This document shows, one piece after another, positions 1 to 64,000 of a stretch of DNA of 64,000 bases. The notes under the pieces were generated by a model that did not search any database, had not been told where the DNA came from, and was given only the letters and a program-made list of their open reading frames with translations. The stretch is from Desulfovibrio sp. UBA6079 (GTDB lineage: Bacteria > Desulfobacterota > Desulfovibrionia > Desulfovibrionales > Desulfovibrionaceae), in contig DIXN01000001.1 of assembly GCA_002428705.1 (NCBI GenBank), positions 15,030-79,029 on the forward strand, in the 5' to 3' direction. The translations under genes and the position numbers were made by a program. How positions within the stretch are numbered: the first letter of the stretch is position 1; the number at the start of each line of letters is the position of its first letter.

Positions 1-674
1 CATTCTCCGCCGTAGACGTGGGGGAACAGGATGAGCCCGGCGCCGGCGAACAGGGCGTCGAAGGCGCCGGCCAGGCCGAGCCAGGCGCCGACGTCCTCCG
101 CCGGCCCGGGGGTCAGGACCGCGCTCATGGTGCGGATGCCGGCCAGGAGCACCGGGGCGAGCAGGGGAAAGAGGACCACGGACAGGAGCGACTCGCGGGC
201 CGCCGCGCCCTGGGCCAAGGCGCCAAGGAGCGAGCCGAGCACGGCCAGGCCGAAATCCACGGCCAGGAGCGAAAGGGGTCCGAGGAGCCCGCCGCCCAGG
301 TGGTCCTGGCCGAGGAAGACAACTGCCGCCGGGGCGAAGACGAGCTGGCAGACGAGCAGGCACAGCCCCCCGGCCGCGGCCTTGCCGAGCCAGACCGCCT
401 GGGTGGCGATGGGCGCGAGAATGAGGCCCTGGCGCGCGCCGGCTTCTTCTTCCAGGGCGTAGAGGGCGTTGAAGATGAGCACCAAGGCGAAGGCCGAGGC
501 CAGCCAGAAGATGGCCGCCGCGGCCTGGGGCTCGGGCCTGACCCCGGCCGGGGCGGACAGGCTGAAGAGAAAGACCAGCAGAAGCCCGAGGAGCAGGGCC
601 TGGACCATGCCCTGGCCGCCGGCCAGGAGCAGGCGCAGGTCCTTGCCGGCGATGACGGCGGCGGCCCTCAGCAT
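1..674 (-). CDS. ccmB: heme exporter membrane protein CcmB (C-terminus beyond window edge)
   Basis: Absent from the ORF track because it has no stop in the window. The reverse strand from ATG 674..672 reads MLRAAAVIAGKDLRLLLAGGQGMVQALLLGLLLVFLFSLSAPAGVRPEPQ... This is a hydrophobic multi-TM protein with a CcmB-like PEP region. The ATG overlaps the ccmA stop (ATGCTGA). Gene order is ccmE-F-A-B. Confidence 0.7.
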   Translation of the reverse strand, partial: MLRAAAVIAGKDLRLLLAGGQGMVQALLLGLLLVFLFSLSAPAGVRPEPQAAAAIFWLASAFALVLIFNALYALEEEAGARQGLILAPIATQAVWLGKAAAGGLCLLVCQLVFAPAAVVFLGQDHLGGGLLGPLSLLAVDFGLAVLGSLLGALAQGAAARESLLSVVLFPLLAPVLLAGIRTMSAVLTPGPAEDVGAWLGLAGAFDALFAGAGLILFPHVYGGE

Positions 675-1333
675 ACCGCGCCCTCCGGGGTGTAGTCCCG
701 GGCCGGGCCGACGTAGGCCGCGCGGCCGGCGTCGAGATGGAGCACATTGTCAGCCAGGGCCAGGTCGCGGTGCACGGCGTGGCTGACCCAGACCATGGCC
801 GCGCCGCGCTTGCGGGCGCCGACCAGGGCCGCGACGAGCACGTCCGAGGAGCGGGCGTCCAGACCCGTGGCCGGCTCGTCGAGAAAGATGAGCCCGGGCT
901 CGGGCAAAAAGACCCGGGCCAGGTTCAGGCGCTGGGCCATGCCCCGGGAGAAGGTTCCGGCCTCCTCCTCGGCCACGCGCGAAAGCCCCACGCGCTCGAG
1001 CGCCGCGAGCAGTTCCTTGCGCCCGGCCGGCAGTCCGTAGAGCCTGGCCCAGAAGGCCAGATTGGCCAGGGCGGTCAGGCGCGGGTAGATGAAGGTCTTG
1101 TGGCCGAGGTAACCCATGCGCTCGGGCGGCAGATGGCGGATTACCGTGCCCCGGTCGGGCTTGGAAAGACCGGACATGACCGAGAGCAGCGTCGACTTGC
1201 CCGCGCCGTTGGCCCCGACCAGGAGCCAGATCTCCCCCGGATACACGGCCAGGCTCAGGTCCTTGAAGACGAGCTTCGGGCCGTAGAGCTTGGCCACGCC
1301 CGAGAGCGAGAGCACCGGGCTAGGGCTGACCAC
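668..1333 (-). CDS. ccmA: heme exporter ABC ATPase CcmA
   Basis: 221-aa ABC ATPase with Walker A GANGAGKST, signature FSRGMAQRL and Walker B LIFLDEP. It lies between ccmF and ccmB with overlapping stop/start codons. The start is GTG 1333; GTG 1315, just past the ccmF stop, is an alternative. Confidence 0.85.
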   Translation of the reverse strand: MVSPSPVLSLSGVAKLYGPKLVFKDLSLAVYPGEIWLLVGANGAGKSTLLSVMSGLSKPDRGTVIRHLPPERMGYLGHKTFIYPRLTALANLAFWARLYGLPAGRKELLAALERVGLSRVAEEEAGTFSRGMAQRLNLARVFLPEPGLIFLDEPATGLDARSSDVLVAALVGARKRGAAMVWVSHAVHRDLALADNVLHLDAGRAAYVGPARDYTPEGAVC

Positions 1334-3209
1334 GGTCCTTCTCCCGGCGGGAGCCGAAGACCAGGAAAACCGAGAGGCACATGAGCGTGCCGCCGATCCA
1401 CAGCCAGTTGACCAGGGGATTCAAGCTGATCTTGAGGCTCGCCTCGCCGGCTTCATTTGCGCTCAGAAGCACGGCGTAGATCTCGGTGCCGAGCGAGGGC
1501 AGGACCGAGACCTCGGCGAAGGGCTGCTCGAAGTTGCGGTACAGCCGGCGCTCGGGGACGAGCTCGCCGACCGGGCGGCCGTCCCTGGTCACCGTCAGGT
1601 GGGCGGTGATGGAGGCCATGGCCGGAGTCTCGGCGTGGCTAAGCTCGGTGTAGGTGAAGGCGTAGCCGCCGAGGCTCACGGTCTCGCCCTTCCTGGCCAC
1701 GATCTCGCGGCTGTCCTGGTAGGGGCCGGACACGGCCACGCCGAGGACGATCATGGCCAGCCCCAGGTGGATGCCGACGAAGCCCAGGCCCCGGCGGGTG
1801 CGCGCGGACTTGTCCGCGACGAGCGTGCCGGCCATGGAGATGGCCAGGCCCACGCCCGCGGCGGCGCCGACCAGGGCCAGCGGCGCGCGCACGCCGAGGC
1901 CGTAGAGCAATCCGGCCGCGGCCAGGGTGCCGCCGAAGACCGAGAAGGCATACGACCTGTGCCGCCAGTCGCCCTTCCAGCCGAGCCAGGGGCAGGCCAC
2001 GGCGAGCAGCCCGATGAGGGCGAAAAGCGGCAGGCAGACCCGGTTGTAGAAGCCGGCGTCCAGGCCCACGGGGCTCTCGCTCCAGAGCTTGGAGATGATT
2101 GGCCACATGGTGCCGAGCAGGATAATCATGCCCAGGGCGAGTAGTAACCAGGTGGCCAGGAGCAGGAAGCCCGGCCGCGAGACCATGGCATCCATGGGCC
2201 GGGTCTCGGGCCGCGGTGCAACAGCCAGGACCAGGCCGGTCAGGCCCAGGCCGGCAAGGACCGAGATGAGCAGCGGCCCGCCCACGCCGCCGTCGCCGAA
2301 GGCATGGAGCGACTCGACCACGCCGCTGCGCACCAGGTAGGTGGCGAAGACGGCCAGGATGAGGGTCAGGCAGACGAGGAAGACGTTGGTCCCGGCCAGG
2401 CTACCCCGGCGGTCCTCGATGACCGCGGTGTGCAGGAAGGCCGTGGCCGAGAGCCAGGGGATGAGCGAGGCGTTCTCCACCGGGTCCCAGGCCCAATACC
2501 CGCCCCAGCCGAGCTCCATGTACGACCACCAGCCGCCGAGGATGATGCCGGCGGTGAGGAAGATCCAGGAAAAGAGCGCCCAGGTCCGGCCCACGGGCAG
2601 CCAGCGCCGGCCCTCGCCGGACAGGCGCGCGGCCAGCGCCAGGCAGGCCGGGACGGTGAAGCCGCCGTAGCCCAGGAACAGAAGCGGCGGATGAAAGATC
2701 ATGCCCGGGTTCTGCAAGAGGGGGTTCAGACCCCGGCCGTCGGGCGGCGGCGGCACGATCTGGCGGAAGGGGTTGGACCAGGTGGTCAGCAGCAGCAGGA
2801 AAAGGGCCTGGACGAGCAGGAACAGGATCCAGAACCAGGCCCGGGTGTTCTCCGAAAACCCCCGGTAGCCGCGGGTCAACGGAAAGACCGCCGCGGCCAG
2901 GGCGACCATCCAGGCCCAGAACAGGAGCGAGCCGTCCTGGCCGGCCCAGAAGGCGGTCAGGCGGTAGAAGAGCGGCAGCAGGCGGTCGGTGTATTCCGAC
3001 ACGTAGAGGTTGGAGAAATCGAAACCGACCAGGGCGCCGAACAGGATGGAGCTGGCCAGACTGATCAGCAGCGCGGCCAGGAAATGGCCCTTCTCGACCA
3101 GGAGAAGCCAGCTGCGCGAGCCGGTCCAGACCTGGAGCCCGGCCATGGCGGCAGCGCAAAGGCTCACGAACAGAGCCCCGAGGAGCCCGAAATAAGCCAC
3201 GGTATGCAT
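1320..3209 (-). CDS. ccmF: cytochrome c heme lyase subunit CcmF
   Basis: 629-aa polytopic membrane protein with the tryptophan-rich motif WGGYWAWDPVENASLIPWL typical of the CcmF/CcmC family. ATG start at 3209. Confidence 0.9.
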   Translation of the reverse strand: MHTVAYFGLLGALFVSLCAAAMAGLQVWTGSRSWLLLVEKGHFLAALLISLASSILFGALVGFDFSNLYVSEYTDRLLPLFYRLTAFWAGQDGSLLFWAWMVALAAAVFPLTRGYRGFSENTRAWFWILFLLVQALFLLLLTTWSNPFRQIVPPPPDGRGLNPLLQNPGMIFHPPLLFLGYGGFTVPACLALAARLSGEGRRWLPVGRTWALFSWIFLTAGIILGGWWSYMELGWGGYWAWDPVENASLIPWLSATAFLHTAVIEDRRGSLAGTNVFLVCLTLILAVFATYLVRSGVVESLHAFGDGGVGGPLLISVLAGLGLTGLVLAVAPRPETRPMDAMVSRPGFLLLATWLLLALGMIILLGTMWPIISKLWSESPVGLDAGFYNRVCLPLFALIGLLAVACPWLGWKGDWRHRSYAFSVFGGTLAAAGLLYGLGVRAPLALVGAAAGVGLAISMAGTLVADKSARTRRGLGFVGIHLGLAMIVLGVAVSGPYQDSREIVARKGETVSLGGYAFTYTELSHAETPAMASITAHLTVTRDGRPVGELVPERRLYRNFEQPFAEVSVLPSLGTEIYAVLLSANEAGEASLKISLNPLVNWLWIGGTLMCLSVFLVFGSRREKDRGQP

Positions 3210-3315
3210 GCGTTTCCCCGGAAGGCGAGATCGCCCGGACAGGCCCGGGCGTCAACGGATTTCCTTAGACTGCCTCGGCGAGAAAAACAAGAAAAGCCGG
3301 CGAAGCGGACGGCCG

Positions 3316-3756
3316 CTACCCCTTGACGGCCCGGGCGGCCTTCTCCTCGTCGCGCTGCTTCTGGTACTTCGACGGGCACTTGGTCATGAGGGTCGCGGCC
3401 TTGAAGACCTTGGCCGCCGGGTCGAGCCCGCCCTCGACGATGACCTCGACCCCGGGCTTGAAGGTGTCGGGCAGCGCGCCGCGATAGTCCACGCTCACGG
3501 TCACCGCCGGATTGTCCTTGTCGGCCAGGACGAAGGTCGCGCCCAGGCCGCCCGGAGCCGGCACCAGCCCTTCGGGCAGGACCGTGCCGAACATGCGCGC
3601 CTGGATCAGCTTGCCCGGCTCCATGGCCAGGGCCTCGGAGACGTTGACGAAGTAGACGCTGCCCGAGGACAGGCCGGAATAGAGGAGCCAGCCCAAACCC
3701 GCGGCAAAGAGGGCGAAGGCGACGACATAGATGGAGGTGTTCTTCTTGGCTGCCAT
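3316..3756 (-). CDS. ccmE: heme chaperone CcmE, Cys-type (CxxxY) variant
   Basis: Start moved to the internal ATG at 3756 (MAAKKNTSIYVVAFALFAAGLGWLLY: one N-terminal TM segment followed by a soluble domain). The upstream 71 codons of the track ORF are R/G/P-rich and were rejected. The C-terminal LMTKCPSKYQ aligns with the HxxxY heme-binding motif of canonical CcmE but has Cys. Confidence 0.85.
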   Translation of the reverse strand: MAAKKNTSIYVVAFALFAAGLGWLLYSGLSSGSVYFVNVSEALAMEPGKLIQARMFGTVLPEGLVPAPGGLGATFVLADKDNPAVTVSVDYRGALPDTFKPGVEVIVEGGLDPAAKVFKAATLMTKCPSKYQKQRDEEKAARAVKG

Positions 3757-3803
3757 AACCCTACCTTGTGGGTTCTCTTCGCCCGAAGTCAAGCCCGAGA
3801 GGC

Positions 3804-4856
3804 CTAGGACTTGCGGCCGACCAGGAGCCGGCGCTTCTGGCGGGCCAGCTCGCGCATGTCGACCACCTGGTCGGTCTCGTCCACGATCTCCTTGCCCAAT
3901 ATCTCCTCCAGCACGTCCTCCAGGGTGACCAGACCCGAGACCCCGCCGTACTCGTCCAGGACCACGCACAAATGCAGGCGCGACTCCAGGAACTTCACCA
4001 GCAGCCTGTCCAGGGTCATGGTCTCCATGACGAACTCGACCGGCTTCATGAGCTTGATCAGCGCCAGGTCGTCCAGATCGTTGACCAGGGCCTCCAGCAC
4101 CTCGCGGCGGAAGACCAAGCCCACGATCTTCTCCCGGTCGTCATCCTCGTAGATCGGGATGCGGCTGTGCGGCCAGACCGCCTTCAGGGCCTTGGCCTCG
4201 GCCACGGTCATGGTCGCCGGCAGGCTGAAGACCACGGTGCGCGGGGTCATGATGTCCTGGACCAGCTTCTGGTCCAGGGACAGGATGTTCCTGATCGACA
4301 GCTCCTCGAAGGGCTTCAAGAGCCCGGCCTGGCGGGTCAGGCTGACCATGGCCCGGATGTCGTCCTCGGTGGCGCTCGGGCCGCGGGTCTTGGACTGCAG
4401 AAAACCCACGATGCGCGTCAGCAGCCAGATGACCGGCGCCAGCCCCACCACCAGCCAGAACAACGGCCGGGCCATGGCCACGGCCACCGGCCGGCTGTAG
4501 GCCACGCCGATGGTCTTGGGCACGATCTCGCCGAAGATGAGGATGATCATGGTGAAGGCCACGGCGAAAAGGCCCAGGCTCTCCGGCCCGAATACATCGG
4601 CCGCGGCCACGCCGGCCACCGTGGCGCCGACGGTGTTGGCGATGGTGTTCAGGGTCAGGATGGCGGAGATGGGCTTTTCGATATTCTGCCGCAGCTCGAA
4701 CAGCAACAGGCCGACCTTGCGGCCTTCCCTGCGCAAGCCCTCGATGCGGCTCCAGGAGATGGAATAGAGCGCGGCCTCGGCCAGGGAGCAGAGAAACGAG
4801 CAGAGCGTGGCCAGGCCCACGGCAAGAAGGAGCGCGAACATCGGCGGGGTCGTCAT
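3804..4856 (-). CDS. CNNM/DUF21 membrane domain plus CBS-pair protein (CorC/HlyC-family transporter-like)
   Basis: N-terminal TM segments (MFALLLAVGLATLCSFLCSLAEAALYS...). C-terminal CBS-pair-like region (...VQDIMTPRTVVFSL..., ...VVLDEYGGVSGLVTLEDVLEEILG). Start moved to ATG 4856 (MTTPPMF). Confidence 0.8.
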   Translation of the reverse strand: MTTPPMFALLLAVGLATLCSFLCSLAEAALYSISWSRIEGLRREGRKVGLLLFELRQNIEKPISAILTLNTIANTVGATVAGVAAADVFGPESLGLFAVAFTMIILIFGEIVPKTIGVAYSRPVAVAMARPLFWLVVGLAPVIWLLTRIVGFLQSKTRGPSATEDDIRAMVSLTRQAGLLKPFEELSIRNILSLDQKLVQDIMTPRTVVFSLPATMTVAEAKALKAVWPHSRIPIYEDDDREKIVGLVFRREVLEALVNDLDDLALIKLMKPVEFVMETMTLDRLLVKFLESRLHLCVVLDEYGGVSGLVTLEDVLEEILGKEIVDETDQVVDMRELARQKRRLLVGRKS

Positions 4857-4943
4857 GCCTCCAGCCCACCTGCTAGCAGAAGCCGCGGCTGCGGGCAAGC
4901 GCGCATGCCTTGACGCCGGACACAATCGCGTTCAAGTAGCCTC

Positions 4944-5978
4944 ATGCTCTTCGACAAGCCCAAGCCCGACGGCCCGACCTTCGACGCCGTGGCCGTGCGC
5001 CTCTCGGCCCTCGGCGACGTGGTCCTGACCACCGGCGTCCTCGACTACTGGCTGCGCACCCGCAACATGCACTTCGCGGTCATCACCCGCGAGCGCTTCG
5101 CCCCGGTCTTCCTGCGCCACCCGGCCGTGCCCGCGGTCCTGGCCGTGAAGGACAACGAGGTCAGCCAGAACTGGTACAAGTCCGCCTCGGAGCTGGCCCG
5201 GGCCTTCGGCGGCCTGCCGCTCATCGACCTCCACGGCACCGGCCGCACCCTGCTGCTCGCCTCCATGTGGAAAGGCAAATACTCCCGCTACCCCAAATTC
5301 GGCTTCGCCCGCCGCCTCTACCGGGCCTTCAGGCTCGGCCGGGCCGAGGCCAGGCTGCTTGCGGCCAACGTCCCCCAGCGCTACGCACTGGCCCTCGAGG
5401 ATACCCCGCCCCCGGCCTCGGCCCTGACCCCCAAGCTCTTCCTCGGCGACGAGGAGCGCGCGGAAGCCACCATCTTCCTCGCCTCCCTCGACCTGCCCCG
5501 GCCCTTTATCGCCCTGCACCCCTACGCCACCCACGAGAACAAGGCCTGGCCCGAGGAGCACTGGCTCGCCCTGGCCAGGCGCCTGACCGAGGCCGGCCTG
5601 CCCTACGTCGTCGTCGGCCGCTCCAAGACTCCCTTCCTCAAGCACCTGGCCCGGGACCGCGACCTGACCAACCAGACCTCGCTGCGCGCCACCATCGCGC
5701 TCCTCGACGCGGCCAGCGCCCTGGTCACCGGCGACTCCGGCCCCATGCACCTGGCCGGCGGCGTGAACACCCCCGTGGCCGCCCTCTTCGGCCCCACCAC
5801 CCGGGCCTGGGGCTTCTACCCCGCCGGCCAGCGCGACATCATCCTCGAAGCCCCCCTGCCCTGCCGCCCCTGCTCGCTCCACGGCGGCAAACGCTGCACC
5901 CGCAACCGCGAATGCCTGGCCGCCATCGGGCCGGAAACGGTGTTCGAGGCCGTGATGCAGTTACTATCACCGGATTAG
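4944..5978 (+). CDS. glycosyltransferase family 9 (LPS heptosyltransferase-like)
   Basis: 344 aa with GT9-type motifs LHPYATHENKAWPEEHW and TGDSGPMHLAGGVNTPVAALFGPT. ATG at 4944. Confidence 0.8.
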   Translation: MLFDKPKPDGPTFDAVAVRLSALGDVVLTTGVLDYWLRTRNMHFAVITRERFAPVFLRHPAVPAVLAVKDNEVSQNWYKSASELARAFGGLPLIDLHGTGRTLLLASMWKGKYSRYPKFGFARRLYRAFRLGRAEARLLAANVPQRYALALEDTPPPASALTPKLFLGDEERAEATIFLASLDLPRPFIALHPYATHENKAWPEEHWLALARRLTEAGLPYVVVGRSKTPFLKHLARDRDLTNQTSLRATIALLDAASALVTGDSGPMHLAGGVNTPVAALFGPTTRAWGFYPAGQRDIILEAPLPCRPCSLHGGKRCTRNRECLAAIGPETVFEAVMQLLSPD

Positions 5979-6012
5979 AGTCTACAACTTTGTATATGGG
6001 AGGGCACTTGTC

Positions 6013-6843
6013 ATGGCGGGGAAAAACATCAAAAAGAATTTGCCATCAAGGGAGAAACGTCCAGCCTTAGCAGATGAAAAATTTGATATAAAAAGATTAC
6101 AAACTGCATACATAACTGGTATCGATTTATCTTTAATAGATTCAGCGCTCGAAGAATTAATGCCCAGAATGACCAATGCATTTATATATCCGAAACCACA
6201 ACCATTTGGCATCACAAAAACTTATAGCTTTGATTATGACTATGAATATTACCTAAAATGGGGATATGGTAGAAATGAAATTACCAAGGGCCTCATTTGG
6301 TTTGCATTTACATTTAGCGAACACAAAAATAACAAACCAAACATATCCATAATATTTTACAATCATGCCTGTGACATATCAATAAATTCAGAACTAATGA
6401 CATCCCAAAGAGTTATTCTTAAGAAATGCCAAAACAATGCAAAAGAATTTGACACCCTCCTTCAAGATCATGGCGGGTTATATTTAAAAACATATTTCAA
6501 AATTGAACACCAACCACGATTTTATCATTGGATGTTGGATCAGTTTGAAAAGCCATCCACCTTTTCGAGCACTAGTATACTTGATTATTATAATGATGCA
6601 CACTCGAAATATAATAACACTCGACAGCAATTGATTCAATTTATTAAAAAGAATAGCAATCTATCACAAAATCAATTTGCCCACATGATGGATAAGAACA
6701 TTAACCTAAACCACGCCATAAGACTAGTTGATCCCATATTTGAAAGCGATTCTTTTTGGAGTTACGACTTTAAAAAACAGCTAGATGAAATCTATAATAA
6801 AGTTATCAAAATGAAAAAGCTGCTCTATTTCTTGCTTTCGTGA
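6013..6843 (+). CDS. hypothetical protein in an AT-rich block (orphan, function unknown)
   Basis: This is the only long ORF in a ~0.9-kb AT-rich block. Hand-counted 60-nt lines starting at 6061 and 6601 give 19/60 and 16/60 G+C, against 43/60 at 5881. GGGAGGG lies 8 nt upstream of ATG 6013. The protein is N/K/Y/F-rich, has no TM segment and no motif I recognise. Confidence 0.6.
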   Translation: MAGKNIKKNLPSREKRPALADEKFDIKRLQTAYITGIDLSLIDSALEELMPRMTNAFIYPKPQPFGITKTYSFDYDYEYYLKWGYGRNEITKGLIWFAFTFSEHKNNKPNISIIFYNHACDISINSELMTSQRVILKKCQNNAKEFDTLLQDHGGLYLKTYFKIEHQPRFYHWMLDQFEKPSTFSSTSILDYYNDAHSKYNNTRQQLIQFIKKNSNLSQNQFAHMMDKNINLNHAIRLVDPIFESDSFWSYDFKKQLDEIYNKVIKMKKLLYFLLS

Positions 6844-6871
6844 GGATCGCATCAGGAATGGTTTCCTCCCG

Positions 6872-7002
6872 CCACTCGAACTGAAAATCGAAGCCCCCGG
6901 TGTTCTTCGCACCGGGGGCTTCGATTTTCAGACTGCGGGGTCGAGGGGGGTCACCCCCCTCGTGGAGGTCCAGGGGGCGACGCCCCCTGGCCGCCGGAGG
7001 CC
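6872..7002 (+). repeat. modular hairpin mosaic repeat, copy A (HP1-HP2-HP3b-tail)
   Basis: HP1 6881..6931: CTGAAAATCGAAGCCCCCGGTG / CACCGGGGGCTTCGATTTTCAG, 22-bp stem. HP2 6942..6962: CGAGGGGGG-TCA-CCCCCCTCG. HP3b 6970..6990: CCAGGGGGCG-A-CGCCCCCTGG. Tail 6991..7002: CCGCCGGAGGCC. Confidence 0.9.
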
Positions 7003-7670
7003 GCCGTCGCCGCCTGCCCTTCGCCCCACCAGCAGCGCACGTCGGGGTCCAGGCTGCGCAGGGCGTGGTCCACGGCCGGGGGGACGAGGCCGCAGAGGCT
7101 TTTGCCGGCGAGAAAAGCATCGCGCACGGCGGTGGCGCTGATATCCAGGCGAGGGATGGGCAGGAAGCGCAGGCTGTGGCCGTTTGCGAAGCGCCAGAGG
7201 TCCTCGGCGGTGCGTTCTGCCTCGGGCCAGAAGGCGGCGGCGAAGCGGGCGATGGTCGGCAGATCCACGTCTTCGCGGGCCACGGCCACGAGGTGGGCGT
7301 GGTCGGTCAGCTCGCGGGCGCGGTGCCAGGATCCGAGCTTGAGCACGTCCTCGGCGCCGAGGAGGAAGTGGAGATCGGCCTCGGGCAGAAGGCGGCGGTA
7401 GCGCATGAGGGTGTGCAGGGTGTAGGACGGGCCGGACATGGCCGCCTCGACCAGGCTGATCCGGGCCCAGGGCAGGTCGGCCACGGCCAGGCGCAGGAGG
7501 TGCCAGCGCACGGGCAGGGGCAGGAAGCCGCCGCAATCCTTCAGGGGGTGGCGGGCGGCGGGAACGAGGTCCAGGCGGTCGAAGCCGAGGCGTTCGCGGA
7601 CTTCGACCGCCAGCCGGAGGTGGCCGTTGTGGACCGGATTGAAGCTGCCGCCGTAGAGCCCGAGGCGCAT
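6951..7670 (-). CDS. nadD: nicotinate-nucleotide adenylyltransferase
   Basis: MRLGLYGGSFNPVHNGHL carries the HxGH nucleotidyltransferase motif. The gene lies directly downstream of proA. The last ~17 codons and the stop codon lie inside repeat copy A. Confidence 0.85.
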   Translation of the reverse strand: MRLGLYGGSFNPVHNGHLRLAVEVRERLGFDRLDLVPAARHPLKDCGGFLPLPVRWHLLRLAVADLPWARISLVEAAMSGPSYTLHTLMRYRRLLPEADLHFLLGAEDVLKLGSWHRARELTDHAHLVAVAREDVDLPTIARFAAAFWPEAERTAEDLWRFANGHSLRFLPIPRLDISATAVRDAFLAGKSLCGLVPPAVDHALRSLDPDVRCWWGEGQAATAASGGQGASPPGPPRGG

Positions 7671-7841
7671 TTGGTGTCGCGTCCTTCAATAGACGGTGAG
7701 TGAAGACGCGACACCAGGGGCCGCCGAGAGGCGGCTCCGCTGCCGCAGGCGGCGTGAGCAAGCCGAAAACCACGTTTTTGGGCTTGCGGTCATCCTCGAA
7801 ATGCTTCCTTTGAAATCTGTATGCATTTCGAGGACGTCACA

Positions 7842-9101
7842 CTAGGAGCGGACTTGGCCGTCGCCGAAGGCTATGAGCTTGGTTCCGGTCAGCTCGCGCA
7901 CGCCCATGGGGCCGTAGGCGTGGAGCTTGGAGGTGGAGATGCCGATCTCGGCGCCCAGGCCCAGCTCGCCGCCGTCGTTGAAGCGCGAGGAGGCGTTGAT
8001 GAGCACGAGGGAGGCGTCCACCTCGCGCAGGAAGCGCATGGCCGCAGGGTGGTCGGTGGTGCAGATGAACTCGGTGTGGTTGGAGCCGTAGGCCGCGATG
8101 TGGGCCAGGGCCTCGTCGAGCGAGTCCACGGTCTTCACGGCCATGATCAGCTCGTGGAACTCGTGGCCCCAGTCCGAGTCCTTGGCCGGCACGGCCTTGG
8201 CGCCGAGGAGCGGCAGCGAGCGGGGGCAGGCGCGCAGCTCGACGCCCGCGCCGCCCAGGCGCTCGGCCACCCGGGGCAGGAAGTCGGAGGCGACCTTCTC
8301 ATGGACCAGCAGGCATTCGGCGGCGTTGCACACGCCCGGGCGGTGGCACTTGGCGTTGAAGACGAGACTCAAAGCCTGGTCGAGGTCGGCCCACTGGTCC
8401 ACGTAGGCGTGGCAGACGCCCTTGTAGTGCTTGAGCACGGGCATGGTGGCCTCGCTGACCACGGCCCGGATGAGTCCCTCGCCGCCGCGGGGGATGACCA
8501 CGTCGATGTATTCGTCGAGTTTGAGGAGCGCGGAGACGGCGGCGCGGTCGGTGGTCGGCAGGACCTGGGCCGCGGCCGCGGGCAGTCCGGCCTCGGCCAG
8601 GGCTTTCTGCAGCACCGCGGCCAGGGCCTGGTTGGAGTGGAAGGCCTCGGAGCCGCCGCGCAGGATGACAGCGTTGCCGGCCTTGAGGCAGAGGATGCTC
8701 GCGTCGATGGTCACGTTGGGCCGGGACTCGTAGATCATGCACAACACGCCCAGCGGCACGCGCATGCGGCCCACGAGCAGCCCGTTGGGCCGCTTGGTCA
8801 TGGACTCGATCTCGCCCACCGGGTCGGACTGGGCGGCGACCTCGTGGCAGGCCCGGATCATATCGGTCATGGCCTTGTCGGACAGGGTCAGGCGATCCAG
8901 GCGGGCGGCGTCCAGGCCGGCGGCGCGGGCCGCGGCCAGGTCTTTGTCGTTGGCGGCGCGGATGACCGGGGCCTCGGCCTGGAGCAGCCGGGCGACGTTC
9001 TCGATGACCCGGTTGCGGGTCAGCCCGTCGCTGGCGGCGAGCGTCCGGGCGGCGGTCTTGGCGGCCTTGGCCAGCGCGATCATCTGGGCGGTGATATCCA
9101 T
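7842..9101 (-). CDS. proA: gamma-glutamyl phosphate reductase
   Basis: 419 aa. ProA-typical blocks RVPLGVLCMIYESRPNVTIDA, AGNAVILRGGSEA and the catalytic Cys region GVCNAAECLLVH. Confidence 0.92.
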   Translation of the reverse strand: MDITAQMIALAKAAKTAARTLAASDGLTRNRVIENVARLLQAEAPVIRAANDKDLAAARAAGLDAARLDRLTLSDKAMTDMIRACHEVAAQSDPVGEIESMTKRPNGLLVGRMRVPLGVLCMIYESRPNVTIDASILCLKAGNAVILRGGSEAFHSNQALAAVLQKALAEAGLPAAAAQVLPTTDRAAVSALLKLDEYIDVVIPRGGEGLIRAVVSEATMPVLKHYKGVCHAYVDQWADLDQALSLVFNAKCHRPGVCNAAECLLVHEKVASDFLPRVAERLGGAGVELRACPRSLPLLGAKAVPAKDSDWGHEFHELIMAVKTVDSLDEALAHIAAYGSNHTEFICTTDHPAAMRFLREVDASLVLINASSRFNDGGELGLGAEIGISTSKLHAYGPMGVRELTGTKLIAFGDGQVRS

Positions 9102-9443
9102 GCGTCTCCTCGATGCGTCCGGGGGTTGACTTTGGTGGCGAATACCGTAGCAGAAGCGCCGGCCGAAGGCAAAAGGCCCGGGAAGGGGCCGGGCGCGCTG
9201 AATGCGATACCAATTCTGTCAATTTTCAGCCGCAGTGCCTGCCCGCAGGCCGGTTCTCCAGCCCGGAGCGGTCACCTGACGGCCTGTATCAACAATCAGA
9301 GAACGATGAAATCAAGAGAGTTTTTCCGCCTGCGGAAAAAACCCCCGCAGCGGACAAAACCTTTTGACCTTTTTGTCATTAGTGCTTAGAAACGGACTTT
9401 CAATTTCGTCAAAGCGACTTGCGAACGGAGGCATCACACGTCC

Positions 9444-10160
9444 ATGTCCACGCCCAAGACCAAGCCCAACGACAGCCTGCAGGCCAGCCTGGGAGCGCTC
9501 GTCCAGAACGCGCCCGACAAGCTCCACCCCGTGCTCGACTTCATCATCGGCCACTTGCGCCAGATCCTGGTCGGCGTCGGCGCCGTGGTCCTGGCCGTGG
9601 CCCTGGGCAGCGGCTGGCAGCTCTACACGCAGTGGCAGATACAAAAGGATGCCGCGGCGCTCGGCATCATCCTGAACGGCGCCGACGACGAGGCCAAGAT
9701 CACGGCCTTGACCGGCTACGCCGCCGCCGCGCCCAAGGCCATGAAGACCCAGGCCTACCTGGCCCTGGCCGAGACCGCCATGCGCCAGGAGAAGTTCGAC
9801 CTGGCCGAGAAGGCCTTCGCCGAGACCGCGGCCAATACCGACGATTCTTCGGCCCGCCTGGTGGCCAACCTGGGCCTGGCCGACGTCGCCCTGGCCATGA
9901 ACAACCCGGCCAAGGGCAAGGACATCCTGTTCGGCCTGAAGACCACCGCGCCCGACACCTACAAGGGCTCCATCCTCTTCCAACTGGCCATGGCCGCCGA
10001 GGCCTCCGGCGACGACAAGACCGCCCTGACCACCTGGGAGGAGTTCGCCTTCCTCGCTCCGCAGGCCAGCGCCGGCTTCGTCACCGACCGCATCGCCATG
10101 CTCAAGACCAAGCTGGGCCTGCCCCTGACCCCGGCCCCGGCCGCAACTCCGGCCTCCTGA
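9444..10160 (+). CDS. membrane-anchored helical-repeat (TPR/YfgM-like) protein
   Basis: One TM segment (ILVGVGAVVLAVALGSGW) followed by Ala-rich helical repeats. The family call is tentative. Confidence 0.55.
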   Translation: MSTPKTKPNDSLQASLGALVQNAPDKLHPVLDFIIGHLRQILVGVGAVVLAVALGSGWQLYTQWQIQKDAAALGIILNGADDEAKITALTGYAAAAPKAMKTQAYLALAETAMRQEKFDLAEKAFAETAANTDDSSARLVANLGLADVALAMNNPAKGKDILFGLKTTAPDTYKGSILFQLAMAAEASGDDKTALTTWEEFAFLAPQASAGFVTDRIAMLKTKLGLPLTPAPAATPAS

Positions 10161-10179
10161 GGCCAGAAGGGACACGATC

Positions 10180-12024
10180 ATGGCCCATCCGCTGCTTGCC
10201 CCCGCCGGCGAGACGCTCCTCCTGCTCGGCAACGAGGCCATTGTCCGCGGCGCCCTGGAAGCCGGCGTCGAGGTCGTGACCTGCTACCCCGGCACGCCCT
10301 CGAGCGAGGTCCCGGACACGTTTGCCCGCCTGGCCACTGATGCCGGCGTGCGCTTCGAGTACTCGGTCAACGAGAAGGTCGCCCTGGAAGTGGGCGGCGG
10401 CGCGAGCCTAGCCGGCGCCCTGACCCTGACCACCATGAAGCACGTCGGGGTCAACGTGGCCGCCGACCCGCTCATGACGTTGGCCTATATCGGCACGCCC
10501 GGGGGCCTGGTGCTGCTCTCGGCCGACGACCCCGGCTGCCATTCGAGCCAGAACGAGCAGGACAACCGGCTCTACGCCCGCCTGGCAGGGTGTCCGGTCT
10601 TCGAGCCGGCAAGCGCCCAGGAGGCCAAGGACATGGTCCGCGAGGCGCTTGCCCTCTCGCGCGCCTGGCAGCAGCCGGTCATGCTGCGCACCACCACGCG
10701 CCTGAACCACCTGCGCGGCCCCGTGACCCTGGGCGCGCTGCCCGGGCAGACCAAGGGCCCGGAGTTCGTGAAGAACCCGCGCCGCTTCGTGCCCATCCCG
10801 GCCGTGGCCCGGGTGCGCCACGGCGAGCTGCTGAAGAACCTGGCCGCGATCTCCGCGGAGATGGCCGCCACGCCCTGGAACCGGGTGACCGGCTCCGGCC
10901 CGGTGGGCCTCATCGTCTCGGGCATCAGCCGGGCCTACGTCTCCGACGTGGTCGAGGAGCTGAACCTCTCCGGCCGGCTCGCGATCCTGGAGCTCGGCTT
11001 CACCAACCCCCTGCCCGAGAAGGCCATCCTGGACTTCGTCGCCGGCCGCACGCAGCTCCTGGTCATCGAGGAGGGCGAGCCGGTCATCGAGAACGAGGTC
11101 CGCGCGCTCCTGCACAAAAACGGCCTCGACCTGCGCCTGGAGGGCAAGGGCCTGCCCGGGCTCTCGCGCCAGGGCGAGTTCTCCACCGTGACCGTGCGCC
11201 AGGCCCTGACCGCCGCCCTCGGCCTGCCCGCGGCCGCGGCCGCGCCCTGCCCGGCGCCCGAAGGCCTGCCCCTGCGGCCGCCGAACCTCTGCGCCGGCTG
11301 CCCGCACCGCGCCACCTATTTCACCGTGCGCGACATCTTCGGCGACACGGCCGTCTATTCCAGCGACATCGGCTGCTACACGCTCGGCATCCTGCCGCCG
11401 CTGGCCGCCGCCGACTTTCTCCTGTGCATGGGATCAAGCATCTCCGCCGGCTCGGGCTTCGCCGCGGCCTCGGGCAAACCCGTGGTGGCCTTCATCGGCG
11501 ACTCGACCTTCTTCCACTCGGGCCTGACCGGCCTGGTCAACGCCGTGTTCAACGGCCACGACCTGATCGTGGTCATCATGGACAACGCGACCACGGCCAT
11601 GACCGGCCACCAGCCGCACCCCGGGGTCACGATCAGCGCCATGGGCGAGAACCCCAACCGGGTGGACATCGAGGCCCTGGTCAAGGCCTGCGGCGTCTCG
11701 GCCGTGCGCACGGTCAACCCCCTGAACCGCAAGGCCACCCGCGCGGCGCTTCTCGAGCTGAAGGACGCGAGCGGCGTGCGCGTGCTCATCGCCCGCGAGC
11801 CCTGCCCGCTCCACGCCCGCCGCGTGCTCGGCGCGAAAAAAACCCAGGTGGCCTACGTCGCCGCCCAGAGCGAGGCCGTGAACGCCTGCGTCTCCAGCCT
11901 GGCCTGCCCGGCCTTCGAAGTCGTGGACGGAGCGGTCGCGGTGAGCGAATCCGCCTGCTCCGGCTGCATGTTCTGCCTTCAGATCGCAAGCGACATCAAG
12001 GCCGCCAAACGGGGGAGCAAGTGA
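10180..12024 (+). CDS. iorA: indolepyruvate:ferredoxin oxidoreductase alpha subunit
   Basis: 614 aa. N-terminus LLLGNEAIVRGALEAGVEVVTCYPGTPSSE. ThDP region FIGDSTFFHSGLTGLVNAV. C-terminal Cys cluster CSGCMFC. Followed by iorB with a stop/start overlap. Confidence 0.85.
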   Translation: MAHPLLAPAGETLLLLGNEAIVRGALEAGVEVVTCYPGTPSSEVPDTFARLATDAGVRFEYSVNEKVALEVGGGASLAGALTLTTMKHVGVNVAADPLMTLAYIGTPGGLVLLSADDPGCHSSQNEQDNRLYARLAGCPVFEPASAQEAKDMVREALALSRAWQQPVMLRTTTRLNHLRGPVTLGALPGQTKGPEFVKNPRRFVPIPAVARVRHGELLKNLAAISAEMAATPWNRVTGSGPVGLIVSGISRAYVSDVVEELNLSGRLAILELGFTNPLPEKAILDFVAGRTQLLVIEEGEPVIENEVRALLHKNGLDLRLEGKGLPGLSRQGEFSTVTVRQALTAALGLPAAAAAPCPAPEGLPLRPPNLCAGCPHRATYFTVRDIFGDTAVYSSDIGCYTLGILPPLAAADFLLCMGSSISAGSGFAAASGKPVVAFIGDSTFFHSGLTGLVNAVFNGHDLIVVIMDNATTAMTGHQPHPGVTISAMGENPNRVDIEALVKACGVSAVRTVNPLNRKATRAALLELKDASGVRVLIAREPCPLHARRVLGAKKTQVAYVAAQSEAVNACVSSLACPAFEVVDGAVAVSESACSGCMFCLQIASDIKAAKRGSK

Positions 12025-12620
12025 TGGCCACGACCAAGACCCGCGTCTTTCTTGCCGGCGTCGGCGGCCAGGGCACCCTGACCGCGACCACCGTCCTGGC
12101 CAAGGCCGCGCTCCTGGCCGGCCTTCCGGTCACCGCCGGCGAGATCCACGGCATGGCCCAGCGCGGCGGCGTGGTCGAGTCCACGGTGCTCATCGGCGGC
12201 TACGCCTCGCCGCGCATCGGCCCCGGCGAGGCCCACCTGCTGCTCGGCTTCGAGCCCCTGGAGACCCTGCGCGCCCTGCCCTGCCTCGCCCCGGGCGGAG
12301 CGATCCTGTCCGCCGCCGACCCCATGCCGCCCATCGGCGTGACGCTGGGCCGCGAGCGCTACCCCGAGCTTACGGCCATCAAGGCCGCGGCCGAGGCCTG
12401 CGCCGGAAAAGTCCGCTTCCTGGCCTGCGCGGACCTGGCCCGTCAGGCCGGCACGGCCCTGGCCGCCAATACAGTGCTCCTCGGCGCGGCCGTGGGCCTG
12501 GGCGTCCTGCCCTTCGACCTGGGTGCCCTGGCCGCCGGCCTGCGCGCCGTGCTGAACCCCAAGATCCTCGACGCCAACCTGAAGGCCGCCGAGCTCGGCG
12601 CCGCCGCCGTAGCGGCCTGA
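12024..12620 (+). CDS. iorB: indolepyruvate:ferredoxin oxidoreductase beta subunit
   Basis: 198 aa taken from an internal ATG of track ORF 10590..12620. FLAGVGGQGTLTATTVLAKAA...GEIHGMAQRGG is typical of the gamma-type domain of 2-oxoacid:ferredoxin oxidoreductases. GTGATG overlap with the iorA stop. Confidence 0.8.
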   Translation: MATTKTRVFLAGVGGQGTLTATTVLAKAALLAGLPVTAGEIHGMAQRGGVVESTVLIGGYASPRIGPGEAHLLLGFEPLETLRALPCLAPGGAILSAADPMPPIGVTLGRERYPELTAIKAAAEACAGKVRFLACADLARQAGTALAANTVLLGAAVGLGVLPFDLGALAAGLRAVLNPKILDANLKAAELGAAAVAA

Positions 12621-12634
12621 AGGCATCTGAAAAA

Positions 12635-14221
<1,587 letters not shown>

Positions 14222-14235
14222 GGCCGGGCGGAGCA

Positions 14236-14367
14236 GGCCTCCGGCGGGCAGGGGCTTAAGCCCCTGCACCCCCGCAAGGGGGATGATCCCCCTTGACCCC
14301 GCAGTTTGAAAATCGAAGCCGGCCGGTGCGAAGAACACCGGCCGGCTTCGATTTTCAGCTTGGTGGC
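14236..14367 (-). repeat. modular hairpin mosaic repeat, copy B (tail-HP3a-HP2-HP1, reverse orientation)
   Basis: Tail complement GGCCTCCGGCGG 14236..14247. HP3a GCAGGGGCTTAAGCCCCTGC 14248..14267. HP2 CAAGGGGGAT-G-ATCCCCCTTG 14275..14295. HP1 GAAAATCGAAGCCGGCCGGTG / CACCGGCCGGCTTCGATTTTC 14308..14356. Confidence 0.9.
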
Positions 14368-14670
14368 GAAGGGAGAGCAGTGTCCCGCGCGGAAGCCGGG
14401 TGTCCGTAGCGACTGGAGAAAAACAAAAACTGGCCAATGAGGGAAAGACGGACGTCGAAAAAGCCCGGTCGAGAGCCGGTACGCTCTTTCACCTCGTGGC
14501 GGCTTTTCTCTCCTGTTTTTTCCGGACATCCCCTCAGGCAACGAGGATGGCCCCGCATGCCCGCCCTGCTGTGCCGCGGCCATGCGCTTTCTGACCATCG
14601 ATGGCGGCTTTTTTTCCGATCGACTCCGGGACTGACTGGCGTCTGGGATATTTTCGTGTAACATGGCTCA

Positions 14671-14721
14671 CCATTGCTCTGGAGCGGTCCGGGTCTTTCC
14701 CGGACCGCTCCGGAGCAATGG
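14671..14721. repeat. 23-bp-stem hairpin (one T.G position)
   Basis: CCATTGCTCTGGAGCGGTCCGGG-TCTTT-CCCGGACCGCTCCGGAGCAATGG, immediately upstream of repeat copy C. Confidence 0.85.
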
Positions 14722-14725
14722 AACC

Positions 14726-14801
14726 GAGGGGGTCCAGGGGGAAAGCATTTCCCCCTGGCAGGGGGTGCAGGGGGACGGCGTCCCCCTGCCCGCCGGAGGC
14801 C
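14726..14801 (+). repeat. modular hairpin mosaic repeat, copy C (HP3b-HP3a-tail; no HP1/HP2)
   Basis: HP3b CCAGGGGG-AAAGCATTT-CCCCCTGG 14734..14758. HP3a GCAGGGGGAC-GGC-GTCCCCCTGC 14767..14789. Tail CCGCCGGAGGCC 14790..14801. Confidence 0.85.
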
Positions 14802-14832
14802 AGGCAGCGCCCTACCATGGAGGCTCGCAACC

Positions 14833-17553
14833 ATGACATCGAGTTGGCATGACAAGCTGGTGGCCGAGGTTCTTCAGGCCTTCGAAGTCGACCCCGGACA
14901 GGGGCTGACGGACGAGGCGGCGGCAGCCCAGCTGGCGGAACATGGACCGAACGTGCTCACCCGCGAGGAGTCGACCTCGGCTCTGGCCATTTTCGCCGGC
15001 CAGTTCAAGAACGTGCTCATTCTCATCCTCATTGCGGCCATCGTGCTCTCGGCCCTGGTCGGCGAGTTCGAGGATGCCGTGATCATCGGCATCATCGTGG
15101 TCTTCGCAGCGGTGCTCGGCTTTGTCCAGGAGTACCGGGCGGAGCGGGCCTTGGAGGCCTTGAGGGGCATGCTTGCGCCCATGGTCGCGGTGCTGCGCTC
15201 GGGCCGGGAGATGGAGGTGCCCTCGGCCGAGGTGGTGCCGGGCGACGTTTTGCTGCTGGCGGCCGGATCAAAGGTTCCGGCCGACGCGAGGGTCATCGAG
15301 GCCCATGCGCTGCGCGCCGACGAGGCCGCGCTGACCGGCGAGTCGCAGCCGGTGGGCAAGGACGAGGCGCCGCTGCCGGCCGGGACCCGGTCGTCGGACC
15401 GCGGCAACATGGTCTTCGCCGGCACGTCCATGACCTACGGCCGGGGCCGGGCGTTGGTCGTGGCCACGGGCATGGACACGGAGTTCGGCCGCATCGCCCG
15501 CGAGGTGGCGGTGACGGTCAAGGAGAAGACGCCGCTTGAGCGGCGCACGGACGAGATCGGCAAGTGGCTGGGCCTGGCGGCGCTCCTCATCTGCGCCCTG
15601 GTGGCCGGGATCAGCATTGCGCGCGAGGCCGCGGCCGGGCAACTGACCGCGCAGTTCGCGGTGACCGTGGTCATGTTCTCGGTGGCGCTGGCCGTGGCCG
15701 CGGTACCCGAGGCCCTGGCGGCCATCGTCACCGGCGCGCTGGCCATCGGCATGCGCCATATGGCCAGGAGCGGAGCGCTGGTGCGCCGGATGCCGGCGGT
15801 GGAGACGCTCGGCTGCACCACGGTCATCTGCACCGACAAGACCGGCACGTTGACCCGGGGCGAGATGACCGTGCGCCGGATGTTCGCCGCAGGCAGGACG
15901 GTCGAGGTCTCGGGCGCGGGCTATGCGCCCGAGGGGAAATTCACCGAAGCCGGGGGGGAGGCGGCGGAGGCGGACGGGGCGCTGGCCGCCCTGCTGACGG
16001 CCGGGGTGTTGTGCAATGACGCCGAATTGTTCGAGAAGGAAGGGCAGTGGCGCATCGGCGGCGATCCGACCGAGGCCGCCCTGGTGGTGGCCGGGGCCAA
16101 GGCCGGGCTGTGGAAGAAGGAGCTGATGGAGAAGAGTCCCCGGACCGAGGAGCTGCCCTTCAGCTCCGAGCGCAAGCGCATGACCACCATTCACGGCGTG
16201 GATGGGGGGCGCCTGGCCTACGTCAAGGGCGCGCCCGAGGTCGTTCTGTCCCGCTGCGACACGGTGCTGACCGAGGCAGGCGTGAAGCCGCTGGACGAGG
16301 GGCAGCGCCGGGAGATCGCCCGCCTGGCCGAGGCCATGGCCGGTGACGCACTGCGTGTGCTGGCCGCGGCCCGCCGGGAGCTGCCGGCAGGGCTCGACCC
16401 CGCCGACGAGGCCGCGGTCGAGGCCGGGCTGACCTTCCTCGGGCTGTGGGGCATGATGGACCCGCCGCGGCCCGAGGCCGTGGAGGCCATCCGCACCTGC
16501 CGCCGGGTGCACATCACCCCGGTGATGATCACCGGCGACCACAGGTTGACCGCCATGGCCATCGCCCGGGAGATGGGCATCTACCGCGAGGGCGACCGGG
16601 TCCTGACCGGGGAGGAGCTGGAGGCCATGGACGAGGCGGCGCTCGCCGAGGTGGTCCGCACGGTCAGCGTCTACGCCCGGGTTTCGCCCATCGACAAGCT
16701 GAAGATCGTGAAAGCCTGGAAAGCCCTGGGCGAGGTCGTGGCCATGACCGGCGACGGGGTCAACGACGCCCCGGCCCTGAAGCACGCGGACATCGGCGTG
16801 GCCATGGGCATCAGCGGCACCGAGGTGACCAAGGAGGCCGCGGACATGGTCCTGACCGACGACAACTTCGCGACCATCGTGGTGGCCATCGAGCGCGGCC
16901 GCTGGATCTACGACAACATCAAGAAATACCTGACGTATCTGTTGCGCTGCAACATCACCGAGGTGGTCGTCATCGGCGGCGTGGTCCTGGCCATGGGGCC
17001 GGACTACCTGCCGCTCCTGCCCGCGGCCATCCTCTACATCAACCTGGCCACCGACGGCCTGCCGGCGCTGGCCCTGGGGATATCCCCGCCCGACCCGGAC
17101 ATCATGCAGCGCCCGCCGCGCGACCCGCGCGAGCCGGTCTTCACCACCGACGTCCGGGCCTTCCTGCTCACCGGCCTGGTGATCGAGATACCCTTCTTCC
17201 TCTTCCTGTTCTTCCATGATCTGGCCGATATCATCGTGGCCCGGACCGAGATATTCTTCGCCTTCATCGTCGTCGAGATCGTCGTGGCCCTGAACTTCCG
17301 CAGCCTGCGCTACAGCGTCCTGGCTGCCCCGCCGCACCTCTGGCTGGTCCTGGCGATTGTCTGGGAGGTCGTGCTGCTGGTCGGGCTCATCCAGATTCCC
17401 GCCCTGCGCGAGGCCTTCGGCATAACCTGGCCGACCGCGCCCGGCCTGGCCATCATCCTCGGCTATTCCGCGCTCATCTTCCTGGCCATGGAGGGCCTGA
17501 AGGGCTTTCTCCGACGGCGCGATCGCGGCCGGATCAAGAGTATGAAGGCCTAG
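14833..17553 (+). CDS. cation-transporting P-type ATPase (type II, Ca2+/Mg2+-like)
   Basis: Phosphorylation motif ICTDKTGTLT, actuator motif LTGESQP, hinge motif TGDGVNDAPALK, and about 10 TM segments. Start moved to ATG 14833 (MTSSWHDKLVAEVLQAF) because the first 53 codons of the track ORF lie in the hairpin and repeat copy C. Confidence 0.9.
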   Translation: MTSSWHDKLVAEVLQAFEVDPGQGLTDEAAAAQLAEHGPNVLTREESTSALAIFAGQFKNVLILILIAAIVLSALVGEFEDAVIIGIIVVFAAVLGFVQEYRAERALEALRGMLAPMVAVLRSGREMEVPSAEVVPGDVLLLAAGSKVPADARVIEAHALRADEAALTGESQPVGKDEAPLPAGTRSSDRGNMVFAGTSMTYGRGRALVVATGMDTEFGRIAREVAVTVKEKTPLERRTDEIGKWLGLAALLICALVAGISIAREAAAGQLTAQFAVTVVMFSVALAVAAVPEALAAIVTGALAIGMRHMARSGALVRRMPAVETLGCTTVICTDKTGTLTRGEMTVRRMFAAGRTVEVSGAGYAPEGKFTEAGGEAAEADGALAALLTAGVLCNDAELFEKEGQWRIGGDPTEAALVVAGAKAGLWKKELMEKSPRTEELPFSSERKRMTTIHGVDGGRLAYVKGAPEVVLSRCDTVLTEAGVKPLDEGQRREIARLAEAMAGDALRVLAAARRELPAGLDPADEAAVEAGLTFLGLWGMMDPPRPEAVEAIRTCRRVHITPVMITGDHRLTAMAIAREMGIYREGDRVLTGEELEAMDEAALAEVVRTVSVYARVSPIDKLKIVKAWKALGEVVAMTGDGVNDAPALKHADIGVAMGISGTEVTKEAADMVLTDDNFATIVVAIERGRWIYDNIKKYLTYLLRCNITEVVVIGGVVLAMGPDYLPLLPAAILYINLATDGLPALALGISPPDPDIMQRPPRDPREPVFTTDVRAFLLTGLVIEIPFFLFLFFHDLADIIVARTEIFFAFIVVEIVVALNFRSLRYSVLAAPPHLWLVLAIVWEVVLLVGLIQIPALREAFGITWPTAPGLAIILGYSALIFLAMEGLKGFLRRRDRGRIKSMKA

Positions 17554-19163
17554 GCCTCCGGCCAGGCGACCACGCGGTTGCGGCCCTGGCTCTTGGCCTG
17601 GTAGAGCGCCCGGTCGGCGGCTTTCAGCCCGGCCTCGAGCTCCGGCACGCCCCTGGCGCCGGCCAGGTCCGGGCAGAGCGCCACGCCGATGCTGACGGTC
17701 ATGGGCACGCACAGCTCCTTCAGGGTCAGCGGCTTCGCGGCCACGGCCTGGCGCATCCGCTCGGCCAGGCTCGCGGCATCTGCCAGGGTGGTGTTGGCCG
17801 CGATCACGGCGAACTCCTCCCCGCCGAAGCGGGCCAGGAGGTCGGAGCCGCGGATGGTCGCGAGCATGACCCTGACCACGTGCTTCAGGACCTCGTCGCC
17901 GACGCTATGCCCATGGGTATCGTTGACCGCCTTGAAATGATCGAGATCGACCATCAGGCAGGCGCAGTCCTGTTCGTTGCGGCGGGACAGCGCCAGGTAG
18001 CGCAAGCCCGCCTCCAGCAGATGGCGGCGGTTGGAGATGCCGGTCAGGAAGTCCTGGCGCGAACTCTCCTCCAGGACCTTGATGTCGTCGTGGATGCGCC
18101 GGGCCATGAAGCGGAAGGCCCGGTTCAGGTCGCGTATCTCCCGCGGGGCCTGGGTCAGCGATTCGGGCTCCACGGTTTCCGCGAAGCGCCCGGCGGAAAT
18201 GGCCACGGCGCTCTTGTGCAGCCGCTCCAGAGGCTCTTCCAGCGAGCGCGCCAGCCTGAGGAAAAGGGGCGTGAGCACGGCCAGCGACAGGGCCAGCCCA
18301 CCAAGCACGGCGAGCATGCCCTGGTTCAGAGGGGAGAAGACTTCCCGCAAGGGCAGCTCGCCGACCAGCAGCCAGGTGTCGCCCTTGGTCCACAGAAAAT
18401 CGCCGATGACCCGGCGTCCCAGATGGTTGACGTACGGCGCGGTGCTGTGCTCCCCCTGCCGGGCGCGGGCGAGAAGAACTCCCGAGCCCGACGGCCCCGT
18501 AGCCTGCGCCGTGCTCTCCTCGTATCCGGTCAGCAGGCGGCCGTCGGCGTCCAACAGGAAAGTCTCGCCGGAGAAGCCGAGGCGCGTGCGGCTCATGAGC
18601 GCCTCGATGGCCGACAGCGGAACCGCGCCGAGGACCGCCCCGCCGAACGAGCCGTCGAGAAGTGCAACCGGTGCGGAAACGACGATCACCAGCCGGCCAG
18701 ACTTGCGGCTGACCAGCACCCCGGTGACCGAGGACCGGCCCTGGCGAGCGGCGTCGAAATAGGCCCGGTCGCCCACGTAGAGGCCCGGGTTGCCGCTGGT
18801 ATCCACCCGGGTGTGGCCATCGGGCTCGACGTAGATCAGGGCGTCGAAGGCGCTGGAACTCCGGCGGAAGCTGGCGAAGACCTCGGCCATGGCCGCATCG
18901 TCGAAGCTTCTCAGCTGGGGCAGGTCGGCCAGAAAGGTCACTTCCGCCAGCCGGTCCTCCATCCAGTTGTCCAGATAGAGGCGCTGCAGGCCCAGGGTGC
19001 GATCGATGGAGGCGAGTGTGCGGACCTCTATCTCGTCCTTCAGGATGACGTAGAAAAAGACGGCCACCAGGCAGAGCGGCAGCGCGGCCAGGGACAGGGC
19101 CAGCGCCCGCAGCCGGGAGCGGACGGTATCGAAGCTGATGAGACGGCTGATGAATGGAGGCAA
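17550..19163 (-). CDS. diguanylate cyclase with periplasmic Cache-like sensor and HAMP-like linker
   Basis: C-terminal GGDEF domain (RFGGEEF) with RGSD five residues upstream (RxxD I-site). Two TM segments flank a ~250-aa sensor region. There is no ATG between the track start and the first TM segment. I chose TTG 19163, preceded by GGAGGGCGAGGGGG. The 5' end is uncertain and could extend to 19406. Confidence 0.75.
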   Translation of the reverse strand: MPPFISRLISFDTVRSRLRALALSLAALPLCLVAVFFYVILKDEIEVRTLASIDRTLGLQRLYLDNWMEDRLAEVTFLADLPQLRSFDDAAMAEVFASFRRSSSAFDALIYVEPDGHTRVDTSGNPGLYVGDRAYFDAARQGRSSVTGVLVSRKSGRLVIVVSAPVALLDGSFGGAVLGAVPLSAIEALMSRTRLGFSGETFLLDADGRLLTGYEESTAQATGPSGSGVLLARARQGEHSTAPYVNHLGRRVIGDFLWTKGDTWLLVGELPLREVFSPLNQGMLAVLGGLALSLAVLTPLFLRLARSLEEPLERLHKSAVAISAGRFAETVEPESLTQAPREIRDLNRAFRFMARRIHDDIKVLEESSRQDFLTGISNRRHLLEAGLRYLALSRRNEQDCACLMVDLDHFKAVNDTHGHSVGDEVLKHVVRVMLATIRGSDLLARFGGEEFAVIAANTTLADAASLAERMRQAVAAKPLTLKELCVPMTVSIGVALCPDLAGARGVPELEAGLKAADRALYQAKSQGRNRVVAWPEA

Positions 19164-19442
19164 GCCCCCTCGCCCTCCAGGATAAAAACCAGACCACGAG
19201 GATGGGGCTTCATGGCCCAATCCGTTCGACTTGGCAAGGGTTTTCTGAAAATCGTCGAGCCCACGGACCCGGCCGGCGCCGACCTCCCTGCGGTCTTTTG
19301 CAGGGAGGTCGGGCAGGGGCGGCTCCCCAGGCCCGGCCCGGTCAATGGAGGGGCTGTACGCGACCAGGACGGGCGGTGGCTGCGGCCGCAGAGGCGGACC
19401 GCACATCCACGTATCTTATGTACGACGCAGGAAGGGAAAAGG

Positions 19443-20096
19443 TCACCCGGCCGGAACAGGCGGGCAGTCCGGATCGGCGCAAGCCCCGGATTGCGGCCGC
19501 TCGGATTCCTGGCGCCGCTCGGGCCGGCAGAGGCCCCGGCGCAAGGCCCAGACGAGCTCGGTCCGGCTGCTCACCGGTGTAAGCAAGCGCGTGCCCACCC
19601 GGCCGAGCTCGGCCAGGCTGTGGGCATCGGAGCCGCCGCAGCCGACCAGGGGATAGGTCCGGGTCCAGGCGGCCAACCGGGCGTTCTCCTCGGGCGTGTT
19701 GCGGCCGTTCATCAGCTCCACCAGGCGGGTCAGGCCCGCGGCCACCAGCTCTTCGCGCCCCGGCCGGCTGGCCCGGCAGGGATGGGCCATGACCGCGGCG
19801 CCGCGGCGCGCCTCGACCAGGGCCAAGAGGTCCTCGGCGCACAGGCCGGGCGCGAGGTCCTCGAAGGCGCCGAACAGGAGGAAATCGCCGCCCCCGGTGG
19901 AGTACTCCATACCCACGATGACGCACAGACCGTCGGCCTGCAGCCCCTCGCGCACGACCTCGCGCACGGCCATGGTGTCGTGGTCGGTCAGGCAGACGCC
20001 GTCGAGCCCCCTGGCCCGGGCGTTACCCAGGATCTCGGCCACGGTCAGCCGGCTGCAGGTGGAGATGGCGGTATGGACGTGGAGATCGAAAAGCAT
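19443..20096 (-). CDS. PHP-domain metal-dependent phosphoesterase
   Basis: MLFDLHVHTAISTCS...GVCLTDHDT contains PHP His/Asp metal motifs. Start moved to ATG 20096. Confidence 0.7.
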   Translation of the reverse strand: MLFDLHVHTAISTCSRLTVAEILGNARARGLDGVCLTDHDTMAVREVVREGLQADGLCVIVGMEYSTGGGDFLLFGAFEDLAPGLCAEDLLALVEARRGAAVMAHPCRASRPGREELVAAGLTRLVELMNGRNTPEENARLAAWTRTYPLVGCGGSDAHSLAELGRVGTRLLTPVSSRTELVWALRRGLCRPERRQESERPQSGACADPDCPPVPAG

Positions 20097-20175
20097 GGCG
20101 CATTGTGCCATGGCCGGCCGACCATGGCAAATATGCCGCCTCGATCGCCACTCATGCAATGCATAGGAATATTCA

Positions 20176-21576
20176 ATGGCGAACGCCCTTCCCCTCGCCC
20201 GCCAGGCAGGCTATCAGCCGGATAGGACGAAGGAAACACTCTGTAAACCTGGGGAAGCGCACGTGCCCTCGAAATGCCTGCTCATCGTCCTCGACGGCCT
20301 GGGAGATCGGTCCTATGCCCGCTTCGGCCACTTGACGCCCCTGGCCTCGGCCCGGACCCCGGCCCTGGACGCCCTGGCCGCGCGCGGAGCCAGCGGCCTC
20401 TACCATGCCGGCAGCCTCGGCCAGGCCCTGCCGAGCGAGAACGCCCATTTCGCCATGTTCGGCTACGAGCTCTGCGATTTTCCGGGCCGCGGCGCACTCG
20501 AAGCCCTGGGCAGCGGGGTCGAGCTGGCCCCGGGCGAGGTGGCCGTGCTGGCCCACTTCGTCAGCCTGGAAAACGTGGACGGCCGGGCGCGTCTGGTCCA
20601 GGACCTGCCCCGGGCCGACGCGGCCGAGGCCAAGGCCTGCATCGCCGCGGCCGGGACCTTCGCCCACGATGGCGTGCAGGTGCGCTTCCACCAGACCAAG
20701 GGGCTCTTCGGCGTGCTCGTGCTCTCGGGCGGAGCGCTCGACCCGCGCGTCACCGACTCGAACCCCATGCGCGACGGGCGCTTCCTCTCCGCCGTCGTGC
20801 CCCGTGCCGAGGCAGCCGCCGATCCGGCCACCCGGCGCACGGCCGCGGCCCTGACCGCCTACCTGCGCTTCGCCCACCAGGCCCTCTCCTGCCTGCCCGA
20901 AAACGCCGCCCGGACCGCGCGCGGCCTTGCGCCGCTGAACGGTCTGGTCAGCCAGCGGGCGGGCCGTCTCAAGCCGGTCACGCCCTTTGCCCGGCGCTTC
21001 GGCCTGAAAGGGGCGAGCCTGGCCTCTGGCGCGGTCTTCAAGGGGCTGGCCGCCTACCTGGGCCTTGACTTCGTCAGGGCCCGCGAAACGGGCGACGCCG
21101 AGGCCGACATGTTCGAGCGGCTACACCTCGCCCGCGAGCTCCTGTCCGGCGATGTCGGCTTCCTGCACCTGCACACCAAGGCTCCGGACGAGGCCGCCCA
21201 CACCAAGGACCCAGTGGCCAAGCTCGCGGTCATCGAGGCCCTGGACCGGGCGCTTGCCCGGGGTTTGGCGCCCTTCCTGGACGATCCCGAGGTTCTGACC
21301 GTGGTCACAGCCGACCACTCCACGCCCTCCTGCGGCCAGTTGGTGCACTCGGGCGAGCCCGTGCCGCTGACCTTCTGCGGACCCGGCGTGCGCCGCGACG
21401 GGCTGAGCCGTTTCGACGAGGTGACGGCCGCGGCCGGGGCGCTCGGGCCGGTGCGCGGCACCGAGCTCATGGCCCTCATCCTGAACGCGCTCGACCGCTG
21501 CCGGCTGGCCGGCATCCACGACACACCGGAGTCCCTGGACTACTGGCCCGGCGACTTCGACCCCTTCCGCCTCTAG
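20176..21576 (+). CDS. alkaline-phosphatase-superfamily metalloenzyme, archaeal-type cofactor-independent phosphoglycerate mutase (ApgM)-like
   Basis: CLLIVLDGLGDRS, VVTADHSTPS and HSGEPVPLTF match ApgM-family metal-ligand blocks. From memory, this family also includes proposed non-canonical homoserine kinases, so the substrate is not assignable. Confidence 0.65.
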   Translation: MANALPLARQAGYQPDRTKETLCKPGEAHVPSKCLLIVLDGLGDRSYARFGHLTPLASARTPALDALAARGASGLYHAGSLGQALPSENAHFAMFGYELCDFPGRGALEALGSGVELAPGEVAVLAHFVSLENVDGRARLVQDLPRADAAEAKACIAAAGTFAHDGVQVRFHQTKGLFGVLVLSGGALDPRVTDSNPMRDGRFLSAVVPRAEAAADPATRRTAAALTAYLRFAHQALSCLPENAARTARGLAPLNGLVSQRAGRLKPVTPFARRFGLKGASLASGAVFKGLAAYLGLDFVRARETGDAEADMFERLHLARELLSGDVGFLHLHTKAPDEAAHTKDPVAKLAVIEALDRALARGLAPFLDDPEVLTVVTADHSTPSCGQLVHSGEPVPLTFCGPGVRRDGLSRFDEVTAAAGALGPVRGTELMALILNALDRCRLAGIHDTPESLDYWPGDFDPFRL

Positions 21577-21590
21577 CCGCAGGACCCGCC

Positions 21591-22169
21591 ATGCACCCGC
21601 CCTACCCGCTCGGCGTCATCCACGGCCGCTTCCAGGTCCTGCACCACGACCACCTGCGCTACCTGCTGGCCGGCCAGCGCCTCTGCGAGCACCTGGTGGT
21701 CGGCGTGACCAACCCCGACCCGGTGCTGACCCGCCAGGTGGCCGCCGACCCGAGGCGCGGCACGGCCCTGGCCAACCCGCTGACCTACTTCGAGCGCCAG
21801 GTCATGGTCGGCGCGGCGCTCACCGCCGCAGGCGTGCCCGCCGGCAGCTTCAGCGTCGTCCCCCTGCCCATCACCAACCCGGAGCTCTACCGCTACTACG
21901 TGCCGCTGGAGGCCGTCTTCTTCCTGACCATCTGCGACGACTGGGGCCGGCAGAAAAAGGCCTGGTTCGAGGAGCTGGGACTTGCCGTCCACGTACTCTG
22001 GGACGTGCCGCCCGAGCATAAGGGCCAGCAGGCCTCGGACATCCGGGAGCGCATGGCCCGTAATGAGCCCTGGCAAAACCTGGTGCCGCCGGCCGTGGCC
22101 GCGCTCCTCGCCGCCTGGGGCATCCCCTCGCGCCTGGCCCGCCTGGCCGCGGAGGCCGAGCCTGCGTAA
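21591..22169 (+). CDS. cytidylyl/adenylyltransferase-fold protein (NMN adenylyltransferase-like)
   Basis: 192 aa. GVIHGRFQVLHHDHL matches the G-x-F-x-x-x-H-x-x-H nucleotidyltransferase signature. Begins 15 nt after the ApgM-like gene. Confidence 0.6.
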   Translation: MHPPYPLGVIHGRFQVLHHDHLRYLLAGQRLCEHLVVGVTNPDPVLTRQVAADPRRGTALANPLTYFERQVMVGAALTAAGVPAGSFSVVPLPITNPELYRYYVPLEAVFFLTICDDWGRQKKAWFEELGLAVHVLWDVPPEHKGQQASDIRERMARNEPWQNLVPPAVAALLAAWGIPSRLARLAAEAEPA

Positions 22170-22484
22170 CACGTCCACTAGCCGGCGCAGTACACTGTTG
22201 GGGCTTGTCAGGAGGTGTAAAGTTGTTACATTCCGCGCACGAGGCGACGGCGACCTGGATACCTCGATCGCCGCTGTTTCGTGGCGCCGGGAACCACATC
22301 CTCACTGCTGGTTCTGTTCGACGTCGTTTCTTCTCCTCGGGGGCCTCGCCGTGCGGGGCCCCCAAAAATCACCAATGCTCTTGCTGCCTGTTTGACGAGG
22401 CGCGTGTTTCGGCGCAATCATGCCTGGCCGCAACCGTGAATCGAGGCCGAACGTCTGTTTGCATCCGACAGCCGGAGAAGGGAC

Positions 22485-23609
22485 ATGACCTACCAGCCCG
22501 CCGATCGTGCCATGTTCCAGCCTGTCGCCCTCGGGCAGCTGACCATCGACAACCGTTTCGTCCGCTCCGCCACCTGGGAGGGCATGGCCGCCGAGGACGG
22601 CTCGGTCACGGAGAAGCTGACCCGGACCCTGGTCCGCCTGGCAAAGGGCGGGGTGGGGCTCGTCATCACCGGACACGCATACGTTCTGAAGCAAGGGCAG
22701 GCCGGGCCGTGGAAGTTGGGCGTCCACCATCCTTCCATGAAGCCGGGGCTGACCGGCTTGACCGCGGCCGTGCACGAGGCCGGAGGAAAGATCGTCGCCC
22801 AATTGGCCCATGCCGGAAAGCTGGCGAACGTCGAACTGTCCGGAGCGGAGGCGCTGGGGCCTTCGGACGGCGAAGGCTTTCGGGCCATGACCGAGGCCGA
22901 GATCGATTCGACCGTGGAGGCCTTTGCCAGGGCCGCTCACCTCTGCCGCGAATCCGGCTTCGACGCGGTCCAGATTCACGCCGCCCACGGCTATCTCTTG
23001 AGCCAGTTCCTCTCGCCCTATTACAACAAGCGTTCCGATGCCCATGGCGGCAGCCTGGAGAACCGGGCGCGTTTCCTGCTCGCGGTGGTCCGGCGGGTGC
23101 GCCTGGCCGTGGGGCCCGAGTATCCGGTGCTGTGCAAGATGAACTCCGATGACTTTCTGCCCGGCGGGTTCACGGTGGATGAGGCCGTCACCGTGGCGGG
23201 CATGCTCAAGGACGTCGGTTTGGACTGCCTGGAGATTTCGGGCGGCACCGGCGACTCCGGCAGGCTCATGCCCGTGCGGCCCGGCAGGATCAAGTCCCCC
23301 AGGGCCGAAGGCTATTTCAAGGAGGCGGCCGGGCGGATCAAGGCGGCCGTGGACCTGCCCCTGATCCTGGTGGGCGGCATCCGGTCCTTCGAGGTCGCGC
23401 GAAAGCTCGTGGCGGATGGCGTGTGCGACGCCGTTTCGCTGTCCCGGCCGCTCATCCGCGAGCCTGAGCTCGTCAACCGCTGGAAATCCGGGGACCTGCG
23501 GCCGTCGGCCTGCGTCTCGGACAATCTCTGCTTCCGCCCGGCCATGAGCGGCGAGGGGATCTCCTGCCTGAGCGAAAAGCTCCTGAAGGAGAAAGCCGCC
23601 AGGAGATGA
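22485..23609 (+). CDS. NADH:flavin oxidoreductase, Old Yellow Enzyme family
   Basis: FQPVALGQLTIDNRFVRSAT..., IHAAHGYLLSQFLSPYYNKRSDAHGGSLENRARF. GGAGAAGGGAC lies before the ATG. Confidence 0.85.
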   Translation: MTYQPADRAMFQPVALGQLTIDNRFVRSATWEGMAAEDGSVTEKLTRTLVRLAKGGVGLVITGHAYVLKQGQAGPWKLGVHHPSMKPGLTGLTAAVHEAGGKIVAQLAHAGKLANVELSGAEALGPSDGEGFRAMTEAEIDSTVEAFARAAHLCRESGFDAVQIHAAHGYLLSQFLSPYYNKRSDAHGGSLENRARFLLAVVRRVRLAVGPEYPVLCKMNSDDFLPGGFTVDEAVTVAGMLKDVGLDCLEISGGTGDSGRLMPVRPGRIKSPRAEGYFKEAAGRIKAAVDLPLILVGGIRSFEVARKLVADGVCDAVSLSRPLIREPELVNRWKSGDLRPSACVSDNLCFRPAMSGEGISCLSEKLLKEKAARR

Positions 23610-23838
23610 AGGCGGCCGGAAGCTCCGCAAGCCGCTCCCGACCGATCCCCGGCGCACCATCCCAGCCTCCGCAACGTGGAACTCCGGGCGCATGACATAG
23701 TCACGCGACCAGCTGAGTCTGCTTCTTGGGGTTACCTGCCCACGAGCGGTCGCGTCGGCCTGACGCCGGCCCCGGCCAGCGCCCGGTCGCGCCCTTCACG
23801 GCCTTCTTGATCTTGCTTCCCGATCTTGGCTCCCGGCC

Positions 23839-24819
23839 CTACGGCCTGGAGGAGAACCAGCTCACGGCGTCGGCCAGGGCCTCGACGGCCGGCCGCGGGG
23901 CATAGCCGAGCTCGCGCTGGGCCTTGTCGCTGGTAAAGAACATCTGCTTGGTGGACATGCGCAGGGCGTCGCGGCAGACCATGGGCTCGGTGCCGGTCAG
24001 GTGCGACCAGGCCTCGCAGGCCACGGCCAGCGGATAGAGCAGGCGGTGGGGCAGGCGCACGGCCGGAGCCCGGCCGTTGGTGATGGCCGCCAGGTGGCCG
24101 AGGAGCTCTTTCAGGCTCATGTTCTCGCCGCCCAGGATGTAGCGTTCGCCGACCGTCCCTTTGGTCAGGGCCAGGAGATGGCCCGCGGCCACGTCGTCCA
24201 CGTGGACCACGTTCAGGCCGGTGTCGACGTAGGCCGGCATGCGGCCGCGAAGAAAGTCGCGGACGATGCGGCCGGTGGGCGTGGGTTTCACGTCCCCCGG
24301 TCCCATGGGCGTGGAGGGGTTGACCACCACGGCCGGCAGCCCCTCCTCGCGCACCAGGTCGAGCACGGTCTTCTCGGCCAGGTATTTGGAGTGCTTGTAG
24401 GGGCCGACCAGATCCTTCTCCCGCAGGGCCGCGGTCTCGTCGGAGGCCCCGCCAGGGCCGGGCAGGCCGACGCAGGCCACGCTGCTGGTGTAGACCACCC
24501 GGCGCACCCCGGACTTCAGGGCCGCGCGCATGAGCGCGGCGGTGCCGGCCACGTTGGTCCGGTACATGTCGTCGGGATCGGGTGCCCAGAGGCGGTAGTC
24601 CGCGGCCACGTGGAAGACGTACTCGCAGCCGTCCACGGCCCGTTCGAGGCTCGCCGCGTCGCGCAGGTCGCCGGTGGCGATCTCGGCCTTGAGCCCGGCG
24701 AGGTTGGCGCCGTTGGCCTTGGCCCGGACCAGGAGGCGCAGGGAGAATCCGGCCGCGGCCAGGCGCCGGGCCACGGCCGCGCCGACAAAACCTGTGGCGC
24801 CGGTGACGAGGGTTTTCAT
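23839..24819 (-). CDS. NAD-dependent epimerase/dehydratase (HpnA-like / dihydroflavonol-reductase-like SDR)
   Basis: MKTLVTGATGFVGAAVARRL (Rossmann GxxGxxG). HVAADYRLWAPDPDDMYRTNVAGT closely resembles hopanoid-associated sugar epimerase HpnA-type proteins (from memory). Confidence 0.8.
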   Translation of the reverse strand: MKTLVTGATGFVGAAVARRLAAAGFSLRLLVRAKANGANLAGLKAEIATGDLRDAASLERAVDGCEYVFHVAADYRLWAPDPDDMYRTNVAGTAALMRAALKSGVRRVVYTSSVACVGLPGPGGASDETAALREKDLVGPYKHSKYLAEKTVLDLVREEGLPAVVVNPSTPMGPGDVKPTPTGRIVRDFLRGRMPAYVDTGLNVVHVDDVAAGHLLALTKGTVGERYILGGENMSLKELLGHLAAITNGRAPAVRLPHRLLYPLAVACEAWSHLTGTEPMVCRDALRMSTKQMFFTSDKAQRELGYAPRPAVEALADAVSWFSSRP

Positions 24820-24924
24820 GAGGTTCGGTATGCTCCTGGAAAATGACCGGCGGATGTCAACGGCGCGAACGTAGCGCAGACCGCGCCCGGTAACAAGCGC
24901 CGCCTGCTGCTGCCGGAGCCGGAG

Positions 24925-25973
24925 TCAGGCCGCCGGCTCCTGGCGGCTCAGGCAGTGGACGGTGCCCCGGCCGAGCACCAGGTCCGAGGCGTGGATGCCG
25001 ACGACCGGCCGGTCGCAAAGCTCGGAGAGGATGCCCAGGGCTTTCACGTCGCTCGGGTCGTTGAAGGTCGGCACGAGCACGCAGGCGTTGGCCAGGTAGA
25101 AGTTGGCGTAGCTCGCCGGCAGGCGCAGGCCTTTGTAGACCTGGGGACCGGGCATGGGCAGGTGGACGATCTCGGGCTTCGCTCCGCCGGCCAGGCGCAG
25201 GTCCTGAAGGCGCTCGCGGTTCTCGGCCAGGGCGCGGTAGTTCGCGTCGGCCGGGTTTCCCTCTTGCGCCAGGACGACGGTTCCCGGGTTGACGAAGCGG
25301 CAGAGGTCGTCCACATGGCCGTGGGTGTCGTCCCCGGCGATTCCGTCGCCGAGCCAGAAGACCCGGGTCGCGCCGAACAGGCGTTTGAAAAGCGCCTCGT
25401 AGTCGGCCCTGGTGAAGCCGGGGTTGCGGACCTGGACCTTGGGGTGCAGCAGGCACTCCTCGGTGGTCAGGAGCGTGCCCTGGCCGTCGACCTCGATGGC
25501 TCCGCCCTCCAGCACCACGCGCGCGCCGCCCGCGGCCGTGGGCAGCAGGGGCAGAGCCAGGTGGTCCGCGGCCTGGCGGGGCACCCGGTCGTCCAGCAGG
25601 TGGTTTTTGTACTTGGCCCAGCCGGTGAAGACGAAGTCGGCCACGACCCGCGTTCCGTCCGGGGCGAGCAGCACACAGGGGCCGTTGTCGCGCATCCAGC
25701 TGCGGTCGGTGGGCAGGGACAAAAACTCGACCCGCGAGGTGTCTGCGCCCACGGCCGCCAGGTGCCGCCGGGCAGAGGCCTCCAGGCGCGCGCTGCCCAC
25801 GGCCAGGCGCACGGTCTCGCCGGCCGAGAGATGCCGGACCATGTCGGCAAAGGCCCAGAGCACGCCCTGGTGGCGGCCCGGCCAGTCGAGCGGGCCGGGC
25901 CAGGCGAGCCAGGTGGCCTCGTGCCGGGCCCATTCCGGGGGCAGATAGTGGTAGCCGGCCAGGCGCTCTTCGC

Positions 25974-25977
<4 letters not shown>
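24925..25977 (-). CDS. aguA: agmatine deiminase
   Basis: Start moved to internal ATG 25977 (MSEERLAGYHYLPPEWARHEATWLAWP). C-terminal catalytic Cys block GRGTVHCLSRQEP. The upstream 137 codons of the track ORF are R/G-rich and overlap aguB. Confidence 0.85.
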
Positions 25978-26861
<884 letters not shown>

Positions 26862-26973
26862 GCTCCGGTCCTGAACTCTACCGACTTGGTCTGGTCAAAG
26901 CCATTTTTCGGATCGGAGTCAAGGATTTTTCCTCTCGGCCGGGAGAAAATCGTAAAACGACTATCGCCTGACG

Positions 26974-27987
26974 CTAGCAGGCGCCGACGACGCAGTCCCG
27001 GCCCCGGGCCTTGGCCGCGTAGAGACGCTGGTCGACCAGGGCCATGAGCCCTGCGGCCGTCAATGGGACGACCTCGCCGCTTCCGGCCACGCCGGCGCTG
27101 AAGGTCACTCCAAGACGGATGTCCTCGCCGAAGCTCCGGGCCGCGCACAGACCGCGCAGGCGCTCGGCGGTGGCCAGCCCCTCGGCCGCGGTGGCCCCAG
27201 GCATGAGGATGGTGAACTCCTCGCCGCCGTAGCGGCTGACCACGTCCACGCCCTGGCGGACGTTGCCGCGCAGGATCGCGGTGAGCTCCTGGAGCACGTG
27301 GTCGCCCACGGCATGGCCGAAGCGGTCGTTGACCTGCTTGAAGTCGTCGAGATCGAGCATGATCACCGCCAGCGATCCGGGCTGGCGCGTGAGCCTGGCC
27401 AGCTCCTCGTCCAGGCGGATCTCGAAGTAGCGGCGCACGTAGGCCCTGGTCAGGCCGTCGATCACGGCCAGCTCGAACAGGCGGGCATTGGCCAGGCTGA
27501 TGGCCAGGGTGGTGACCAGGACCCGCAGGTACTGGCGGGTGGCCAGATCGGGCTCGGCGCAAGCCTCCAGGACCAGGTAGCCGAAGAACTCCCCGGACAG
27601 CGCGAGAACCGGCATGACCAGGACCTGGACCGAGGCCGGCTCGCCGGGTGCGGCCGGCAGCAGGGCCGGCCCCAGGAGCCGTCCCGGCATGATGGCGTCG
27701 CACCTGGGACCTTGCAGGGAGGCGAAACCGGAAGCGGCCAGCGGCAGGGTCAGCGCCTCGCGGCCGGTTCCGTCGCCGGCCCGCAGGCCGGCCAGGTGCA
27801 GGCTCTGGCCGTCGTCGGCCATCATCCACAAGGCCAGGCGCCTGGACCCGCTGAAGTCGGCCAGGCAGTCCAGGGCGACGTCCACCGTGCGCTCCCTGTC
27901 GGTCAGGGCGGACACGAGCAGGTTGGCGTAATTGAGGACGAGGAGGTTGGTTTCGAGCTCGTTCAGCTGGTAGTTGTTCGTGGGCAT
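26974..27987 (-). CDS. diguanylate cyclase (GAF-like N-terminus plus GGDEF)
   Basis: DGLTRAYVRRYF...LDLDDFKQVNDRFGHAVGD...RYGGEEF. Confidence 0.8.
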   Translation of the reverse strand: MPTNNYQLNELETNLLVLNYANLLVSALTDRERTVDVALDCLADFSGSRRLALWMMADDGQSLHLAGLRAGDGTGREALTLPLAASGFASLQGPRCDAIMPGRLLGPALLPAAPGEPASVQVLVMPVLALSGEFFGYLVLEACAEPDLATRQYLRVLVTTLAISLANARLFELAVIDGLTRAYVRRYFEIRLDEELARLTRQPGSLAVIMLDLDDFKQVNDRFGHAVGDHVLQELTAILRGNVRQGVDVVSRYGGEEFTILMPGATAAEGLATAERLRGLCAARSFGEDIRLGVTFSAGVAGSGEVVPLTAAGLMALVDQRLYAAKARGRDCVVGAC

Positions 27988-28159
27988 GGCGTGATCCTTG
28001 GCTTCTCCGCGCCGCTCCCGGCCTACGGGAATATCGGGCTGAAATCAATGCCCGATCCCGGCGCACCCGGCCAGATTTTCCTCCCACTCCCTTGCAACGC
28101 CCGCCGAAAAGGTTATGATCCCGGCAGGCTTTTCTACCCTTGCAACCTCGAGGTGCACC

Positions 28160-28855
28160 ATGATCACCTCCCTTGCCCCCGGGGACGAACGACGTCGCTC
28201 CCCGCGACTGAGGCCATGCATCGCCTCGGTCTTCGTGCACGGGCAATGGCGGGAGTATCCGCTGAAAGACGTAAGCGGCCACGGCTTGGCTCTGGTCACC
28301 TGCCCCGAGCGCTTCAGCCGCGAGGAGCAGCTCCGCCTGGACCTGCTGCAGAACCGTTGGCCCGTGGCCGAGGGCCTGCACGCCCGCGTGGTCCGCCTGG
28401 ACGCGGACACCGCGGGCTTGAGCTTCGAGGAGTTGAGCAGCGAGCAGTCCGCCGCCCTCTCGCGCCTGGGCCAGGCCACGACCCTGGCCAGCGAGGAGAA
28501 CCGACGCCACGGGTTGCCCGACTTCTCGACCCTGGTGCTGCGCTACAAGGACCGCCCCCAGGAGCTCGGCGAGCTGGTGGCCGAATGGCAGAAGAAGGCC
28601 CCCGAGCTGCTGGCAAGCGTCCTGGAGGCCCTGGCCGCGGGCCAGGCGACCCTTGCCACCGACGATCTCGACCGGCTGGCGACCATGGCCGGCTGCATCC
28701 GGGCCACGGCGCTCGTGGCCATCCTGCGCGAGATCGGCCAGCGCCTGTCCAGCCCCGGCGCGGAGGTGAAGCCCACCCACCTGCGCTTACTCTCGCGCGA
28801 ACTCGAGCTGGTCAGCGCGGGACTCTCGCGCCTGTGCCAGGCGCAACGGGCCTGA
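28160..28855 (+). CDS. PilZ-domain protein with a C-terminal helical (Hpt-like?) domain
   Basis: Start moved to ATG 28160. PilZ c-di-GMP motifs RRRSPR (RRxxxR) and DVSGHG (DxSxxG). The C-terminal ~110 aa are a helical bundle-like region. The Hpt resemblance is tentative, and no His sits at the expected position. Confidence 0.6.
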   Translation: MITSLAPGDERRRSPRLRPCIASVFVHGQWREYPLKDVSGHGLALVTCPERFSREEQLRLDLLQNRWPVAEGLHARVVRLDADTAGLSFEELSSEQSAALSRLGQATTLASEENRRHGLPDFSTLVLRYKDRPQELGELVAEWQKKAPELLASVLEALAAGQATLATDDLDRLATMAGCIRATALVAILREIGQRLSSPGAEVKPTHLRLLSRELELVSAGLSRLCQAQRA

Positions 28856-28953
28856 AGCCCCTGCCCTTCCCGCGAACAAAGCGCGGGCCCGGCCGGGATC
28901 GCTCCCGGGGGCCCGCGCGTCGTTTCAGTCGAGGCGCTGCCGGGCGGCCGGCG

Positions 28954-29148
28954 CTAATCCTCCCAGTGGATGCACTGGACCGGACAGGTGTCGATGGCCT
29001 CCTGAATCTTGTCCTCAGGGGCGCCGTCGGGGTTGTAGACCTGGGCCTTGCCCGAGCCCTGGTCGAACTGGAAGACCTCCGGAGCGATCTCGCAGCAGGA
29101 TTCGCAGCCGATGCACTCGTCCGTGTCGATGTAGACGACCTTGCCCAT
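28954..29148 (-). CDS. small ferredoxin (Desulfovibrio ferredoxin I-like)
   Basis: 64 aa with a CIGCESC...C...CPVQC cluster motif. Acidic, and typical in size. Confidence 0.85.
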   Translation of the reverse strand: MGKVVYIDTDECIGCESCCEIAPEVFQFDQGSGKAQVYNPDGAPEDKIQEAIDTCPVQCIHWED

Positions 29149-29169
29149 GATCGAACCTCCTCAAAGGAT

Positions 29170-29931
29170 TTAGGGGCGAGCGCCGACGGTCATGGCCGCG
29201 AGCGGCTCGCTTGCCACCATATCACCTTGGCGGGTGATGACAACCTCTTTGAGCGGGAAACCGGCCTGCGCCCGGCGCATGGCCTCGGCGACCACGGCCG
29301 AGAGCCCCCGGCAGCAGGGCACCTCCATGCGGGCCACAGTCAGGCCCGCGAGGCCGGCCTGGCGGAAAACCTCGGCCAGGCGAGTAACCGCGGCCTCGTT
29401 GTCGTCGAACTTGGGGCAGCCGATCATGACCGCGCGGCCGGCCAGCAGCTGCCGGTGGAAGCCGGCGAAAGCCACCGGCACGCAGTCCGCGGCCACCAGC
29501 AGCTCGGCCCCTTTCAGGAAAGGGGCGTTCGGCGGCACGAGCCGGGTCTGCACCGGCCAGTGGCCCAGGGCCGAGGGCGTCTCTCCATCGGCCTTTGCCG
29601 CTACCTGGCGCGGGGCGAAGGTGGCCAGGCCGGACCCCGGACAGCCGCAGCCGGCGGCGTCCCGGCCCACGGCCGCCAGCGTGTCGCGCCGGCGCACGTG
29701 CTCCAGGGCCGCGTGCTCGTCGAACTCCTCGGCCTCGCGCTCGACGATGGCCAGCGCGCCCTGCGGGCAGGCGCCGAGGCAGGCGCCCAGGCCGTCGCAG
29801 AAGCTGTCCTTCACCACAACGGCCTTGCCGCTCCTGATTTCGATGGCGCCCTCGGCGCAAGAGGTGACGCACTGCCCGCAGCCGTCGCAGCGCTCGCGGT
29901 CTATCTCGATGATCTTTCTGATCTGATGCAT
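29170..29931 (-). CDS. iron-sulfur cluster-binding protein (N-terminal 2x[4Fe-4S] domain plus Cys-rich C-terminal domain; FrdX-like)
   Basis: Start moved to ATG 29931 (MHQIRKIIEIDRERCDGCGQCVTSC...CDGLGACLGACP), preceded by GGAGGATACT. C-terminal Cys motifs CGCPG, GCPKFDD and VPCCRG. Confidence 0.7.
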   Translation of the reverse strand: MHQIRKIIEIDRERCDGCGQCVTSCAEGAIEIRSGKAVVVKDSFCDGLGACLGACPQGALAIVEREAEEFDEHAALEHVRRRDTLAAVGRDAAGCGCPGSGLATFAPRQVAAKADGETPSALGHWPVQTRLVPPNAPFLKGAELLVAADCVPVAFAGFHRQLLAGRAVMIGCPKFDDNEAAVTRLAEVFRQAGLAGLTVARMEVPCCRGLSAVVAEAMRRAQAGFPLKEVVITRQGDMVASEPLAAMTVGARP

Positions 29932-30003
29932 AGTATCCTCCGGGATTGAAGCTCTCGGTTCCAACTCTCGGCTTCCTTCTAGCCATCGCCGGCGAAAAAG
30001 CAT

Positions 30004-30017
30004 TTGACCTGGATCAA
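30004..30017. promoter_or_regulatory. FNR/CRP-family operator candidate TTGAC-CTGG-ATCAA
   Basis: 9/10 match to the TTGAT-N4-ATCAA palindrome. It sits in the 140-bp divergent intergenic region between the Fe-S gene (start 29931) and the CRP/FNR regulator gene (start 30072). Confidence 0.5.
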
Positions 30018-30071
30018 GAATGGCGATTTTTTCTCCCGAGCGTCGTTTTTTTGCCAACCCAAGGACCGGTC

Positions 30072-30752
30072 ATGATCGAACCCGCCCGCGTCGCCGCCAT
30101 CGGCCTCTTCTCCGGCCTGACGGAAGGCCAACTCGCCGAGCTGGCCGGCATCGCCGGCACGCGCCGCCTGGCCAAGGGGGCGACGGCCTTCGACGAGGGC
30201 GACCCGGCCGAGGGCTTCTACGCCGTGGACGCGGGCCTGGTCCGGATATTCAAGACCAATCCCGCGGGCAAGGAGCAGATCCTGCACGTCTTCGGCCCCG
30301 GCGAGGTCCTGGGCGAGGCCGCGGTCTTCTCCGGACGGCGTTTTCCGGCCTCGGCCCAGGCCCTGGAGGACACGGTCCTCGTCTTCTTCCCCCGGGAGCG
30401 CTTCCGCGCGCTCCTGAAGGACGACCCTGACCTGGGCTTAAACATGCTCGGGCTGCTTTCGGCCCGCCTGCGCCAATTCGCGGCCAAGATCGAGGCCTTA
30501 AGCTTGAAGGAGGTCCCGGCCCGGCTGGCGGCGCATCTCCTGGTGCTGCAAGCCGCCGCCGGAAGGGCGACCTTCAGCCTGGACCTGCCCAAGGGCATGC
30601 TGGCAAGCCTCATCGGCACCATCCCCGAGACCTTGTCCCGGGTCATGCGCAAGTTGACGGACCAGGAGATCATCCGCCTGGAGGGCGCCTCGGTCACCGT
30701 GCTCGACGAGGCGGCCCTGACCGCCCTGGCCGAGGGCACCGAGCGCCTGTAG
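30072..30752 (+). CDS. CRP/FNR-family transcriptional regulator (HcpR-like)
   Basis: Start moved to ATG 30072. N-terminal cNMP-binding-like domain (FDEGDPAEGFYAVDAGLVRIFK...GPGEVLGE). C-terminal HTH (LASLIGTIPETLSRVMRKL). No N-terminal FNR Cys cluster. Confidence 0.85.
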   Translation: MIEPARVAAIGLFSGLTEGQLAELAGIAGTRRLAKGATAFDEGDPAEGFYAVDAGLVRIFKTNPAGKEQILHVFGPGEVLGEAAVFSGRRFPASAQALEDTVLVFFPRERFRALLKDDPDLGLNMLGLLSARLRQFAAKIEALSLKEVPARLAAHLLVLQAAAGRATFSLDLPKGMLASLIGTIPETLSRVMRKLTDQEIIRLEGASVTVLDEAALTALAEGTERL

Positions 30753-30816
30753 CCGAGGGCCGGTTGCCAGCCGCCGTCCGGGGGTGTAGGGTCCCGCCCG
30801 CCATGGAGAATCTCAC

Positions 30817-31545
30817 GTGAAAGCCCACCTGTTCATCCCCTGCCTGGTCGAGCATCTGGCCCCGGAGATCGGCGAGGCCACGCTCACGGTCCTGAAAAGG
30901 GCCGGGGTCACGCCCGTCTACCTGCCCGGACAGACCTGCTGCGGCCAGCCACTGTACAAGACCGGCCACCACAGGCAGGCGGCCGACCTCGCCCGGCACT
31001 TCATCGCCCTGTTCGAGGAGGCCGAGTGCGTGGTCGCGCCCTCGGGCTCCTGCGTGGCCATGGTCCGCACGGCCTACCCCCAGCTCCTGGCCGGCGACCC
31101 GCAGTGGCGGTCGCGGGCCGAGCGCCTGGCCGGGCGGACCTTCGAGCTGACCGAGTTCCTGGTCAAGAAGCTCGGGCGGCTCGATCTCGGCGCGAGCTTC
31201 CCGGCCAAGGTCGCCTACCACGACTCCTGCCAGGTCGGCCGGGCGCTGGGCAACCACGACTCCGGCCCGGCGCTGCTCTCCAGGGTCAAGGGCGTGAGCC
31301 TCGTACCCCTGACCCGGCCCGACGCCTGCTGCGGCTTCGGCGGGGTCTTCTCGGTCACCCATCCGGACATCTCCGAGGCCCTGGTCGAGGAGAAGATTTC
31401 GGACGCGCTCCTGGCCGGAGCCGAGGTCATCGTCAGCGCCGAGGTCAGCTGCTTTTTGAACCTGGACGGCTATCTGAAGAAGCTCGGCACCACGGCCAAG
31501 GCCCTGCACATCGCCCAGGTGCTGGCCGCCGGGGAGGACGCATGA
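30817..31545 (+). CDS. lutA: lactate utilization protein A (CCG-domain Fe-S oxidoreductase)
   Basis: Two CCG motifs (PGQTCCGQP and PDACCGFGG). GTG start at 30817 after GGAGA. Confidence 0.8.
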   Translation: MKAHLFIPCLVEHLAPEIGEATLTVLKRAGVTPVYLPGQTCCGQPLYKTGHHRQAADLARHFIALFEEAECVVAPSGSCVAMVRTAYPQLLAGDPQWRSRAERLAGRTFELTEFLVKKLGRLDLGASFPAKVAYHDSCQVGRALGNHDSGPALLSRVKGVSLVPLTRPDACCGFGGVFSVTHPDISEALVEEKISDALLAGAEVIVSAEVSCFLNLDGYLKKLGTTAKALHIAQVLAAGEDA

Positions 31546-32954
31546 GCCGGGACACCACCTTTGCCGCGCGCAGCCGCGAGGCTCTGGCCGACGTCGCCCT
31601 GCGCCGCACCTTGTCCAGGGTCACCGGCCACTTCACCGCCACCCGCGAGCGCACCCTGGCCGCCTGGGAGCACGGCGCGACCAAGCTGGCCAACGGCGCC
31701 GCGGCCCGCCTGCGGGCCGTGGAGAACCTGGCCACGCTCCTGCCCGAGCTGGAGGAGAAGGTCACGGCGCTCGGCGGCACGGTCCACTGGGCCGAGGACG
31801 CCGCCGCGGCCAGGACGATCATCCTCGGCCTGGCCCAGGAGCGGGGCGTGACCTCGGTGGTCAAGGGCAAGTCCATGGTCAGCGAGGAGATCGGCCTGAA
31901 CGCCGCCCTGGCCGCGAGCGGCATCACCGCCTTCGAGACCGACCTCGGCGAGTACATCGTGCAGCTGGCCCACGAGCCGCCCTCGCACATCATCGCCCCG
32001 GCCATCCACAAGTCCCGCGAGGACGTGGCCGCGCTGTTCGAAAAGGAACTCGGCGAGACGTCCGACGGCACGCCCGAGATGCTGACCGCCATCGCCCGCC
32101 GCCGCCTGCGCGAGGCCTTCCTGAATGCCGGCATGGGCATCACCGGGGTCAACTTCGCCGTGGCCGAGACCGGCGCCGTCTGCCTCTTGGAGAACGAGGG
32201 CAACATCCGGGCCTCGACCACCTGCCCGCCGGTGCACGTGGCCTTGATGGGCCTGGAGAAGGTCGTGGCCACCACCGTCGAGGCCGCGGACGTGCTCCAG
32301 GTGTTGCCGAAAAGCGCCACCGGCCAGTCCATGCCGGCCTACTTCTCGGTCTTCTCCGGCGCCCGCCGGCCGGGCGAGACCGACGGCGCCCGGGAGTTCC
32401 ACCTGGTCATCCTGGACAACGGCCGCAGCCGCATCCAGGCCGACCCGCTGTTCCGCCAGCTGCTGGCCTGCGTGCGCTGCGGCGCCTGCCTCAACTACTG
32501 CCCGGTCTACCGGGTCATCGGCGGGCACGCCTACGGCGCGACCTACTCCGGCCCCATCGGGCTTCTCCTCTCCACGCTCCTGTCCGGCGGCGAGGCCCAC
32601 CGCGGGCTGCCCGCGGCCTGCACCGGCTGCGGCGCCTGCGTCAAGGCCTGCCCGGTGGGCGTGAACCACGGCCGGTTGATCATGGAAATAAAACGGCGCA
32701 TGGTCGAGGAGGATTTCCTCGGCGGCGGCGACGGCTTCCTGGCAAGCCTCCTGGCCAAGGGCTACGCCTTTGCCGCCAAGCGCCCCCAGCTCTTCGCCCT
32801 GGCCGCCGGCTCCGTGCGCCGCCTGGACCCGGAACTCGCCCGCCTGTCTCGACTGGCCCCGCTGGCCCGCTACGCCGCCGGCCGGGAGCTGCCCAGGCCC
32901 AAGGAGCCCTTCTCCGAGCGCTGGCTGCAGATGGATACGGAGGAAGAGGCATGA
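31542..32954 (+). CDS. lutB: lactate utilization protein B (Fe-S, LUD domain)
   Basis: Internal ATG 31542 of track ORF 31026..32954 (MSRDTTFAARSREAL). Two ferredoxin motifs, CVRCGACLNYCP and CTGCGACVKACP. 4-nt overlap with lutA. Confidence 0.8.
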   Translation: MSRDTTFAARSREALADVALRRTLSRVTGHFTATRERTLAAWEHGATKLANGAAARLRAVENLATLLPELEEKVTALGGTVHWAEDAAAARTIILGLAQERGVTSVVKGKSMVSEEIGLNAALAASGITAFETDLGEYIVQLAHEPPSHIIAPAIHKSREDVAALFEKELGETSDGTPEMLTAIARRRLREAFLNAGMGITGVNFAVAETGAVCLLENEGNIRASTTCPPVHVALMGLEKVVATTVEAADVLQVLPKSATGQSMPAYFSVFSGARRPGETDGAREFHLVILDNGRSRIQADPLFRQLLACVRCGACLNYCPVYRVIGGHAYGATYSGPIGLLLSTLLSGGEAHRGLPAACTGCGACVKACPVGVNHGRLIMEIKRRMVEEDFLGGGDGFLASLLAKGYAFAAKRPQLFALAAGSVRRLDPELARLSRLAPLARYAAGRELPRPKEPFSERWLQMDTEEEA

Positions 32955-33613
32955 GCGCCGCCCGCGAGGCCATCCTGTCGCGCCTGTCGCGCGAGCCCGG
33001 CGCGCCCCTCCCCCAGCGCAGCCCGCTGCCCGCGCCCGAAGCGAAAACCCCGTCCGAGCATCTCTCCCGCCTGGGCACGGAGCTTGCGAAGCTCTCGGCC
33101 CGCTTCGTGCGCGCGGGGAGCCCGGACGAGGCGCAAGCGGCCGTGGCCGCGGTGCTGGAGGAGTTCGGGGTGAAGACCGCGGCCCTCTGGGACAACCCGC
33201 TGCTCGCCGCCCTCGGCCTGCCGGAGCTCATGTCCGCACGCGGCGTCGAACTCCTGCGCCCCGGCGGCGAGGCCTGCGGGCCCGCGGCCCGGGCCGACCT
33301 CGGATTGACAGCGGCGGACGGCGCCGTGGCCGAGTCGGGCACGATCATCGTGCGCGCCGCCCCCAGCCAGCCCCGCGCCTTCTCGCTCCTGCCGCCGGTG
33401 CACCTGGCCCTGGTCCGGGCCGATCAGGTCTCGCCGCGGCTTGCCGACGTGCCGGACATCCTCGCCCGCCTGGCGCGGGAGGCCGGCGGCCCGCCCTCGG
33501 CCGTGCATTTCATCAGCGGCCCGAGCTGCACCGCGGACATCGAGCTGGTCAAGGTCCTGGGCGTGCACGGCCCGACCACGCTCATCGTCCTGGGCCTGGA
33601 TTTTACGCCATGA
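32951..33613 (+). CDS. lutC: lactate utilization protein C (LUD domain)
   Basis: 220 aa with a 4-nt overlap with lutB. LUD-type C-terminal block AESGTIIVRAAP...SLLPPVHLALV. Confidence 0.75.
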   Translation: MSAAREAILSRLSREPGAPLPQRSPLPAPEAKTPSEHLSRLGTELAKLSARFVRAGSPDEAQAAVAAVLEEFGVKTAALWDNPLLAALGLPELMSARGVELLRPGGEACGPAARADLGLTAADGAVAESGTIIVRAAPSQPRAFSLLPPVHLALVRADQVSPRLADVPDILARLAREAGGPPSAVHFISGPSCTADIELVKVLGVHGPTTLIVLGLDFTP

Positions 33614-33948
33614 GCCGGGAGGCCAAGCCGAAACCGCCCCGGGTCCCGGCCGAACGGCTGGAGACCGACCGTAGGGCCATCCACGACGCGCTGCTGACCC
33701 TCGGCCCGCTGACGGTCAAGGAGCTGCCGGCCGAGGTCCGGCTGTCGGAAAAGGCGGTCATTGAGCATCTGGAGCACCTGAAGCGCTCGTCACGGACCGG
33801 CGGCTTCCGGCTCGAGGTCACGCCGGCCGAGTGCCTGGCCTGCGGCTTCTCCTTCGCCAAGCGCGAGCGCCTCTCCACCCCGGGCCGCTGCCCGGTCTGC
33901 CAGTCCGAGCGCATCACTCCCCCGGCCTTCTCGGCCCAGGACACCTAG
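33610..33948 (+). CDS. small HTH protein fused to a C-terminal CxxC...CxxC zinc ribbon
   Basis: 112 aa from the internal ATG 33610 of track ORF 32770..33948. The winged-helix-like segment is LTVKELPAEVRLSEKAVIEHLEHL. The zinc ribbon is CLACGF...CPVCQS. 4-nt overlap with lutC. Confidence 0.55.
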   Translation: MSREAKPKPPRVPAERLETDRRAIHDALLTLGPLTVKELPAEVRLSEKAVIEHLEHLKRSSRTGGFRLEVTPAECLACGFSFAKRERLSTPGRCPVCQSERITPPAFSAQDT

Positions 33949-34637
33949 ACAACGATATCGATGCTCAAGCGCACGTCAGCGTCACTGCCGGATGTCGCGG
34001 TTGTAGCGCCGGCGCTTTGCGGTGCAGTATCGGCTACCGGGACGGCAGCGTCGATCATGTCCTGAGCATTGTCCACGGCTCCGGCCGGTGTCGATGCATC
34101 CTGCACAGCTGCTGTTTCGCCGCCCTGCTGCCCGGATGAACTCCCGGAAGCAGCGGCATCTTCGTTGTTGCCCGCAGCCTGCGCCCCGAGCTTCTTCTCG
34201 AATTCTTCCTCGGACTCCTCGCGCTCTTTTTCCAACCGTTTCGCTTCCGTCTCGGTCACTTCCCCATCGAGAACCGTTTCGGCCGCTCTGGCGGCTTTTT
34301 TCCCGATCAAGGATCGCGCGGCATAGTTGCCTTCGTCTTCAGACCCTATCTGCAGATTGTAACTCTCTACGAGCCCTTGCATTCTAGCCCCGAACTCGCT
34401 TCGTACCTGAAAACCGGCCAGCACGCCCTGAATGTATCTGGAAGGCTCGGAATCGCTCTGGACGAAGTTGTTTGCCAACAGATTCGAGGTCCTCGCGGTT
34501 CCAGCGCTTTCTGCGGTTTTCTCCGTTCCCGCAGAGGACAGCGTGGAGTTTTCCGCGACAATCTGCTCTTCCAGGCTGTTTTTCCCGAGCGTCGTACGCA
34601 ACTGGAATCCCATGTCGGTCCCGATTTTCATAGCCAC
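33945..34637 (-). CDS. hypothetical acidic low-complexity protein
   Basis: 230 aa, in a patch with visibly lower GC than the flanks. E/A/S/G-rich (EKEREESEEEFEKK), no TM segment and no recognisable domain. Whether it is coding at all is uncertain. Confidence 0.4.
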   Translation of the reverse strand: MAMKIGTDMGFQLRTTLGKNSLEEQIVAENSTLSSAGTEKTAESAGTARTSNLLANNFVQSDSEPSRYIQGVLAGFQVRSEFGARMQGLVESYNLQIGSEDEGNYAARSLIGKKAARAAETVLDGEVTETEAKRLEKEREESEEEFEKKLGAQAAGNNEDAAASGSSSGQQGGETAAVQDASTPAGAVDNAQDMIDAAVPVADTAPQSAGATTATSGSDADVRLSIDIVV

Positions 34638-34824
34638 CCCACGAGCTGAGCCCTTTCAATATACCACCATGAATATCTTCATCGGCTATATGGCTGACAA
34701 TCTTTACCATTCCACGCGGCCACGCCGTCTTTTTCCCCCGCCGTCTGGCCACGGCGCCCCGACTCTGCTATGGTCCGCCCCAAACCGGTCTTGCCCGGCA
34801 TTCCTCTGACCCAAGGAGCGGATC

Positions 34825-35622
34825 ATGCACGCCTGCACCATCCTGGTCGCGGTCCTGTCCCTGTCCCTTCTCTGCGGCGCGGCCCAGGCCAAGCTCGTCG
34901 AAGGAGACGTGACCTACGCCGACGGGGGGACGGCCCTGCGCGGCTTCCTGGTCATGGACACGGCCGCGAGCGGCAAGCGGCCGGCGGTGATCGTCTTCTC
35001 CGACTGGAAGGGCCTGGGCGAGCAGGCCAAGGACACCGCCCGCCGGCTGGCCGCGCTGGGCCTGGTCGCCTTTGCCGCGGACATGTACGGCGCCGGCGTG
35101 CTGGCCGCGGACGGCAAGGAAGCAGCAGCCTTGGCCAAGCCATTCCGCGACGACCGCGCCCTCATGCGCCGCCGGGCGGCCGCGGCGCTCACCGTGCTCG
35201 CGGCCCGGCCCGAGGTGGACCCCGCGCGCATCGTGGCCATGGGCTACTGCTTCGGCGGGACCTGCGCCCTGGAGCTGGCCCGCAGCGGTGCCGCTCTCGC
35301 CGGCACGGCCAGCTTCCACGGCGGCCTGGGCACCCCGAACCCGGCCGACGCCAAAAACGTCAAGGGCGCAGTGGTCGCCTACCACGGCGCGAGCGACCCG
35401 AACGTGCCGCCGCCCGAGGTCGCGGCCTTCGAGGAGGAGATGACCAAGGCCGGAGTGGACTGGCAGCTCGTGGCCTTCGGCCACGCGGTGCACAGCTTCA
35501 CCAACAGGAGCGCAGGCAGCGACCCGGGCAAGGGCTCGGCCTACAACGAGAAGGCCGACAAGAGGTCGTGGGAGTATTTCAAGGTCTTCCTGGCCGAGAC
35601 CGCGGGGCTCACGGCTCCCTGA
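34825..35622 (+). CDS. secreted dienelactone hydrolase family protein
   Basis: Signal peptide MHACTILVAVLSLSLLCGAAQA and nucleophile motif GYCFGG. AAGGAG lies before the ATG. Confidence 0.8.
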   Translation: MHACTILVAVLSLSLLCGAAQAKLVEGDVTYADGGTALRGFLVMDTAASGKRPAVIVFSDWKGLGEQAKDTARRLAALGLVAFAADMYGAGVLAADGKEAAALAKPFRDDRALMRRRAAAALTVLAARPEVDPARIVAMGYCFGGTCALELARSGAALAGTASFHGGLGTPNPADAKNVKGAVVAYHGASDPNVPPPEVAAFEEEMTKAGVDWQLVAFGHAVHSFTNRSAGSDPGKGSAYNEKADKRSWEYFKVFLAETAGLTAP

Positions 35623-36619
35623 CCGCCCAGGCCAGGAATTCGGGCTTGGGCTTGTGGCCAACGCCCACCGCGCCCTTGTGCAGGTAGAGGCAGTAGGCCC
35701 AGTCCGGGGCGTAGCCGCTCGAGGTCGAGGACCAGTAGGCCTCGCCGGGGGAGGCGAAGGGATGGCCTTCGGGCAGGGCCGGGGAATGGCGCGAGGCGTC
35801 GACCAGGGACTCGAGCTCGTTCACCGTCGGCAGCCGCCAGGCCTGCCCGGTCTCGCGGGCGAGCCCGGCCGCTGCCTCGAGCGCCTCGGTCCAGGTGACG
35901 GCGCCGTCGGCCAGGTCGGCTCGCGGCGCCCAGACCAGCCCGGTCAGCCGGTCGTGCACGCCGTCCGAAAGGCGCTCGAAGCGCGGCTCGGGCCAGGGCA
36001 GCCCGGTCTGCAGCTCGCCGTCCTGGCCGCTGCCGGCACAGGCGATGATCTGCCCGCCGGCAGCGAAGCAGTCTCGCTGGCCGGTCCGCGGCAACACCGC
36101 GCTCGCCCCGCGCACCGGCCAGAGCAGGCCTTCGTCGCTTTTTGCCCCGTAGAACATCCGCCCGCCCTCGAAATGGACCCGCCAGGTATAGGCCGGGGCC
36201 AGGGCCGAGGTCGTGCTCGTCCAGTACCAGCCGAGGAAGACCTCGGAGAAAGGATGGGCTTCGGGCAGGGCCGGCCGGCTCGTGCCGTGGTCGACCAGGC
36301 TTCGGAGCTCGCGGCGGTTGGGCAGGCGCCAGTCGGCGAAACCGGCGAAACGCTCCCGGTTCAGCCGGGCCACGTCGGCGAGCGCCTCGGGCCAGGTCAG
36401 GGAGAAGCCTGGCAGATTGGCCGAGCGCGACCAGTGAAGCCCGGTCAGGGCGTCGCGCACGGTTTCCCCTTCGAGGGCGAAACGCGGTGCTGGCCAGGCG
36501 AGGCCGGGCGCGGTCTCGGCGTCCTGGCCCGAGCCGGCGCAGGGCACGGCCGCGCCGCCGGCGTCGAAGCAGGCTGCCAGGCCGGTGGCGAGATATGCGC
36601 GACAGGAGCGGGCGGGCAC
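35609..36619 (-). CDS. DUF1566 (Lcl C-terminal-like) domain protein, two tandem domains
   Basis: Internal duplication. Each half has C-AGSGQD-x6-G-L-x-WP-x-PRF followed by a W-R-LP-x-x-x-EL-x-SLVD block (WRLPNRRELRSLVD / WRLPTVNELESLVD). GTG start 7 nt after the HDOD gene stop. Confidence 0.7.
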   Translation of the reverse strand: MPARSCRAYLATGLAACFDAGGAAVPCAGSGQDAETAPGLAWPAPRFALEGETVRDALTGLHWSRSANLPGFSLTWPEALADVARLNRERFAGFADWRLPNRRELRSLVDHGTSRPALPEAHPFSEVFLGWYWTSTTSALAPAYTWRVHFEGGRMFYGAKSDEGLLWPVRGASAVLPRTGQRDCFAAGGQIIACAGSGQDGELQTGLPWPEPRFERLSDGVHDRLTGLVWAPRADLADGAVTWTEALEAAAGLARETGQAWRLPTVNELESLVDASRHSPALPEGHPFASPGEAYWSSTSSGYAPDWAYCLYLHKGAVGVGHKPKPEFLAWAVREP

Positions 36620-36626
36620 GGCCGGC

Positions 36627-37874
36627 CTAGGCCTCGATGAACACGGACAGAATCTCGGCCATGCGCGTCTCGGCCCGGTCGAGGAGCCCCGGCACGGCCT
36701 CGGCGCTGATCTCCAGGCTCTCCCAGGCCGGCTGGGACAGGTCGGGCACGACCACCCGGCGGCCCCTGGACACGGCCAGGGTCGAGGCCAGGCAGACGGC
36801 CAGGTGCAGGCAGGCGGCCTCGCGCGGCGCGCTGGCCGTCATCGGCTCGTACTGGTGGACGACCATGTCGGACAAAGCCTCGGGGAAGCGCCAGCGGGCG
36901 AACAGCTCGCCGGCGACCGCGGCCTGGTCGAAGCCCAGGGTCTCGCGCTCGGCGAGATAGAGCGGCACGCTGTTGGCCAGGGAATAGATCAGGGCCTGGG
37001 CCGCGGCAAAGGGCAGCTCGACCAGGATGACCAGCCGGCCGATGGAGGACAGGAGTCCCGCGACGAAGAAGCGCTCCGAGGCCGCGGCCCGGCTCTCGGA
37101 GGCGATCAGGCGGCAGAGCACGCCGGCGCTGACCGCCTCGGTCCAGAAGGTCTTCATGTCCATGAGCTCGGGCGGGACGTCCTTGAAGACCTGGATGGCG
37201 GCCACGCCCGCGGCCAGGGTGGCCAGCTCGCGGGTGCCGACCAGGGTCACCGCCCGGGTCACGGAGTCGATCTTGCGGGCGAACCCGTAGTAGGGGCTGT
37301 TGACCAGCTTCAGGAGCCGCGCGGCCAGGCTCTGGTCCTTGCCGACCACTTCGGCCACCTGCGAGGCCGAACTGGCAGGCGAATCGATGACCTCCAGGAT
37401 GCGGAAGTAGATGTCGGGAAACGAGGCCAGGTGGACGGTGTCCTGCACCAGGTCGGCCGGCCCGCCCTCGTCGCGCAGGAAAAGGTCGGGATACGCGGGA
37501 TTCTCCGCGGCCGCGCCGAGCCCGTCGCTCGGCGCGCCCAGGGTCAGCCCCTCGGCCAGGCGCCGGGCCAGCCGGTCCTGGCACCACAGGCGCAGGCGGG
37601 CGGCCACCGGGTGGTGGCTGCTGGTGAACTGGAAGAAGTGGTCGACGAAGGCCGCGGCCTGCAGGGTGAAGCTCGCGCCTTGCGGCGGCTCGCTGCTCGG
37701 GGCGCTCTTGGGGGCGGCCACGGCCAACCGGTCGATGCCCCATTCGGCGAGCCTGGCCAAGTGGCCCGCGGTCAGCACCGTGCCCTTGGCCAGCAGAATG
37801 CGTCCTCCCGGACCGGTCAGATCCTCGACCAGGAGCATCCCGGGGGCGATGTCGGAAAGGCTCAAACGCTCCAC
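36627..37874 (-). CDS. HDOD-domain signalling protein with DUF3391-like N-terminus
   Basis: HDOD block FPDIYFRILEVIDSPASSASQVAEVVGKDQSLAARLLKLVNSPYYGF. The N-terminal LSDIAPGMLLVEDL...LAKGTVLT segment resembles the N-domain of HD-GYP proteins. GTG start. Confidence 0.75.
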   Translation of the reverse strand: MERLSLSDIAPGMLLVEDLTGPGGRILLAKGTVLTAGHLARLAEWGIDRLAVAAPKSAPSSEPPQGASFTLQAAAFVDHFFQFTSSHHPVAARLRLWCQDRLARRLAEGLTLGAPSDGLGAAAENPAYPDLFLRDEGGPADLVQDTVHLASFPDIYFRILEVIDSPASSASQVAEVVGKDQSLAARLLKLVNSPYYGFARKIDSVTRAVTLVGTRELATLAAGVAAIQVFKDVPPELMDMKTFWTEAVSAGVLCRLIASESRAAASERFFVAGLLSSIGRLVILVELPFAAAQALIYSLANSVPLYLAERETLGFDQAAVAGELFARWRFPEALSDMVVHQYEPMTASAPREAACLHLAVCLASTLAVSRGRRVVVPDLSQPAWESLEISAEAVPGLLDRAETRMAEILSVFIEA

Positions 37875-37941
37875 GTCCTCTCCCCCGCCTCGGCCCAGCC
37901 CCCCATGCTCCTTGGGCCGCGGCGCGTTGCCGTTATCGATA

Positions 37942-40554
37942 TCAGGAAACCGGGCGCAAGGGAACCACCGATGCGTCCTGTGCGCCGTTCCCGGCCGGGC
38001 CGAACGGCAGGACCACGCGGAAGGTGCTGCCCTCGCCCACCCGGCTGACCACCGCGACGCTGCCGCCCAGCAGGTCGCACAGATGCCTGACGATGGCCAG
38101 GCCCAGACCCATGCCGCCGAAGCGCTTGGCGTAGCTTGCGTCGGCCTGGTAGAAGGCCTCGAAGAGATGGGCCAGGTCCTCGGGCGCGATGCCCACGCCG
38201 CTGTCGGTCACGCTGAAGACCAGGCGCGGCCCGTCCTGGCCGGCCCCGTCGGGCCGCACCTCGAGGCCGATGCGGCCGCGCGCGGTGAACTTGACCGCGT
38301 TGGCCAGCAGGTTGTTCAGAATCTGGGCCAGGCGTTCCGGGTCGCCATGCACGCAAGCGGGCACCTCGGGCGCCACGGACAGCTCCAGATCAAGGCCCTT
38401 GGCCTGCGCCTGGGGCGCGAAGGCGGCGGTGACGGCGCGCAGCCGGGCGGGCAGATCGAAGTCGCGGGGCGTGATCTGCAGCTTGCCGGCCTCGATGCGC
38501 GTGACGTCGAGGATGTCGTCGACGATGGCCAGCAGGCTCCGGCCGCTTTCGCGGATGAGCTCCAGATAGCCCCGCTCGCGCGCCCCCACCCCGTCTCCCA
38601 GCAGCAGCAGCTCCGAAAGGCCCATGATGCCCGAGAGCGGCGTGCGCAGCTCATGGCTCATGTTGGCCAGAAACATGCTCTTGGCCCGGCTGGCCTCCTC
38701 GGCGCTCAGGCGGGCCTGGATGAGGTCTTCGCGCAGCCGCCGCTCGTCGGTCACGTCCCGGTTGCTGCCCCGCCGCCCGCGGTAGGCGCCGGCGGCGTCG
38801 AAGACCGGCTGGCAGACGTGGCTCACGGCCAGCTCCCGGCCGTCCCTGGTGACGATGCCGAATTCGAGCTGGACGCGCTCCTCACGGCGCTCTTCGCCGA
38901 AGAGGTGCGCCCGGATCCGTTCGCGGTCCTCGTCCCGGACGATGTCCAGGATGAGCCCCGGCGAGACCATGAACATTTCCGCGCCGTAGCCGGTCATCCG
39001 CTCGCAGGAGGGCGAGACATAGAGGAAGGTGCCGTCCGGGCCGAGCCAGTACTCCCAGTCGTGGGTGAAGTCGGCCACGGTCCGGAAGCGTTCCTCGTTT
39101 TCGCGCAGGCGCGCCTCGGCGGTCCTGCGCTCGGTGACGTCGGCGGCAAAGGCCGCGATCTTCTCCACCTTGCCCTCGTCCCCGCTCACCGGCGTCAGCA
39201 ACACGTCGAGAATCCGCCCGTCCAGCGTGATTTCATAGCGCTGCCTGCGCCCCGCCAGGACGCCTTCCAGACGCCTGCCGAGCCGGGCCTCATAGGCATC
39301 GGGCCCCATGACCTCGCGCAGGTTCCGGCCCACCAGCCCGACCCTCTCTTGCCCGAAATATGCCGCGGCCTCCTCGTTCAGGTCCAGGATGGTCAGGTCC
39401 CTGGCCAGGAGCAGGGCCGTGTCGCGGTTGGCGTTGATCAGCGAGCGGGCAGTGGCCTCGCTGACCGAAAGCTCCGCGGCCAGGCGCCGGGCCTCCTCCA
39501 TCCGCCCGGTCAGGCTCTTCATACCCGCCTCCAGCCGCGCGGCCATGTCGTTGAAGGTCGTGGCCAGGAGGCGCAGCTCCTTGTCGCCGGCAACGTCCGC
39601 GCGCACGGACAGATCTCCGCCCGCGGCCTGCCTGGCCGCGTAGGCCAGCCCCATGACCGGCGCGACGATGCCCGCGCCGGTGGCATTGGCCAGCCAGGCG
39701 GCCACGGCCAGAGCCAGCAGCACGACCAGGGCCACGACCGTGACCATGCCCCAGGCCGAGGCCAGGGCCTCGGACAGGCTGATCTCGGTCACGGCGGTGA
39801 AGCTCTGGCCGGCAAAGGAAAAGGGGACCATGGCCACCAGCGCCTCCTGGCCGTGCCGGCCCCGGGCCGGCCCGTCGGCCGCCGGCAAGGACATGCGCAG
39901 CCCGGCCTGGCTCTCATCCATGTCGGGCGCGGCCATCAACCGCCCGTCGGCCGAAACGACGTAGACCTGTTCCCCGGGCGCAAGGCGCAGGGTGTCGAGG
40001 ATCCGGCTCATGCGCGCAAGGCTGGCCTCGGCCACAAGCACCGCGGCCAGTTGCCCGTTCGGACGATAGACCGGCCGGGCCACGAGCAGCCAGAACGCGC
40101 TCCCGCTGCCGGGAAACAGGACCTCGACGGACAGGTCGCCGGAATCGATGCAGGCGCCGTGAGCCTTCAGATAGGCGGCGGCATGGCCGGGGGCGAGCGG
40201 CTGGCGGGCATTTTGGCCGAAGTGCGCGAGCATGGCCCCGGCCGGATCGAACAGGGTCAGCTCATCGAAGACCCCGGCGCCGAAGAGCGGCTCGAGGGAG
40301 GCCCGGGCCAGGCCATCGCCGTTCGCATCCCGGGACAGCAGGCGGCCGGCCAGATCCAGCTCGTGGTCCAGGTCGCCCAGGTACTCCTCGGCCATGGCCG
40401 CCACGCCGCGGGCCAACTGGCGGCGGGCGGCGAGGGCCTCCTCGGTCATGGAGGTGAAGCCCCGCCAGGCGATAAAGGCGCCCACGGCCAGGAGCGGCAG
40501 GACCGCCAGGCAGACGAAGATGATGATGAGCCGCTGTCTTATGCTTGCTTGCAC
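37942..40554 (-). CDS. sensor histidine kinase (Cache-like periplasmic domain, HAMP, two PAS, HisKA, HATPase_c)
   Basis: H-box [13 protein letters not shown]-box [11 protein letters not shown]-boxes VTDSGVGI and GGMGLGLAI. Two TM segments flank a ~250-aa sensor region. GTG start. No receiver domain. Confidence 0.85.
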
Positions 40555-40788
40555 GGGGCATCCACCATTTCAGCCGCTGGAAAAAAATTTCAGCTATAAA
40601 AATGTATACGGACTTTCGACTCGTAACGCAAATGGTTTTAGGCCTGACCGACGGGGAGAAAATTACCACTTGCCACCTGGCCCGCAGATGGGATAAGAAC
40701 GGCGGTTCGTCAAAAACGCACATCCCGGCAGCTGGGTGCCCGAACGGATCGGGCCGGGCCGGGATGGAGGAACAACCCAGGAGGTCAC

Positions 40789-41595
40789 ATGTCCTACGTC
40801 ACCATGAAGCAGATGCTGGAGACCGGCGTCCACTTCGGCCACCAGACCCGCCGCTGGAACCCGAAGATGCGCCCCTTCATCTTCGGTGCCCGCAACGGCA
40901 TCCACATCATCGACCTGCAGCAGACGGTCAAGCTCTTCCAGAAGGCCCACGACTTCGTGGCCGACACCGTGGCCTCCGGCGGCACGGTCATCTTCGTCGG
41001 CACCAAGCGCCAGGCCCAGGAAGCGATCCGCAACGAAGCCGGCAACTGCCAGATGCCCTACATCACCCACCGCTGGCTGGGCGGCACGATGACCAACTTC
41101 CAGACCATCCGCAAATCCATCGAGCGGCTGAAGAAACTCGAAGCCATGTTCGAGGACGGCACCATCAACCGCTACGGCAAGAAAGAAGTGTCCATGTACA
41201 CGCGCGAGCTGGAAAAGCTCGAGCAGAACCTGGGCGGCATCAAGCACATCAACGAGCTGCCGCAGGCGGCCTTCATCATCGATCCCAAACGCGAGGAGAT
41301 CGCGGTCAAGGAATGCCGCCGCCTGGGCATCCCCATTGCCGCGGTGGTCGACACCAACTGCGATCCCGACGTCATCGACTACGTCATCCCCGGCAACGAC
41401 GATGCCATCCGGGCCATCAAGCTCTTCGTCGCGCACATGGCCGAGGCCGTGCAGGAAGGCCTGGCCCGCCGCGTGGACACCGGGGAGCCCGAGGCCAAGG
41501 GCAAACCCAAGGCCGAGATCAAGGCCGAACCCGCCGCCTCCGAGAAGGCGGACGAGCCCGCCGTCTCGGATGACTTAAGCGAGGAGGTAAAGTAG
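40789..41595 (+). CDS. rpsB: 30S ribosomal protein S2
   Basis: [27 protein letters not shown]... GGAGG lies before the ATG. Confidence 0.97.
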
Positions 41596-42198
41596 ATGTC
41601 GATCACCGCCACCATGGTCAAGGACCTGCGCGACAAGACCGGCGCGGGCATGATGGATTGCAAGAAAGCCCTGCAGGAAGCCTGCGGTGACTATGAGAAG
41701 GCCGTGGTCTGGCTGCGCGAGAAGGGCCTGGCCCAGGCCAAGAAGCGCGCCGGCCGCATCGCCTCCGAAGGCCTCATCGGCTCCTACATCCACGCCAACG
41801 GCAAGATCGCCGTGCTGGTGGAAGTCAAATGCGAGACCGACTTCGTGGCCCGCAGCGACCGCTTCAAGGAGTTCGCCAAGAACCTGGCCATGCAGATCGC
41901 CGCGGCCAACCCGCTCTACTTGAGCCCCGAGGACGTCCCGCCCGAGGTGCTCGAGAAGGAGAAGGAGATCTACAAGCACCAGGCCATGGAAGAAGGCAAG
42001 CCCGAGGCCGTGGCCGAGAAGATCGTCGTCGGCCGCATCAACAAGTACTACAAGGAAGCCTGTCTGCTCAACCAGCCCTTCATCAAGGACGACAAGCTGA
42101 GCATCCAGGATCTCCTGAACGAGCTCGTCGCCGTCCTGGGCGAGAACATCCAGGTCGGCCGCTTCGTCCGCATGACCCTGGGCGAAGGCGGCGAGTAG
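41596..42198 (+). CDS. tsf: translation elongation factor Ts
   Basis: ITATMVKDLRDKTGAGMMDCKKAL... 200-aa short-form EF-Ts. Confidence 0.95.
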   Translation: MSITATMVKDLRDKTGAGMMDCKKALQEACGDYEKAVVWLREKGLAQAKKRAGRIASEGLIGSYIHANGKIAVLVEVKCETDFVARSDRFKEFAKNLAMQIAAANPLYLSPEDVPPEVLEKEKEIYKHQAMEEGKPEAVAEKIVVGRINKYYKEACLLNQPFIKDDKLSIQDLLNELVAVLGENIQVGRFVRMTLGEGGE

Positions 42199-42212
42199 CC
42201 GGCCGGAACCCG

Positions 42213-42240
42213 GCGGGCCGCGCGGCCCGCTTCCCTTTTT
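42213..42240 (+). terminator. rho-independent terminator candidate after tsf
   Basis: GCGGGCC-GCGC-GGCCCGC followed by TTCCCTTTTT. Confidence 0.6.
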
Positions 42241-42342
42241 GCCGCAAATGCGTATGCTCTGGCCCCTGCCCGGTCGGCCCCACGGCCCCGGGCAGGGATC
42301 AGCCCCTCGACACTCCTGACCTGCCGGACGGAAACAACGATC

Positions 42343-43062
42343 ATGGAGCAATTGCGCTGGAAACGGGTCCTCATCAAGCTCTCCGGCGAGGCCTTGGCCG
42401 GCGGCAGGGGCTACGGCATCTTCCCCGAAGCCATCCAGACCTTCTGCCGTGAGATCGTCGATGTCGCCCGGCTGGGCGTAGAGATCGTCCTGGTCATCGG
42501 CGGCGGCAACATCTTCCGCGGCATGTCCGAGTCGGCCCGCGGCATGGACCGGGCCTCGGCCGACTACATGGGCATGATGGCCACGGTCATGAACGCCGTG
42601 GCCGTCCAGGATGCCCTGGAGAAGCTCGGGCTCGAGACCCGGGTCCTCTCGGCCATCTCCATGCGCGAGGTCTGCGAGCCCTACATCCGGCGCCGCGGCA
42701 TCCGCCACCTGGAGAAGGGCCGGGCGGTCATCTGCGCCGCCGGCACCGGCAACCCCTACTTCACCACCGACACCGCCGCCGCGCTCAGATGCATGGAGCT
42801 GCGCTGCGAGGCCATCCTCAAGGCCACCAAGGTCGACGGCATCTACGACAAGGACCCCATGCTCCACGCCGACGCGGTGATGTACAAGACGCTGACCTAC
42901 CGCGTGGCCCTCGAGCAACGCCTCAAGGTCATGGATTCCACCGCCTTTTCCCTGGCCATGGACAACAACGTGCCAATCGCCGTGTTCAACCTGTTCACGT
43001 CCGGCAACATCCGCAAGGTCGTTGTGGGGGAAGACATCGGCACCATCGTCCAAGGAGGTTGA
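42343..43062 (+). CDS. pyrH: UMP kinase
   Basis: [13 protein letters not shown]..., [10 protein letters not shown], and a TDTAAALR block. Confidence 0.95.
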
Positions 43063-43065
43063 GCC

Positions 43066-43620
43066 ATGAAGGACATCATCACGGCCTGTCAGGACAAGAT
43101 GCACAAGGCCATCGACAACCTGTCCCGCGAGTTCTCCCGACTGCGCACCGGCCGGGCTTCCACTGCACTGGTCGAGAACATCAAGGCCGACTACTACGGC
43201 ACCCCGACTCCGCTCAATCAGATATCCTCGATCACCGTGCCCGACGCCCGGACCATCACCATCCAGCCCTGGGACAAGGGCGCCTTCGGCCTGATCGACA
43301 AGGCCATCCAGAAGTCCGACCTGGGCCTCAATCCGGTCAACGACGGCAAGATCATCCGCATCTCCATCCCGCCGCTGACCGAGGAACGCCGCAAGGATCT
43401 GGCCAAGGTGGCCAAGAAGTTCGCCGAAGAGGCCAAGGTCGCCGTGCGCAACATCCGCCGGGACGCCAACGAGCAGCTGAAGAAGAAGCTGAAAGACAAG
43501 GACATCACCGAGGACGACGAGCACAAGGGCGTGGCCGAGATCCAGAAGCTGACCGACAAGTATGTGGCCGAGGCCGACAGCGTGCTGGCCAAGAAAGAAA
43601 AAGAGATCATGGAGATCTAA
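43066..43620 (+). CDS. frr: ribosome recycling factor
   Basis: 184 aa: ...[30 protein letters not shown]... Confidence 0.95.
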
Positions 43621-44335
43621 GCTGGCCGCCTCAACCTTACCCCGGCACCTGGCCGTCATCATGGACGGCAACGGACGCTGGGCCAGCCGGCGCGGTTTGG
43701 CGCGCAGCGAGGGACACAGGGCGGGCGTCGAGTCGGCACGGGCCATCGTCGTCCGCTGCCGCGAGATCGGCCTGCCCTGCCTGACCCTCTACACCTTCTC
43801 CAAGGAGAACTGGAACCGCCCGGCCGAGGAGGTCGGCTTCCTCTTCGACCTCCTGGCCAGCTTCCTGGGCAAGGAGCTGCCGACGCTCATGGAGCAGGAC
43901 ATCCGCCTGACCGTGCTCGGCGAGCTCTCCGCCGTGCCGTTCGCCGCCCGCCAGGCCCTGAAGCTGGCCCTGAAGAAAACCGCCCGGAACACATCCATGC
44001 TCCTCAACCTGGCCATAAACTACTCCGGACGGGAAGAGATCCTGCGCGCCTGCCGCCGGCTCCTGGCCGAAGGCCTGCCGCCCGAGGAGCTGACCGAGGA
44101 GCGCTTCCGCCGCCACCTCTACACCGGCGAACAGCCCGACCCCGACCTCATCATCCGCACCTCGGGCGAGCTGCGGCTCTCCAACTACCTGCTCTTCCAG
44201 GCCGCCTACGCCGAGTTCTACTTCACCGAGACCCTCTGGCCCGACTTCACTCCGGCCGAGCTCGACCGCGCCCTGGTCGACTTCGCCGGCCGCCAGCGCC
44301 GCTTCGGCCAGACCGAGGAACAGCTCGGAGACTGA
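43562..44335 (+). CDS. uppS: undecaprenyl diphosphate synthase (5' end uncertain)
   Basis: [16 protein letters not shown]..., ...[27 protein letters not shown] 43562 overlaps frr by 59 nt. CTG 43622, just after the frr stop, is an alternative start. Confidence 0.85.
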
Positions 44336-44374
44336 CCCTCCCGGCGCTCCGCGCGGTTTCGAAAAGCCGAAGAC

Positions 44375-44424
44375 GTGGGGGCGGGACCCCCCTTTTTCGG
44401 CAAAAAGGGGGGTCCCGCCCCCAC
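44375..44424. repeat. perfect 23-bp-arm palindrome (bidirectional terminator-like)
   Basis: GTGGGGGCGGGACCCCCCTTTTT-CGGC-AAAAAGGGGGGTCCCGCCCCCAC, 40 nt downstream of the uppS stop. Confidence 0.9.
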
Positions 44425-44630
44425 ACCCCCACCCTCCCCCAAAAACCATTGGCTCGCTTCGCGGGGTACGCGCTGGTCGGATCAGGAGACTGAACGACTG
44501 GGCGGGCTCAGAGCGAGCGTCGAAAGACTCCCTGACCCGCCGCGCGGCAGGGATGTCCTCGTGCGCCTGCTCGTCTTTCGGCCCGGAGTCTGGCGGGGTC
44601 TTCTCCCGCCAGGCTCAGGACCGAAAGCCG

Positions 44631-44702
44631 GGGAGGTCCAGGAGGGAAGCATTCCCTCCTGGCAGGGGTGCAGGGGACAGCGTCCCCTGCCCGCCGGAGG
44701 CC
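44631..44702 (+). repeat. modular hairpin mosaic repeat, copy D (HP3b-HP3a-tail)
   Basis: HP3b CCAGGAGGG-AAGCATT-CCCTCCTGG 44638..44662. HP3a GCAGGGGAC-AGC-GTCCCCTGC 44670..44690. Tail CCGCCGGAGGCC 44691..44702. Colinear with copy C, with paired (compensatory) stem differences. Confidence 0.85.
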
Positions 44703-44721
44703 GACCGCTCGCCGCGGCGCG

Positions 44722-45300
44722 CTATTTGGCCGGGTAGATTTTTTCGAGCTTGGCGCCCTTGAAGGAGATGTCGGCCATGAGGCCTTTGACGTCGAGGACG
44801 AAGCCGATGATCGGGTTCTTCATGGTCTGGGTGTCGAGGCTTTTGCCCGCGCCGATGTCGGCCATGGCCACGTTGCCGTCCACGCCGATCTCGAAGCCGT
44901 TGCTGTGCTGGAACTTGTAGAGGGCTTCCTCGGTCATGAACAGGATGATCACGTCCTTTGATTGGCCGCCGATCTGCAGGCCGAAGGAGGCGGACTTGAG
45001 GGCATAGTAGTCGACGGTCTTGCCGGCGATGCGCAGGACGCCTTCGCCGTATTCGCCGCCCAGGATGAGCGCGCCCTTGACCACGTTCGGGATGATCAAC
45101 ACGCCTTTGGCCGAGGCCAGCAGCTCGTCGGCGCCCGTGACCTGCTGCTTGAAGCGCGTCAGCGTCCAGTCGGACTTGGTGTCGAGCTCGCTGGCCGTGG
45201 CCGCGGCCAGGGCCGTGCCGGCGGCAAGGGTGGTGCCAAGGGCCAGGACGAACGCCAGAATCGTTGTCCGGCGGGCGAAGCGAAAAATGCGCATGCTCAT
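44722..45300 (-). CDS. SYLF (Ysc84-like, DUF500) lipid-binding domain protein, secreted/lipoprotein-like
   Basis: Signal-like N-terminus MSMRIFRFARRTTILAFVLALGTTLAAGTALAA. SYLF-type blocks ...GALILGGEYGEGVL... and ...SFGLQIGGQS. Confidence 0.7.
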   Translation of the reverse strand: MSMRIFRFARRTTILAFVLALGTTLAAGTALAAATASELDTKSDWTLTRFKQQVTGADELLASAKGVLIIPNVVKGALILGGEYGEGVLRIAGKTVDYYALKSASFGLQIGGQSKDVIILFMTEEALYKFQHSNGFEIGVDGNVAMADIGAGKSLDTQTMKNPIIGFVLDVKGLMADISFKGAKLEKIYPAK

Positions 45301-45606
45301 TGGAATCTCTCCTGATTCGTGCGGTTATGGGCCGGACGGGCAGCCTGCGGGTCCGGCCGAGTCCGAGAGGGATATACTTTGCACGATTTCTGCGTCCGGG
45401 ACAAGAGTCTCGTCCGGAGAACGCCCTGCCTGAGGCGTTCGCCGCCGGCCGGGAACCTGGGGCCGCGACCTGCGGAAACCATATGTAATACATGACCGTC
45501 CTGCATTTCCGCGGCAGGATGGGCGGCAAGCGATTCTTGCATTGCGTTACGCGTCCATGATATTGAACGCCAGTTTTGAATTTCCACCGTTCCAAGGGGG
45601 TTTTCC

Positions 45607-47751
45607 GTGAAGAATGTTCGTATGGCGGTCAAGCTCATCGGCTCTTTCATCATTGTTTCCTGTGTGACCATGCTTGTCGGCGCCAGCGGTTACTACGGCC
45701 TTACGAAGGTCTCGGGCAGCCTGACCGAGATCGAGGATGTGCGGCTGCCGTCCATCCAGCACCTGCTGACCGTTTCCGGGCAGTTCGAGGGCCTGCGCGT
45801 GAGCATGCGCACCCTGCTCCTGCCAGGACTGCCCAAAGCCGACCGCCAACGCCAGTACGACGACGTGGCCCAGACCCGCGAGACGTATACCGCGGCCTGG
45901 AAAGCCTACGAGGCGCTGCCGCGCACGCCCGAAGAAGACAAACTCCTGCAGGAACTCACAGCTGCGGTGGCCTCCTGGAAGAAGTCCAACGACAATTTCA
46001 TGTCCCTGGCCAAGCAGTGGGACGCCTCGGGCATACCCGAGCCCAACAAGCTGCTGCTCAGGCTCGAGACCTTCCGCACCGAGATGCTGACGGCCAGCGG
46101 CAATCTCGAGGACGTCGTCTACCGCGGCACCTGGTACAACGGTCCGAAGAAGACGGGCCAGACCCAACTCGGTGCCTTCATCGCCGGCGAGGCCAAGGAC
46201 ATCGAGAACCAGGAGCTGAAAAGCGCCTTGGACAACCTGTCCGCACTCTACTCCACCTTCTTCGAGAGCCTGTCCGCGGTGCTGAAAGCGGTGGACGAGG
46301 GAGACATGGAGCAGACCAGCGCCCTCTTCCGCTCGACCGCCGAACCGCAGGGCGAAGCCTGCGTGGCCGCCCTGAAGCCCATCGCGGAGATGGCCGCGCG
46401 GGTCCAGGCCATCCATGACGAGCTCCTGCGCATGGCCTTCAGCGAGCAGCGCGAACGCCAGTCGGCCTGCATGGACCTGCTGGGCAAGCTCGTCGCGCTG
46501 AACATCCAGTACGCCAAGGACACCCGCGACCAGGCCACCACCGTCACCGCCACGGCCAACCTGACCTCCATGGCCGGCACCGTGGCCGGCATGATCCTCG
46601 CCCTGGTCATCGGCATCGTCATGACCCTGGCCATCACCCGGCCCCTGGGCAAGAGCCTGGCCTTCGCCCGGGCCGTGGCCGCCGGCCGGCTCGACGAGGA
46701 CCTCGACATCCGTCAGCGGGACGAGATCGGCCAGCTGGCCGAAGCCCTGCGGACCATGGTCGGCGCCCTGCAGAAGAACATCCGCGAAGCCGGCGAAAAG
46801 GCCGAGCTGGCCCAGAAGATGACGGGCGAGGCCAAGACCGCCCTGGCCGAGGCCGAGGCCGCCAAGGAAAAGGCCCTGGCCGCCCGGCGCGAAGGTCTGC
46901 TCGAAGCCGCGACCCAGCTCGAGGACGTGGTCAACGCCCTGTCCTCGGCCTCCGAACAGCTCTCGGCCCAGGTCACCCAGGTCAGCCGCGGCGCCGATGT
47001 CCAGCGCGAACGCAGCGGCGAGACCGCCGCGGCCATGGAGGAGATGAACGCAACCGTCCTCGAGGTCGCCAAGAACGCCGCCGACGCTGCCACCCAGGCT
47101 GAATCCGCGCGCAAGGAGGCCGAAGGCGGCAACACCGTGGTCGGCGCGGTCGTCACGGCCATCGAGGACGTCCGACGGCGCACCGAGACCATGAAGGAAA
47201 GCCTCGACGCGCTGGGCCACCAGGCCCAGGCCATCGGCCAGATCATGACCGTGATCACCGACATCGCCGACCAGACCAACCTGCTGGCCCTGAACGCCGC
47301 CATCGAGGCCGCCCGCGCCGGCGACGCCGGCCGAGGCTTCGCCGTGGTCGCCGACGAGGTCCGCAAGCTGGCCGAAAAAACCATGACCGCAACCAAGGAG
47401 GTCGGCACGGCCATCGGCTCCATCCAGGCCTCCACCAGGTCCAACATCGCCGAGATGGACGCCGCGGCCCAGGCCGTGGGCGCCTGCACCGGCCAGGCCG
47501 GCGAGGCCGGCGCGGCCTTGCAGCGCATCGTGGACATCGTCGAGCGCACCACCGACCAGGTCCGCTCCATCGCCACCGCATCGGAACAGCAGTCCTCGGC
47601 CAGCGAAGAAATCAACCGCGCCGTGGAGGACGTGAACCGCATCTCCTCCGAAACCGCCGAAGGCATGACCCAAGCCGAGGCCGCCATCCGCGAGCTGGCC
47701 GCCCTGACCGGCCGCCTCAAGGAGCTCATGGACTCCCTGCGCCGCCAATAG
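45607..47751 (+). CDS. methyl-accepting chemotaxis protein
   Basis: Two TM segments flank a helical sensor domain, followed by HAMP. Conserved signalling hairpin [44 protein letters not shown] 45607; ATG 45622 is an alternative. Confidence 0.9.
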
Positions 47752-47769
47752 GCGCGGGGGGGTAGACGA

Positions 47770-47893
47770 GGCCTCCGGCGGGCAGGGGGCGTTGCCCCCT
47801 GCACCCCCACAAGGGGGATGATCCCCCTTGACCCCGCAATCTTGAAATCGAAGTCCTTTGGCGCATTGAGCGCCAAAGGACTTCGATTTCAAG
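47770..47893 (-). repeat. modular hairpin mosaic repeat, copy E (tail-HP3a-HP2-HP1, reverse orientation)
   Basis: Tail complement GGCCTCCGGCGG 47770..47781. HP3a GCAGGGGGC-GTT-GCCCCCTGC 47782..47802. HP2 CAAGGGGGAT-G-ATCCCCCTTG 47810..47830. HP1 variant CTTGAAATCGAAGTCCTTTGGCGC / GCGCCAAAGGACTTCGATTTCAAG 47841..47893. Confidence 0.9.
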
Positions 47894-48147
47894 AAGAACA
47901 GGTGGCAGGGCATCCTGACCGCCCGACGGGGTCCAGAATGCCCCGGAATGCCGACGGACGGTGATTGGCCTCTGGTCGGCGGCGATCGAAAAAGTCGCCA
48001 TTACGGTAGAGATAGTGCCGTCCGCGGCCGGATGCCCGGTCCTTCGACCAACCGTCCGCGCCGGTCCGGGCCGTCTTCACCCTCACCGGCTGCCGTTGAT
48101 CTTCCTTGCCTTGGTCGACGACCCCGGCGGGGGGCATGGCCCGCCTT

Positions 48148-48303
48148 GGCCACCAAGCTGAAAATCGAAGCCGCCCGGTGTTCTTCGCACCGGGCGGCTT
48201 CGATTTTCAGACTGCGGGGTCGAGGGGGATCATCCCCCTCGTGGGGTGCAGGGGCAACGCCCCTGCTGGGGTCCAGGGGCGAAGCCCCTGGCCGCCGGAG
48301 GCC
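48148..48303 (+). repeat. modular hairpin mosaic repeat, copy F (HP1-HP2-HP3a-HP3b-tail; most complete)
   Basis: HP1 48158..48210: CTGAAAATCGAAGCCGCCCGGTG / CACCGGGCGGCTTCGATTTTCAG. HP2 48221..48241: CGAGGGGGAT-C-ATCCCCCTCG. HP3a 48248..48266: GCAGGGGC-AAC-GCCCCTGC. HP3b 48273..48291: CCAGGGGC-GAA-GCCCCTGG. Tail 48292..48303. Ends 8 nt before the dnaA stop codon. Confidence 0.9.
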
Positions 48304-48310
48304 CGCCCGG

Positions 48311-49684
48311 CTACAGGTTCATATGGTTGATGGTGTGGGTGATCTGGCGGCCGAGGGGGGTTTGCTGGGCGATTTCGCGTTCGAGCTTGGTGATGCCCTT
48401 GATCACGGTGGAGTGGCGGCGGTTGAATTCCTGGCCGATGTCTTCGAGGGACAGGCCGGTATGCTTGCGGGCCAGGTAGAAGGCGGTGTTGCGGGCGATG
48501 ACGATGTTCTGTCTGCGGCTTTTGGAGCTCAGCTCGTCCTGGCTCAGGCGGAAGTTCTGGCAGACGGCGCGGATGATGGCGGCGAGGTCGGGGCCGGCTT
48601 CCTTGGCTTCGTAGTTGCGCAGGGTCTCCAGGGCCAGCTCGGTGGTGATCTGGCGGTTTAAGAGTTTGGCCTTGAGGACGAGCGACTGCAGGCAGCTCTC
48701 GAGGGTCCGGATATCGGCCTGGATGCGCTGGGCGAGGAGTGCGGAGACGTCTTCGGGGACATCGACCTGATAGCGGGTGCGGGCCTTGTGGCTGACGATG
48801 CGCATGCGGGTGTCGAGGTCGGGGTGCTCGATGACGGCGAGCAGGCCGGCGCAGAAACGGGAGGCCAGCTGGCGGTCGACGCCGGAGAGTTCGCGGGGGA
48901 GAAACGAGCTGGTCAGGACGATCTTGCTGCCGTGCTCGCGCAGGGCTTTCAAGGTGGCCAGGAGCTCGTCCTGGATCTTCTCCTTGCCCTGGAGGAAGTG
49001 GATGTCCTCGAGGAGGAGGATGTCGACGTGGTCGCGGAACTCGGCCTTGAAGCGGTCCATCTCGCGCATCTTGAGAGCCAGGACCATGCGCGTGGCGAAC
49101 TCCTCGGCGGTCAGGTAGCGCACGCGCACGGCGCGGGTGTTGGCGATGGCGGTCAGGGAGCGGCCGATGGCCTGGAGGAGGTGGGTCTTGCCCAGGCCCG
49201 GGGAGGAGCAGAGGATGAGCTGATCGGAGAGCAGGGTCTTGCGGCACAGGCCCTGGGAGGCGGCGAAGGCCAGCTCGTTGCAGGGTCCGACCACGAAATC
49301 GTCGAAGGAGAAGCGCCAGGCCGGGGCGGTGCGGGGCGCCGGGGCAGGAGCCAGGACCGCCGGGGGCGTGGCGGCGGGCGCGGGCAGGGCCATGGGGCGC
49401 TGCACGGCCGGGTCGGCGGGCGGCGGGGTCGGATGTAAAGCAGTGGAGCGCGGACGCGTGCTCACGGTGACCCTGGCCGGCCGGCCGAGGACGTCGCTTG
49501 CGGCCTGGGTCACGGTGGTCAGCAGGCGGTCGCGGACGCCGCTGGCGACGAACTCGTTGGGTGCGACAAGTTCACAGTGATCGTCCCTGATGACCGCCGA
49601 GAGGGGGCTGATCCAGATTTTAAAAAGGCCAGGATTCAGGTTTTTTTGGAGGATATGGAGGATGCGGTCCCAGCTTGTCTTCAT
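48311..49684 (-). CDS. dnaA: DnaA-family chromosomal replication initiator (possibly a divergent paralogue)
   Basis: Domain I MKTSWDRILHILQKNLNPGLFKIWISPL, a Pro/Ala-rich linker, AAA+ Walker A SSPGLGKTHLLQAIG, LLLEDIHFLQGKEKIQDEL, and domain IV IVIARNTAFYLARKHTGLSLEDIGQEFNRRHSTVIKG. Confidence 0.8.
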   Translation of the reverse strand: MKTSWDRILHILQKNLNPGLFKIWISPLSAVIRDDHCELVAPNEFVASGVRDRLLTTVTQAASDVLGRPARVTVSTRPRSTALHPTPPPADPAVQRPMALPAPAATPPAVLAPAPAPRTAPAWRFSFDDFVVGPCNELAFAASQGLCRKTLLSDQLILCSSPGLGKTHLLQAIGRSLTAIANTRAVRVRYLTAEEFATRMVLALKMREMDRFKAEFRDHVDILLLEDIHFLQGKEKIQDELLATLKALREHGSKIVLTSSFLPRELSGVDRQLASRFCAGLLAVIEHPDLDTRMRIVSHKARTRYQVDVPEDVSALLAQRIQADIRTLESCLQSLVLKAKLLNRQITTELALETLRNYEAKEAGPDLAAIIRAVCQNFRLSQDELSSKSRRQNIVIARNTAFYLARKHTGLSLEDIGQEFNRRHSTVIKGITKLEREIAQQTPLGRQITHTINHMNL

Positions 49685-50209
49685 GACGGGAAGGTTTAGC
49701 CCCGAGAGCGGTCAAAGGGCAAGGCGCGAATACGGCCTCCCGGCCGGGCCGGGGCTGGCAGGTTATCTACAAACCAACACGTTGTTTTCATTAATTTTAT
49801 TTGATTTGCTTGCGACTAAAGGACATTCGCATGTCCCCGGATAGCGACCAGCTGGCCGGGGTTTCCGCTGGTCATGTCATTTTTTATCAACAACACTTGA
49901 TATCTTTTTCCACAGGTTAATTTCATGTTTTCATCTGATTTCAAAGCCTAGGATCATTTTTTTGCTTTGCACCTTGCCATAACATTGACATTTTTGGCTG
50001 CTACGCCTGTAACCCCGATGTAACACATCGGCCCGGGGCGGCGATTTGCCTGCCTCCTCCGGACCCGACCCGGTTCCGCCGCACTGTTATCGCTGCGCAC
50101 AAAATGTATTACTACATCCCGGAAAGCAGCCAACCCGGCCGATTCCCGGACTTCGTTTTCAACAAGCGGAAAATGGCCGAACGACGGGGGCCGCCACGTG
50201 CAAGCCCGG
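49685..50209. other. AT-rich intergenic region with three 8/9 DnaA-box matches (dnaA promoter/autoregulatory region or oriC-like)
   Basis: TTATCTACA 49763..49771, TTATCAACA 49884..49892 and TTTTCCACA 49906..49914, compared with TTATCCACA. All three are in the same orientation. AT-rich runs occur at ~49785..49810 and 49920..49965. Confidence 0.4.
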
Positions 50210-50878
50210 CTAGCCCGCGGCCCGCGCGGCGAAGATGCGGATGTCCTCGGCGAAGCGCGCCGAGAGGTCGTTGAAAAGAACCGGGATGCGGGCGGCGAAG
50301 GCCGCGAGCAGCGGCAGCATGACCTCGCGCATCTGGGGGTGGGAGGCCGGGTCGCAGCGCAGGGAGAAGACATGGCGCCACTCGCGCAGGTTGGCGGTCA
50401 TGACGATCTCGGTCTTGAGCGAGTTGGGCAGGACGCTGCGCGCCTCCTGGGCCTTGGCCCCGGCGTCCATGAGCGCGAGATAGGCCGCCTCGCAGGCCAC
50501 CATGGCCTTCTCCCAGATGGCGTACTTGGCCGGGTCGTCCTGCCAGAAGAAGGGCCGGATGACGGTGATCTCGCGGCCGAAGCGGTCACGGGCGTAGTTG
50601 GCGTAGCGCGTGGACTCCTGGGAGAAGGAGGCCAGGCGGTGGCGCACCAGCTCGTGGGTCACGCCGCGGTCGCAAATGATGCGCACGGTGGCCGAGGAGT
50701 GCTCGATGACCGACTCGTGGCCCGAGGCCAGGATGCGGCCGACGAAGGTCTCGGCCGTGCCCGAGGCGATCTTGTCCTCGGACTTGTAGCAGGTCCGGCC
50801 GGCACGCTCGATGAGGGCCAGCACCTCCTCGCCCGAGGGCAGGCGCTCCGGGTGAAAGCTCGGGGGGATAACGCGCAC
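50210..50878 (-). CDS. thyX: flavin-dependent thymidylate synthase
   Basis: ThyX signature RHRLASFSQESTRY. I prefer GTG 50878, which has GGAG 7 nt upstream and lies just after the ruvB stop. The track start TTG 50899 would overlap ruvB by 17 nt. Confidence 0.8.
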   Translation of the reverse strand: MRVIPPSFHPERLPSGEEVLALIERAGRTCYKSEDKIASGTAETFVGRILASGHESVIEHSSATVRIICDRGVTHELVRHRLASFSQESTRYANYARDRFGREITVIRPFFWQDDPAKYAIWEKAMVACEAAYLALMDAGAKAQEARSVLPNSLKTEIVMTANLREWRHVFSLRCDPASHPQMREVMLPLLAAFAARIPVLFNDLSARFAEDIRIFAARAAG

Positions 50879-50882
50879 GGGT

Positions 50883-51869
50883 TCACTCCATGGTTTCAAT
50901 GAGCTTCAGGTGCTGGTAGGCCTTGGCCGTGGCCACCCGGCCGCGGGAGGTGCGTTTCATGAAGCCGCACTGGATGAGGTAGGGCTCGTAGATGTCCTCC
51001 ACCGTGCGCACCTCCTCGCAGCAGGCCACGGCCAGGGTCTTCACCCCCACCGGCCCGCCCGAGAACTGGCGGATGAGCACCGAGAGGATGGTCCGGTCCA
51101 TCTGGTCCAGGCCCGAGGCGTCCACGTCCATGCGCGCAAGCGCGGCCACGGCCAGGTCGGCGTCCACGGCCTCGGCCCCGGCCACCTGGGCGAAGTCAAT
51201 GACCCGCCTGAGCAGCCGCCCGGCTATGCGCGGCGTACCCCGGGCGCGCTCGCCTATGGCTCTGGCCCCTTCCGGGGTGACCTTGGCCCCCAGGATTCCG
51301 GCTGCGCGGGTGACGATGCGCGCAAGATCGGCCGGGGTGTAGAACTCGAGCCGGGCGATGACCCCGAAGCGGTCGCGCAAAGGCGAGGTGAGCAGCCCGA
51401 TGCGCGTGGTCGCTCCGACCAGGGTGAAGGGCTCCAGGCTGATCTTCACCGAGCGCGCGCCCGGCCCCTGGCCGATGATCACGTCGAGCTTGTAGTCCTC
51501 CATGCCCGGGTAGAGGATCTCCTCCACGCTCGCCGGCATGCGGTGGATCTCGTCGATGAACAGGATGTCGTTCTTGCCCAGGTTGGTCAGGATCGCGGCC
51601 AGGTCGCCGGCCCGCTCCAGCACCGGCCCCGAGGTCGAGATCATGTTCACCCCGAGCTCCGAGGCCATGATCTGGGCCAGCGTGGTCTTGCCCAGGCCCG
51701 GGCTGCCGTAGAAGAGCGTGTGGTCCAGGGCCTTGCCCCGTTCCCTGGCCGCCTGCAGGAAGACCGCGAGGTTCGCGCGCAGGTCGTCCTGGCCGATGAA
51801 ATCGGCCAGGCGATGGGGCCGTAGCGTGTCGTCGGGCTTCTTGCCGGGGGTGGGTGCTGGCATGGTCAT
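50883..51869 (-). CDS. ruvB: Holliday junction branch migration helicase RuvB
   Basis: [12 protein letters not shown]..., Walker [21 protein letters not shown]. Confidence 0.95.
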
Positions 51870-51876
51870 CCTGACG

Positions 51877-52485
51877 TCATCCGGCCTTGGCGGCGGCCAT
51901 GGCCTTGAGGCAGGCCCTGAGCGCCCCGGCGGCGTCGAGGTCGGGCTCGGCCTCGAGCACCCGGCGGGCCACGGCCGCGCCCTCCTGGTCGTCGTAGCCG
52001 AGGTTGCGCAGGCCCACCAGGACGTCGTCGAAGACCCCGCCCACGGCCTTGGCCTTGGACCGGGGCACGCTCGGCCGGCCGTCGTCGAGCTTGAACTTCA
52101 GCTCGACCATGATCTGCTGCCCGCTCTTCTTGCCGATGCCCGAGACCGAGGTCAGGGCCGTAAGGTCGCCGGAGGCCACCACCTCGCGCAGCTCCTCGGG
52201 GGAGAAGCGCGAGAGGATGGCCAGGGCCTTTCGCGGGCCTAAGTTCGAGACCGAGGTCAGGATGCGGAAAAGCCCGCGCTCCTCCAGGGTCTCGAAGCCG
52301 AAGAGCTCGTTTGCGTCCTCGCGGATGACCTGGACGGTGAAGAACCGGGCCTCGCTGCCGGGCTCGGGCAGGTGGGCCAGGGCCGGAGTGGGCAGGAAGA
52401 CCTCGTAGCCCACGCCGCCGGGCGTGGCCAGCAGGCAGGAGCGCTCGGTCGCGGCCAGGACCGTGCCTTTGACATGGCAGATCAT
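51877..52485 (-). CDS. ruvA: Holliday junction DNA-binding protein RuvA
   Basis: [10 protein letters not shown]..., GVGYEVFLP, HhH motifs ...[12 protein letters not shown]. Confidence 0.9.
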
Positions 52486-52994
52486 GCGATCCCCGCCAGG
52501 CGCTTGAAGCGCCGCTCGTTCAGGTGGCAGATGGCCACGGCCAGGGCGTCGGAGGCGTCCACGGCCAGGGGTTTGGCCTCGCCCAGGAGCCGGCCGACCA
52601 TGAAGGCCACCTGGCTCTTCTCCGCCCGGCCCACGCCGACGATGCTCTTCTTGACGTAGGTCGGCTCGTAGGCCTCGACCGGCACGCCGCCCGCGGCGCA
52701 GGCCGTGAGCGCCGCGCCCCTGGCCTGGCCGAGGATGAGGGCGCTGCGCGCGTTGGCCGAGACGAAGACGTCCTCCACGGCCGCGACCTCGGGCCGGTGC
52801 GCAGCGATGAGCTCGCTGAGTCGGCTGAAGATGCGGTAGAGGCGCTCGGCCATGGGCTCGGCCGAGGTGCCGCGGATGACCCCGGCGGCGACCAGGCTGA
52901 GCGAACCCGAAGTCTCGGCCACCAGGCCGTAGCCCGTGGCCCGCGAGCCCGGGTCGAGCCCCAGGACCACGACGGCGCCCTCTGCGCGCGGCAT
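52482..52994 (-). CDS. ruvC: Holliday junction resolvase RuvC
   Basis: VVLGLDPGSRATGYGLV (catalytic Asp block). 170 aa with a 4-nt overlap with ruvA. Confidence 0.9.
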   Translation of the reverse strand: MPRAEGAVVVLGLDPGSRATGYGLVAETSGSLSLVAAGVIRGTSAEPMAERLYRIFSRLSELIAAHRPEVAAVEDVFVSANARSALILGQARGAALTACAAGGVPVEAYEPTYVKKSIVGVGRAEKSQVAFMVGRLLGEAKPLAVDASDALAVAICHLNERRFKRLAGIA

Positions 52995-53744
52995 CTAGGC
53001 GCCCATCTCCTCGAGCAGGCTCTCCGGCAGCTCGAAGTTGCCGTAGACGTTCTGCACGTCGTCGTTGTCCTCCAGCAGATCGACCATCTTCACGATCTTG
53101 CGCCCGGCCTCGTCGTCCAGGGGCACGGTGGTCTTGGCGATCATGTCGATCTTGGCGCTCTCGAAGCTGAGCCCAGAGGCCTCGAAGGCGGCCTGCGCGG
53201 CCTCGAAATCGGCCGGCGCGGTGCGCACCTCCCAGTAGTCGTCGTCATCGACCACGTCCTCGACTCCGGCCTCGAGACCTACCTCCATCAGCCTGTCCTC
53301 GGTGACGGCGCTCTTGGGGAAGGAGAAGATGCCCTTCTTGTCGAAGATCCAGCCCACCGACCCGGTCTCGCCGAGCTGGCCGCCGTGCTTGGCCAGAATG
53401 TGCCGGACCTCGGCCACGGTGCGGTTCTTGTTGTCGGTAACGGCCTCGATGACCAGGGCCACGCCGCCCGGGCCGTAGCCCTCGTAGGTGATCTCGTCCA
53501 GGACCTCGGCCGTCAGCTCGCCGGTGCCCTTCTTGATCGCGGTCTCGATCTTGTCCTTGGGCAGGTTGACCGCCTTGGCCGCGGTGATGGCCGTGCGCAG
53601 GCGGGCGTTGGAGGCCGGGTCGCCGCCGCCGCTCTTGGCCGCGAGCATGACCTCCTTGGCCGCCTTGGTGAACAGCTTGCCGCGCTTGGCGTCCTGCGCG
53701 CCCTTGCGCAAGCGGATATTGGCCCATTTGCTATGACCGGACAT
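52995..53744 (-). CDS. yebC: YebC/PmpR-family transcriptional regulator
   Basis: MSGHSKWANIRLRKGAQDAKRGKLFTK... is the canonical N-terminus. Confidence 0.9.
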   Translation of the reverse strand: MSGHSKWANIRLRKGAQDAKRGKLFTKAAKEVMLAAKSGGGDPASNARLRTAITAAKAVNLPKDKIETAIKKGTGELTAEVLDEITYEGYGPGGVALVIEAVTDNKNRTVAEVRHILAKHGGQLGETGSVGWIFDKKGIFSFPKSAVTEDRLMEVGLEAGVEDVVDDDDYWEVRTAPADFEAAQAAFEASGLSFESAKIDMIAKTTVPLDDEAGRKIVKMVDLLEDNDDVQNVYGNFELPESLLEEMGA

Positions 53745-53749
53745 AATCC

Positions 53750-54355
53750 TTACTCCTTGTGCTCGTTTTCCTTATAACCAAGCCCTATGACGAACATCTC
53801 CTTGGATTCCTCCCGGGAGCTCTTGGGCTTGAAGGTCTTGACCGAGGCGAACGCCTTGCGCAACCCGTCCAGGTAGGCCTTGACGTCCGGCCCCTCGAAG
53901 AACTTGACCACCAGCGACCCGCCCGGAGCCAGCACCTTGCGGGCGATTGTAAAGGCCTCTACGCAAAGTTCCAGCGAATAGGCCTGGTCCCGGAACTTGA
54001 TGCCCGTGGTCTTGGGCGCCATGTCCGAGAGGACTACGTCGAAGGGCGTGAGCCCGTCCATGGCCGCGGCCATCTCCGCCGAGGGGGCGAAGGCGTCGGC
54101 CACCAGGAAGGTGACGTTCTCCGGAAATTCGGTCTCGGTGGCCGAGAGGTCGACCCCCAGCACCCGGCCCTTGCCGCCCACCACCTTGGCGGCAAACAGC
54201 GTCCACGAGCCGGGCGCCGCGCCGAGGTCCAGGATTTTGGCCCCGGGTTTCAGCACCTTGAAGCGCTTGTTGATTTCCTGGAGTTTATATACAGAACGGG
54301 CGGGATAGTTCTCCCGCTTGGCCTTGTTGAAGTAATGATCCCGGTAGGTTTTCAT
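53750..54355 (-). CDS. rlmE: 23S rRNA (uridine-2'-O)-methyltransferase RlmE/FtsJ
   Basis: [13 protein letters not shown]..., SAM motif [23 protein letters not shown]. Confidence 0.9.
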
Positions 54356-54416
54356 GGGCGGCGTCGTCCGGCCGGGACTATAGCCAAAAGGCGGATGGGC
54401 GCCAATACCTTATGCC

Positions 54417-55928
54417 ATGTCCCGACGCCCTGAAAGACTGCAGATCGTAAACGAGCTCGGCAAGCCCCAGAGCCTGGCCGCGGGCGAGGAGCAGTTCGCC
54501 CGCCTGGGCCACGGCCAGGAGACCCTCGTCCTCGGCCTCGGCCCGGACCCGGCCATCCTCGCCTCGCTCCTGCCCGGCGAGGGCGTGGCCTACGTGGAGT
54601 GCCCGCAGTTCGCGGAGCAGATGCCCGAGCGCTGGGCAGCAAGCATCCCCCCGGGCTGGGCGCGCCTGGCCCCCGAGGACCTCACTCCGGGGCTGCTGGC
54701 CGGCTGCCAGGTGCTCGTCTACACCCCGAACGCAAAGCTCTTCCCCTCGTTCTGGGGGCCGATCCGCGCCGCCTGCCAGCTGGCCCAGGCCCCGGGCGGG
54801 GCGCCGCCGGCCGCATCGGGCGAGGTCTGGCTGCCCGGCGACGAGGACGACCTGCTCGTCTCCGAGATCGCCCAGACGCTCATGGATCTCGGCCTGTCCG
54901 TGCGCCGCCTGGCCACCGAGGGCCTGGCCGCCGAGCTGCCGCGCCTCCTCAAGCACGGCCGGCCGGAGCTGTTCATCAGCGTCAACTTCAAGGGCCTGGA
55001 CCCGCTGGGCGAGAGCTTCTGGCTCATGCGCAAGGCCGGGACCCGGGTGGCCGTATGGTGCGTGGACAACCCCTTCAACCTCGTCTCGGGGCTGAAATCC
55101 GGCTTCTGGCGCAGCGTCCACCTGGCCGTGACCGACGCCTGGTTCGTGGAGCCTTTGCGCGCCCACGGCGCCGAGAACGTCCTGCACCTGCCGCTGGCCG
55201 CCTGGCCGAGCCTGTTCGCCAGCCCCCGGGTGGTGCCGAAGTACGACCTGTCCGGCCGGGTGGTCTTCGTCGGCCGCTCGGAGTTCCCGGAGAAGCAGCG
55301 CTTCTTCGCCGGGGTAGCCCTCCCCGAGGCCACGCTCGACGCCGCCATGAAGCGCCTGGACCAAGGCCTGCGGCCGGATTTCGCCTGGTGGCGCACGGCG
55401 CTCGAGATCGAGCGGCTGTGGCCCGGGGCCGAGGTGCGCAGCGTGGGCCTGGGCGCCGAGCAGTGCAGCCGCGCGGCCCGGGTGCTCACCCTGCAGTCCG
55501 CGGCCGACAACCTGCCCCTGACCATCTTCGGCGACCCGGGCTGGGCCGGCCTGGTCCCGGCCTGCAAGGACCTGCGCGGGCCGGTGGACTACTACGGGCC
55601 GCTCCCCTCCATCTACGCCACGGCCGAGGCCTGCCTGAACGTGACCTCGCTGCTGCTGCCCTTCGGCCTGACCCAGCGCCACTTCGACGTCTGGGCTGCG
55701 GGCGGCTTCCTGCTGACCGACGCGACGCCGGGCTTGCGCCTCTTCCCCGAGGAGCTCACCCGCGAGGTGTCCTTCGAGCACCCGGGCCGCATCGAGGGCA
55801 TGGTCCAGCGCTTCGCGGCCAACCCGGGGCTACGGGCCGACCTGGCCCGGTCCTGGCGGAGCCTGATCCTGGCCGAGCACACCTACCGCCAGCGCCTGGA
55901 AAAGCTCCTGGGCTGGCTCGCGCTGTGA
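54417..55928 (+). CDS. CgeB-like glycosyltransferase-fold protein (DUF3880-type), function unknown
   Basis: The C-terminal block RHFDVWAAGGFLLTD...LAEHTYRQRLEKLL resembles CgeB/Glyco_trans_1_2 family ends. The N-terminal half is unassigned. Confidence 0.5.
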   Translation: MSRRPERLQIVNELGKPQSLAAGEEQFARLGHGQETLVLGLGPDPAILASLLPGEGVAYVECPQFAEQMPERWAASIPPGWARLAPEDLTPGLLAGCQVLVYTPNAKLFPSFWGPIRAACQLAQAPGGAPPAASGEVWLPGDEDDLLVSEIAQTLMDLGLSVRRLATEGLAAELPRLLKHGRPELFISVNFKGLDPLGESFWLMRKAGTRVAVWCVDNPFNLVSGLKSGFWRSVHLAVTDAWFVEPLRAHGAENVLHLPLAAWPSLFASPRVVPKYDLSGRVVFVGRSEFPEKQRFFAGVALPEATLDAAMKRLDQGLRPDFAWWRTALEIERLWPGAEVRSVGLGAEQCSRAARVLTLQSAADNLPLTIFGDPGWAGLVPACKDLRGPVDYYGPLPSIYATAEACLNVTSLLLPFGLTQRHFDVWAAGGFLLTDATPGLRLFPEELTREVSFEHPGRIEGMVQRFAANPGLRADLARSWRSLILAEHTYRQRLEKLLGWLAL

Positions 55929-55979
55929 GCCTTTCCCTTGACCGCCACCCAAAACGGGGTTAGGTAACCCTTCTTTCGT

Positions 55980-56055
55980 GGGGATGTAGCTCAGTTGGGA
56001 GAGCGCTGCGTTCGCAACGCAGAAGTCGTGGGTTCAAGTCCCATCATCTCCACCA
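55980..56055 (+). tRNA. tRNA-Ala (anticodon CGC)
   Basis: 76 nt: GGGGATG TA GCTC AGTTGGGA GAGC G CTGCG TTCGCAA CGCAG AAGTC GTGGG TTCAAGT CCCAT CATCTCC A CCA. It folds as a cloverleaf, has the G3:U70 Ala identity pair, and encodes the CCA end. Confidence 0.93.
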
Positions 56056-56065
56056 GGAATTTCAA

Positions 56066-56105
56066 GGGCTTACGGCCGGAAGGCGGTAGGCCCTTTTCGT
56101 TTTTT
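56066..56105 (+). terminator. rho-independent terminator after tRNA-Ala
   Basis: GGGCTTAC-GGCCGGAAGGCG-GTAGGCCC (8-bp stem including one G.U pair) followed by TTTTCGTTTTTT. Confidence 0.6.
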
Positions 56106-56113
56106 GGCGGGCG

Positions 56114-58111
56114 TCATCTCTTGAGAAAACCGGCAAACGCCGCAACGAGAATGGATGTCAGGACCCAGCCGGCGAGGATGTGGACCATGAGATACCAGCG
56201 GAGGTGCCAACCTAATCGGGTGTTGGCATTTGGCATCCAGTAGCTTTGCTGGTTGAAATCGACAAGAGGCAGAAAAGTGTCCATGGAATACAAAATAGCA
56301 TTGAAAGGGGGATAGTCGTCGGCCATTATGTGACGCAGGCTGCTGTCAGCCTGATGCTCATTCCGGAATGATTCCGTTCCTGGTGTTGGCTTTATCTTCG
56401 CATATACATCGGCTGCATAAATATAATACGCGACCGAATTTGTCATGGCTCCATCTTGATCCCCCCAGGCAAAGAATAATGCACCAAGTGAAACTGCGGC
56501 AATCATGTACCAAATGACACGCCATGGTTTATATCCGTAGCCAGTCACCCATTTTATGAGCCACAGCCAAAAACGACTTACCCAATGAAGCTGGGGTAGC
56601 TTCCCTTCGTACTTTAATCCTTGATTTAATGCTTCAAAATACGCAAACGTCTCCACTTCTGGTGCAGATATGAATTTCCTCATGAACCGCCATCGCTTTG
56701 ACTCTAGATTTGATTTACCATCTAGATAATAACGGAGCTTGTCGTTCTTTGCGATGAGCACTTCTTTAGCGGCCTGTTCATGGCCGGATTGTGATAGTAC
56801 CTTTGCAAGTTGCTCATATGGTTGAGGATGGAATTGATCGTCAGGTTGGCGGTCAAGCCATTTGAGACGTTCATTGATAACCAGCGACGATTCATCGGAT
56901 ATGGCTTCATAAGTAAAGCCATCGAGTAGAAGTTTTCCTTTTCTAGGCCAATCTGTGTCGTCGTATAGTGTTCGGATTGTCGCATGCCTAAGGTCAAGGC
57001 TCGCAAGTTCGTTCCATGTAACACCATTCATCGCTATACCACCACCAATCTCAGCTAACTGAAATGTTGCCACACCTTGTAGACTGAAACCGCGCAGAAA
57101 TACACTGCCGTTTACTTTAATTCTTTCAGCGCCTAATGCATGCCAATTATTATTGCGATATATGCCGTTTGAGCAATCAAAAGCGCCACCAATAACTGCA
57201 CCGAGGAAGCAAACTTCGCCATTTGAAGTGAATCCATTATTTAAAAAAACTCCACCGCCAACTTTTATTCCGTCTGCATTAAGAGTATATTTTTTACTTT
57301 TACGAAATATACCATTTGAACAGTCGAGAGTGTTCCGAATGTCAGCTCCCAATAAACGCACATCACCTTTTGCACTACATCCATTTCTTAGGAAAACATT
57401 CCTTTTTACCTTCACTCCGTCTGCGTTCAAGGCATATCCTTTTTTATTACGAAACGTACCCTGCGAACAATCGAAATTTCCACCGATACTCGCACCAACA
57501 AATCGAGTTTCGCCCTTTGCTTTGAAGCCGCCACTTAACATCACGCATCCTCTGACATTGATGCCATCACAACTCAGTGCATAACCTTTGTCTTTGTTGT
57601 CAAATTTTCCTTTTATACAATCGAAATCTGCGCCGACCTCAGCGCCATGAAAATGCACGTTGCCTTTTGCGCTGAAATTATTCCTCAAAAACACACTCTT
57701 TTTAACACATACACGATCAGCTATCACAGAGCCAGTATGAGCACCTGTAAAGTTGATCATCCCAAACGATGCATCCTGGAGACTAATGCCATCTGGCACA
57801 TAGCAAAGCAACAATCCAAAACGCCACGGCCAATCCACGGTTGAAAGATCGAGAATGCCATTTATCCTCGCCCCAAGAATGTTCAAACCCTGCTGCAGTG
57901 AGCGACGCCTGGCGCGTTTATCTGTCATTAGCCATACGAGGCGGTCGGCTTTGATAACCGGAAGGTCGGCCTTCGAGAGATCGGTGCCTTCGCCTGGCAC
58001 CGAAACCACGGCAAGCTCCCCCTCCTCCGTGGCCTCAAATAGCTTTACCTCCGCTTCACTCAGCTCCCCGAACTTCTCCCTCGCCAGTTCCAGCAGGCTT
58101 TTCGGCGGCAT
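56114..58111 (-). CDS. tandem-repeat (beta-helix-like) protein with C-terminal multi-TM domain, in an AT-rich island
   Basis: 665 aa. About five ~48-aa tandem repeats of the form GA-x-[IV]-G-x-x-[FL]-DC-x-x-G-x-[FY]-[RD]-x...[YH]-[AT]-L-x-[ACG]-[DE]-[GR]-I/V-x-V-x-x-x-V-[FM]-L-x-x-G-[FC]-x-x-x-G. These are followed by the conserved LLLDGFTYEAI...RLKWLDRQP...FHPQPYEQLAKVL block and 3-4 TM segments. Hand-counted lines at 57241 and 56701 give 18/60 and 23/60 G+C. Confidence 0.7.
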   Translation of the reverse strand: MPPKSLLELAREKFGELSEAEVKLFEATEEGELAVVSVPGEGTDLSKADLPVIKADRLVWLMTDKRARRRSLQQGLNILGARINGILDLSTVDWPWRFGLLLCYVPDGISLQDASFGMINFTGAHTGSVIADRVCVKKSVFLRNNFSAKGNVHFHGAEVGADFDCIKGKFDNKDKGYALSCDGINVRGCVMLSGGFKAKGETRFVGASIGGNFDCSQGTFRNKKGYALNADGVKVKRNVFLRNGCSAKGDVRLLGADIRNTLDCSNGIFRKSKKYTLNADGIKVGGGVFLNNGFTSNGEVCFLGAVIGGAFDCSNGIYRNNNWHALGAERIKVNGSVFLRGFSLQGVATFQLAEIGGGIAMNGVTWNELASLDLRHATIRTLYDDTDWPRKGKLLLDGFTYEAISDESSLVINERLKWLDRQPDDQFHPQPYEQLAKVLSQSGHEQAAKEVLIAKNDKLRYYLDGKSNLESKRWRFMRKFISAPEVETFAYFEALNQGLKYEGKLPQLHWVSRFWLWLIKWVTGYGYKPWRVIWYMIAAVSLGALFFAWGDQDGAMTNSVAYYIYAADVYAKIKPTPGTESFRNEHQADSSLRHIMADDYPPFNAILYSMDTFLPLVDFNQQSYWMPNANTRLGWHLRWYLMVHILAGWVLTSILVAAFAGFLKR

Positions 58112-58113
58112 GG

Positions 58114-58141
58114 GGTCCTCCCGGATCGTATCCGGAGGACC
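58114..58141 (-). promoter_or_regulatory. hairpin sequestering the Shine-Dalgarno sequence of the island gene
   Basis: The mRNA sense strand reads GGTCCTCCGGAT-ACG-ATCCGGGAGGACC-CC-ATG. This is a 12-bp stem with one bulged C. The GGGAGG SD sequence is paired with CCTCC. Confidence 0.4.
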
Positions 58142-58356
58142 TTATGCGCTGCGAAACGGGATTACAAGGCGGGCGCAAGGGCATAGGCGGAGGGTTATGG
58201 CGACGGGGCGGAGCGGTCGGTTCGCGGCGCTGGGGCAACCGGGTTCTGGAAATCCCGGCGGCACCTCCCCGGTCCCCATCCGGTTGTCTTCGGCCCGGTT
58301 ATTCCCTAGACTGACCCCGCGAGTTCGGAATTTCACATTCGCGCTGCGAGGTTGCC

Positions 58357-59745
58357 ATGGAGCATTCCGGGGCGAGCGACCCCTTCTCGGACATCGAAGC
58401 CAAGATCCTGGACAACATTCCCATCGGCATCATCTGCTGCGATACGGACTGCGTGGTCCGCTACCTGAACGCCACCTACGCCGGCTACCTGGGCATGGAG
58501 AAGAGGGAGGCCGTCGGCCGGAAGATCACCGAGCTCATCCCCCACTCCCGCGCGGACCTGGTGCTGAAGACCGAAGTGGCCGAGTACGGCGAGAAGTGCA
58601 CCATCCGGCGCGGCGGCGAGGAGTACACGCTGATCGTCAACCGCATCCCCCTGCCCGGCGACGACGGCCGGCTGATCGGCTTTCTGTCCCAGACCCTGTT
58701 CGGCGCGCCCGAGGAGCTGCAACGGCTCTCGGACAAGATCGTGCAGCTGGACCGCAAGGTCGGCTTCTACCGCCGGCGCTATCACAGCGCCTTGTCGGCC
58801 ATCCACTCCGCGGACAACATCCTGGGCCAGAGCACGGCCATCCGCCGGGTCAAGGAGCATCTCCTGCGCTACGCGGCCACGGACTCCCCGGTCCTGCTCC
58901 TGGGCGCCACGGGCACGGGCAAGGAGCTTTTCGCCAGCGCCGTGCACAAGGCCAGCAACCGTGCCGGCGGCCCGTTCGTGAGCATCAACTGCGGGGCCAT
59001 CCCGCAGGAGCTGTTCGAGTCCGAATTCTTCGGCTACCTGTCGGGAGCCTTCACCGGGGCGAGCAAGGAGGGCCGGGTCGGGCACATCGAGCTGGCCGAC
59101 CAGGGCACGCTCTTTCTGGACGAGATCGGGGACATGCCCATGCAGGCCCAGGTGAAGCTTTTGCGGGTCATCGAGGACAAGACCGTGTTCCGCATCGGCT
59201 CCACCCGGCCGAACAAGGTCGATTTCCGCATCGTGGCCGCCACCAACCTGGACCCCCAGACCCTCATCCGCGCCGGCAAGTTCCGCGAGGACCTCTACTA
59301 CCGCATCAGCACCATGGTCCTGTCCATCCCGCCGCTGGCCGAGCGCAAGGAGGACATCCCGCTGCTCATCGGGCACATCCTGGAGCAGATCGACCGCAAG
59401 CAGGTGCGCTTCTCGGACGGGTGCATGGACGTGCTCATGCGCTACTCCTGGCCCGGCAACATCCGCGAGCTGCGCAACATGGTCACCCGGCTGGCCAGCC
59501 TGTGCCACGACGACATGGTGGACGTGGGCGACCTGTCCCCGGACATCATCACCGGCATCGACGGCTGCCGGCGGACAAGCGACCGCTCGGCCCTGAGCAA
59601 CATCCTGGAGGGCAGCGAGCAGAGCCTCATCCTGAACGCCCTGCGCGACAACGACTGGAACATGGTGCGCACGGCCAAGGCCCTGGGCATCGCCCGGGCC
59701 ACCCTGTACGAGAAGCTCAAGAAATACCGCATCAGCCGCAACTGA
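58357..59745 (+). CDS. sigma-54-dependent transcriptional activator with N-terminal PAS domain
   Basis: PAS-like N-terminus (ILDNIPIGIICCDTDCVVRYLN). AAA+ Walker A GATGTGKE, GAFTGA loop (YLSGAFTGA), Walker B LFLDEIGD. C-terminal HTH (NMVRTAKALGIARATLYEKLKKY). Confidence 0.88.
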   Translation: MEHSGASDPFSDIEAKILDNIPIGIICCDTDCVVRYLNATYAGYLGMEKREAVGRKITELIPHSRADLVLKTEVAEYGEKCTIRRGGEEYTLIVNRIPLPGDDGRLIGFLSQTLFGAPEELQRLSDKIVQLDRKVGFYRRRYHSALSAIHSADNILGQSTAIRRVKEHLLRYAATDSPVLLLGATGTGKELFASAVHKASNRAGGPFVSINCGAIPQELFESEFFGYLSGAFTGASKEGRVGHIELADQGTLFLDEIGDMPMQAQVKLLRVIEDKTVFRIGSTRPNKVDFRIVAATNLDPQTLIRAGKFREDLYYRISTMVLSIPPLAERKEDIPLLIGHILEQIDRKQVRFSDGCMDVLMRYSWPGNIRELRNMVTRLASLCHDDMVDVGDLSPDIITGIDGCRRTSDRSALSNILEGSEQSLILNALRDNDWNMVRTAKALGIARATLYEKLKKYRISRN

Positions 59746-59779
59746 GCCGGCGCGCCCCCCCGGCGCGCCGACGTCTCGT

Positions 59780-59819
59780 CCGCCCGGACTGCCGCGCAGG
59801 AGTCCGGGCGGTCGTTTTT
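59780..59819 (+). terminator. rho-independent terminator after the activator gene
   Basis: CCGCCCGGACT-GCCGCGCAGG-AGTCCGGGCGG followed by TCGTTTTT. Confidence 0.7.
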
Positions 59820-59877
59820 CCTCGGCTTCGCCCCCGCCCGGGGGCGGACAATCTCGTGCGGAAAATCCCAAGAAAAG

Positions 59878-59921
59878 TGTCCGGACCTCCGGACATGTCC
59901 GGACGCGCCTGCTGTCCGGCT
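59878..59921. promoter_or_regulatory. cluster of TGTCCGGAC-type palindromic motifs (candidate upstream activator sites)
   Basis: TGTCCGGAC 59878..59886, CTCCGGACA 59887..59895, TGTCCGGAC 59896..59904 and TGTCCGGCT 59913..59921. They lie 140-180 bp upstream of the -24/-12 element. An AT-rich stretch at 59979..60030 lies in between. Confidence 0.35.
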
Positions 59922-60057
59922 GAACACCACCCCGGACGACACGGCCCGCAACGGCCCCGGGCCGGGGACCGGCTCCGGAAAATAAGCTCAATTATTTCAT
60001 AGTATTGAATTGTATTTTCGGATGAATGCTGCGCTTTCGCTCCAGGCTCGGCCGTCT

Positions 60058-60073
60058 TGGCACGTACCTTGCG
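60058..60073 (+). promoter_or_regulatory. sigma-54 (-24/-12) promoter
   Basis: TGGCAC-GTACC-TTGCG matches TGGCAC-N5-TTGCW exactly at the conserved GG and GC positions and their spacing. It lies 53 nt upstream of ATG 60126 and directly downstream of a sigma-54 activator gene. Confidence 0.75.
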
Positions 60074-60125
60074 AAAAAAGGCACAATTGTGGCCCAGGCC
60101 GCACAACCAAACCGGAGCGCTTGCC

Positions 60126-61856
60126 ATGAAACAGAAGATGACCCCCAGCGAAGCACTGGTCGAAACCCTGGTGGCGGAAGGCGTGCAGAACGTTTTCGGC
60201 ATCGTCGGCTCGGCCTTCATGGACTTCCTCGATCTCTTCCCCGCGGCGGGCATCCGCTTCATTCCCGTGGCCCACGAGCAGGCCGCGGCCCACGCCGCCG
60301 ACGGCCTGGCCCGGGTGACCGGCAAGCCCCAGTGCTGCATCGCCCAGAACGGCCCCGGCGCGGCCAACTTCATCTCGGCCGTGACCGCCGCCTACTGGGC
60401 GCATTCGCCGGTGGTCGCCCTGACCCCGGAGACCGGAAGCAAGGGCATCGGCACCGGCGGCTTCCAGGAGATCGACCAGATGCCCTTCTTCCAGGCGAGC
60501 ACCCGGTTCCAGGTGCGCGTGAACCGCCCGGACCGCATGGCCGAGCTGGCCCGGCGCTGCTTCTCCATCGCCAAGGCCGAGAACGGCCCCACCCAGCTGA
60601 ACATCCCCCGCGACTTCTTCTACGGCGTGTGCGAGGACGAGATCTACACCACGCCCGAGGTGCAGCGCGGCCCCGGCCCCCGTGCCCAGGTCGCCCGGGC
60701 CGCCGAGATGCTGGCCAAAGCCGCCTACCCGGTCATCCTGGCCGGCGGCGGCGTGTCCCAGGCCCTGGCCCACGCAGAGGCCAAGGCCCTGGCCGAATAC
60801 CTGAGCGCACCGGTGGCCAGCAGCTACCTGCACAACGACTCCTTCCCCGCGGACCACCCCCTGGCCGTGGGCCCCATCGGCTACTGCGGCTCCAAGGCGG
60901 CCATGCGCACCCTGGCCAAGGCCGACCTGATCCTGGCCCTGGGCTGCCGCCTGGGACCTTTCGGCACCCTGCCGCAGTACGACATGGACTACTTCCCCAA
61001 GGATGCGGCCATCATCCAGGTGGACGTGGACCATCGCGTGCTGGGCCTCAGCCGCCGCGTGGACCTAGCCGTGTGCGGCGACTGCAGGGAGTTCGCCGCC
61101 GAGCTGCTGCAGGCCCTGAAAGCCAAGAACGGCGCGCGCGAGCCGGACGCCGCCCGCCTGGCCGAGGTGAAAATGGAGAAGGCCGCCTGGGACGAGGAGC
61201 TCGCCAAGTGGTCCTCGTCCGCGGCCAAGCTCATGCATCCGCGCCGCTTCCTGAAGGAGCTGTCCGCGGCCATCCCCAAAGGCTCGATCGTCTGCACCGA
61301 CATCGGCAACAACTGCTCCATGGCCAACAGCTACCTGCGCTTCGACGGGCCGCGCCAGCACGTCTCGGCCCTGTCCTGGGGCAACTGCGGCTTCGCCTAC
61401 GGCGCGGCCCTGGGCTGCAAGGTCGGCCGCCCGGACAAGCCGGTCTTCGCCCTCCAGGGCGACGGCGCCTACGGCATCAGCGGCCTGTCCGAGGTCATGA
61501 CCGCGGTGCGCGAGAACCTGCCGGTCATCGCCGTGGTCTTCCAGAACTACGAATGGGGCGCGGAGAAGAAGAACCAGATCGACTACTACGACAACCGCTT
61601 CATCGGCGCCAACCTGCGCGAGAACCCGAGCTACGCCCAGCTGGCCAAGGACATGGGCGCCGAGGGCTACCGGGTGGAGGACTGGCGGACCGTGCGCGAC
61701 GTGGTCCGCGCGGCCGTGGCCTCGGGCCGGCCCGCGGTCATCGAGGCGGTCATCGAGGGCGGCAGGAACGTGCTGGCCGAGCCCTTCCGCCGCGACGCCC
61801 TGCAGATGCCGGTGCGCTACCTGGAGAAGTACGCGCATCTCAACGCCAAAGCCTGA
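60126..61856 (+). CDS. ThDP-dependent enzyme, sulfoacetaldehyde acetyltransferase (Xsc)-like
   Basis: 576 aa from ATG 60126 (GGAG 9 nt upstream). The N-terminal MTPSEALVETLVAEGVQNVFGIVGSAFMDFLDLFPAAGIRFIPVAHEQ...IAQNGPGAANFISAVTAAYWAHSPVVALTPE...GTGGFQEIDQMPFF...QLNIPRDFF parallels Xsc sequences as I remember them. The ThDP motif is LQGDGAYGISG...VVFQN. The acetolactate-synthase-like family cannot be excluded by eye. Confidence 0.6.
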   Translation: MKQKMTPSEALVETLVAEGVQNVFGIVGSAFMDFLDLFPAAGIRFIPVAHEQAAAHAADGLARVTGKPQCCIAQNGPGAANFISAVTAAYWAHSPVVALTPETGSKGIGTGGFQEIDQMPFFQASTRFQVRVNRPDRMAELARRCFSIAKAENGPTQLNIPRDFFYGVCEDEIYTTPEVQRGPGPRAQVARAAEMLAKAAYPVILAGGGVSQALAHAEAKALAEYLSAPVASSYLHNDSFPADHPLAVGPIGYCGSKAAMRTLAKADLILALGCRLGPFGTLPQYDMDYFPKDAAIIQVDVDHRVLGLSRRVDLAVCGDCREFAAELLQALKAKNGAREPDAARLAEVKMEKAAWDEELAKWSSSAAKLMHPRRFLKELSAAIPKGSIVCTDIGNNCSMANSYLRFDGPRQHVSALSWGNCGFAYGAALGCKVGRPDKPVFALQGDGAYGISGLSEVMTAVRENLPVIAVVFQNYEWGAEKKNQIDYYDNRFIGANLRENPSYAQLAKDMGAEGYRVEDWRTVRDVVRAAVASGRPAVIEAVIEGGRNVLAEPFRRDALQMPVRYLEKYAHLNAKA

Positions 61857-61926
61857 TGCCCGAGCCGCTCCGGCCTTCCACCCCGAGCGCCGCATCGGAA
61901 TCGATACCCCAAGGAGCATGCACATC

Positions 61927-63327
61927 ATGAACAGAGTGGACGAACTGCTCGCCAAGGCGAAAGAGGCCCAGGCCAAGGTGGCCGACTACACCCAGGAACG
62001 GATCAACGAGGTCTGCGTGGCCGTGGGCTGGCAGCTCTACAAGGACGACAACATCGAGAAGCTCGCCCGGCTGGCCGTGGACGAGACCGGCTACGGCAAC
62101 TACGAGAGCAAGATCGTGAAGCACAAGCGTAAGGTCAGCGGCCCGCTCCAGGACATCCTGGACCCCGCGGCGGTCTCCGTGGGCCTGATCGAGCGCGACG
62201 AGGCCAAGGGCATCAGCAAGTACGCCAAGCCCGTGGGCATCGTCTGCGCCATCCTGCCGGCCACCAACCCCACGGCCACGGCCGGGACCAACGGCATCTC
62301 CATCCTCAAGGGCCGCAACGCGGTCATCTTCCGGCCCAGCTCGCGCGCCCGCAAGGCCAGCTCCCTGGCCATCGAGTACATGCGCCAGGGCCTTGCGGCG
62401 GTTGGTGCGCCGGTCGATCTGGTGCAGTGCTTCGACGACGCGGACATCCCCGCGACCAACGAGCTCATGGCCAAGTGCGACCTGGTGGTGGCCACGGGCG
62501 GCGGCCCCATGGTCCGCGCGGCCTACTCCTCGGGCACGCCCTCCTACGGCGTGGGCACTGGCAACGCGACCTGCATCATCGCCGAGGACGCCGACGTGCC
62601 CGACGCCGTGGCCAAGATCACGGCCTCCAACACCTTCGACAACGCCACCTCCTGCTCCTCGGAGAACTCGGTCATCGTCCACGAGAGCCTCTTTGCGCAG
62701 GTGGTGGAGGAGTTCCGGAAGAACAACGGCTACATCGTGGACGGCGAGGAGCGCACGAAGCTCGGCAACTGGCTGTGGACCGCCAACAAGAAGGGCAAGC
62801 TGGCCCTGAACCCCGACATCATCGCCCAGTCCGCGCGCAAGATCGCCGCCGATGCCGGGCTCAGCGTGCCCGAGGCGACCACGCAGCTGGTGGTCATCGG
62901 CGTGGAGCCGGCGCCCCTGGACAAGTTCTCGGAAGAGAAAATCAGCCCGGTCATCACCCTCTACAGGTACGCGACCTTCGACGAGGCCCTGGAGAAGATC
63001 GTCGGTATAACAAACAATTGCGGCCGGGGCCATTCCATGGGTATCCATACCTTCAAGCGCGAGTACATCGAGCGCATGGGGCGCGAGATGCTCACCAGCC
63101 GCATCACCGTGCGCGCGCCCATGGCCGCGGCCAACGGCGGCCACGCCACCAACGGCATGCCCTCCACCGCGACGCTCGGATGCGGCACCTGGGGCGGGAA
63201 CTCGACCACCGAGAACATCCACTGGCGCCACTTCATCAACGTCACCTGGGTCAACGAGCCCATCCCGGCCAAGGTCTTCGACGAAAAGCAGATCTTCGGC
63301 GGCCTGTGGGCCAAATGCGGCAAGTAG
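61927..63327 (+). CDS. CoA-acylating aldehyde dehydrogenase (SucD/SauS-like)
   Basis: 466 aa from ATG 61927 (AAGGAG 10 nt upstream; ATG 61918 is an alternative). PVGIVCAILPATNPTAT, and the catalytic Cys context FDNATSCSSENSVIV. Size and layout match the acylating succinate-semialdehyde / sulfoacetaldehyde dehydrogenase class. Confidence 0.7.
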   Translation: MNRVDELLAKAKEAQAKVADYTQERINEVCVAVGWQLYKDDNIEKLARLAVDETGYGNYESKIVKHKRKVSGPLQDILDPAAVSVGLIERDEAKGISKYAKPVGIVCAILPATNPTATAGTNGISILKGRNAVIFRPSSRARKASSLAIEYMRQGLAAVGAPVDLVQCFDDADIPATNELMAKCDLVVATGGGPMVRAAYSSGTPSYGVGTGNATCIIAEDADVPDAVAKITASNTFDNATSCSSENSVIVHESLFAQVVEEFRKNNGYIVDGEERTKLGNWLWTANKKGKLALNPDIIAQSARKIAADAGLSVPEATTQLVVIGVEPAPLDKFSEEKISPVITLYRYATFDEALEKIVGITNNCGRGHSMGIHTFKREYIERMGREMLTSRITVRAPMAAANGGHATNGMPSTATLGCGTWGGNSTTENIHWRHFINVTWVNEPIPAKVFDEKQIFGGLWAKCGK

Positions 63328-63346
63328 CGCCAAAAGGAGTCACGAG

Positions 63347-64000
63347 ATGAAGCTCTTCGAATACCAGGCCAAGGAAGCCTTTGCCGCGGCCGGCATACCC
63401 GTGCCCGCAAGCCGGCTGGTGACCGACCCGGCCCAGGCCCGGGCCGCCGCCGCCGAGATCGGCCTGCCCTGCGTGATAAAGGCCCAGGTCCTGACCGGCG
63501 GGCGCGGCAAGGCCGGGCTCATCAAGCTGGCCAAGAGCCCGGACGAGGTGACGGACATCGCCGCCCGGCTGCTCGGCGACAAAAGCCGGGTCATCACCCG
63601 TCTGCTGGTCGAGCAGGCCGTGGACTTCGTGCGCGAGGTCTACCTGTCCATCACCGTGGACCCGCCCTCGGGCAAGGTGGTGATCATGGCCTGCGCCGAG
63701 GGCGGCGTGGACATCGAGCAGCTGGCCGCCACCGCGCCGGAGAAGATCAGCCGGACCCTGGTGGACATCGACCAGGGCCTGCAGGCCTTCCAGATCAAGA
63801 ACGTGGTCTTCGCCCTGGGCCTGGCCGGCGGCGAGACCGGCAAGCAGGCCGCGGCAGTGGTCAGGAACCTCTACGGCGTGTTCCGCAAGCTCGATGCGGA
63901 GCTCACCGAGATCAACCCGCTCTTCGTCACCACGGACGGACAGGTCGTGGCCGGCGACGGCAAGCTGAGCATCGACGACAACTCGCTCTCCCGCCAGCCG
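63347..64000 (+). CDS. ADP-forming acyl-CoA synthetase beta subunit (SucC-like ATP-grasp), 3' end beyond window
   Basis: Not in the ORF track because it has no stop in the window. ATG 63347 follows AAGGAG. MKLFEYQAKEAFAAAGIPVP...LPCVIKAQVLTGGRGKAGLIKLA is a classic SucC N-terminus. Confidence 0.8.
   Translation, partial: MKLFEYQAKEAFAAAGIPVPASRLVTDPAQARAAAAEIGLPCVIKAQVLTGGRGKAGLIKLAKSPDEVTDIAARLLGDKSRVITRLLVEQAVDFVREVYLSITVDPPSGKVVIMACAEGGVDIEQLAATAPEKISRTLVDIDQGLQAFQIKNVVFALGLAGGETGKQAAAVVRNLYGVFRKLDAELTEINPLFVTTDGQVVAGDGKLSIDDNSLSRQP

Follow-up and report, generated by a model that had tools for sequence, protein, structure and literature searches.

It is quite plausible that the six loci described here, found in the 64-kb window (the whole stretch of DNA analyzed), are local composites built from units of a widespread, undescribed family of REP-like extragenic palindromes. 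The elements are best read as a new, unusually conserved variant of the REP/BIME/REPIN-type extragenic palindromes, and we infer that their units probably undergo copying in the form of DNA hairpins and are retained as structures within the 3' UTR. Their repetition, structure, covariation, position and orientation, orthologous persistence, unit turnover between strains, and cross-phylum distribution are established.

A search with a covariance model built on the terminal unit showed that the window contains exactly six elements, each with one strong terminal unit (Table 1). The unfiltered run returned six matches of 43 to 63 bits, one per element; matches of 18 to 23 bits are internal units of element F, and the best full-length match outside the six elements (all 37 model positions, 14.8 bits) lies in coding sequence at 40971. 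The 12-nt tail, CCGCCGGAGGCC, occurs seven times in the window against 0.11 expected from shuffles (approximately 60-fold overrepresentation), the seventh occurrence, at 40971, being inside the coding sequence of ribosomal protein S2 (a gene named via a syntenic locus) and without a hairpin. The pattern GGGGT-SCAGGRG..CYCCTGS matched seven times against an expectation of 0.00. A total of 19 hairpins is spread over the six elements, and the predicted fold of element F has an energy of -120.7 kcal/mol (z = -7.5). The preliminary description had listed the same six copies, with places, orientations, and a modular hairpin mosaic that were recovered, except that C and D, described as consisting of HP3b and HP3a only, each also have an upstream hairpin, designated HP0. 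The starts given for A, B, E, and F stood approximately and now lie about 12 nt ahead of HP1, at a common GCCAC.

TABLE 1 Coordinates and components of the six elements in the 64-kb window
Element	Coordinates	Strand	Components	Score (bits)
A	6871..7002	+	GCCAC flank 6871-6875; HP1 6883-6929; linker ACTGCGGGGTC 6932-6942; HP2 6943-6961; HP3b 6970-6990; tail 6991-7002	43
B	14236..14372	-	tail 14236-14247; HP3a 14248-14267 (loop TTAA); HP2 14276-14294; HP1 14308-14356; GCCAC flank up to 14372	53.7
C	14671..14801	+	HP0, long hairpin, 14671-14721 (self-inverted); HP3b 14734-14758; HP3a 14767-14789; tail 14790-14801	48.6
D	44590..44702	+	HP0 44590-44612; HP3b 44638-44662 (CCAGGAGGG/CCCTCCTGG); HP3a 44670-44690; tail 44691-44702	51.7
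E	47770..47890	-	tail 47770-47781; HP3a 47782-47802; HP2 47811-47829; HP1 variant 47844-47890 (inner stem TCCTTTGGCGC)	50.4
F	48149..48303	+	GCCACCAAGCT flank 48149-48159; HP1 48160-48208; linker 48211-48221; HP2 48222-48240; HP3a 48248-48266; HP3b 48273-48291; tail 48292-48303	62.6

Each element combines a long distal hairpin, two or three short units in which a perfect hairpin is preceded by GGGGT, and the tail. The short units (HP2, HP3a, and HP3b) are in direct tandem, all in one orientation, and in this Desulfovibrionaceae lineage the tail is kept solely by the outermost unit of each tandem. The basic unit is thus GGG(G)T, a perfect hairpin of 6 to 12 bp with a loop of usually 3 nt, and then CCGCCGGAGGCC. 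The distal hairpin is HP1 in A, B, E, and F and HP0 in C and D, HP0 having a similar loop, rich in T and C, and stems that are unrelated. HP1 has the form GAAAAT-GC stem-ATTTTC, and its four U's fall under the terminator-scan threshold of 5 in 8; an HP1-type hairpin also lies 3' of dnaA in a relative whose DnaA is 60% identical, and the equivalent hairpin in the related locus L237 is followed by TTTTT. HP1 resembles an ordinary bidirectional terminator hairpin, flanked by A/T, that was co-amplified. An unrelated terminator, the palindrome at 44377-44422, also carries a paired indel between strains.

Complementarity of the stems is perfect throughout the window, where copies differ by two-sided substitutions and by paired insertions and deletions. 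Across related units, a perfect hairpin abuts the exact tail in 183 of 202 cases, whereas random positions give 0.65% and shifted offsets no more than 12%. In the stem alignment of 106 distinct related units, 99.9% of 843 cells are paired, G-U pairs are rare (3 cells), 91 cells are compensatory compared with 15 in shuffles, and two-sided changes occur at six of the eight stem pairs. The earlier observation that both arms of a stem change together is therefore borne out in the window as well as in the 106 related units, including the excess of compensatory changes. Its corollary, that structure rather than primary sequence is maintained, applies to the stems, which covary, but the sequence is not free: conservation of the GGGT, the stem base, and the tail reaches far beyond this genome, and GGGT, which was not forced by the search, is conserved at 70 to 99%. 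The near absence of G-U pairs, the perfect stems, and the paired indels together fit DNA-templated symmetry better than selection on RNA.

The tail points toward the nearest gene in all six window copies, toward a stop codon in five and a start codon in one. It lies 14 nt past the stop of the gene at 12635-14221(+) in element B, 19 nt from the stop of the Ysc84 gene at 44722-45300(-) in D, 18 nt past the stop of the MCP gene at 45607-47751(+) in E, and 7 nt from the stop of dnaA at 48311-49684(-) in F. Element C, the sole copy with its tail toward a start codon, is upstream of the long plus-strand open reading frame that follows (14674-17553). The tail side of element A overlaps the 3' end of a cytidylyltransferase-like (nadD-like) gene, 6951-7670(-), with Pfam match PF01467; the last 52 nt of this gene are inside the element, so that its final 16 codons and stop are element sequence encoding the C-terminus ASGGQGASPPGPPRGG. 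The claim that all copies are extragenic or at the extreme ends of genes held with this overlap. For an 82-amino-acid open reading frame located between E and F, Pfam gave no match, and the frame is absent from public annotations.

Of 153 cases counted over the window and the related loci combined, 105 have a gene 3' end as the tail-side neighbor, at a median distance of 9 nt; single units are depleted in divergent promoter regions (4 of 41). The tail is 4 nt ahead of the start codon of hisF at one locus (L103) and 7 nt ahead of an ATG at another (L068). Units can rewrite gene termini, as at the C-terminus of the nadD-like gene and in the hisF start region. An element-supplied stop codon was rejected because the spacing between stop and tail ranges from 0 to 28 nt. 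REPs of Escherichia coli that lie close to stop codons have been reported to stall ribosomes (PMC12306157).

The terminal unit was found nearly unchanged in at least four bacterial phyla. It is multicopy in Sphingomonadales, Oscillospiraceae/Clostridia, Desulfobacterota, and Myxococcota, and the exact unit is also present in isolates of Polymorphobacter, Sandarakinorhabdus, Arboricoccus, Fundidesulfovibrio, Desulfoluna, and Acutalibacter and in strain D16-76. The possibility that the elements are absent from related genomes, raised in the preliminary description, is decisively contradicted because the terminal unit is found in several phyla. The related loci hold 178 units in 0.77 Mb, a density that is biased upward because each locus was selected for holding a unit. 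Units often stand singly or in direct tandem arrays, genome- or lineage-specific master stems are present, and contig breaks coincide with elements. Tail-outward inverted doublets with a conserved spacer are also frequent, including in Sphingomonadales (approximately 95 bp), Desulfoluna (approximately 180 bp), and Oscillibacter (approximately 330 bp), and the tail sits at or close to each end of these doublets; the Desulfoluna tail lies within a longer inverted repeat. The viral contigs searched yielded a single Polymorphobacter-like contig, the plasmids searched gave a weak tandem-hairpin match without the tail upstream of mobC in small Paracoccus plasmids, and a metagenome scan with the HP1 pattern gave, among the matches listed, chance palindromes, none of them with the tail.

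Comparison of orthologous loci revealed both persistence and turnover. Orthologous units are kept at 86 to 94% flank identity with the tail intact and the stems changed compensatorily. At L103 an empty site was identified, a unit of approximately 58 nt being inserted between overlapping hisA and hisF. In a strain with 97.8% identity, element F is rebuilt with one extra terminal unit, which is identical to window copy B at 37 of 37 positions; each F allele is backed by at least two independent assemblies. Elements D and E did not change between the strains, D being identical in the related strain. As D, E, and many orthologous units are stable, mobility of the units, if any, appears to be slow. 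A 29-nt polymorphism in element D of a related contig (L109) proved to be an NN scaffold gap.

A mobilizing enzyme was sought by comparing an IS200 TnpA, the E. coli RAYT, and six TIRYT sequences with all open reading frames of the related loci. No Y1, RAYT, or TIRYT homologue was identified in approximately 0.8 Mb, and the REP-associated tyrosine transposase homologue envisaged in the preliminary description was therefore not found there. Of the TIRYT families, one (CC_1445 type) was checked for flanking repeats, and it was rejected as mobilizer, its genes being flanked by unrelated TTAGTGCACTGTCACCGTAATT repeats. No neighboring gene recurs, the gene clusters being ABC transporters, short-chain dehydrogenases, and similar.

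Under the favored reading of REP-like units, copies would move from locus to locus as DNA hairpins, possibly through a putative hairpin- and sequence-specific enzyme that recognizes GGGT, the stem base, and the tail, or through ectopic conversion or template switching at hairpins, and new units would join at the gene-proximal tail end. Intrastrand template switching or quasi-palindrome repair may keep the stems perfect, a suggestion made because quasipalindrome correction is an established phenomenon. The RNA role that we infer for the units would concern their retention: they would be transcribed in the 3' UTR of the upstream gene in the order 5'-stop-GGCCUCCGGCGG-hairpins-HP1 and kept because stable hairpins near the stop and before the terminator determine termination and the stability of the mRNA 3' end. 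An effect on translation termination is possible. Such 3'-end roles of stop-proximal hairpins have been described for E. coli REPs. Weighing against this reading are the negative search for a mobilizer in the related loci, the lack of target-site duplications and, in the window copies, of terminal inverted repeats, the stability of D, E, and many orthologous units, and the four U's of HP1.

It is also conceivable, if unlikely, that the unit is a functional RNA or mRNA motif that is not mobile, a 3'-UTR (occasionally 5'-UTR) hairpin whose single-stranded tail binds a universal partner. With GGAGG (Shine-Dalgarno-like) on one strand and CCUCC (anti-Shine-Dalgarno-like) on the other, the tail could bind the 30S subunit or mask ribosome-binding sites, and conservation across phyla would reflect the universal partner. 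The perfect GGAGG/CCUCC core, the tight placement of units against stop codons, the tails just upstream of hisF and of the ATG, the orthologous persistence with tails intact and stems compensated, and the listing of Clostridiales-2, the nearest family in Rfam, among candidate small RNAs are all consistent with such a motif, but a universal partner explains GGAGG and not the identical CCGCC..CC flanks and GGGT across phyla. Moreover, units in tandem-gene contexts are oriented either way with respect to transcription (13 against 9), and just 2 of 32 tails facing a gene start are at Shine-Dalgarno distance, a count that also led to rejection of the tail as a general Shine-Dalgarno donor. The DNA-templated symmetry favored by the stems (approximately 99% perfect) argues in the same direction, and the genome-specific masters and the copying of units between loci indicate amplification.

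We consider it rather improbable that the units are ends or solo ends of MITEs descending from a classical insertion sequence of the DDE type, with a terminal inverted repeat starting GGCCTCCGGCGG, of which doublets would be the complete MITEs and single or tandem units the decayed halves. Such an origin would agree with the tail-outward doublets of three sizes, with the outward tails of the window pairs B/C and E/F, and with contigs that break at elements. However, the DNA enclosed by B/C and by E/F is unique and unrelated, because of which composite transposons spanning B..C and E..F were rejected as well, and no transposase gene lies in 15 candidate intervals between inverted units, where the genes are ordinary. 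The window copies have no terminal inverted repeats (their ends, GCCAC.. and ..GGAGGCC, are dissimilar) and no duplicated flanks, and no target-site duplications were seen at the junctions examined, the empty site at L103 allowing at most a possible ATG; these results count against the described MITE or IS end that the preliminary description had allowed for. The internal position of the tail in Desulfoluna and the commonness of single units and direct tandems also weigh against MITEs, and perfect hairpins within a terminal inverted repeat are a trait more typical of elements whose DNA is processed in single-stranded form. Convergence, in which the hairpins are ordinary, independent terminators or attenuators of a GC-rich genome, alike by composition and with no copying, is very improbable. 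HP1 is indeed bidirectional-terminator-like with A/T flanks, a similar hairpin lies 3' of dnaA in a distant relative, the elements are at gene 3' ends, and the unrelated terminator palindrome has its own paired indel, but this explanation is contradicted because parts outside the stems are identical in sequence. B and F share 93% identity over 103 nt, linkers and flanks included, and the 12-nt tail is invariant and overrepresented; in addition, the short units have no U-tracts, and the unit is common to genomes of very different composition and phylum.

REP-type repeats are normally lineage specific because repeat and transposase co-evolve. The identity of the 12-nt tail across phyla is unlike such REP/RAYT pairs and counts against the favored reading. 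Gut Clostridia, freshwater sphingomonads, and sulfate reducers share an identical tag, stem base, and tail, and the stems vary freely and stay perfect, which points to an undescribed conserved recognition system, perhaps an enzyme, perhaps a universal RNA partner, e.g., the anti-Shine-Dalgarno end of the ribosome. Tentatively, and with some doubt, GGGT-perfect hairpin-CCGCCGGAGGCC might mark a pan-bacterial palindromic-repeat superfamily, distinct from the GTAG and CGTC REPs, spanning Alphaproteobacteria, Desulfobacterota, Myxococcota, and Bacillota. Were this so, it would imply an unrecognized DNA- or RNA-processing activity, hairpin specific and highly conserved, or a horizontally travelling mobilizer that makes tandems and inverted doublets where genes end and restores perfect stems. 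The signature is clean and easily searched, allowing origin, movement, upkeep of symmetry, and effects on message 3' ends to be tested. In practice, the units break assemblies and, as had been claimed, add spurious G/R/P-rich open reading frames.

Searches of Rfam at gathering and permissive thresholds (the window, 18 loci, and the longer Oscillibacter and Desulfoluna elements) returned sub-threshold generic hairpins alone, and literature searches by diagnostic sequence string and by topic found nothing relevant, in agreement with the initial failure to recognize the family. The best Rfam match was RF02937 Clostridiales-2, at 23.9 bits (E) and 17.3 bits (F) against a gathering threshold of 58.6; its first hairpin and flanks (GGGGGUGCAGGGG..CCCCUGCCG) nearly match the GGGGT-GCAGGGG unit, whereas the second half of the motif differs, and clostridial loci with the exact unit are also below threshold. 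MITEs are defined by terminal inverted repeats and a target-site duplication, unlike the window copies. CGTC-tagged REPs and TIRtron TIRs (Di Nocera et al. 2013, PMC3733652) are likewise palindromic families with a short conserved terminal tag that occur as singles, dimers, and clusters, some without a dedicated transposase; some TIRs have a G-rich GGGGWSAS that recalls GGGGTSCAG without an exact match here, and the tag and tail sequences are unlike those of the present unit. REPINs (Bertels and Rainey) resemble the elements in their inverted doublets with a conserved spacer, seen here in Sphingomonadales, Oscillibacter, and Desulfoluna, their genome-specific master sequences, and their vertical persistence at orthologous sites. 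In contrast, the window copies are not doublets, B/C and E/F enclosing unique DNA, no RAYT was seen in the related loci, and REPIN/RAYT systems are vertical and lineage specific, without an identical recognition sequence across phyla. The likeness to BIMEs and REPs proposed initially stands for architecture and function and not for sequence or arrangement. Units of E. coli-type BIMEs alternate in inverted orientation with defined linkers, whereas all units here are direct; REPs of the GTAG superfamily carry GTAG (GTRG) at the palindrome end, whereas here there is none and a 5' GGGT and 3' CCGCCGGAGGCC are found instead. Stems here are essentially always perfect with loops mostly of 3 nt, and the sequence is found in several phyla and without an associated RAYT in the related loci, whereas REPs are lineage specific. 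As in REPs and REPINs, the elements are high-copy, short, extragenic, GC-rich palindromes, and they share with enterobacterial REP/BIME sequences the modular mosaics, the location at gene 3' ends, often within approximately 15 nt of stop codons, the implied effects on mRNA 3' ends, and the coincidence with assembly breaks.

Re-reading and orienting the six elements (A to F, with F at the reported locus) reproduced almost to the base the copies, places, orientations, and modules of the preliminary description. The element bounds given there were nearly exact, except that the true start of A, B, E, and F is a common GCCAC approximately 12 nt ahead of HP1, the long distal hairpin, and the reading of C and D as HP3b-HP3a only was incorrect, as each carries an extra upstream hairpin, HP0. 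Read from HP1 to the 12-nt tail, A, B, E, and F consist of GCCAC..(A/C)T, HP1, A(G/A)ACTGCGGGGTC, HP2, G(T/C)GGGGGT, HP3a and/or HP3b, and CCGCCGGAGGCC; the order in C and D is HP3b, CAGGGGGT, HP3a, and tail. B and F share 93% identity across 103 nt, linkers and flank included. Every stem is perfectly complementary, and differences between copies are two-sided: the HP1 inner stem is CGGCCGGTG/CACCGGCCG or CGCCCGGTG/CACCGGGCG, the closing pair of HP2 is G..C or A..T, HP3b of D is GGAGGG/CCCTCC, and paired one-base indels separate GGGG/CCCC from GGGGG/CCCCC and, in E, GAAATC/GATTTC from GAAAATC/GATTTTC. F folds into four perfect hairpins (-120.7 kcal/mol, z = -7.5), with equally good folding of the opposite strand.

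Positions of the elements and related features (bare coordinates refer to the window; L-numbers are related loci from other genomes)
Feature	Position	Details
Element A	6871..7002 (+)	tail enters 3' end of gene 6951-7670(-)
Element B	14236..14372 (-)	tail 14 nt past stop of gene 12635-14221(+)
Element C	14671..14801 (+)	tail ahead of long + strand ORF 14674-17553
Element D	44590..44702 (+)	tail 19 nt from Ysc84 stop
Element E	47770..47890 (-)	tail 18 nt past MCP stop
Element F	48149..48303 (+)	tail 7 nt from dnaA stop
HP0 hairpins	14671-14721 (C), 44590-44612 (D)	upstream of C/D; loops alike, T/C-rich (GTCTTTC, GTCTTCT); stems unrelated
Oscillibacter tails	L095 ~255, 3926, 4235, 7381, 7694
GTCATTCCCGCGAAGGCGGGAATCC...GGATTCCCGCCTTCACGGGAATGAC insertion	L101 7320-7414 vs L064 1392-1415	also L032, L106

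The window contains seven copies of the tail where 0.11 would be expected, the seventh (40971) having no hairpin and lying within the coding sequence of ribosomal protein S2 (named from the syntenic locus). The unit, GGG(G)T followed by a perfect hairpin and the tail, was sought with the pattern GGGGT-SCAGGRG..CYCCTGS, which occurs 7 times against 0.00 expected. A covariance model of the terminal unit (the outermost, tail-bearing one; 37 positions), searched against the window with filters off, gave six strong matches of 43 to 63 bits, exactly one per element. Internal units of F scored 18 to 23 bits, and the best full-length match outside the elements, at coding position 40971, reached 14.8 bits; with the next match so far below, the six constitute the complete census of the window.

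The window, from a Desulfovibrionaceae lineage, has a G+C content of 67.5%, and its DnaA is 98% identical to that of one close strain and otherwise only ~62% identical to the closest sequenced. All six tails point toward the nearest gene. B/C and E/F resemble inverted pairs with tails outward; a composite nature was rejected because the intervening DNA (358 and 254 nt) is unique and unrelated, each copy adjoining its own gene. A overlaps the final 52 nt of a cytidylyltransferase-like gene (PF01467), supplying its last 16 residues (ASGGQGASPPGPPRGG) and its stop codon, which sits in the HP2 loop. Immediately left of A, 831 bp (6013-6843) of 32.7% G+C amid a ~70% G+C region, with one 276-aa ORF and several promoter-like sites, looks like foreign DNA. 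The 82-aa ORF between E and F (47889-48137, minus strand) has no Pfam match, is uncalled in four public assemblies, and is probably not a gene. dnaA (48311-55684 region) lacks dnaN or gyrB alongside, follows rlmE-yebC-ruvCAB-thyX, and converges on a chemoreceptor gene; synteny upstream of it is retained in relatives with 60% DnaA identity.

A predicted transcript from an adjacent gene would run through the stop, a few nucleotides, GGCCUCCGGCGG, short hairpins with ACCCC linkers, and HP1. HP1, a GC stem between GAAAAT and ATTTTC, has the shape of a bidirectional intrinsic terminator; it fails a simple terminator scan, with just four U's. At the equivalent spot past dnaA, a GAAAATCCAAGG..CCTTGGATTTTT hairpin is present in a relative with 60% DnaA identity. 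In another (62%; L236 11440-11500), a single long palindrome past dnaA, CCCGGCGG-CCAAAGGAC-TTTT-GTCCCTTGG-CCGCCGGG, includes a one-base tail variant, CCGCCGGGGGCC, and one A-C mismatch. A separate perfect palindrome unrelated to the elements, GGGGGCGGGACCCCCC-TTTTTGCCGAAAAA-GGGGGGTCCCGCCCCC (44377-44422), lies 41 nt past the stop of a uppS-like (prenyltransferase) gene and is positive in the terminator scan on both strands; relative to a 97.8%-identical strain it has a paired change in both arms, which fits a general symmetry-keeping process.

To identify the unit elsewhere, one genome per species was scanned with the pattern CAGGGG-N(3-14)-CCCCTGS-CCGCCGGAGGCC, yielding at least 108 loci. Rather than being absent from related genomes, a possibility raised in the preliminary description, the unit was seen in at least four phyla. 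Among the matches listed were Sphingomonadales (Polymorphobacter and Sandarakinorhabdus, with many loci apiece), Arboricoccus, Acetobacteraceae, Asticcacaulis, Oscillospiraceae and other Clostridia (including the isolates Acutalibacter sp. 1XD8-33 and strain D16-76), Desulfovibrio, Bilophila, Fundidesulfovibrio, Desulfoluna, Desulfobacteraceae, and Myxococcota. Two features not forced by the pattern recur: a pre-stem GGGT, 94 to 99% conserved in Alphaproteobacteria and 68 to 96% elsewhere, and one to three C's directly after the tail. Clostridial and Desulfovibrionaceae copies have in common the two-hairpin layout GGGTCAAGGG..CCCTTG-CNGGGT-GCAGGGG and an upstream GCGAAGCG-GGGATTCCAAAGGG module. 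The commonest Sphingomonadales form is a ~95-bp inverted doublet with outward-facing tails and, in one or the other orientation, the conserved spacer TTGAAGAGCGCC, the same architecture as a REPIN. The dominant stem-loop is genome-specific (TCA, CAAG, or CTAG variants in Polymorphobacter; CTCAG or CCTCG in Sandarakinorhabdus), as expected from within-genome amplification.

The tail also terminates longer, different structured repeats. In Oscillibacter (L095, L105, and L004) these are ~330-bp inverted doublets with structured-looking ~150-nt arms ending in [GTTCCTTTTCT..AGAAAAGGAAC]-CCGCCGGAGGC-CCCCGTAGG, without a match in Rfam. In Desulfoluna/Desulfobacteraceae (L055, L084, and L092), the tail is found close to each end of ~180-bp elements, which also have a long internal hairpin (..TGATTTGNCCCGAGGAACGAGGG..), outer inverted GCTGAATAGTT flanks, and a T-run after the tail. 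Contig ends coincide with units, including those of two contigs bearing the dnaA of the window. On the small mobilisable Paracoccus plasmid pAES4 (L238 1500-1600), an imperfect GGGGT-GCAGGGG-type hairpin run without the tail lies immediately upstream of mobC.

With a crude GC3-based gene caller, 105 of 153 tail-side neighbors were identified as gene 3' ends (median distance, 9 nt) and 48 as gene starts, the latter at broadly distributed distances. Stop-to-tail spacers are purine-rich and vary from 0 to 28 nt, ruling out that the element furnishes the stop codon. Single units are depleted in divergent, promoter-only regions (4/41) and enriched between convergent genes (15/41); in tandem-gene contexts the tail faces a stop in 13 and a start in 9, so any bias in orientation relative to transcription is mild. 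The tail is thus most aptly regarded as the gene-proximal outer edge of the element. E. coli REPs have been reported, in a passage of PMC12306157, near stop codons and as able to stall ribosomes; closeness to stop codons is common to the units here.

Across the related loci and the window, a perfect hairpin of 6 bp or more adjoins 183 of 202 exact 11-nt tail cores; at two others the stem has a single G-T mismatch, and 17, mostly coding-sequence coincidences, have no hairpin. Controls gave 0.65% at random positions and 0 to 12% with the anchor shifted 3 to 12 nt. The 73 units that the scan pattern did not constrain have 27 distinct stems (e.g., GCAGGCC, CTGGGGCC, CAAGGTG, and GTTCCTTTTCT). In 106 distinct units, aligned by fitting to the model and partly fixed in the stem by the scan pattern, standard pairs fill 99.9% of 843 cells, and 6 of 8 pairs have two-sided changes. 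Compensatory cells number 91, against 15.0 +/- 3.0 in shuffles (reached by 0/500), a signal lost when the pairing partner was slid. The proposal that both stem arms change together is thereby upheld, for the window stems as well as for this set. G-U pairs occupy just 3 of the 843 cells, and 3-nt loops are preferred. The near absence of mismatches and G-U pairs, the many paired indels, and the loop preference suggest that stem symmetry is regenerated at the DNA level; such a pattern would not be expected from RNA selection alone. Template switching at quasi-palindromes is an established mutational mechanism and would be a likely route.

Orthologous Sphingomonadales doublets with 86 to 94% flank identity retain both tails and perfect stems, the stems being altered compensatorily (GGGGC-TGA-GCCCC versus GGGAC-TCG-GTCCC), and their spacers have diverged or carry other insertions. 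One Polymorphobacter spacer holds a different palindromic repeat (see table) absent from its 94%-identical counterpart. Gain is seen in L103, where a ~58-nt unit (..CAAAAGC-GGGT-CCAGGGGCTCAGCCCCTGG-CCGCCGGAGGC-AAA) lies between hisA and hisF, genes that overlap (ATGA) without a unit in two relatives; after insertion, GGAGG of the tail is 4 nt ahead of the hisF start codon. The L234 strain, 97.8% identical to the window over 18 kb, has identical D and E and a different F. Gene-proximal end first, F reads tail-HP3b-HP3a-HP2-HP1 in the window (three independent assemblies) and tail-HP3a(loop TTAA)-ACCCCG-CCAGGGGC-tail-HP3b-HP2-HP1 in L234 (two). The additional outermost unit in L234, GGGGTGCAGGGGCTTAAGCCCCTGCCCGCCGGAGGCC, has exactly the sequence of the terminal unit that B carries in the window, 34 kb off. 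It attaches immediately beyond the old tail, and a copy of the adjacent hairpin's 3' arm comes before it. This constitutes direct evidence for the copying of whole units from one locus to another, with addition at the tail end; the change is compatible with transposition, ectopic conversion, or template switching at a hairpin and does not distinguish among them. What looked like a 29-nt deletion in D on another contig was a scaffold gap.

The most likely working, held with middling confidence, would be DNA-level copying of hairpin units followed by their retention as 3'-UTR structures. The main rival, in which the unit would be an RNA motif with a tail (GGAGG/CCUCC) that interacts with the translation machinery, is considered less likely, as identical flanks, perfect stems, and the copy-paste event at F in L234 speak against it.

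With regard to a partner enzyme, RAYT and TIRYT queries from the PMC3733652 supplement found no homologues in the related loci searched, and no gene family recurs beside units among the neighbors compared. The very conserved alphaproteobacterial CC_1445-type TIRYT was rejected as a partner, its flanks being unrelated TTAGTGCACTGTCACCGTAATT repeats. These Y1 genes (L241 2700-4100, L239, and L240) share 70 to 90% identity across Caulobacter, Sphingomonadaceae, and Inquilinus and have arrays of TTAGTGCACTGTCACCGTAATT-type repeats on both sides; many of the contigs are just 1 to 2 kb. No Rfam family matched the window, related loci, or longer elements at threshold; the best subthreshold match, RF02937 Clostridiales-2 (23.9 bits versus 58.6 required), has the GGGGGUGCAGGGG..CCCCUGCCG hairpin in common with the units and differs in the remainder. 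Searching the searchable part of the literature by string returned no match to the diagnostic sequences.

At the six loci, a REP-like unit of broad distribution takes a lineage-specific arrangement, in which direct tandem arrays of units are accompanied by a terminator-like hairpin. The earlier BIME/REP-like reading stands, in that the elements belong in kind with REP/BIME/REPIN extragenic palindromes, yet they fall outside every defined family. The elements have neither the GTAG tag nor the alternating orientation of E. coli BIME/REP elements, and they lack the tested hallmarks of a MITE. REP surveys recognize superfamilies tagged with GTAG or CGTC, as well as TIR families associated with RAYT-like "TIRYT" genes (PMC3733652), none of which matches the tag and tail found here. 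What is distinctive is the GGGT..CCGCCGGAGGCC frame, invariant in at least four phyla, a surprising feature of the family, together with stems that are perfect in essence and array growth at the gene-proximal tail.

Follow-up and report, generated by a model that had tools for sequence, protein, structure and literature searches.

Which substrate is handled by the operon that follows a PAS-type sigma-54 activator gene in Desulfovibrio sp. UBA6079, and in which direction? The operon has seven genes, xsc-sauS-sauC-sauD-tctA-tctB-tctC; its 5' half lies in the window, a 64,000 nt stretch of contig DIXN01000001.1 (Table 1). Gene content and sequence motifs make it probable that this operon is for sulfoacetate dissimilation and that its expression is turned on by a PAS sigma-54 activator of its own, encoded directly upstream. 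A preliminary description of this DNA had reported the activator gene with its terminator, a sigma-54 promoter and three closely spaced genes, all of which were recovered at the same coordinates.

Table 1. Coordinates of the operon genes and control elements in the window
Feature	Position	Strand	Basis
Sigma-54 enhancer-binding activator, PAS - AAA+ - Fis-type HTH, 462 aa	58357..59745	+	Pfam
Intrinsic-terminator-like hairpin and U-run, 3' of activator gene	~59780..59820	+	fold, inverted repeat I1
Putative upstream activating sequence	59878..59904	.	three TGTCCGGA half-sites, inverted repeats I5-I7
AT-rich tract between enhancer and promoter	59980..60022	.	low GC
Sigma-54 promoter, -24 TGGCAC / -12 TTGC, TGGCACGTACCTTGC	60058..60072	+	exact match
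xsc, sulfoacetaldehyde acetyltransferase, ThDP-dependent, 576 aa	60126..61856	+	TIGR03457, NF005713
sauS-like CoA-acylating sulfoacetaldehyde dehydrogenase, 466 aa	61927..63327	+	Aldedh; NF047625 top model
sauC, ADP-forming ligase beta subunit	63347..64000, open at window edge	+	ATP-grasp_2

Gene content of the operon

The product of the first gene has the Pfam domains TPP_enzyme_N, M and C and scores 774.3 bits on the TIGR03457 equivalog (cutoff 676.4) and 851.2 bits on NF005713 (cutoff 620; both NCBIfam). The Xsc-like assignment of the preliminary description therefore stands, since the protein passes both curated Xsc models, and its score on the best acetolactate synthase model is far lower (352.6 bits). 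A GDG-X26-N motif at residue 445 and HEQ with Glu52 are present, and the protein is 81% identical to a Humidesulfovibrio idahonensis protein annotated as Xsc. A longer reading frame would begin with a TTG at 60057, ahead of the promoter, but homologues do not use this start.

The second product, an Aldedh-domain protein (Pfam), has NF047625 (SauS) as its top NCBIfam model, with 469.6 bits against a cutoff of 600, followed by AdhE with 375.8 bits. Its catalytic Cys243 lies within the invariant motif ATSCSSEN. For comparisons with Bilophila, an uncultured Bilophila sp. metagenome-assembled genome was used as a proxy for the B. wadsworthia 3_1_6 proteins; the genes named in the B. wadsworthia cluster as transporter, sauS and sauCD are present in its locus. 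The SauS of that locus is 61% identical to the one here. At 506.4 bits it too stays under the NF047625 cutoff, and a related homologue of 464 aa reaches 495.8 bits. That the window and Bilophila-locus proteins both miss the cutoff is consistent with the distance of Cupriavidus necator SauS, which is 37% identical to BwSauS (PMC10413351). With SauS as the best model and a score near that of the Bilophila sp. protein, the dehydrogenase can indeed be called SauS-like. The start at 61927 is taken as the real one because the ATG at 61918 is only 1 nt past the AAGGAG ribosome-binding site.

Only the 5' 218 codons of sauC lie inside the window. A contig that is 100% identical to the window over 59274-64000 (L003) supplies the remainder past position 64000, giving a full length of 376 aa, and identical or near-identical contigs show that the operon continues with sauD and tctA-tctB-tctC. 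The genes past the window edge, which the preliminary description had proposed to inspect, thus encode an alpha subunit resembling SucD together with a TTT transporter of the sulfonate type. Intergenic gaps across the operon range from -4 to 70 nt, with 70 nt between xsc and sauS and 19 nt between sauS and sauC. The full gene order is repeated in loci L088-L091 at 85-87% identity and in L005 at 49-73% (xsc, sauS, sauCD, tctA, tctC).

Full-length SauC scores 336.5 bits on the SucC model (cutoff 370), and SauC and SauD both fall under the SucC and SucD equivalog cutoffs. In SauC the clade motifs MCAGAGLTTTVF and TFGTIARADVMA, common to the Bilophila locus, occupy the positions of NGAGLAM and FGGIVR in E. 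coli SucC; the phosphohistidine loop MGHAGAI is intact in SauD. On these scores and motifs, the ligase is a member of the SauCD/SqwKL clade and not a housekeeping SucCD.

The control region upstream of xsc

The activator comprises PAS_4, Sigma54_activat, AAA_lid_14 and HTH_8 domains (Pfam), and both its Walker A sequence (GATGTGKE, residue 183) and its GAFTGA loop (residue 230) are intact. It falls under every curated NCBIfam cutoff, the top model being PrdR with 399 bits against 795. Homologues adjoin sau operons in L088 (75% identity), L006 of Bilophila sp. (51%), L007 (49%), L005 (48%) and L004 (37%), and also adjoin taurine-xsc operons (56%). The activator is a putative regulator of the sulfoacetate operon. 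Its gene is followed by a hairpin, CCGCCCGGACU...AGUCCGGGCGG, and then UCGUUUUU. The fold of 59746-59830 has a free energy of -51.6 kcal/mol (z = -3.98), with none of 200 shuffled sequences equally stable. A simple terminator scanner missed this structure because it is limited to hairpin loops of at most 8 nt.

The sigma-54 promoter lies about 53 nt ahead of the xsc ATG. The pattern TGGCAC-N5-TTGC occurs twice in the 64 kb, where 0.15 matches are expected (two matches were reached in 2 of 100 shuffles). In L088 and L091, TGGCACGAAGCTTGCG is found at an equal distance from the gene, and L004-L007 have GG-N10-GC elements with two mismatches upstream of the first operon gene.

Between terminator and promoter, the TGTCCGGA half-sites form overlapping palindromes with the core GGACATGTCC, about 155-180 nt ahead of the -24 sequence. 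Three of the seven matches to TGTCCRGA in the window are packed into these 26 nt. The promoters of L088, L091, L004 and L006 and the taurine promoters of L084 and L086 are likewise preceded by this motif. In the DNA ahead of nine sigma-54 elements, the core GACATGT/ACATGTC shows an enrichment of about 37-fold. The combination of a related PAS activator, a sigma-54 promoter and an upstream TGTCCRGA-type motif (core GACATGTC in most) recurs at sulfoacetate loci, one of them from Bilophila; taurine-Xsc loci likewise have the activator and promoter, with the core motif. GC content falls to 0.20 at 59980-60019, compared with about 0.69 for the window, and related promoters have comparable AT-rich stretches at the equivalent position. 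Judged by eye, the tract is a weak match to the IHF consensus, and it may be a DNA-bending (IHF-type) site.

These elements suggest an arrangement in which the activator would bind the palindromes about 165 nt upstream and be brought, by looping over the AT-rich tract, to sigma-54 RNA polymerase at the promoter. Sensing of an effector by the PAS domain would then lead to ATP-dependent open-complex formation.

Direction and substrate of the pathway

In the proposed pathway, sulfoacetate would be imported by a periplasmic TctC/SauZ-type binding protein with TctAB membrane parts and converted to sulfoacetyl-CoA by SauCD, driven by ATP -> ADP + Pi. SauS would reduce this to sulfoacetaldehyde with NAD(P)H, and Xsc, with ThDP, would cleave the C-S bond to give acetyl phosphate and sulfite with uptake of phosphate. 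Acetate kinase could regain the spent ATP from acetyl phosphate, so that substrate-level ATP would be balanced; pta and ackA were not found in the window. Sulfite may serve as an electron acceptor, provided that the host has a dissimilatory sulfite reductase; dsr, apr and rpoN are absent from the 39 window proteins that were domain-scanned, about 10 further putative genes lying outside the scan. This route had been proposed from the first three genes, and it is now well supported because the operon also encodes the alpha subunit and a SauXYZ-type transporter and because the Xsc models, SauS as the best dehydrogenase model and the ligase motifs fit.

SauS and SauCD are about equally close to SqwD/SqwKL-type homologues (Spirochaetes, Firmicutes; 55-64%) and to the Bilophila enzymes, and context is therefore the only guide to direction. 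SqwD/SqwKL, from a sulfo-transketolase variant (Chu et al. 2023, as cited in PMC12890257), form one clade with the enzymes here (dehydrogenase 52-58%, ligase beta subunit 54-64% identity) and have identical ligase motifs MCAGAGLTTTV and TFGTIARADVMA, yet in Spirochaetes, Firmicutes and Tenericutes they are assigned the opposite, oxidative and ATP-yielding direction (PMC12890257). Loci of these groups with the same enzyme clade and signature motifs (55-64%) lack both Xsc and a TTT transporter, and BwSauS itself was assayed in the oxidative direction (PMC10413351). If SauS and SauCD ran this way here, the operon would be a branch point for sulfoacetaldehyde derived, for example, from taurine or isethionate, part being oxidised to sulfoacetate with formation of NAD(P)H and ATP and the rest desulfonated by Xsc. 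This is unlikely, given that the TTT uptake system of the operon (SauXYZ-type) is 56% identical to that of the Bilophila locus and the Bilophila binding protein binds sulfoacetate, that no sulfoacetaldehyde-producing enzyme (Tpa or isethionate dehydrogenase) is encoded either within the operon or in the next 10 kb downstream, and that related genomes keep their taurine genes apart, in an operon that has an xsc of its own.

Homologous ADP-forming ligase/dehydrogenase pairs exist for 3-sulfopropionate, as with HpfX/HpfYZ (PMC11489063; PMC12890257), but the likelihood that this or another short sulfonated or dicarboxylic acid is the substrate seems very small: the first operon gene encodes Xsc, whose curated family uses a C2 aldehyde, the ligase matches its Bilophila-cluster counterpart exactly in the signature motifs, and BwSauZ does not bind 3-sulfopropanoate (PMC10413351). 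The preliminary description had considered that a 2-oxoglutarate dehydrogenase bypass, made up of a ThDP 2-oxoglutarate decarboxylase, an acylating succinate-semialdehyde dehydrogenase and a succinyl-CoA synthetase, fitted equally. The generic domain content is compatible with this, the closest solved structure to SauS is an acylating succinate-semialdehyde dehydrogenase (8cei, 282 bits) and JGI labels the beta subunit succinyl-CoA synthetase. However, the ThDP enzyme exceeds the Xsc cutoffs, with no 2-oxoglutarate decarboxylase model among the best 25 of its 53 matches, the ligase misses the SucC and SucD cutoffs, the Asn of NGAGLAM and the GG of FGGIV in SucC are replaced, and the operon ends in a SauXYZ-type transporter. 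The bypass was therefore rejected, its probability being close to nil.

Relation to known sulfonate operons

[quoted passage not shown] Both systems have a TTT transporter, an acylating sulfoacetaldehyde dehydrogenase and a two-subunit ADP-forming ligase. In the Bilophila sp. locus the transporter and enzyme components are 56-74% identical to those here (51-74% over all components), with identical ligase signature motifs, and there is likewise a PAS sigma-54 activator homologue, a GG-N10-GC promoter and an upstream palindrome. The difference lies in C-S cleavage, which here would be carried out by Xsc on sulfoacetaldehyde, whereas Bilophila reduces the aldehyde to isethionate and then uses a glycyl radical lyase; the window and the 10 kb downstream of it contain no GRE gene. 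Gene order also differs, with xsc first and the transporter genes last here.

The Cupriavidus necator H16 pathway, SauT-SauS-Xsc (Weinitschke et al. 2010, as cited in PMC10413351), shares the sequence from sulfoacetyl-CoA through sulfoacetaldehyde to acetyl phosphate and sulfite, but uses AMP-forming SauT rather than ADP-forming SauCD, in an aerobic host with the MFS transporter SauU. The taurine-Xsc operons of Humidesulfovibrio idahonensis and relatives (L084-L087) have Xsc and activator proteins 81% and 56% identical to those here, a sigma-54-type promoter and a GACATGTC-type upstream motif. Their Xsc is fed by an aminotransferase, alanine dehydrogenase and ABC transporter instead of SauS, SauCD and TTT.

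The novelty implied for the gene arrangement was overstated, as SauXYZ/SauS/SauCD clusters of delta-proteobacterial sulfite reducers were already found mostly to co-occur with Xsc (Liu et al. 2023, PMC10413351). The pathway layout was thus catalogued in 2023 and the locus is a new example of it. The modestly new part is the regulation, that is, the activator, sigma-54 promoter and upstream motif shared across loci. The operon should enable an anaerobic Desulfovibrio-like bacterium to import sulfoacetate and to release its sulfite by means of a thiamine-dependent enzyme.

Extent and surroundings of the operon

The activator gene and the three same-strand genes that follow it lie at the coordinates reported for them in the preliminary description, and Pfam recognises in all four reading frames the domains that had been assigned to them (see table). 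Three contigs, found by exact-sequence look-up of the ThDP protein, extend the operon beyond the window: L003, 100% identical to window positions 59274-64000, L001 (99.99% identical to the window) and L002 (97.9%). In these the ligase beta subunit is completed at 376 aa and is followed by a ligase alpha subunit (294 aa), TctA (511 aa), TctB (151 aa) and TctC (326 aa). Intergenic gaps across the operon range from -4 to 70 nt, and the 70-nt gap between xsc and sauS is without significant structure (fold z = -0.31). A dehydrogenase start at 61918, giving a 469-aa form, was set aside; the exact-sequence look-up for that form was empty, and the 466-aa form and the Xsc are both on record. In L001 (14349-16813) the gene calls give a 697-aa fusion of the ligase alpha subunit with TctA and a further fragment of 137 aa, unlike in L002 and L003, where alpha subunit and TctA are separate genes; the fusion is probably an assembly frameshift.

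Features of the operon and its surroundings (window positions unless a contig is named)
Feature	Position	Strand	Content
Activator	58357-59745	+	PAS, Sigma54_activat, AAA_lid, HTH_8 (Pfam)
Putative enhancer	59878-59904		three TGTCCGGA half-sites in overlapping palindromes
Sigma-54-type promoter	60058-60072		TGGCACGTACCTTGC
xsc (ThDP enzyme)	60126-61856	+	TPP_enzyme_N/M/C (Pfam)
sauS (dehydrogenase)	61927-63327	+	Aldedh (Pfam)
sauC (ligase beta subunit)	63347-64000 (window edge, ORF open); L003 4074-5204	+	ATP-grasp_2 (Pfam)
NfnAB-like pair	L001 18440-20706, about 4.5-6.8 kb past the window end		FAD/NAD-binding subunit (NF004862), gltA-type subunit (TIGR01316)
Second sigma-54 activator	12635-14221	+	GAF-AAA+-HTH
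Called ORF	44722-45300		Ysc84 domain
Other exact promoter-pattern match	45224-45238	-	inside the 5' end of ORF 44722-45300
DnaA-family gene	48311-49684	-	
tRNA-Ala(CGC)	55980-56055		
Orphan ORF	56114-58111	-	665 aa, 46% G+C

Two of the genes that the preliminary description sought past position 64000, a SucD-like alpha subunit and a sulfonate-type transporter, are present, but pta/ackA and a TauE gene are not found within 10 kb downstream (L001/L002). The TctA/TctB/TctC triad (PF01970, PF07331, PF03401) lies directly 3' of sauD. With their counterparts in the sau locus of a Bilophila sp. metagenome-assembled genome (MAG), TctA and TctC each share 56% identity, and the N-terminus of TctC is, by eye, hydrophobic and signal-peptide-like. 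These features place the triad among SauXYZ-type importers, with sulfoacetate as the predicted ligand; SauZ, the binding protein of the B. wadsworthia TTT transporter, binds sulfoacetate with a Kd of 0.13 uM (Liu et al. 2023, PMC10413351).

Downstream of the operon come an NfnAB-like pair and then an MFS gene on the opposite strand. The pair could supply NADPH to SauS. It is left out of the system because a strong hairpin separates it from tctC, 95 nt away, and because the adjacency is seen in the window lineage only, being absent from L004-L007, L088 and L091 (sau loci of more distant and closer relatives).

The window as a whole has a G+C content of about 69%, and its other scanned genes are of housekeeping, signalling and anaerobe type (CcmF, an IOR-like protein, a LUD/Fe-S protein and the second sigma-54 activator), with no dsr or apr gene among the 39 proteins scanned for domains. 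The product of the low-G+C ORF adjoining the tRNA-Ala gene contains internal repeats, each about 40 aa long (G..FDC..G.F.N...YAL.ADGI.V.G.VFL), and its C-terminus is hydrophobic. Searches of Pfam, NCBIfam, PADLOC and PDB sequences gave no match; the ORF is kept in L001 and L002 and was probably acquired horizontally, as an orphan gene inserted beside the tRNA. A second low-G+C stretch lies at 6001-8000 (0.54 versus about 0.69). GC skew makes its strongest local excursion in the window (+0.18, 48001-50000) at the DnaA-family gene, and this region may be a replication origin.

Enzyme identities and the predicted route

The ThDP enzyme is an Xsc, as had been proposed. Its scores of 774.3 bits on the equivalog TIGR03457 (cutoff 676.4) and 851.2 bits on NF005713 (cutoff 620) are far above that on the best acetolactate synthase model (352.6 bits), and its closest named homologue, at 81% identity, is a protein annotated as Xsc in Humidesulfovibrio idahonensis. 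The GDG-X26-N diphosphate-binding motif is present at residue 445, as is an HEQ motif containing Glu52, which, as in ThDP enzymes generally, would be the cofactor-activating glutamate. The predicted activity is cleavage of sulfoacetaldehyde with phosphate, yielding sulfite and acetyl phosphate. Searches of PDB sequences gave no structure of an Xsc (the top match was BbmA, 230 bits), nor a solved SauS, SauCD or SauZ.

The assignment of the dehydrogenase to SauS holds in part. SauS is its best-fitting family, at 469.6 bits on NF047625, 94 bits above the second-best model, AdhE (375.8 bits), but the curated cutoff of 600 is missed. The SauS of the Bilophila sp. locus (506.4 bits), a related 464-aa homologue of unknown source (495.8 bits) and the orthologues in the more distant loci L004 and L005 (476-483 bits) likewise score below 600, so the cutoff shuts out the whole clade that holds the Bilophila-locus SauS. 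The window enzyme is 61% identical to this Bilophila orthologue, with sauC and sauD directly downstream in both, and its catalytic Cys243, in an ATSCSSEN motif, is invariant in an 18-sequence alignment. Interconversion of sulfoacetyl-CoA and sulfoacetaldehyde is a predicted function; NADPH-dependent SauS activity has been assayed for the B. wadsworthia (Liu et al. 2023, PMC10413351) and C. necator enzymes only.

The ligase is encoded by two adjacent genes that overlap by 4 nt (L003), one for an ATP-grasp beta subunit and one for a CoA-binding alpha subunit; the alpha subunit keeps the phosphohistidine loop (MGHAGAI, His251). Both subunits miss the housekeeping equivalog cutoffs, beta with 336.5 bits on SucC NF001913 (cutoff 370) and alpha with 321.3 bits on SucD NF004230 (cutoff 336), which speaks against identity as the housekeeping SucCD. 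Identity to the Bilophila sp. locus, which stands in here for the B. wadsworthia 3_1_6 sequences, is 61% for beta and 74% for alpha. The window ligase and this locus have in common the clade motifs MCAGAGLTTTVF and TFGTIARADVMA; E. coli SucC has MVNGAGLAMGTMD where the window beta subunit has MCAGAGLTTTVF, and NIFGGIVRCD where it has TFGTIARAD. The replaced Asn and Gly-Gly positions are presumably succinate contacts in succinyl-CoA synthetase, which we use as a lead only. Those motifs or close variants occur in all 30 homologues of more than 53% identity among the matches listed, the Bilophila locus included. By these sequence features the ligase is a member of the Bilophila enzyme clade and not a SucCD; its predicted substrate is sulfoacetate. 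Automated annotation has not yet taken up the SauCD function: the JGI label for this beta subunit is still 'succinyl-CoA synthetase beta subunit', and the Bilophila homologue is named 'acetate--CoA ligase family protein' at NCBI. Loci from Streptosporangiales, Dormiibacterota and Acidimicrobiia (L055, L062, L071) combine an Xsc (56-61% identity) and a SauS-like protein (42-43%) with a SucCD-like ligase whose motifs deviate (ANGAGLTMTT and CGAFARTDVM), and may form a separate sulfoacetate-ligase lineage.

Family scores, motifs and operon content thus support the proposed conversion of sulfoacetate via sulfoacetyl-CoA and sulfoacetaldehyde to acetyl phosphate and sulfite, a route built on established knowledge of Xsc, SauS and SauCD (PMC10413351 and papers cited there), and with it the main interpretation of the locus as a sulfoacetate operon. 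Sulfoacetate would first be imported and then activated at the expense of ATP, yielding ADP; reduction with NAD(P)H would give sulfoacetaldehyde, phosphate-driven cleavage would release acetyl phosphate and sulfite, and the ATP would be recovered through acetate kinase. On balance one NAD(P)H would be spent and sulfite gained, a six-electron acceptor presumably destined for respiration. By comparison with Bilophila, the route would proceed without an isethionate step and without an oxygen-sensitive radical enzyme, and Xsc-based SauCD would be an ATP-balanced, oxygen-insensitive form of sulfoacetate respiration for sulfite reducers. The locus itself would be independent of a glycyl radical enzyme (GRE), as claimed: neither a GRE nor its activating enzyme (the TauF + IseG/IseH route) is found in the window or 10 kb downstream (L001/L002). 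A GRE and activase adjoin the xsc-sau operons of the related loci L005 and L088, so a GRE may be present elsewhere in the window genome.

The same gene content had been read alternatively as a bypass of 2-oxoglutarate decarboxylase, succinate-semialdehyde dehydrogenase and succinyl-CoA synthetase. The family scores reject this: the ThDP enzyme exceeds the Xsc equivalog cutoffs, and a 2-oxoglutarate decarboxylase model is absent among the 25 best of its 53 matches. Oxidative operation of SauS and SauCD is compatible with the sequences, reductive and oxidative homologues being about equally distant, but is disfavoured by the uptake transporter in the operon and by the lack there of any enzyme producing sulfoacetaldehyde. 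The oxidative SqwD/SqwKL pair is assigned to Spirochaetes, Firmicutes and Tenericutes (PMC12890257); many loci of these groups among the matches listed hold a dehydrogenase and ligase only. A different substrate for the pathway, such as 3-sulfopropionate, is also disfavoured, given that Xsc heads the operon and that the ligase motifs are common with the Bilophila enzyme. What the sequences show directly is the identity and order of the genes, the motifs and their conservation; sulfoacetate as substrate, the reductive direction, the effector and the respiratory fate of sulfite are inferred from these.

Probable sigma-54 control of the operon

Walker A motif and GAFTGA loop are both intact in the activator. 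A homologue adjoins every sau cluster examined (75% identity in L088, a close relative, 51% in the Bilophila sp. locus, and 49%, 48% and 37% in the more distant L007, L005 and L004), and homologues (56%) also adjoin the taurine-xsc operons of H. idahonensis and a relative. The gene has its own putative terminator, as described: an 11-bp G+C-rich stem followed by UCGUUUUU, in a segment with a fold energy of -51.6 kcal/mol (z = -3.98), which a simple terminator scan missed because of its loop limit of 8 nt.

The exact TGGCAC-N5-TTGC promoter was also located, about 53 nt 5' of the xsc ATG. This pattern has two matches in the 64 kb, against 0.15 expected; the other lies within the called Ysc84-domain gene, whose true start may therefore be 3' of a sigma-54 promoter. 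In every operon examined, sau and taurine-xsc alike, the first gene has a GG-N10-GC sigma-54-type element ahead of it, and the promoter-to-gene distance is kept in the close relatives L088 and L091. The putative enhancer lies about 165 nt upstream of the -24 element. Its core, GACATGT/ACATGTC, has 28 matches in all 216 kb of the loci compared and 13 in the 2.7 kb that precede nine such promoters, an enrichment of about 37-fold, and both promoter and palindrome are conserved in orthologous loci. Between enhancer and promoter is a tract with 20% G+C. Such a geometry of enhancer, AT-rich tract and promoter is typical of looping-dependent sigma-54 promoters, and the tract may bend the DNA. It matches the IHF consensus weakly (by eye), so we call it AT-rich and nothing more.

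These sequence criteria together argue for a sigma-54 promoter with a putative cognate enhancer-binding protein. No rpoN was found among the 39 window proteins scanned (ORF 20176-21576, considered as rpoN, turned out to be a phosphoglycerate mutase), but the second sigma-54 activator gene in the window implies that the host has sigma-54. A literature search tying sigma-54 to sulfoacetate, sulfoacetaldehyde or isethionate returned nothing; the D. vulgaris sigma-54 regulome paper is without a sulfonate regulon, Liu et al. 2023 (PMC10413351) say nothing of regulators or of transcription, and no description of a C2-sulfonate regulon under PAS sigma-54 activators was found in the searchable literature. 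Regulation is the aspect of this locus that goes beyond the searched papers.

Related loci and the proposed regulon

The B. wadsworthia sulfoacetate system has been characterised, and a survey in the same study found that the SauZ homologues of sulfite reducers go with SauT or SauCD, nearly always with SauS, and that Xsc is encoded in most of those genomes, in the neighbourhood or elsewhere, with two Bilophila species, which use IseG, as exceptions (Liu et al. 2023, PMC10413351). The layout seen in the window is therefore already catalogued, in that SauCD/SauS clusters in this survey mostly come with Xsc. Relatives were found here by a profile scan with a SauS alignment and tblastn mapping; those among the matches listed are mostly MAGs and include neither the B. 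wadsworthia type strain nor the window organism, which its nearest homologues place in the Desulfovibrionaceae. The order activator, xsc-sauS-sauCD-tctABC recurs in L088-L091 at 85-87% identity and also in L005, a Desulfovibrionaceae MAG. The sau clusters from Bilophila sp. (L006), Desulfovibrio sp. (L007) and Desulfobacterales (L004) MAGs are without xsc.

The L005 Xsc still passes the Xsc cutoffs at 49% identity to that of the window, against 69% for sauS and 73% for sauD, a difference that points to more than one entry of xsc into sau operons. Next to xsc-sauS-sauCD-tctABC in this locus (8163-21331) lie an 854-aa GRE, its activase and a HAD hydrolase, suggesting an independent recruitment of xsc with both C-S cleavage routes side by side. 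One 117-130 kb contig (ENA ERZ27239239 / JGI 3300038335), comprising L086-L089, forms a C2-sulfonate island with three paralogous PAS sigma-54 activators, one for each of its modules: GRE plus activase, xsc-sauS-sauCD-tctABC, and a taurine-type xsc-aminotransferase-ABC transporter-EamA. Two xsc genes, with 83% identity between them, are thus present in that organism.

C2-sulfonate modules across the Desulfovibrionaceae, including the gut pathobiont genus Bilophila, may be controlled by a single family of PAS-domain sigma-54 activators that recognises a shared putative GGACATGTCC-type enhancer. Its regulon may take in sulfoacetate-Xsc, sulfoacetate-GRE and taurine-Xsc modules, and its paralogues may have diverged in their effectors or may all sense the common intermediate sulfoacetaldehyde. 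The joint reading, such a shared regulon together with ATP-balanced Xsc-SauCD sulfoacetate respiration, is put forward tentatively, as a possibility rated somewhat short of probable.

Sulfoacetate commonly arises when plant sulfoquinovose and taurine are broken down, and the sulfite made from it contributes to H2S formation in guts and anoxic sediments. The radical-free variant predicted for sulfite reducers has so far rested on genome-neighbourhood statistics, and this locus presents it compactly, with ADP-forming ligase, SauS, Xsc, transporter and regulator in one place, as a possible template for a biochemical test. Its main interest lies in the predicted Xsc-SauCD route in a sulfite reducer and in the sigma-54/PAS-activator control common to sulfoacetate and taurine modules. 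The conserved promoter and enhancer offer a sequence handle for locating sulfonate regulons, and an entry point to the signal that switches on sulfonate respiration in Bilophila-type organisms.
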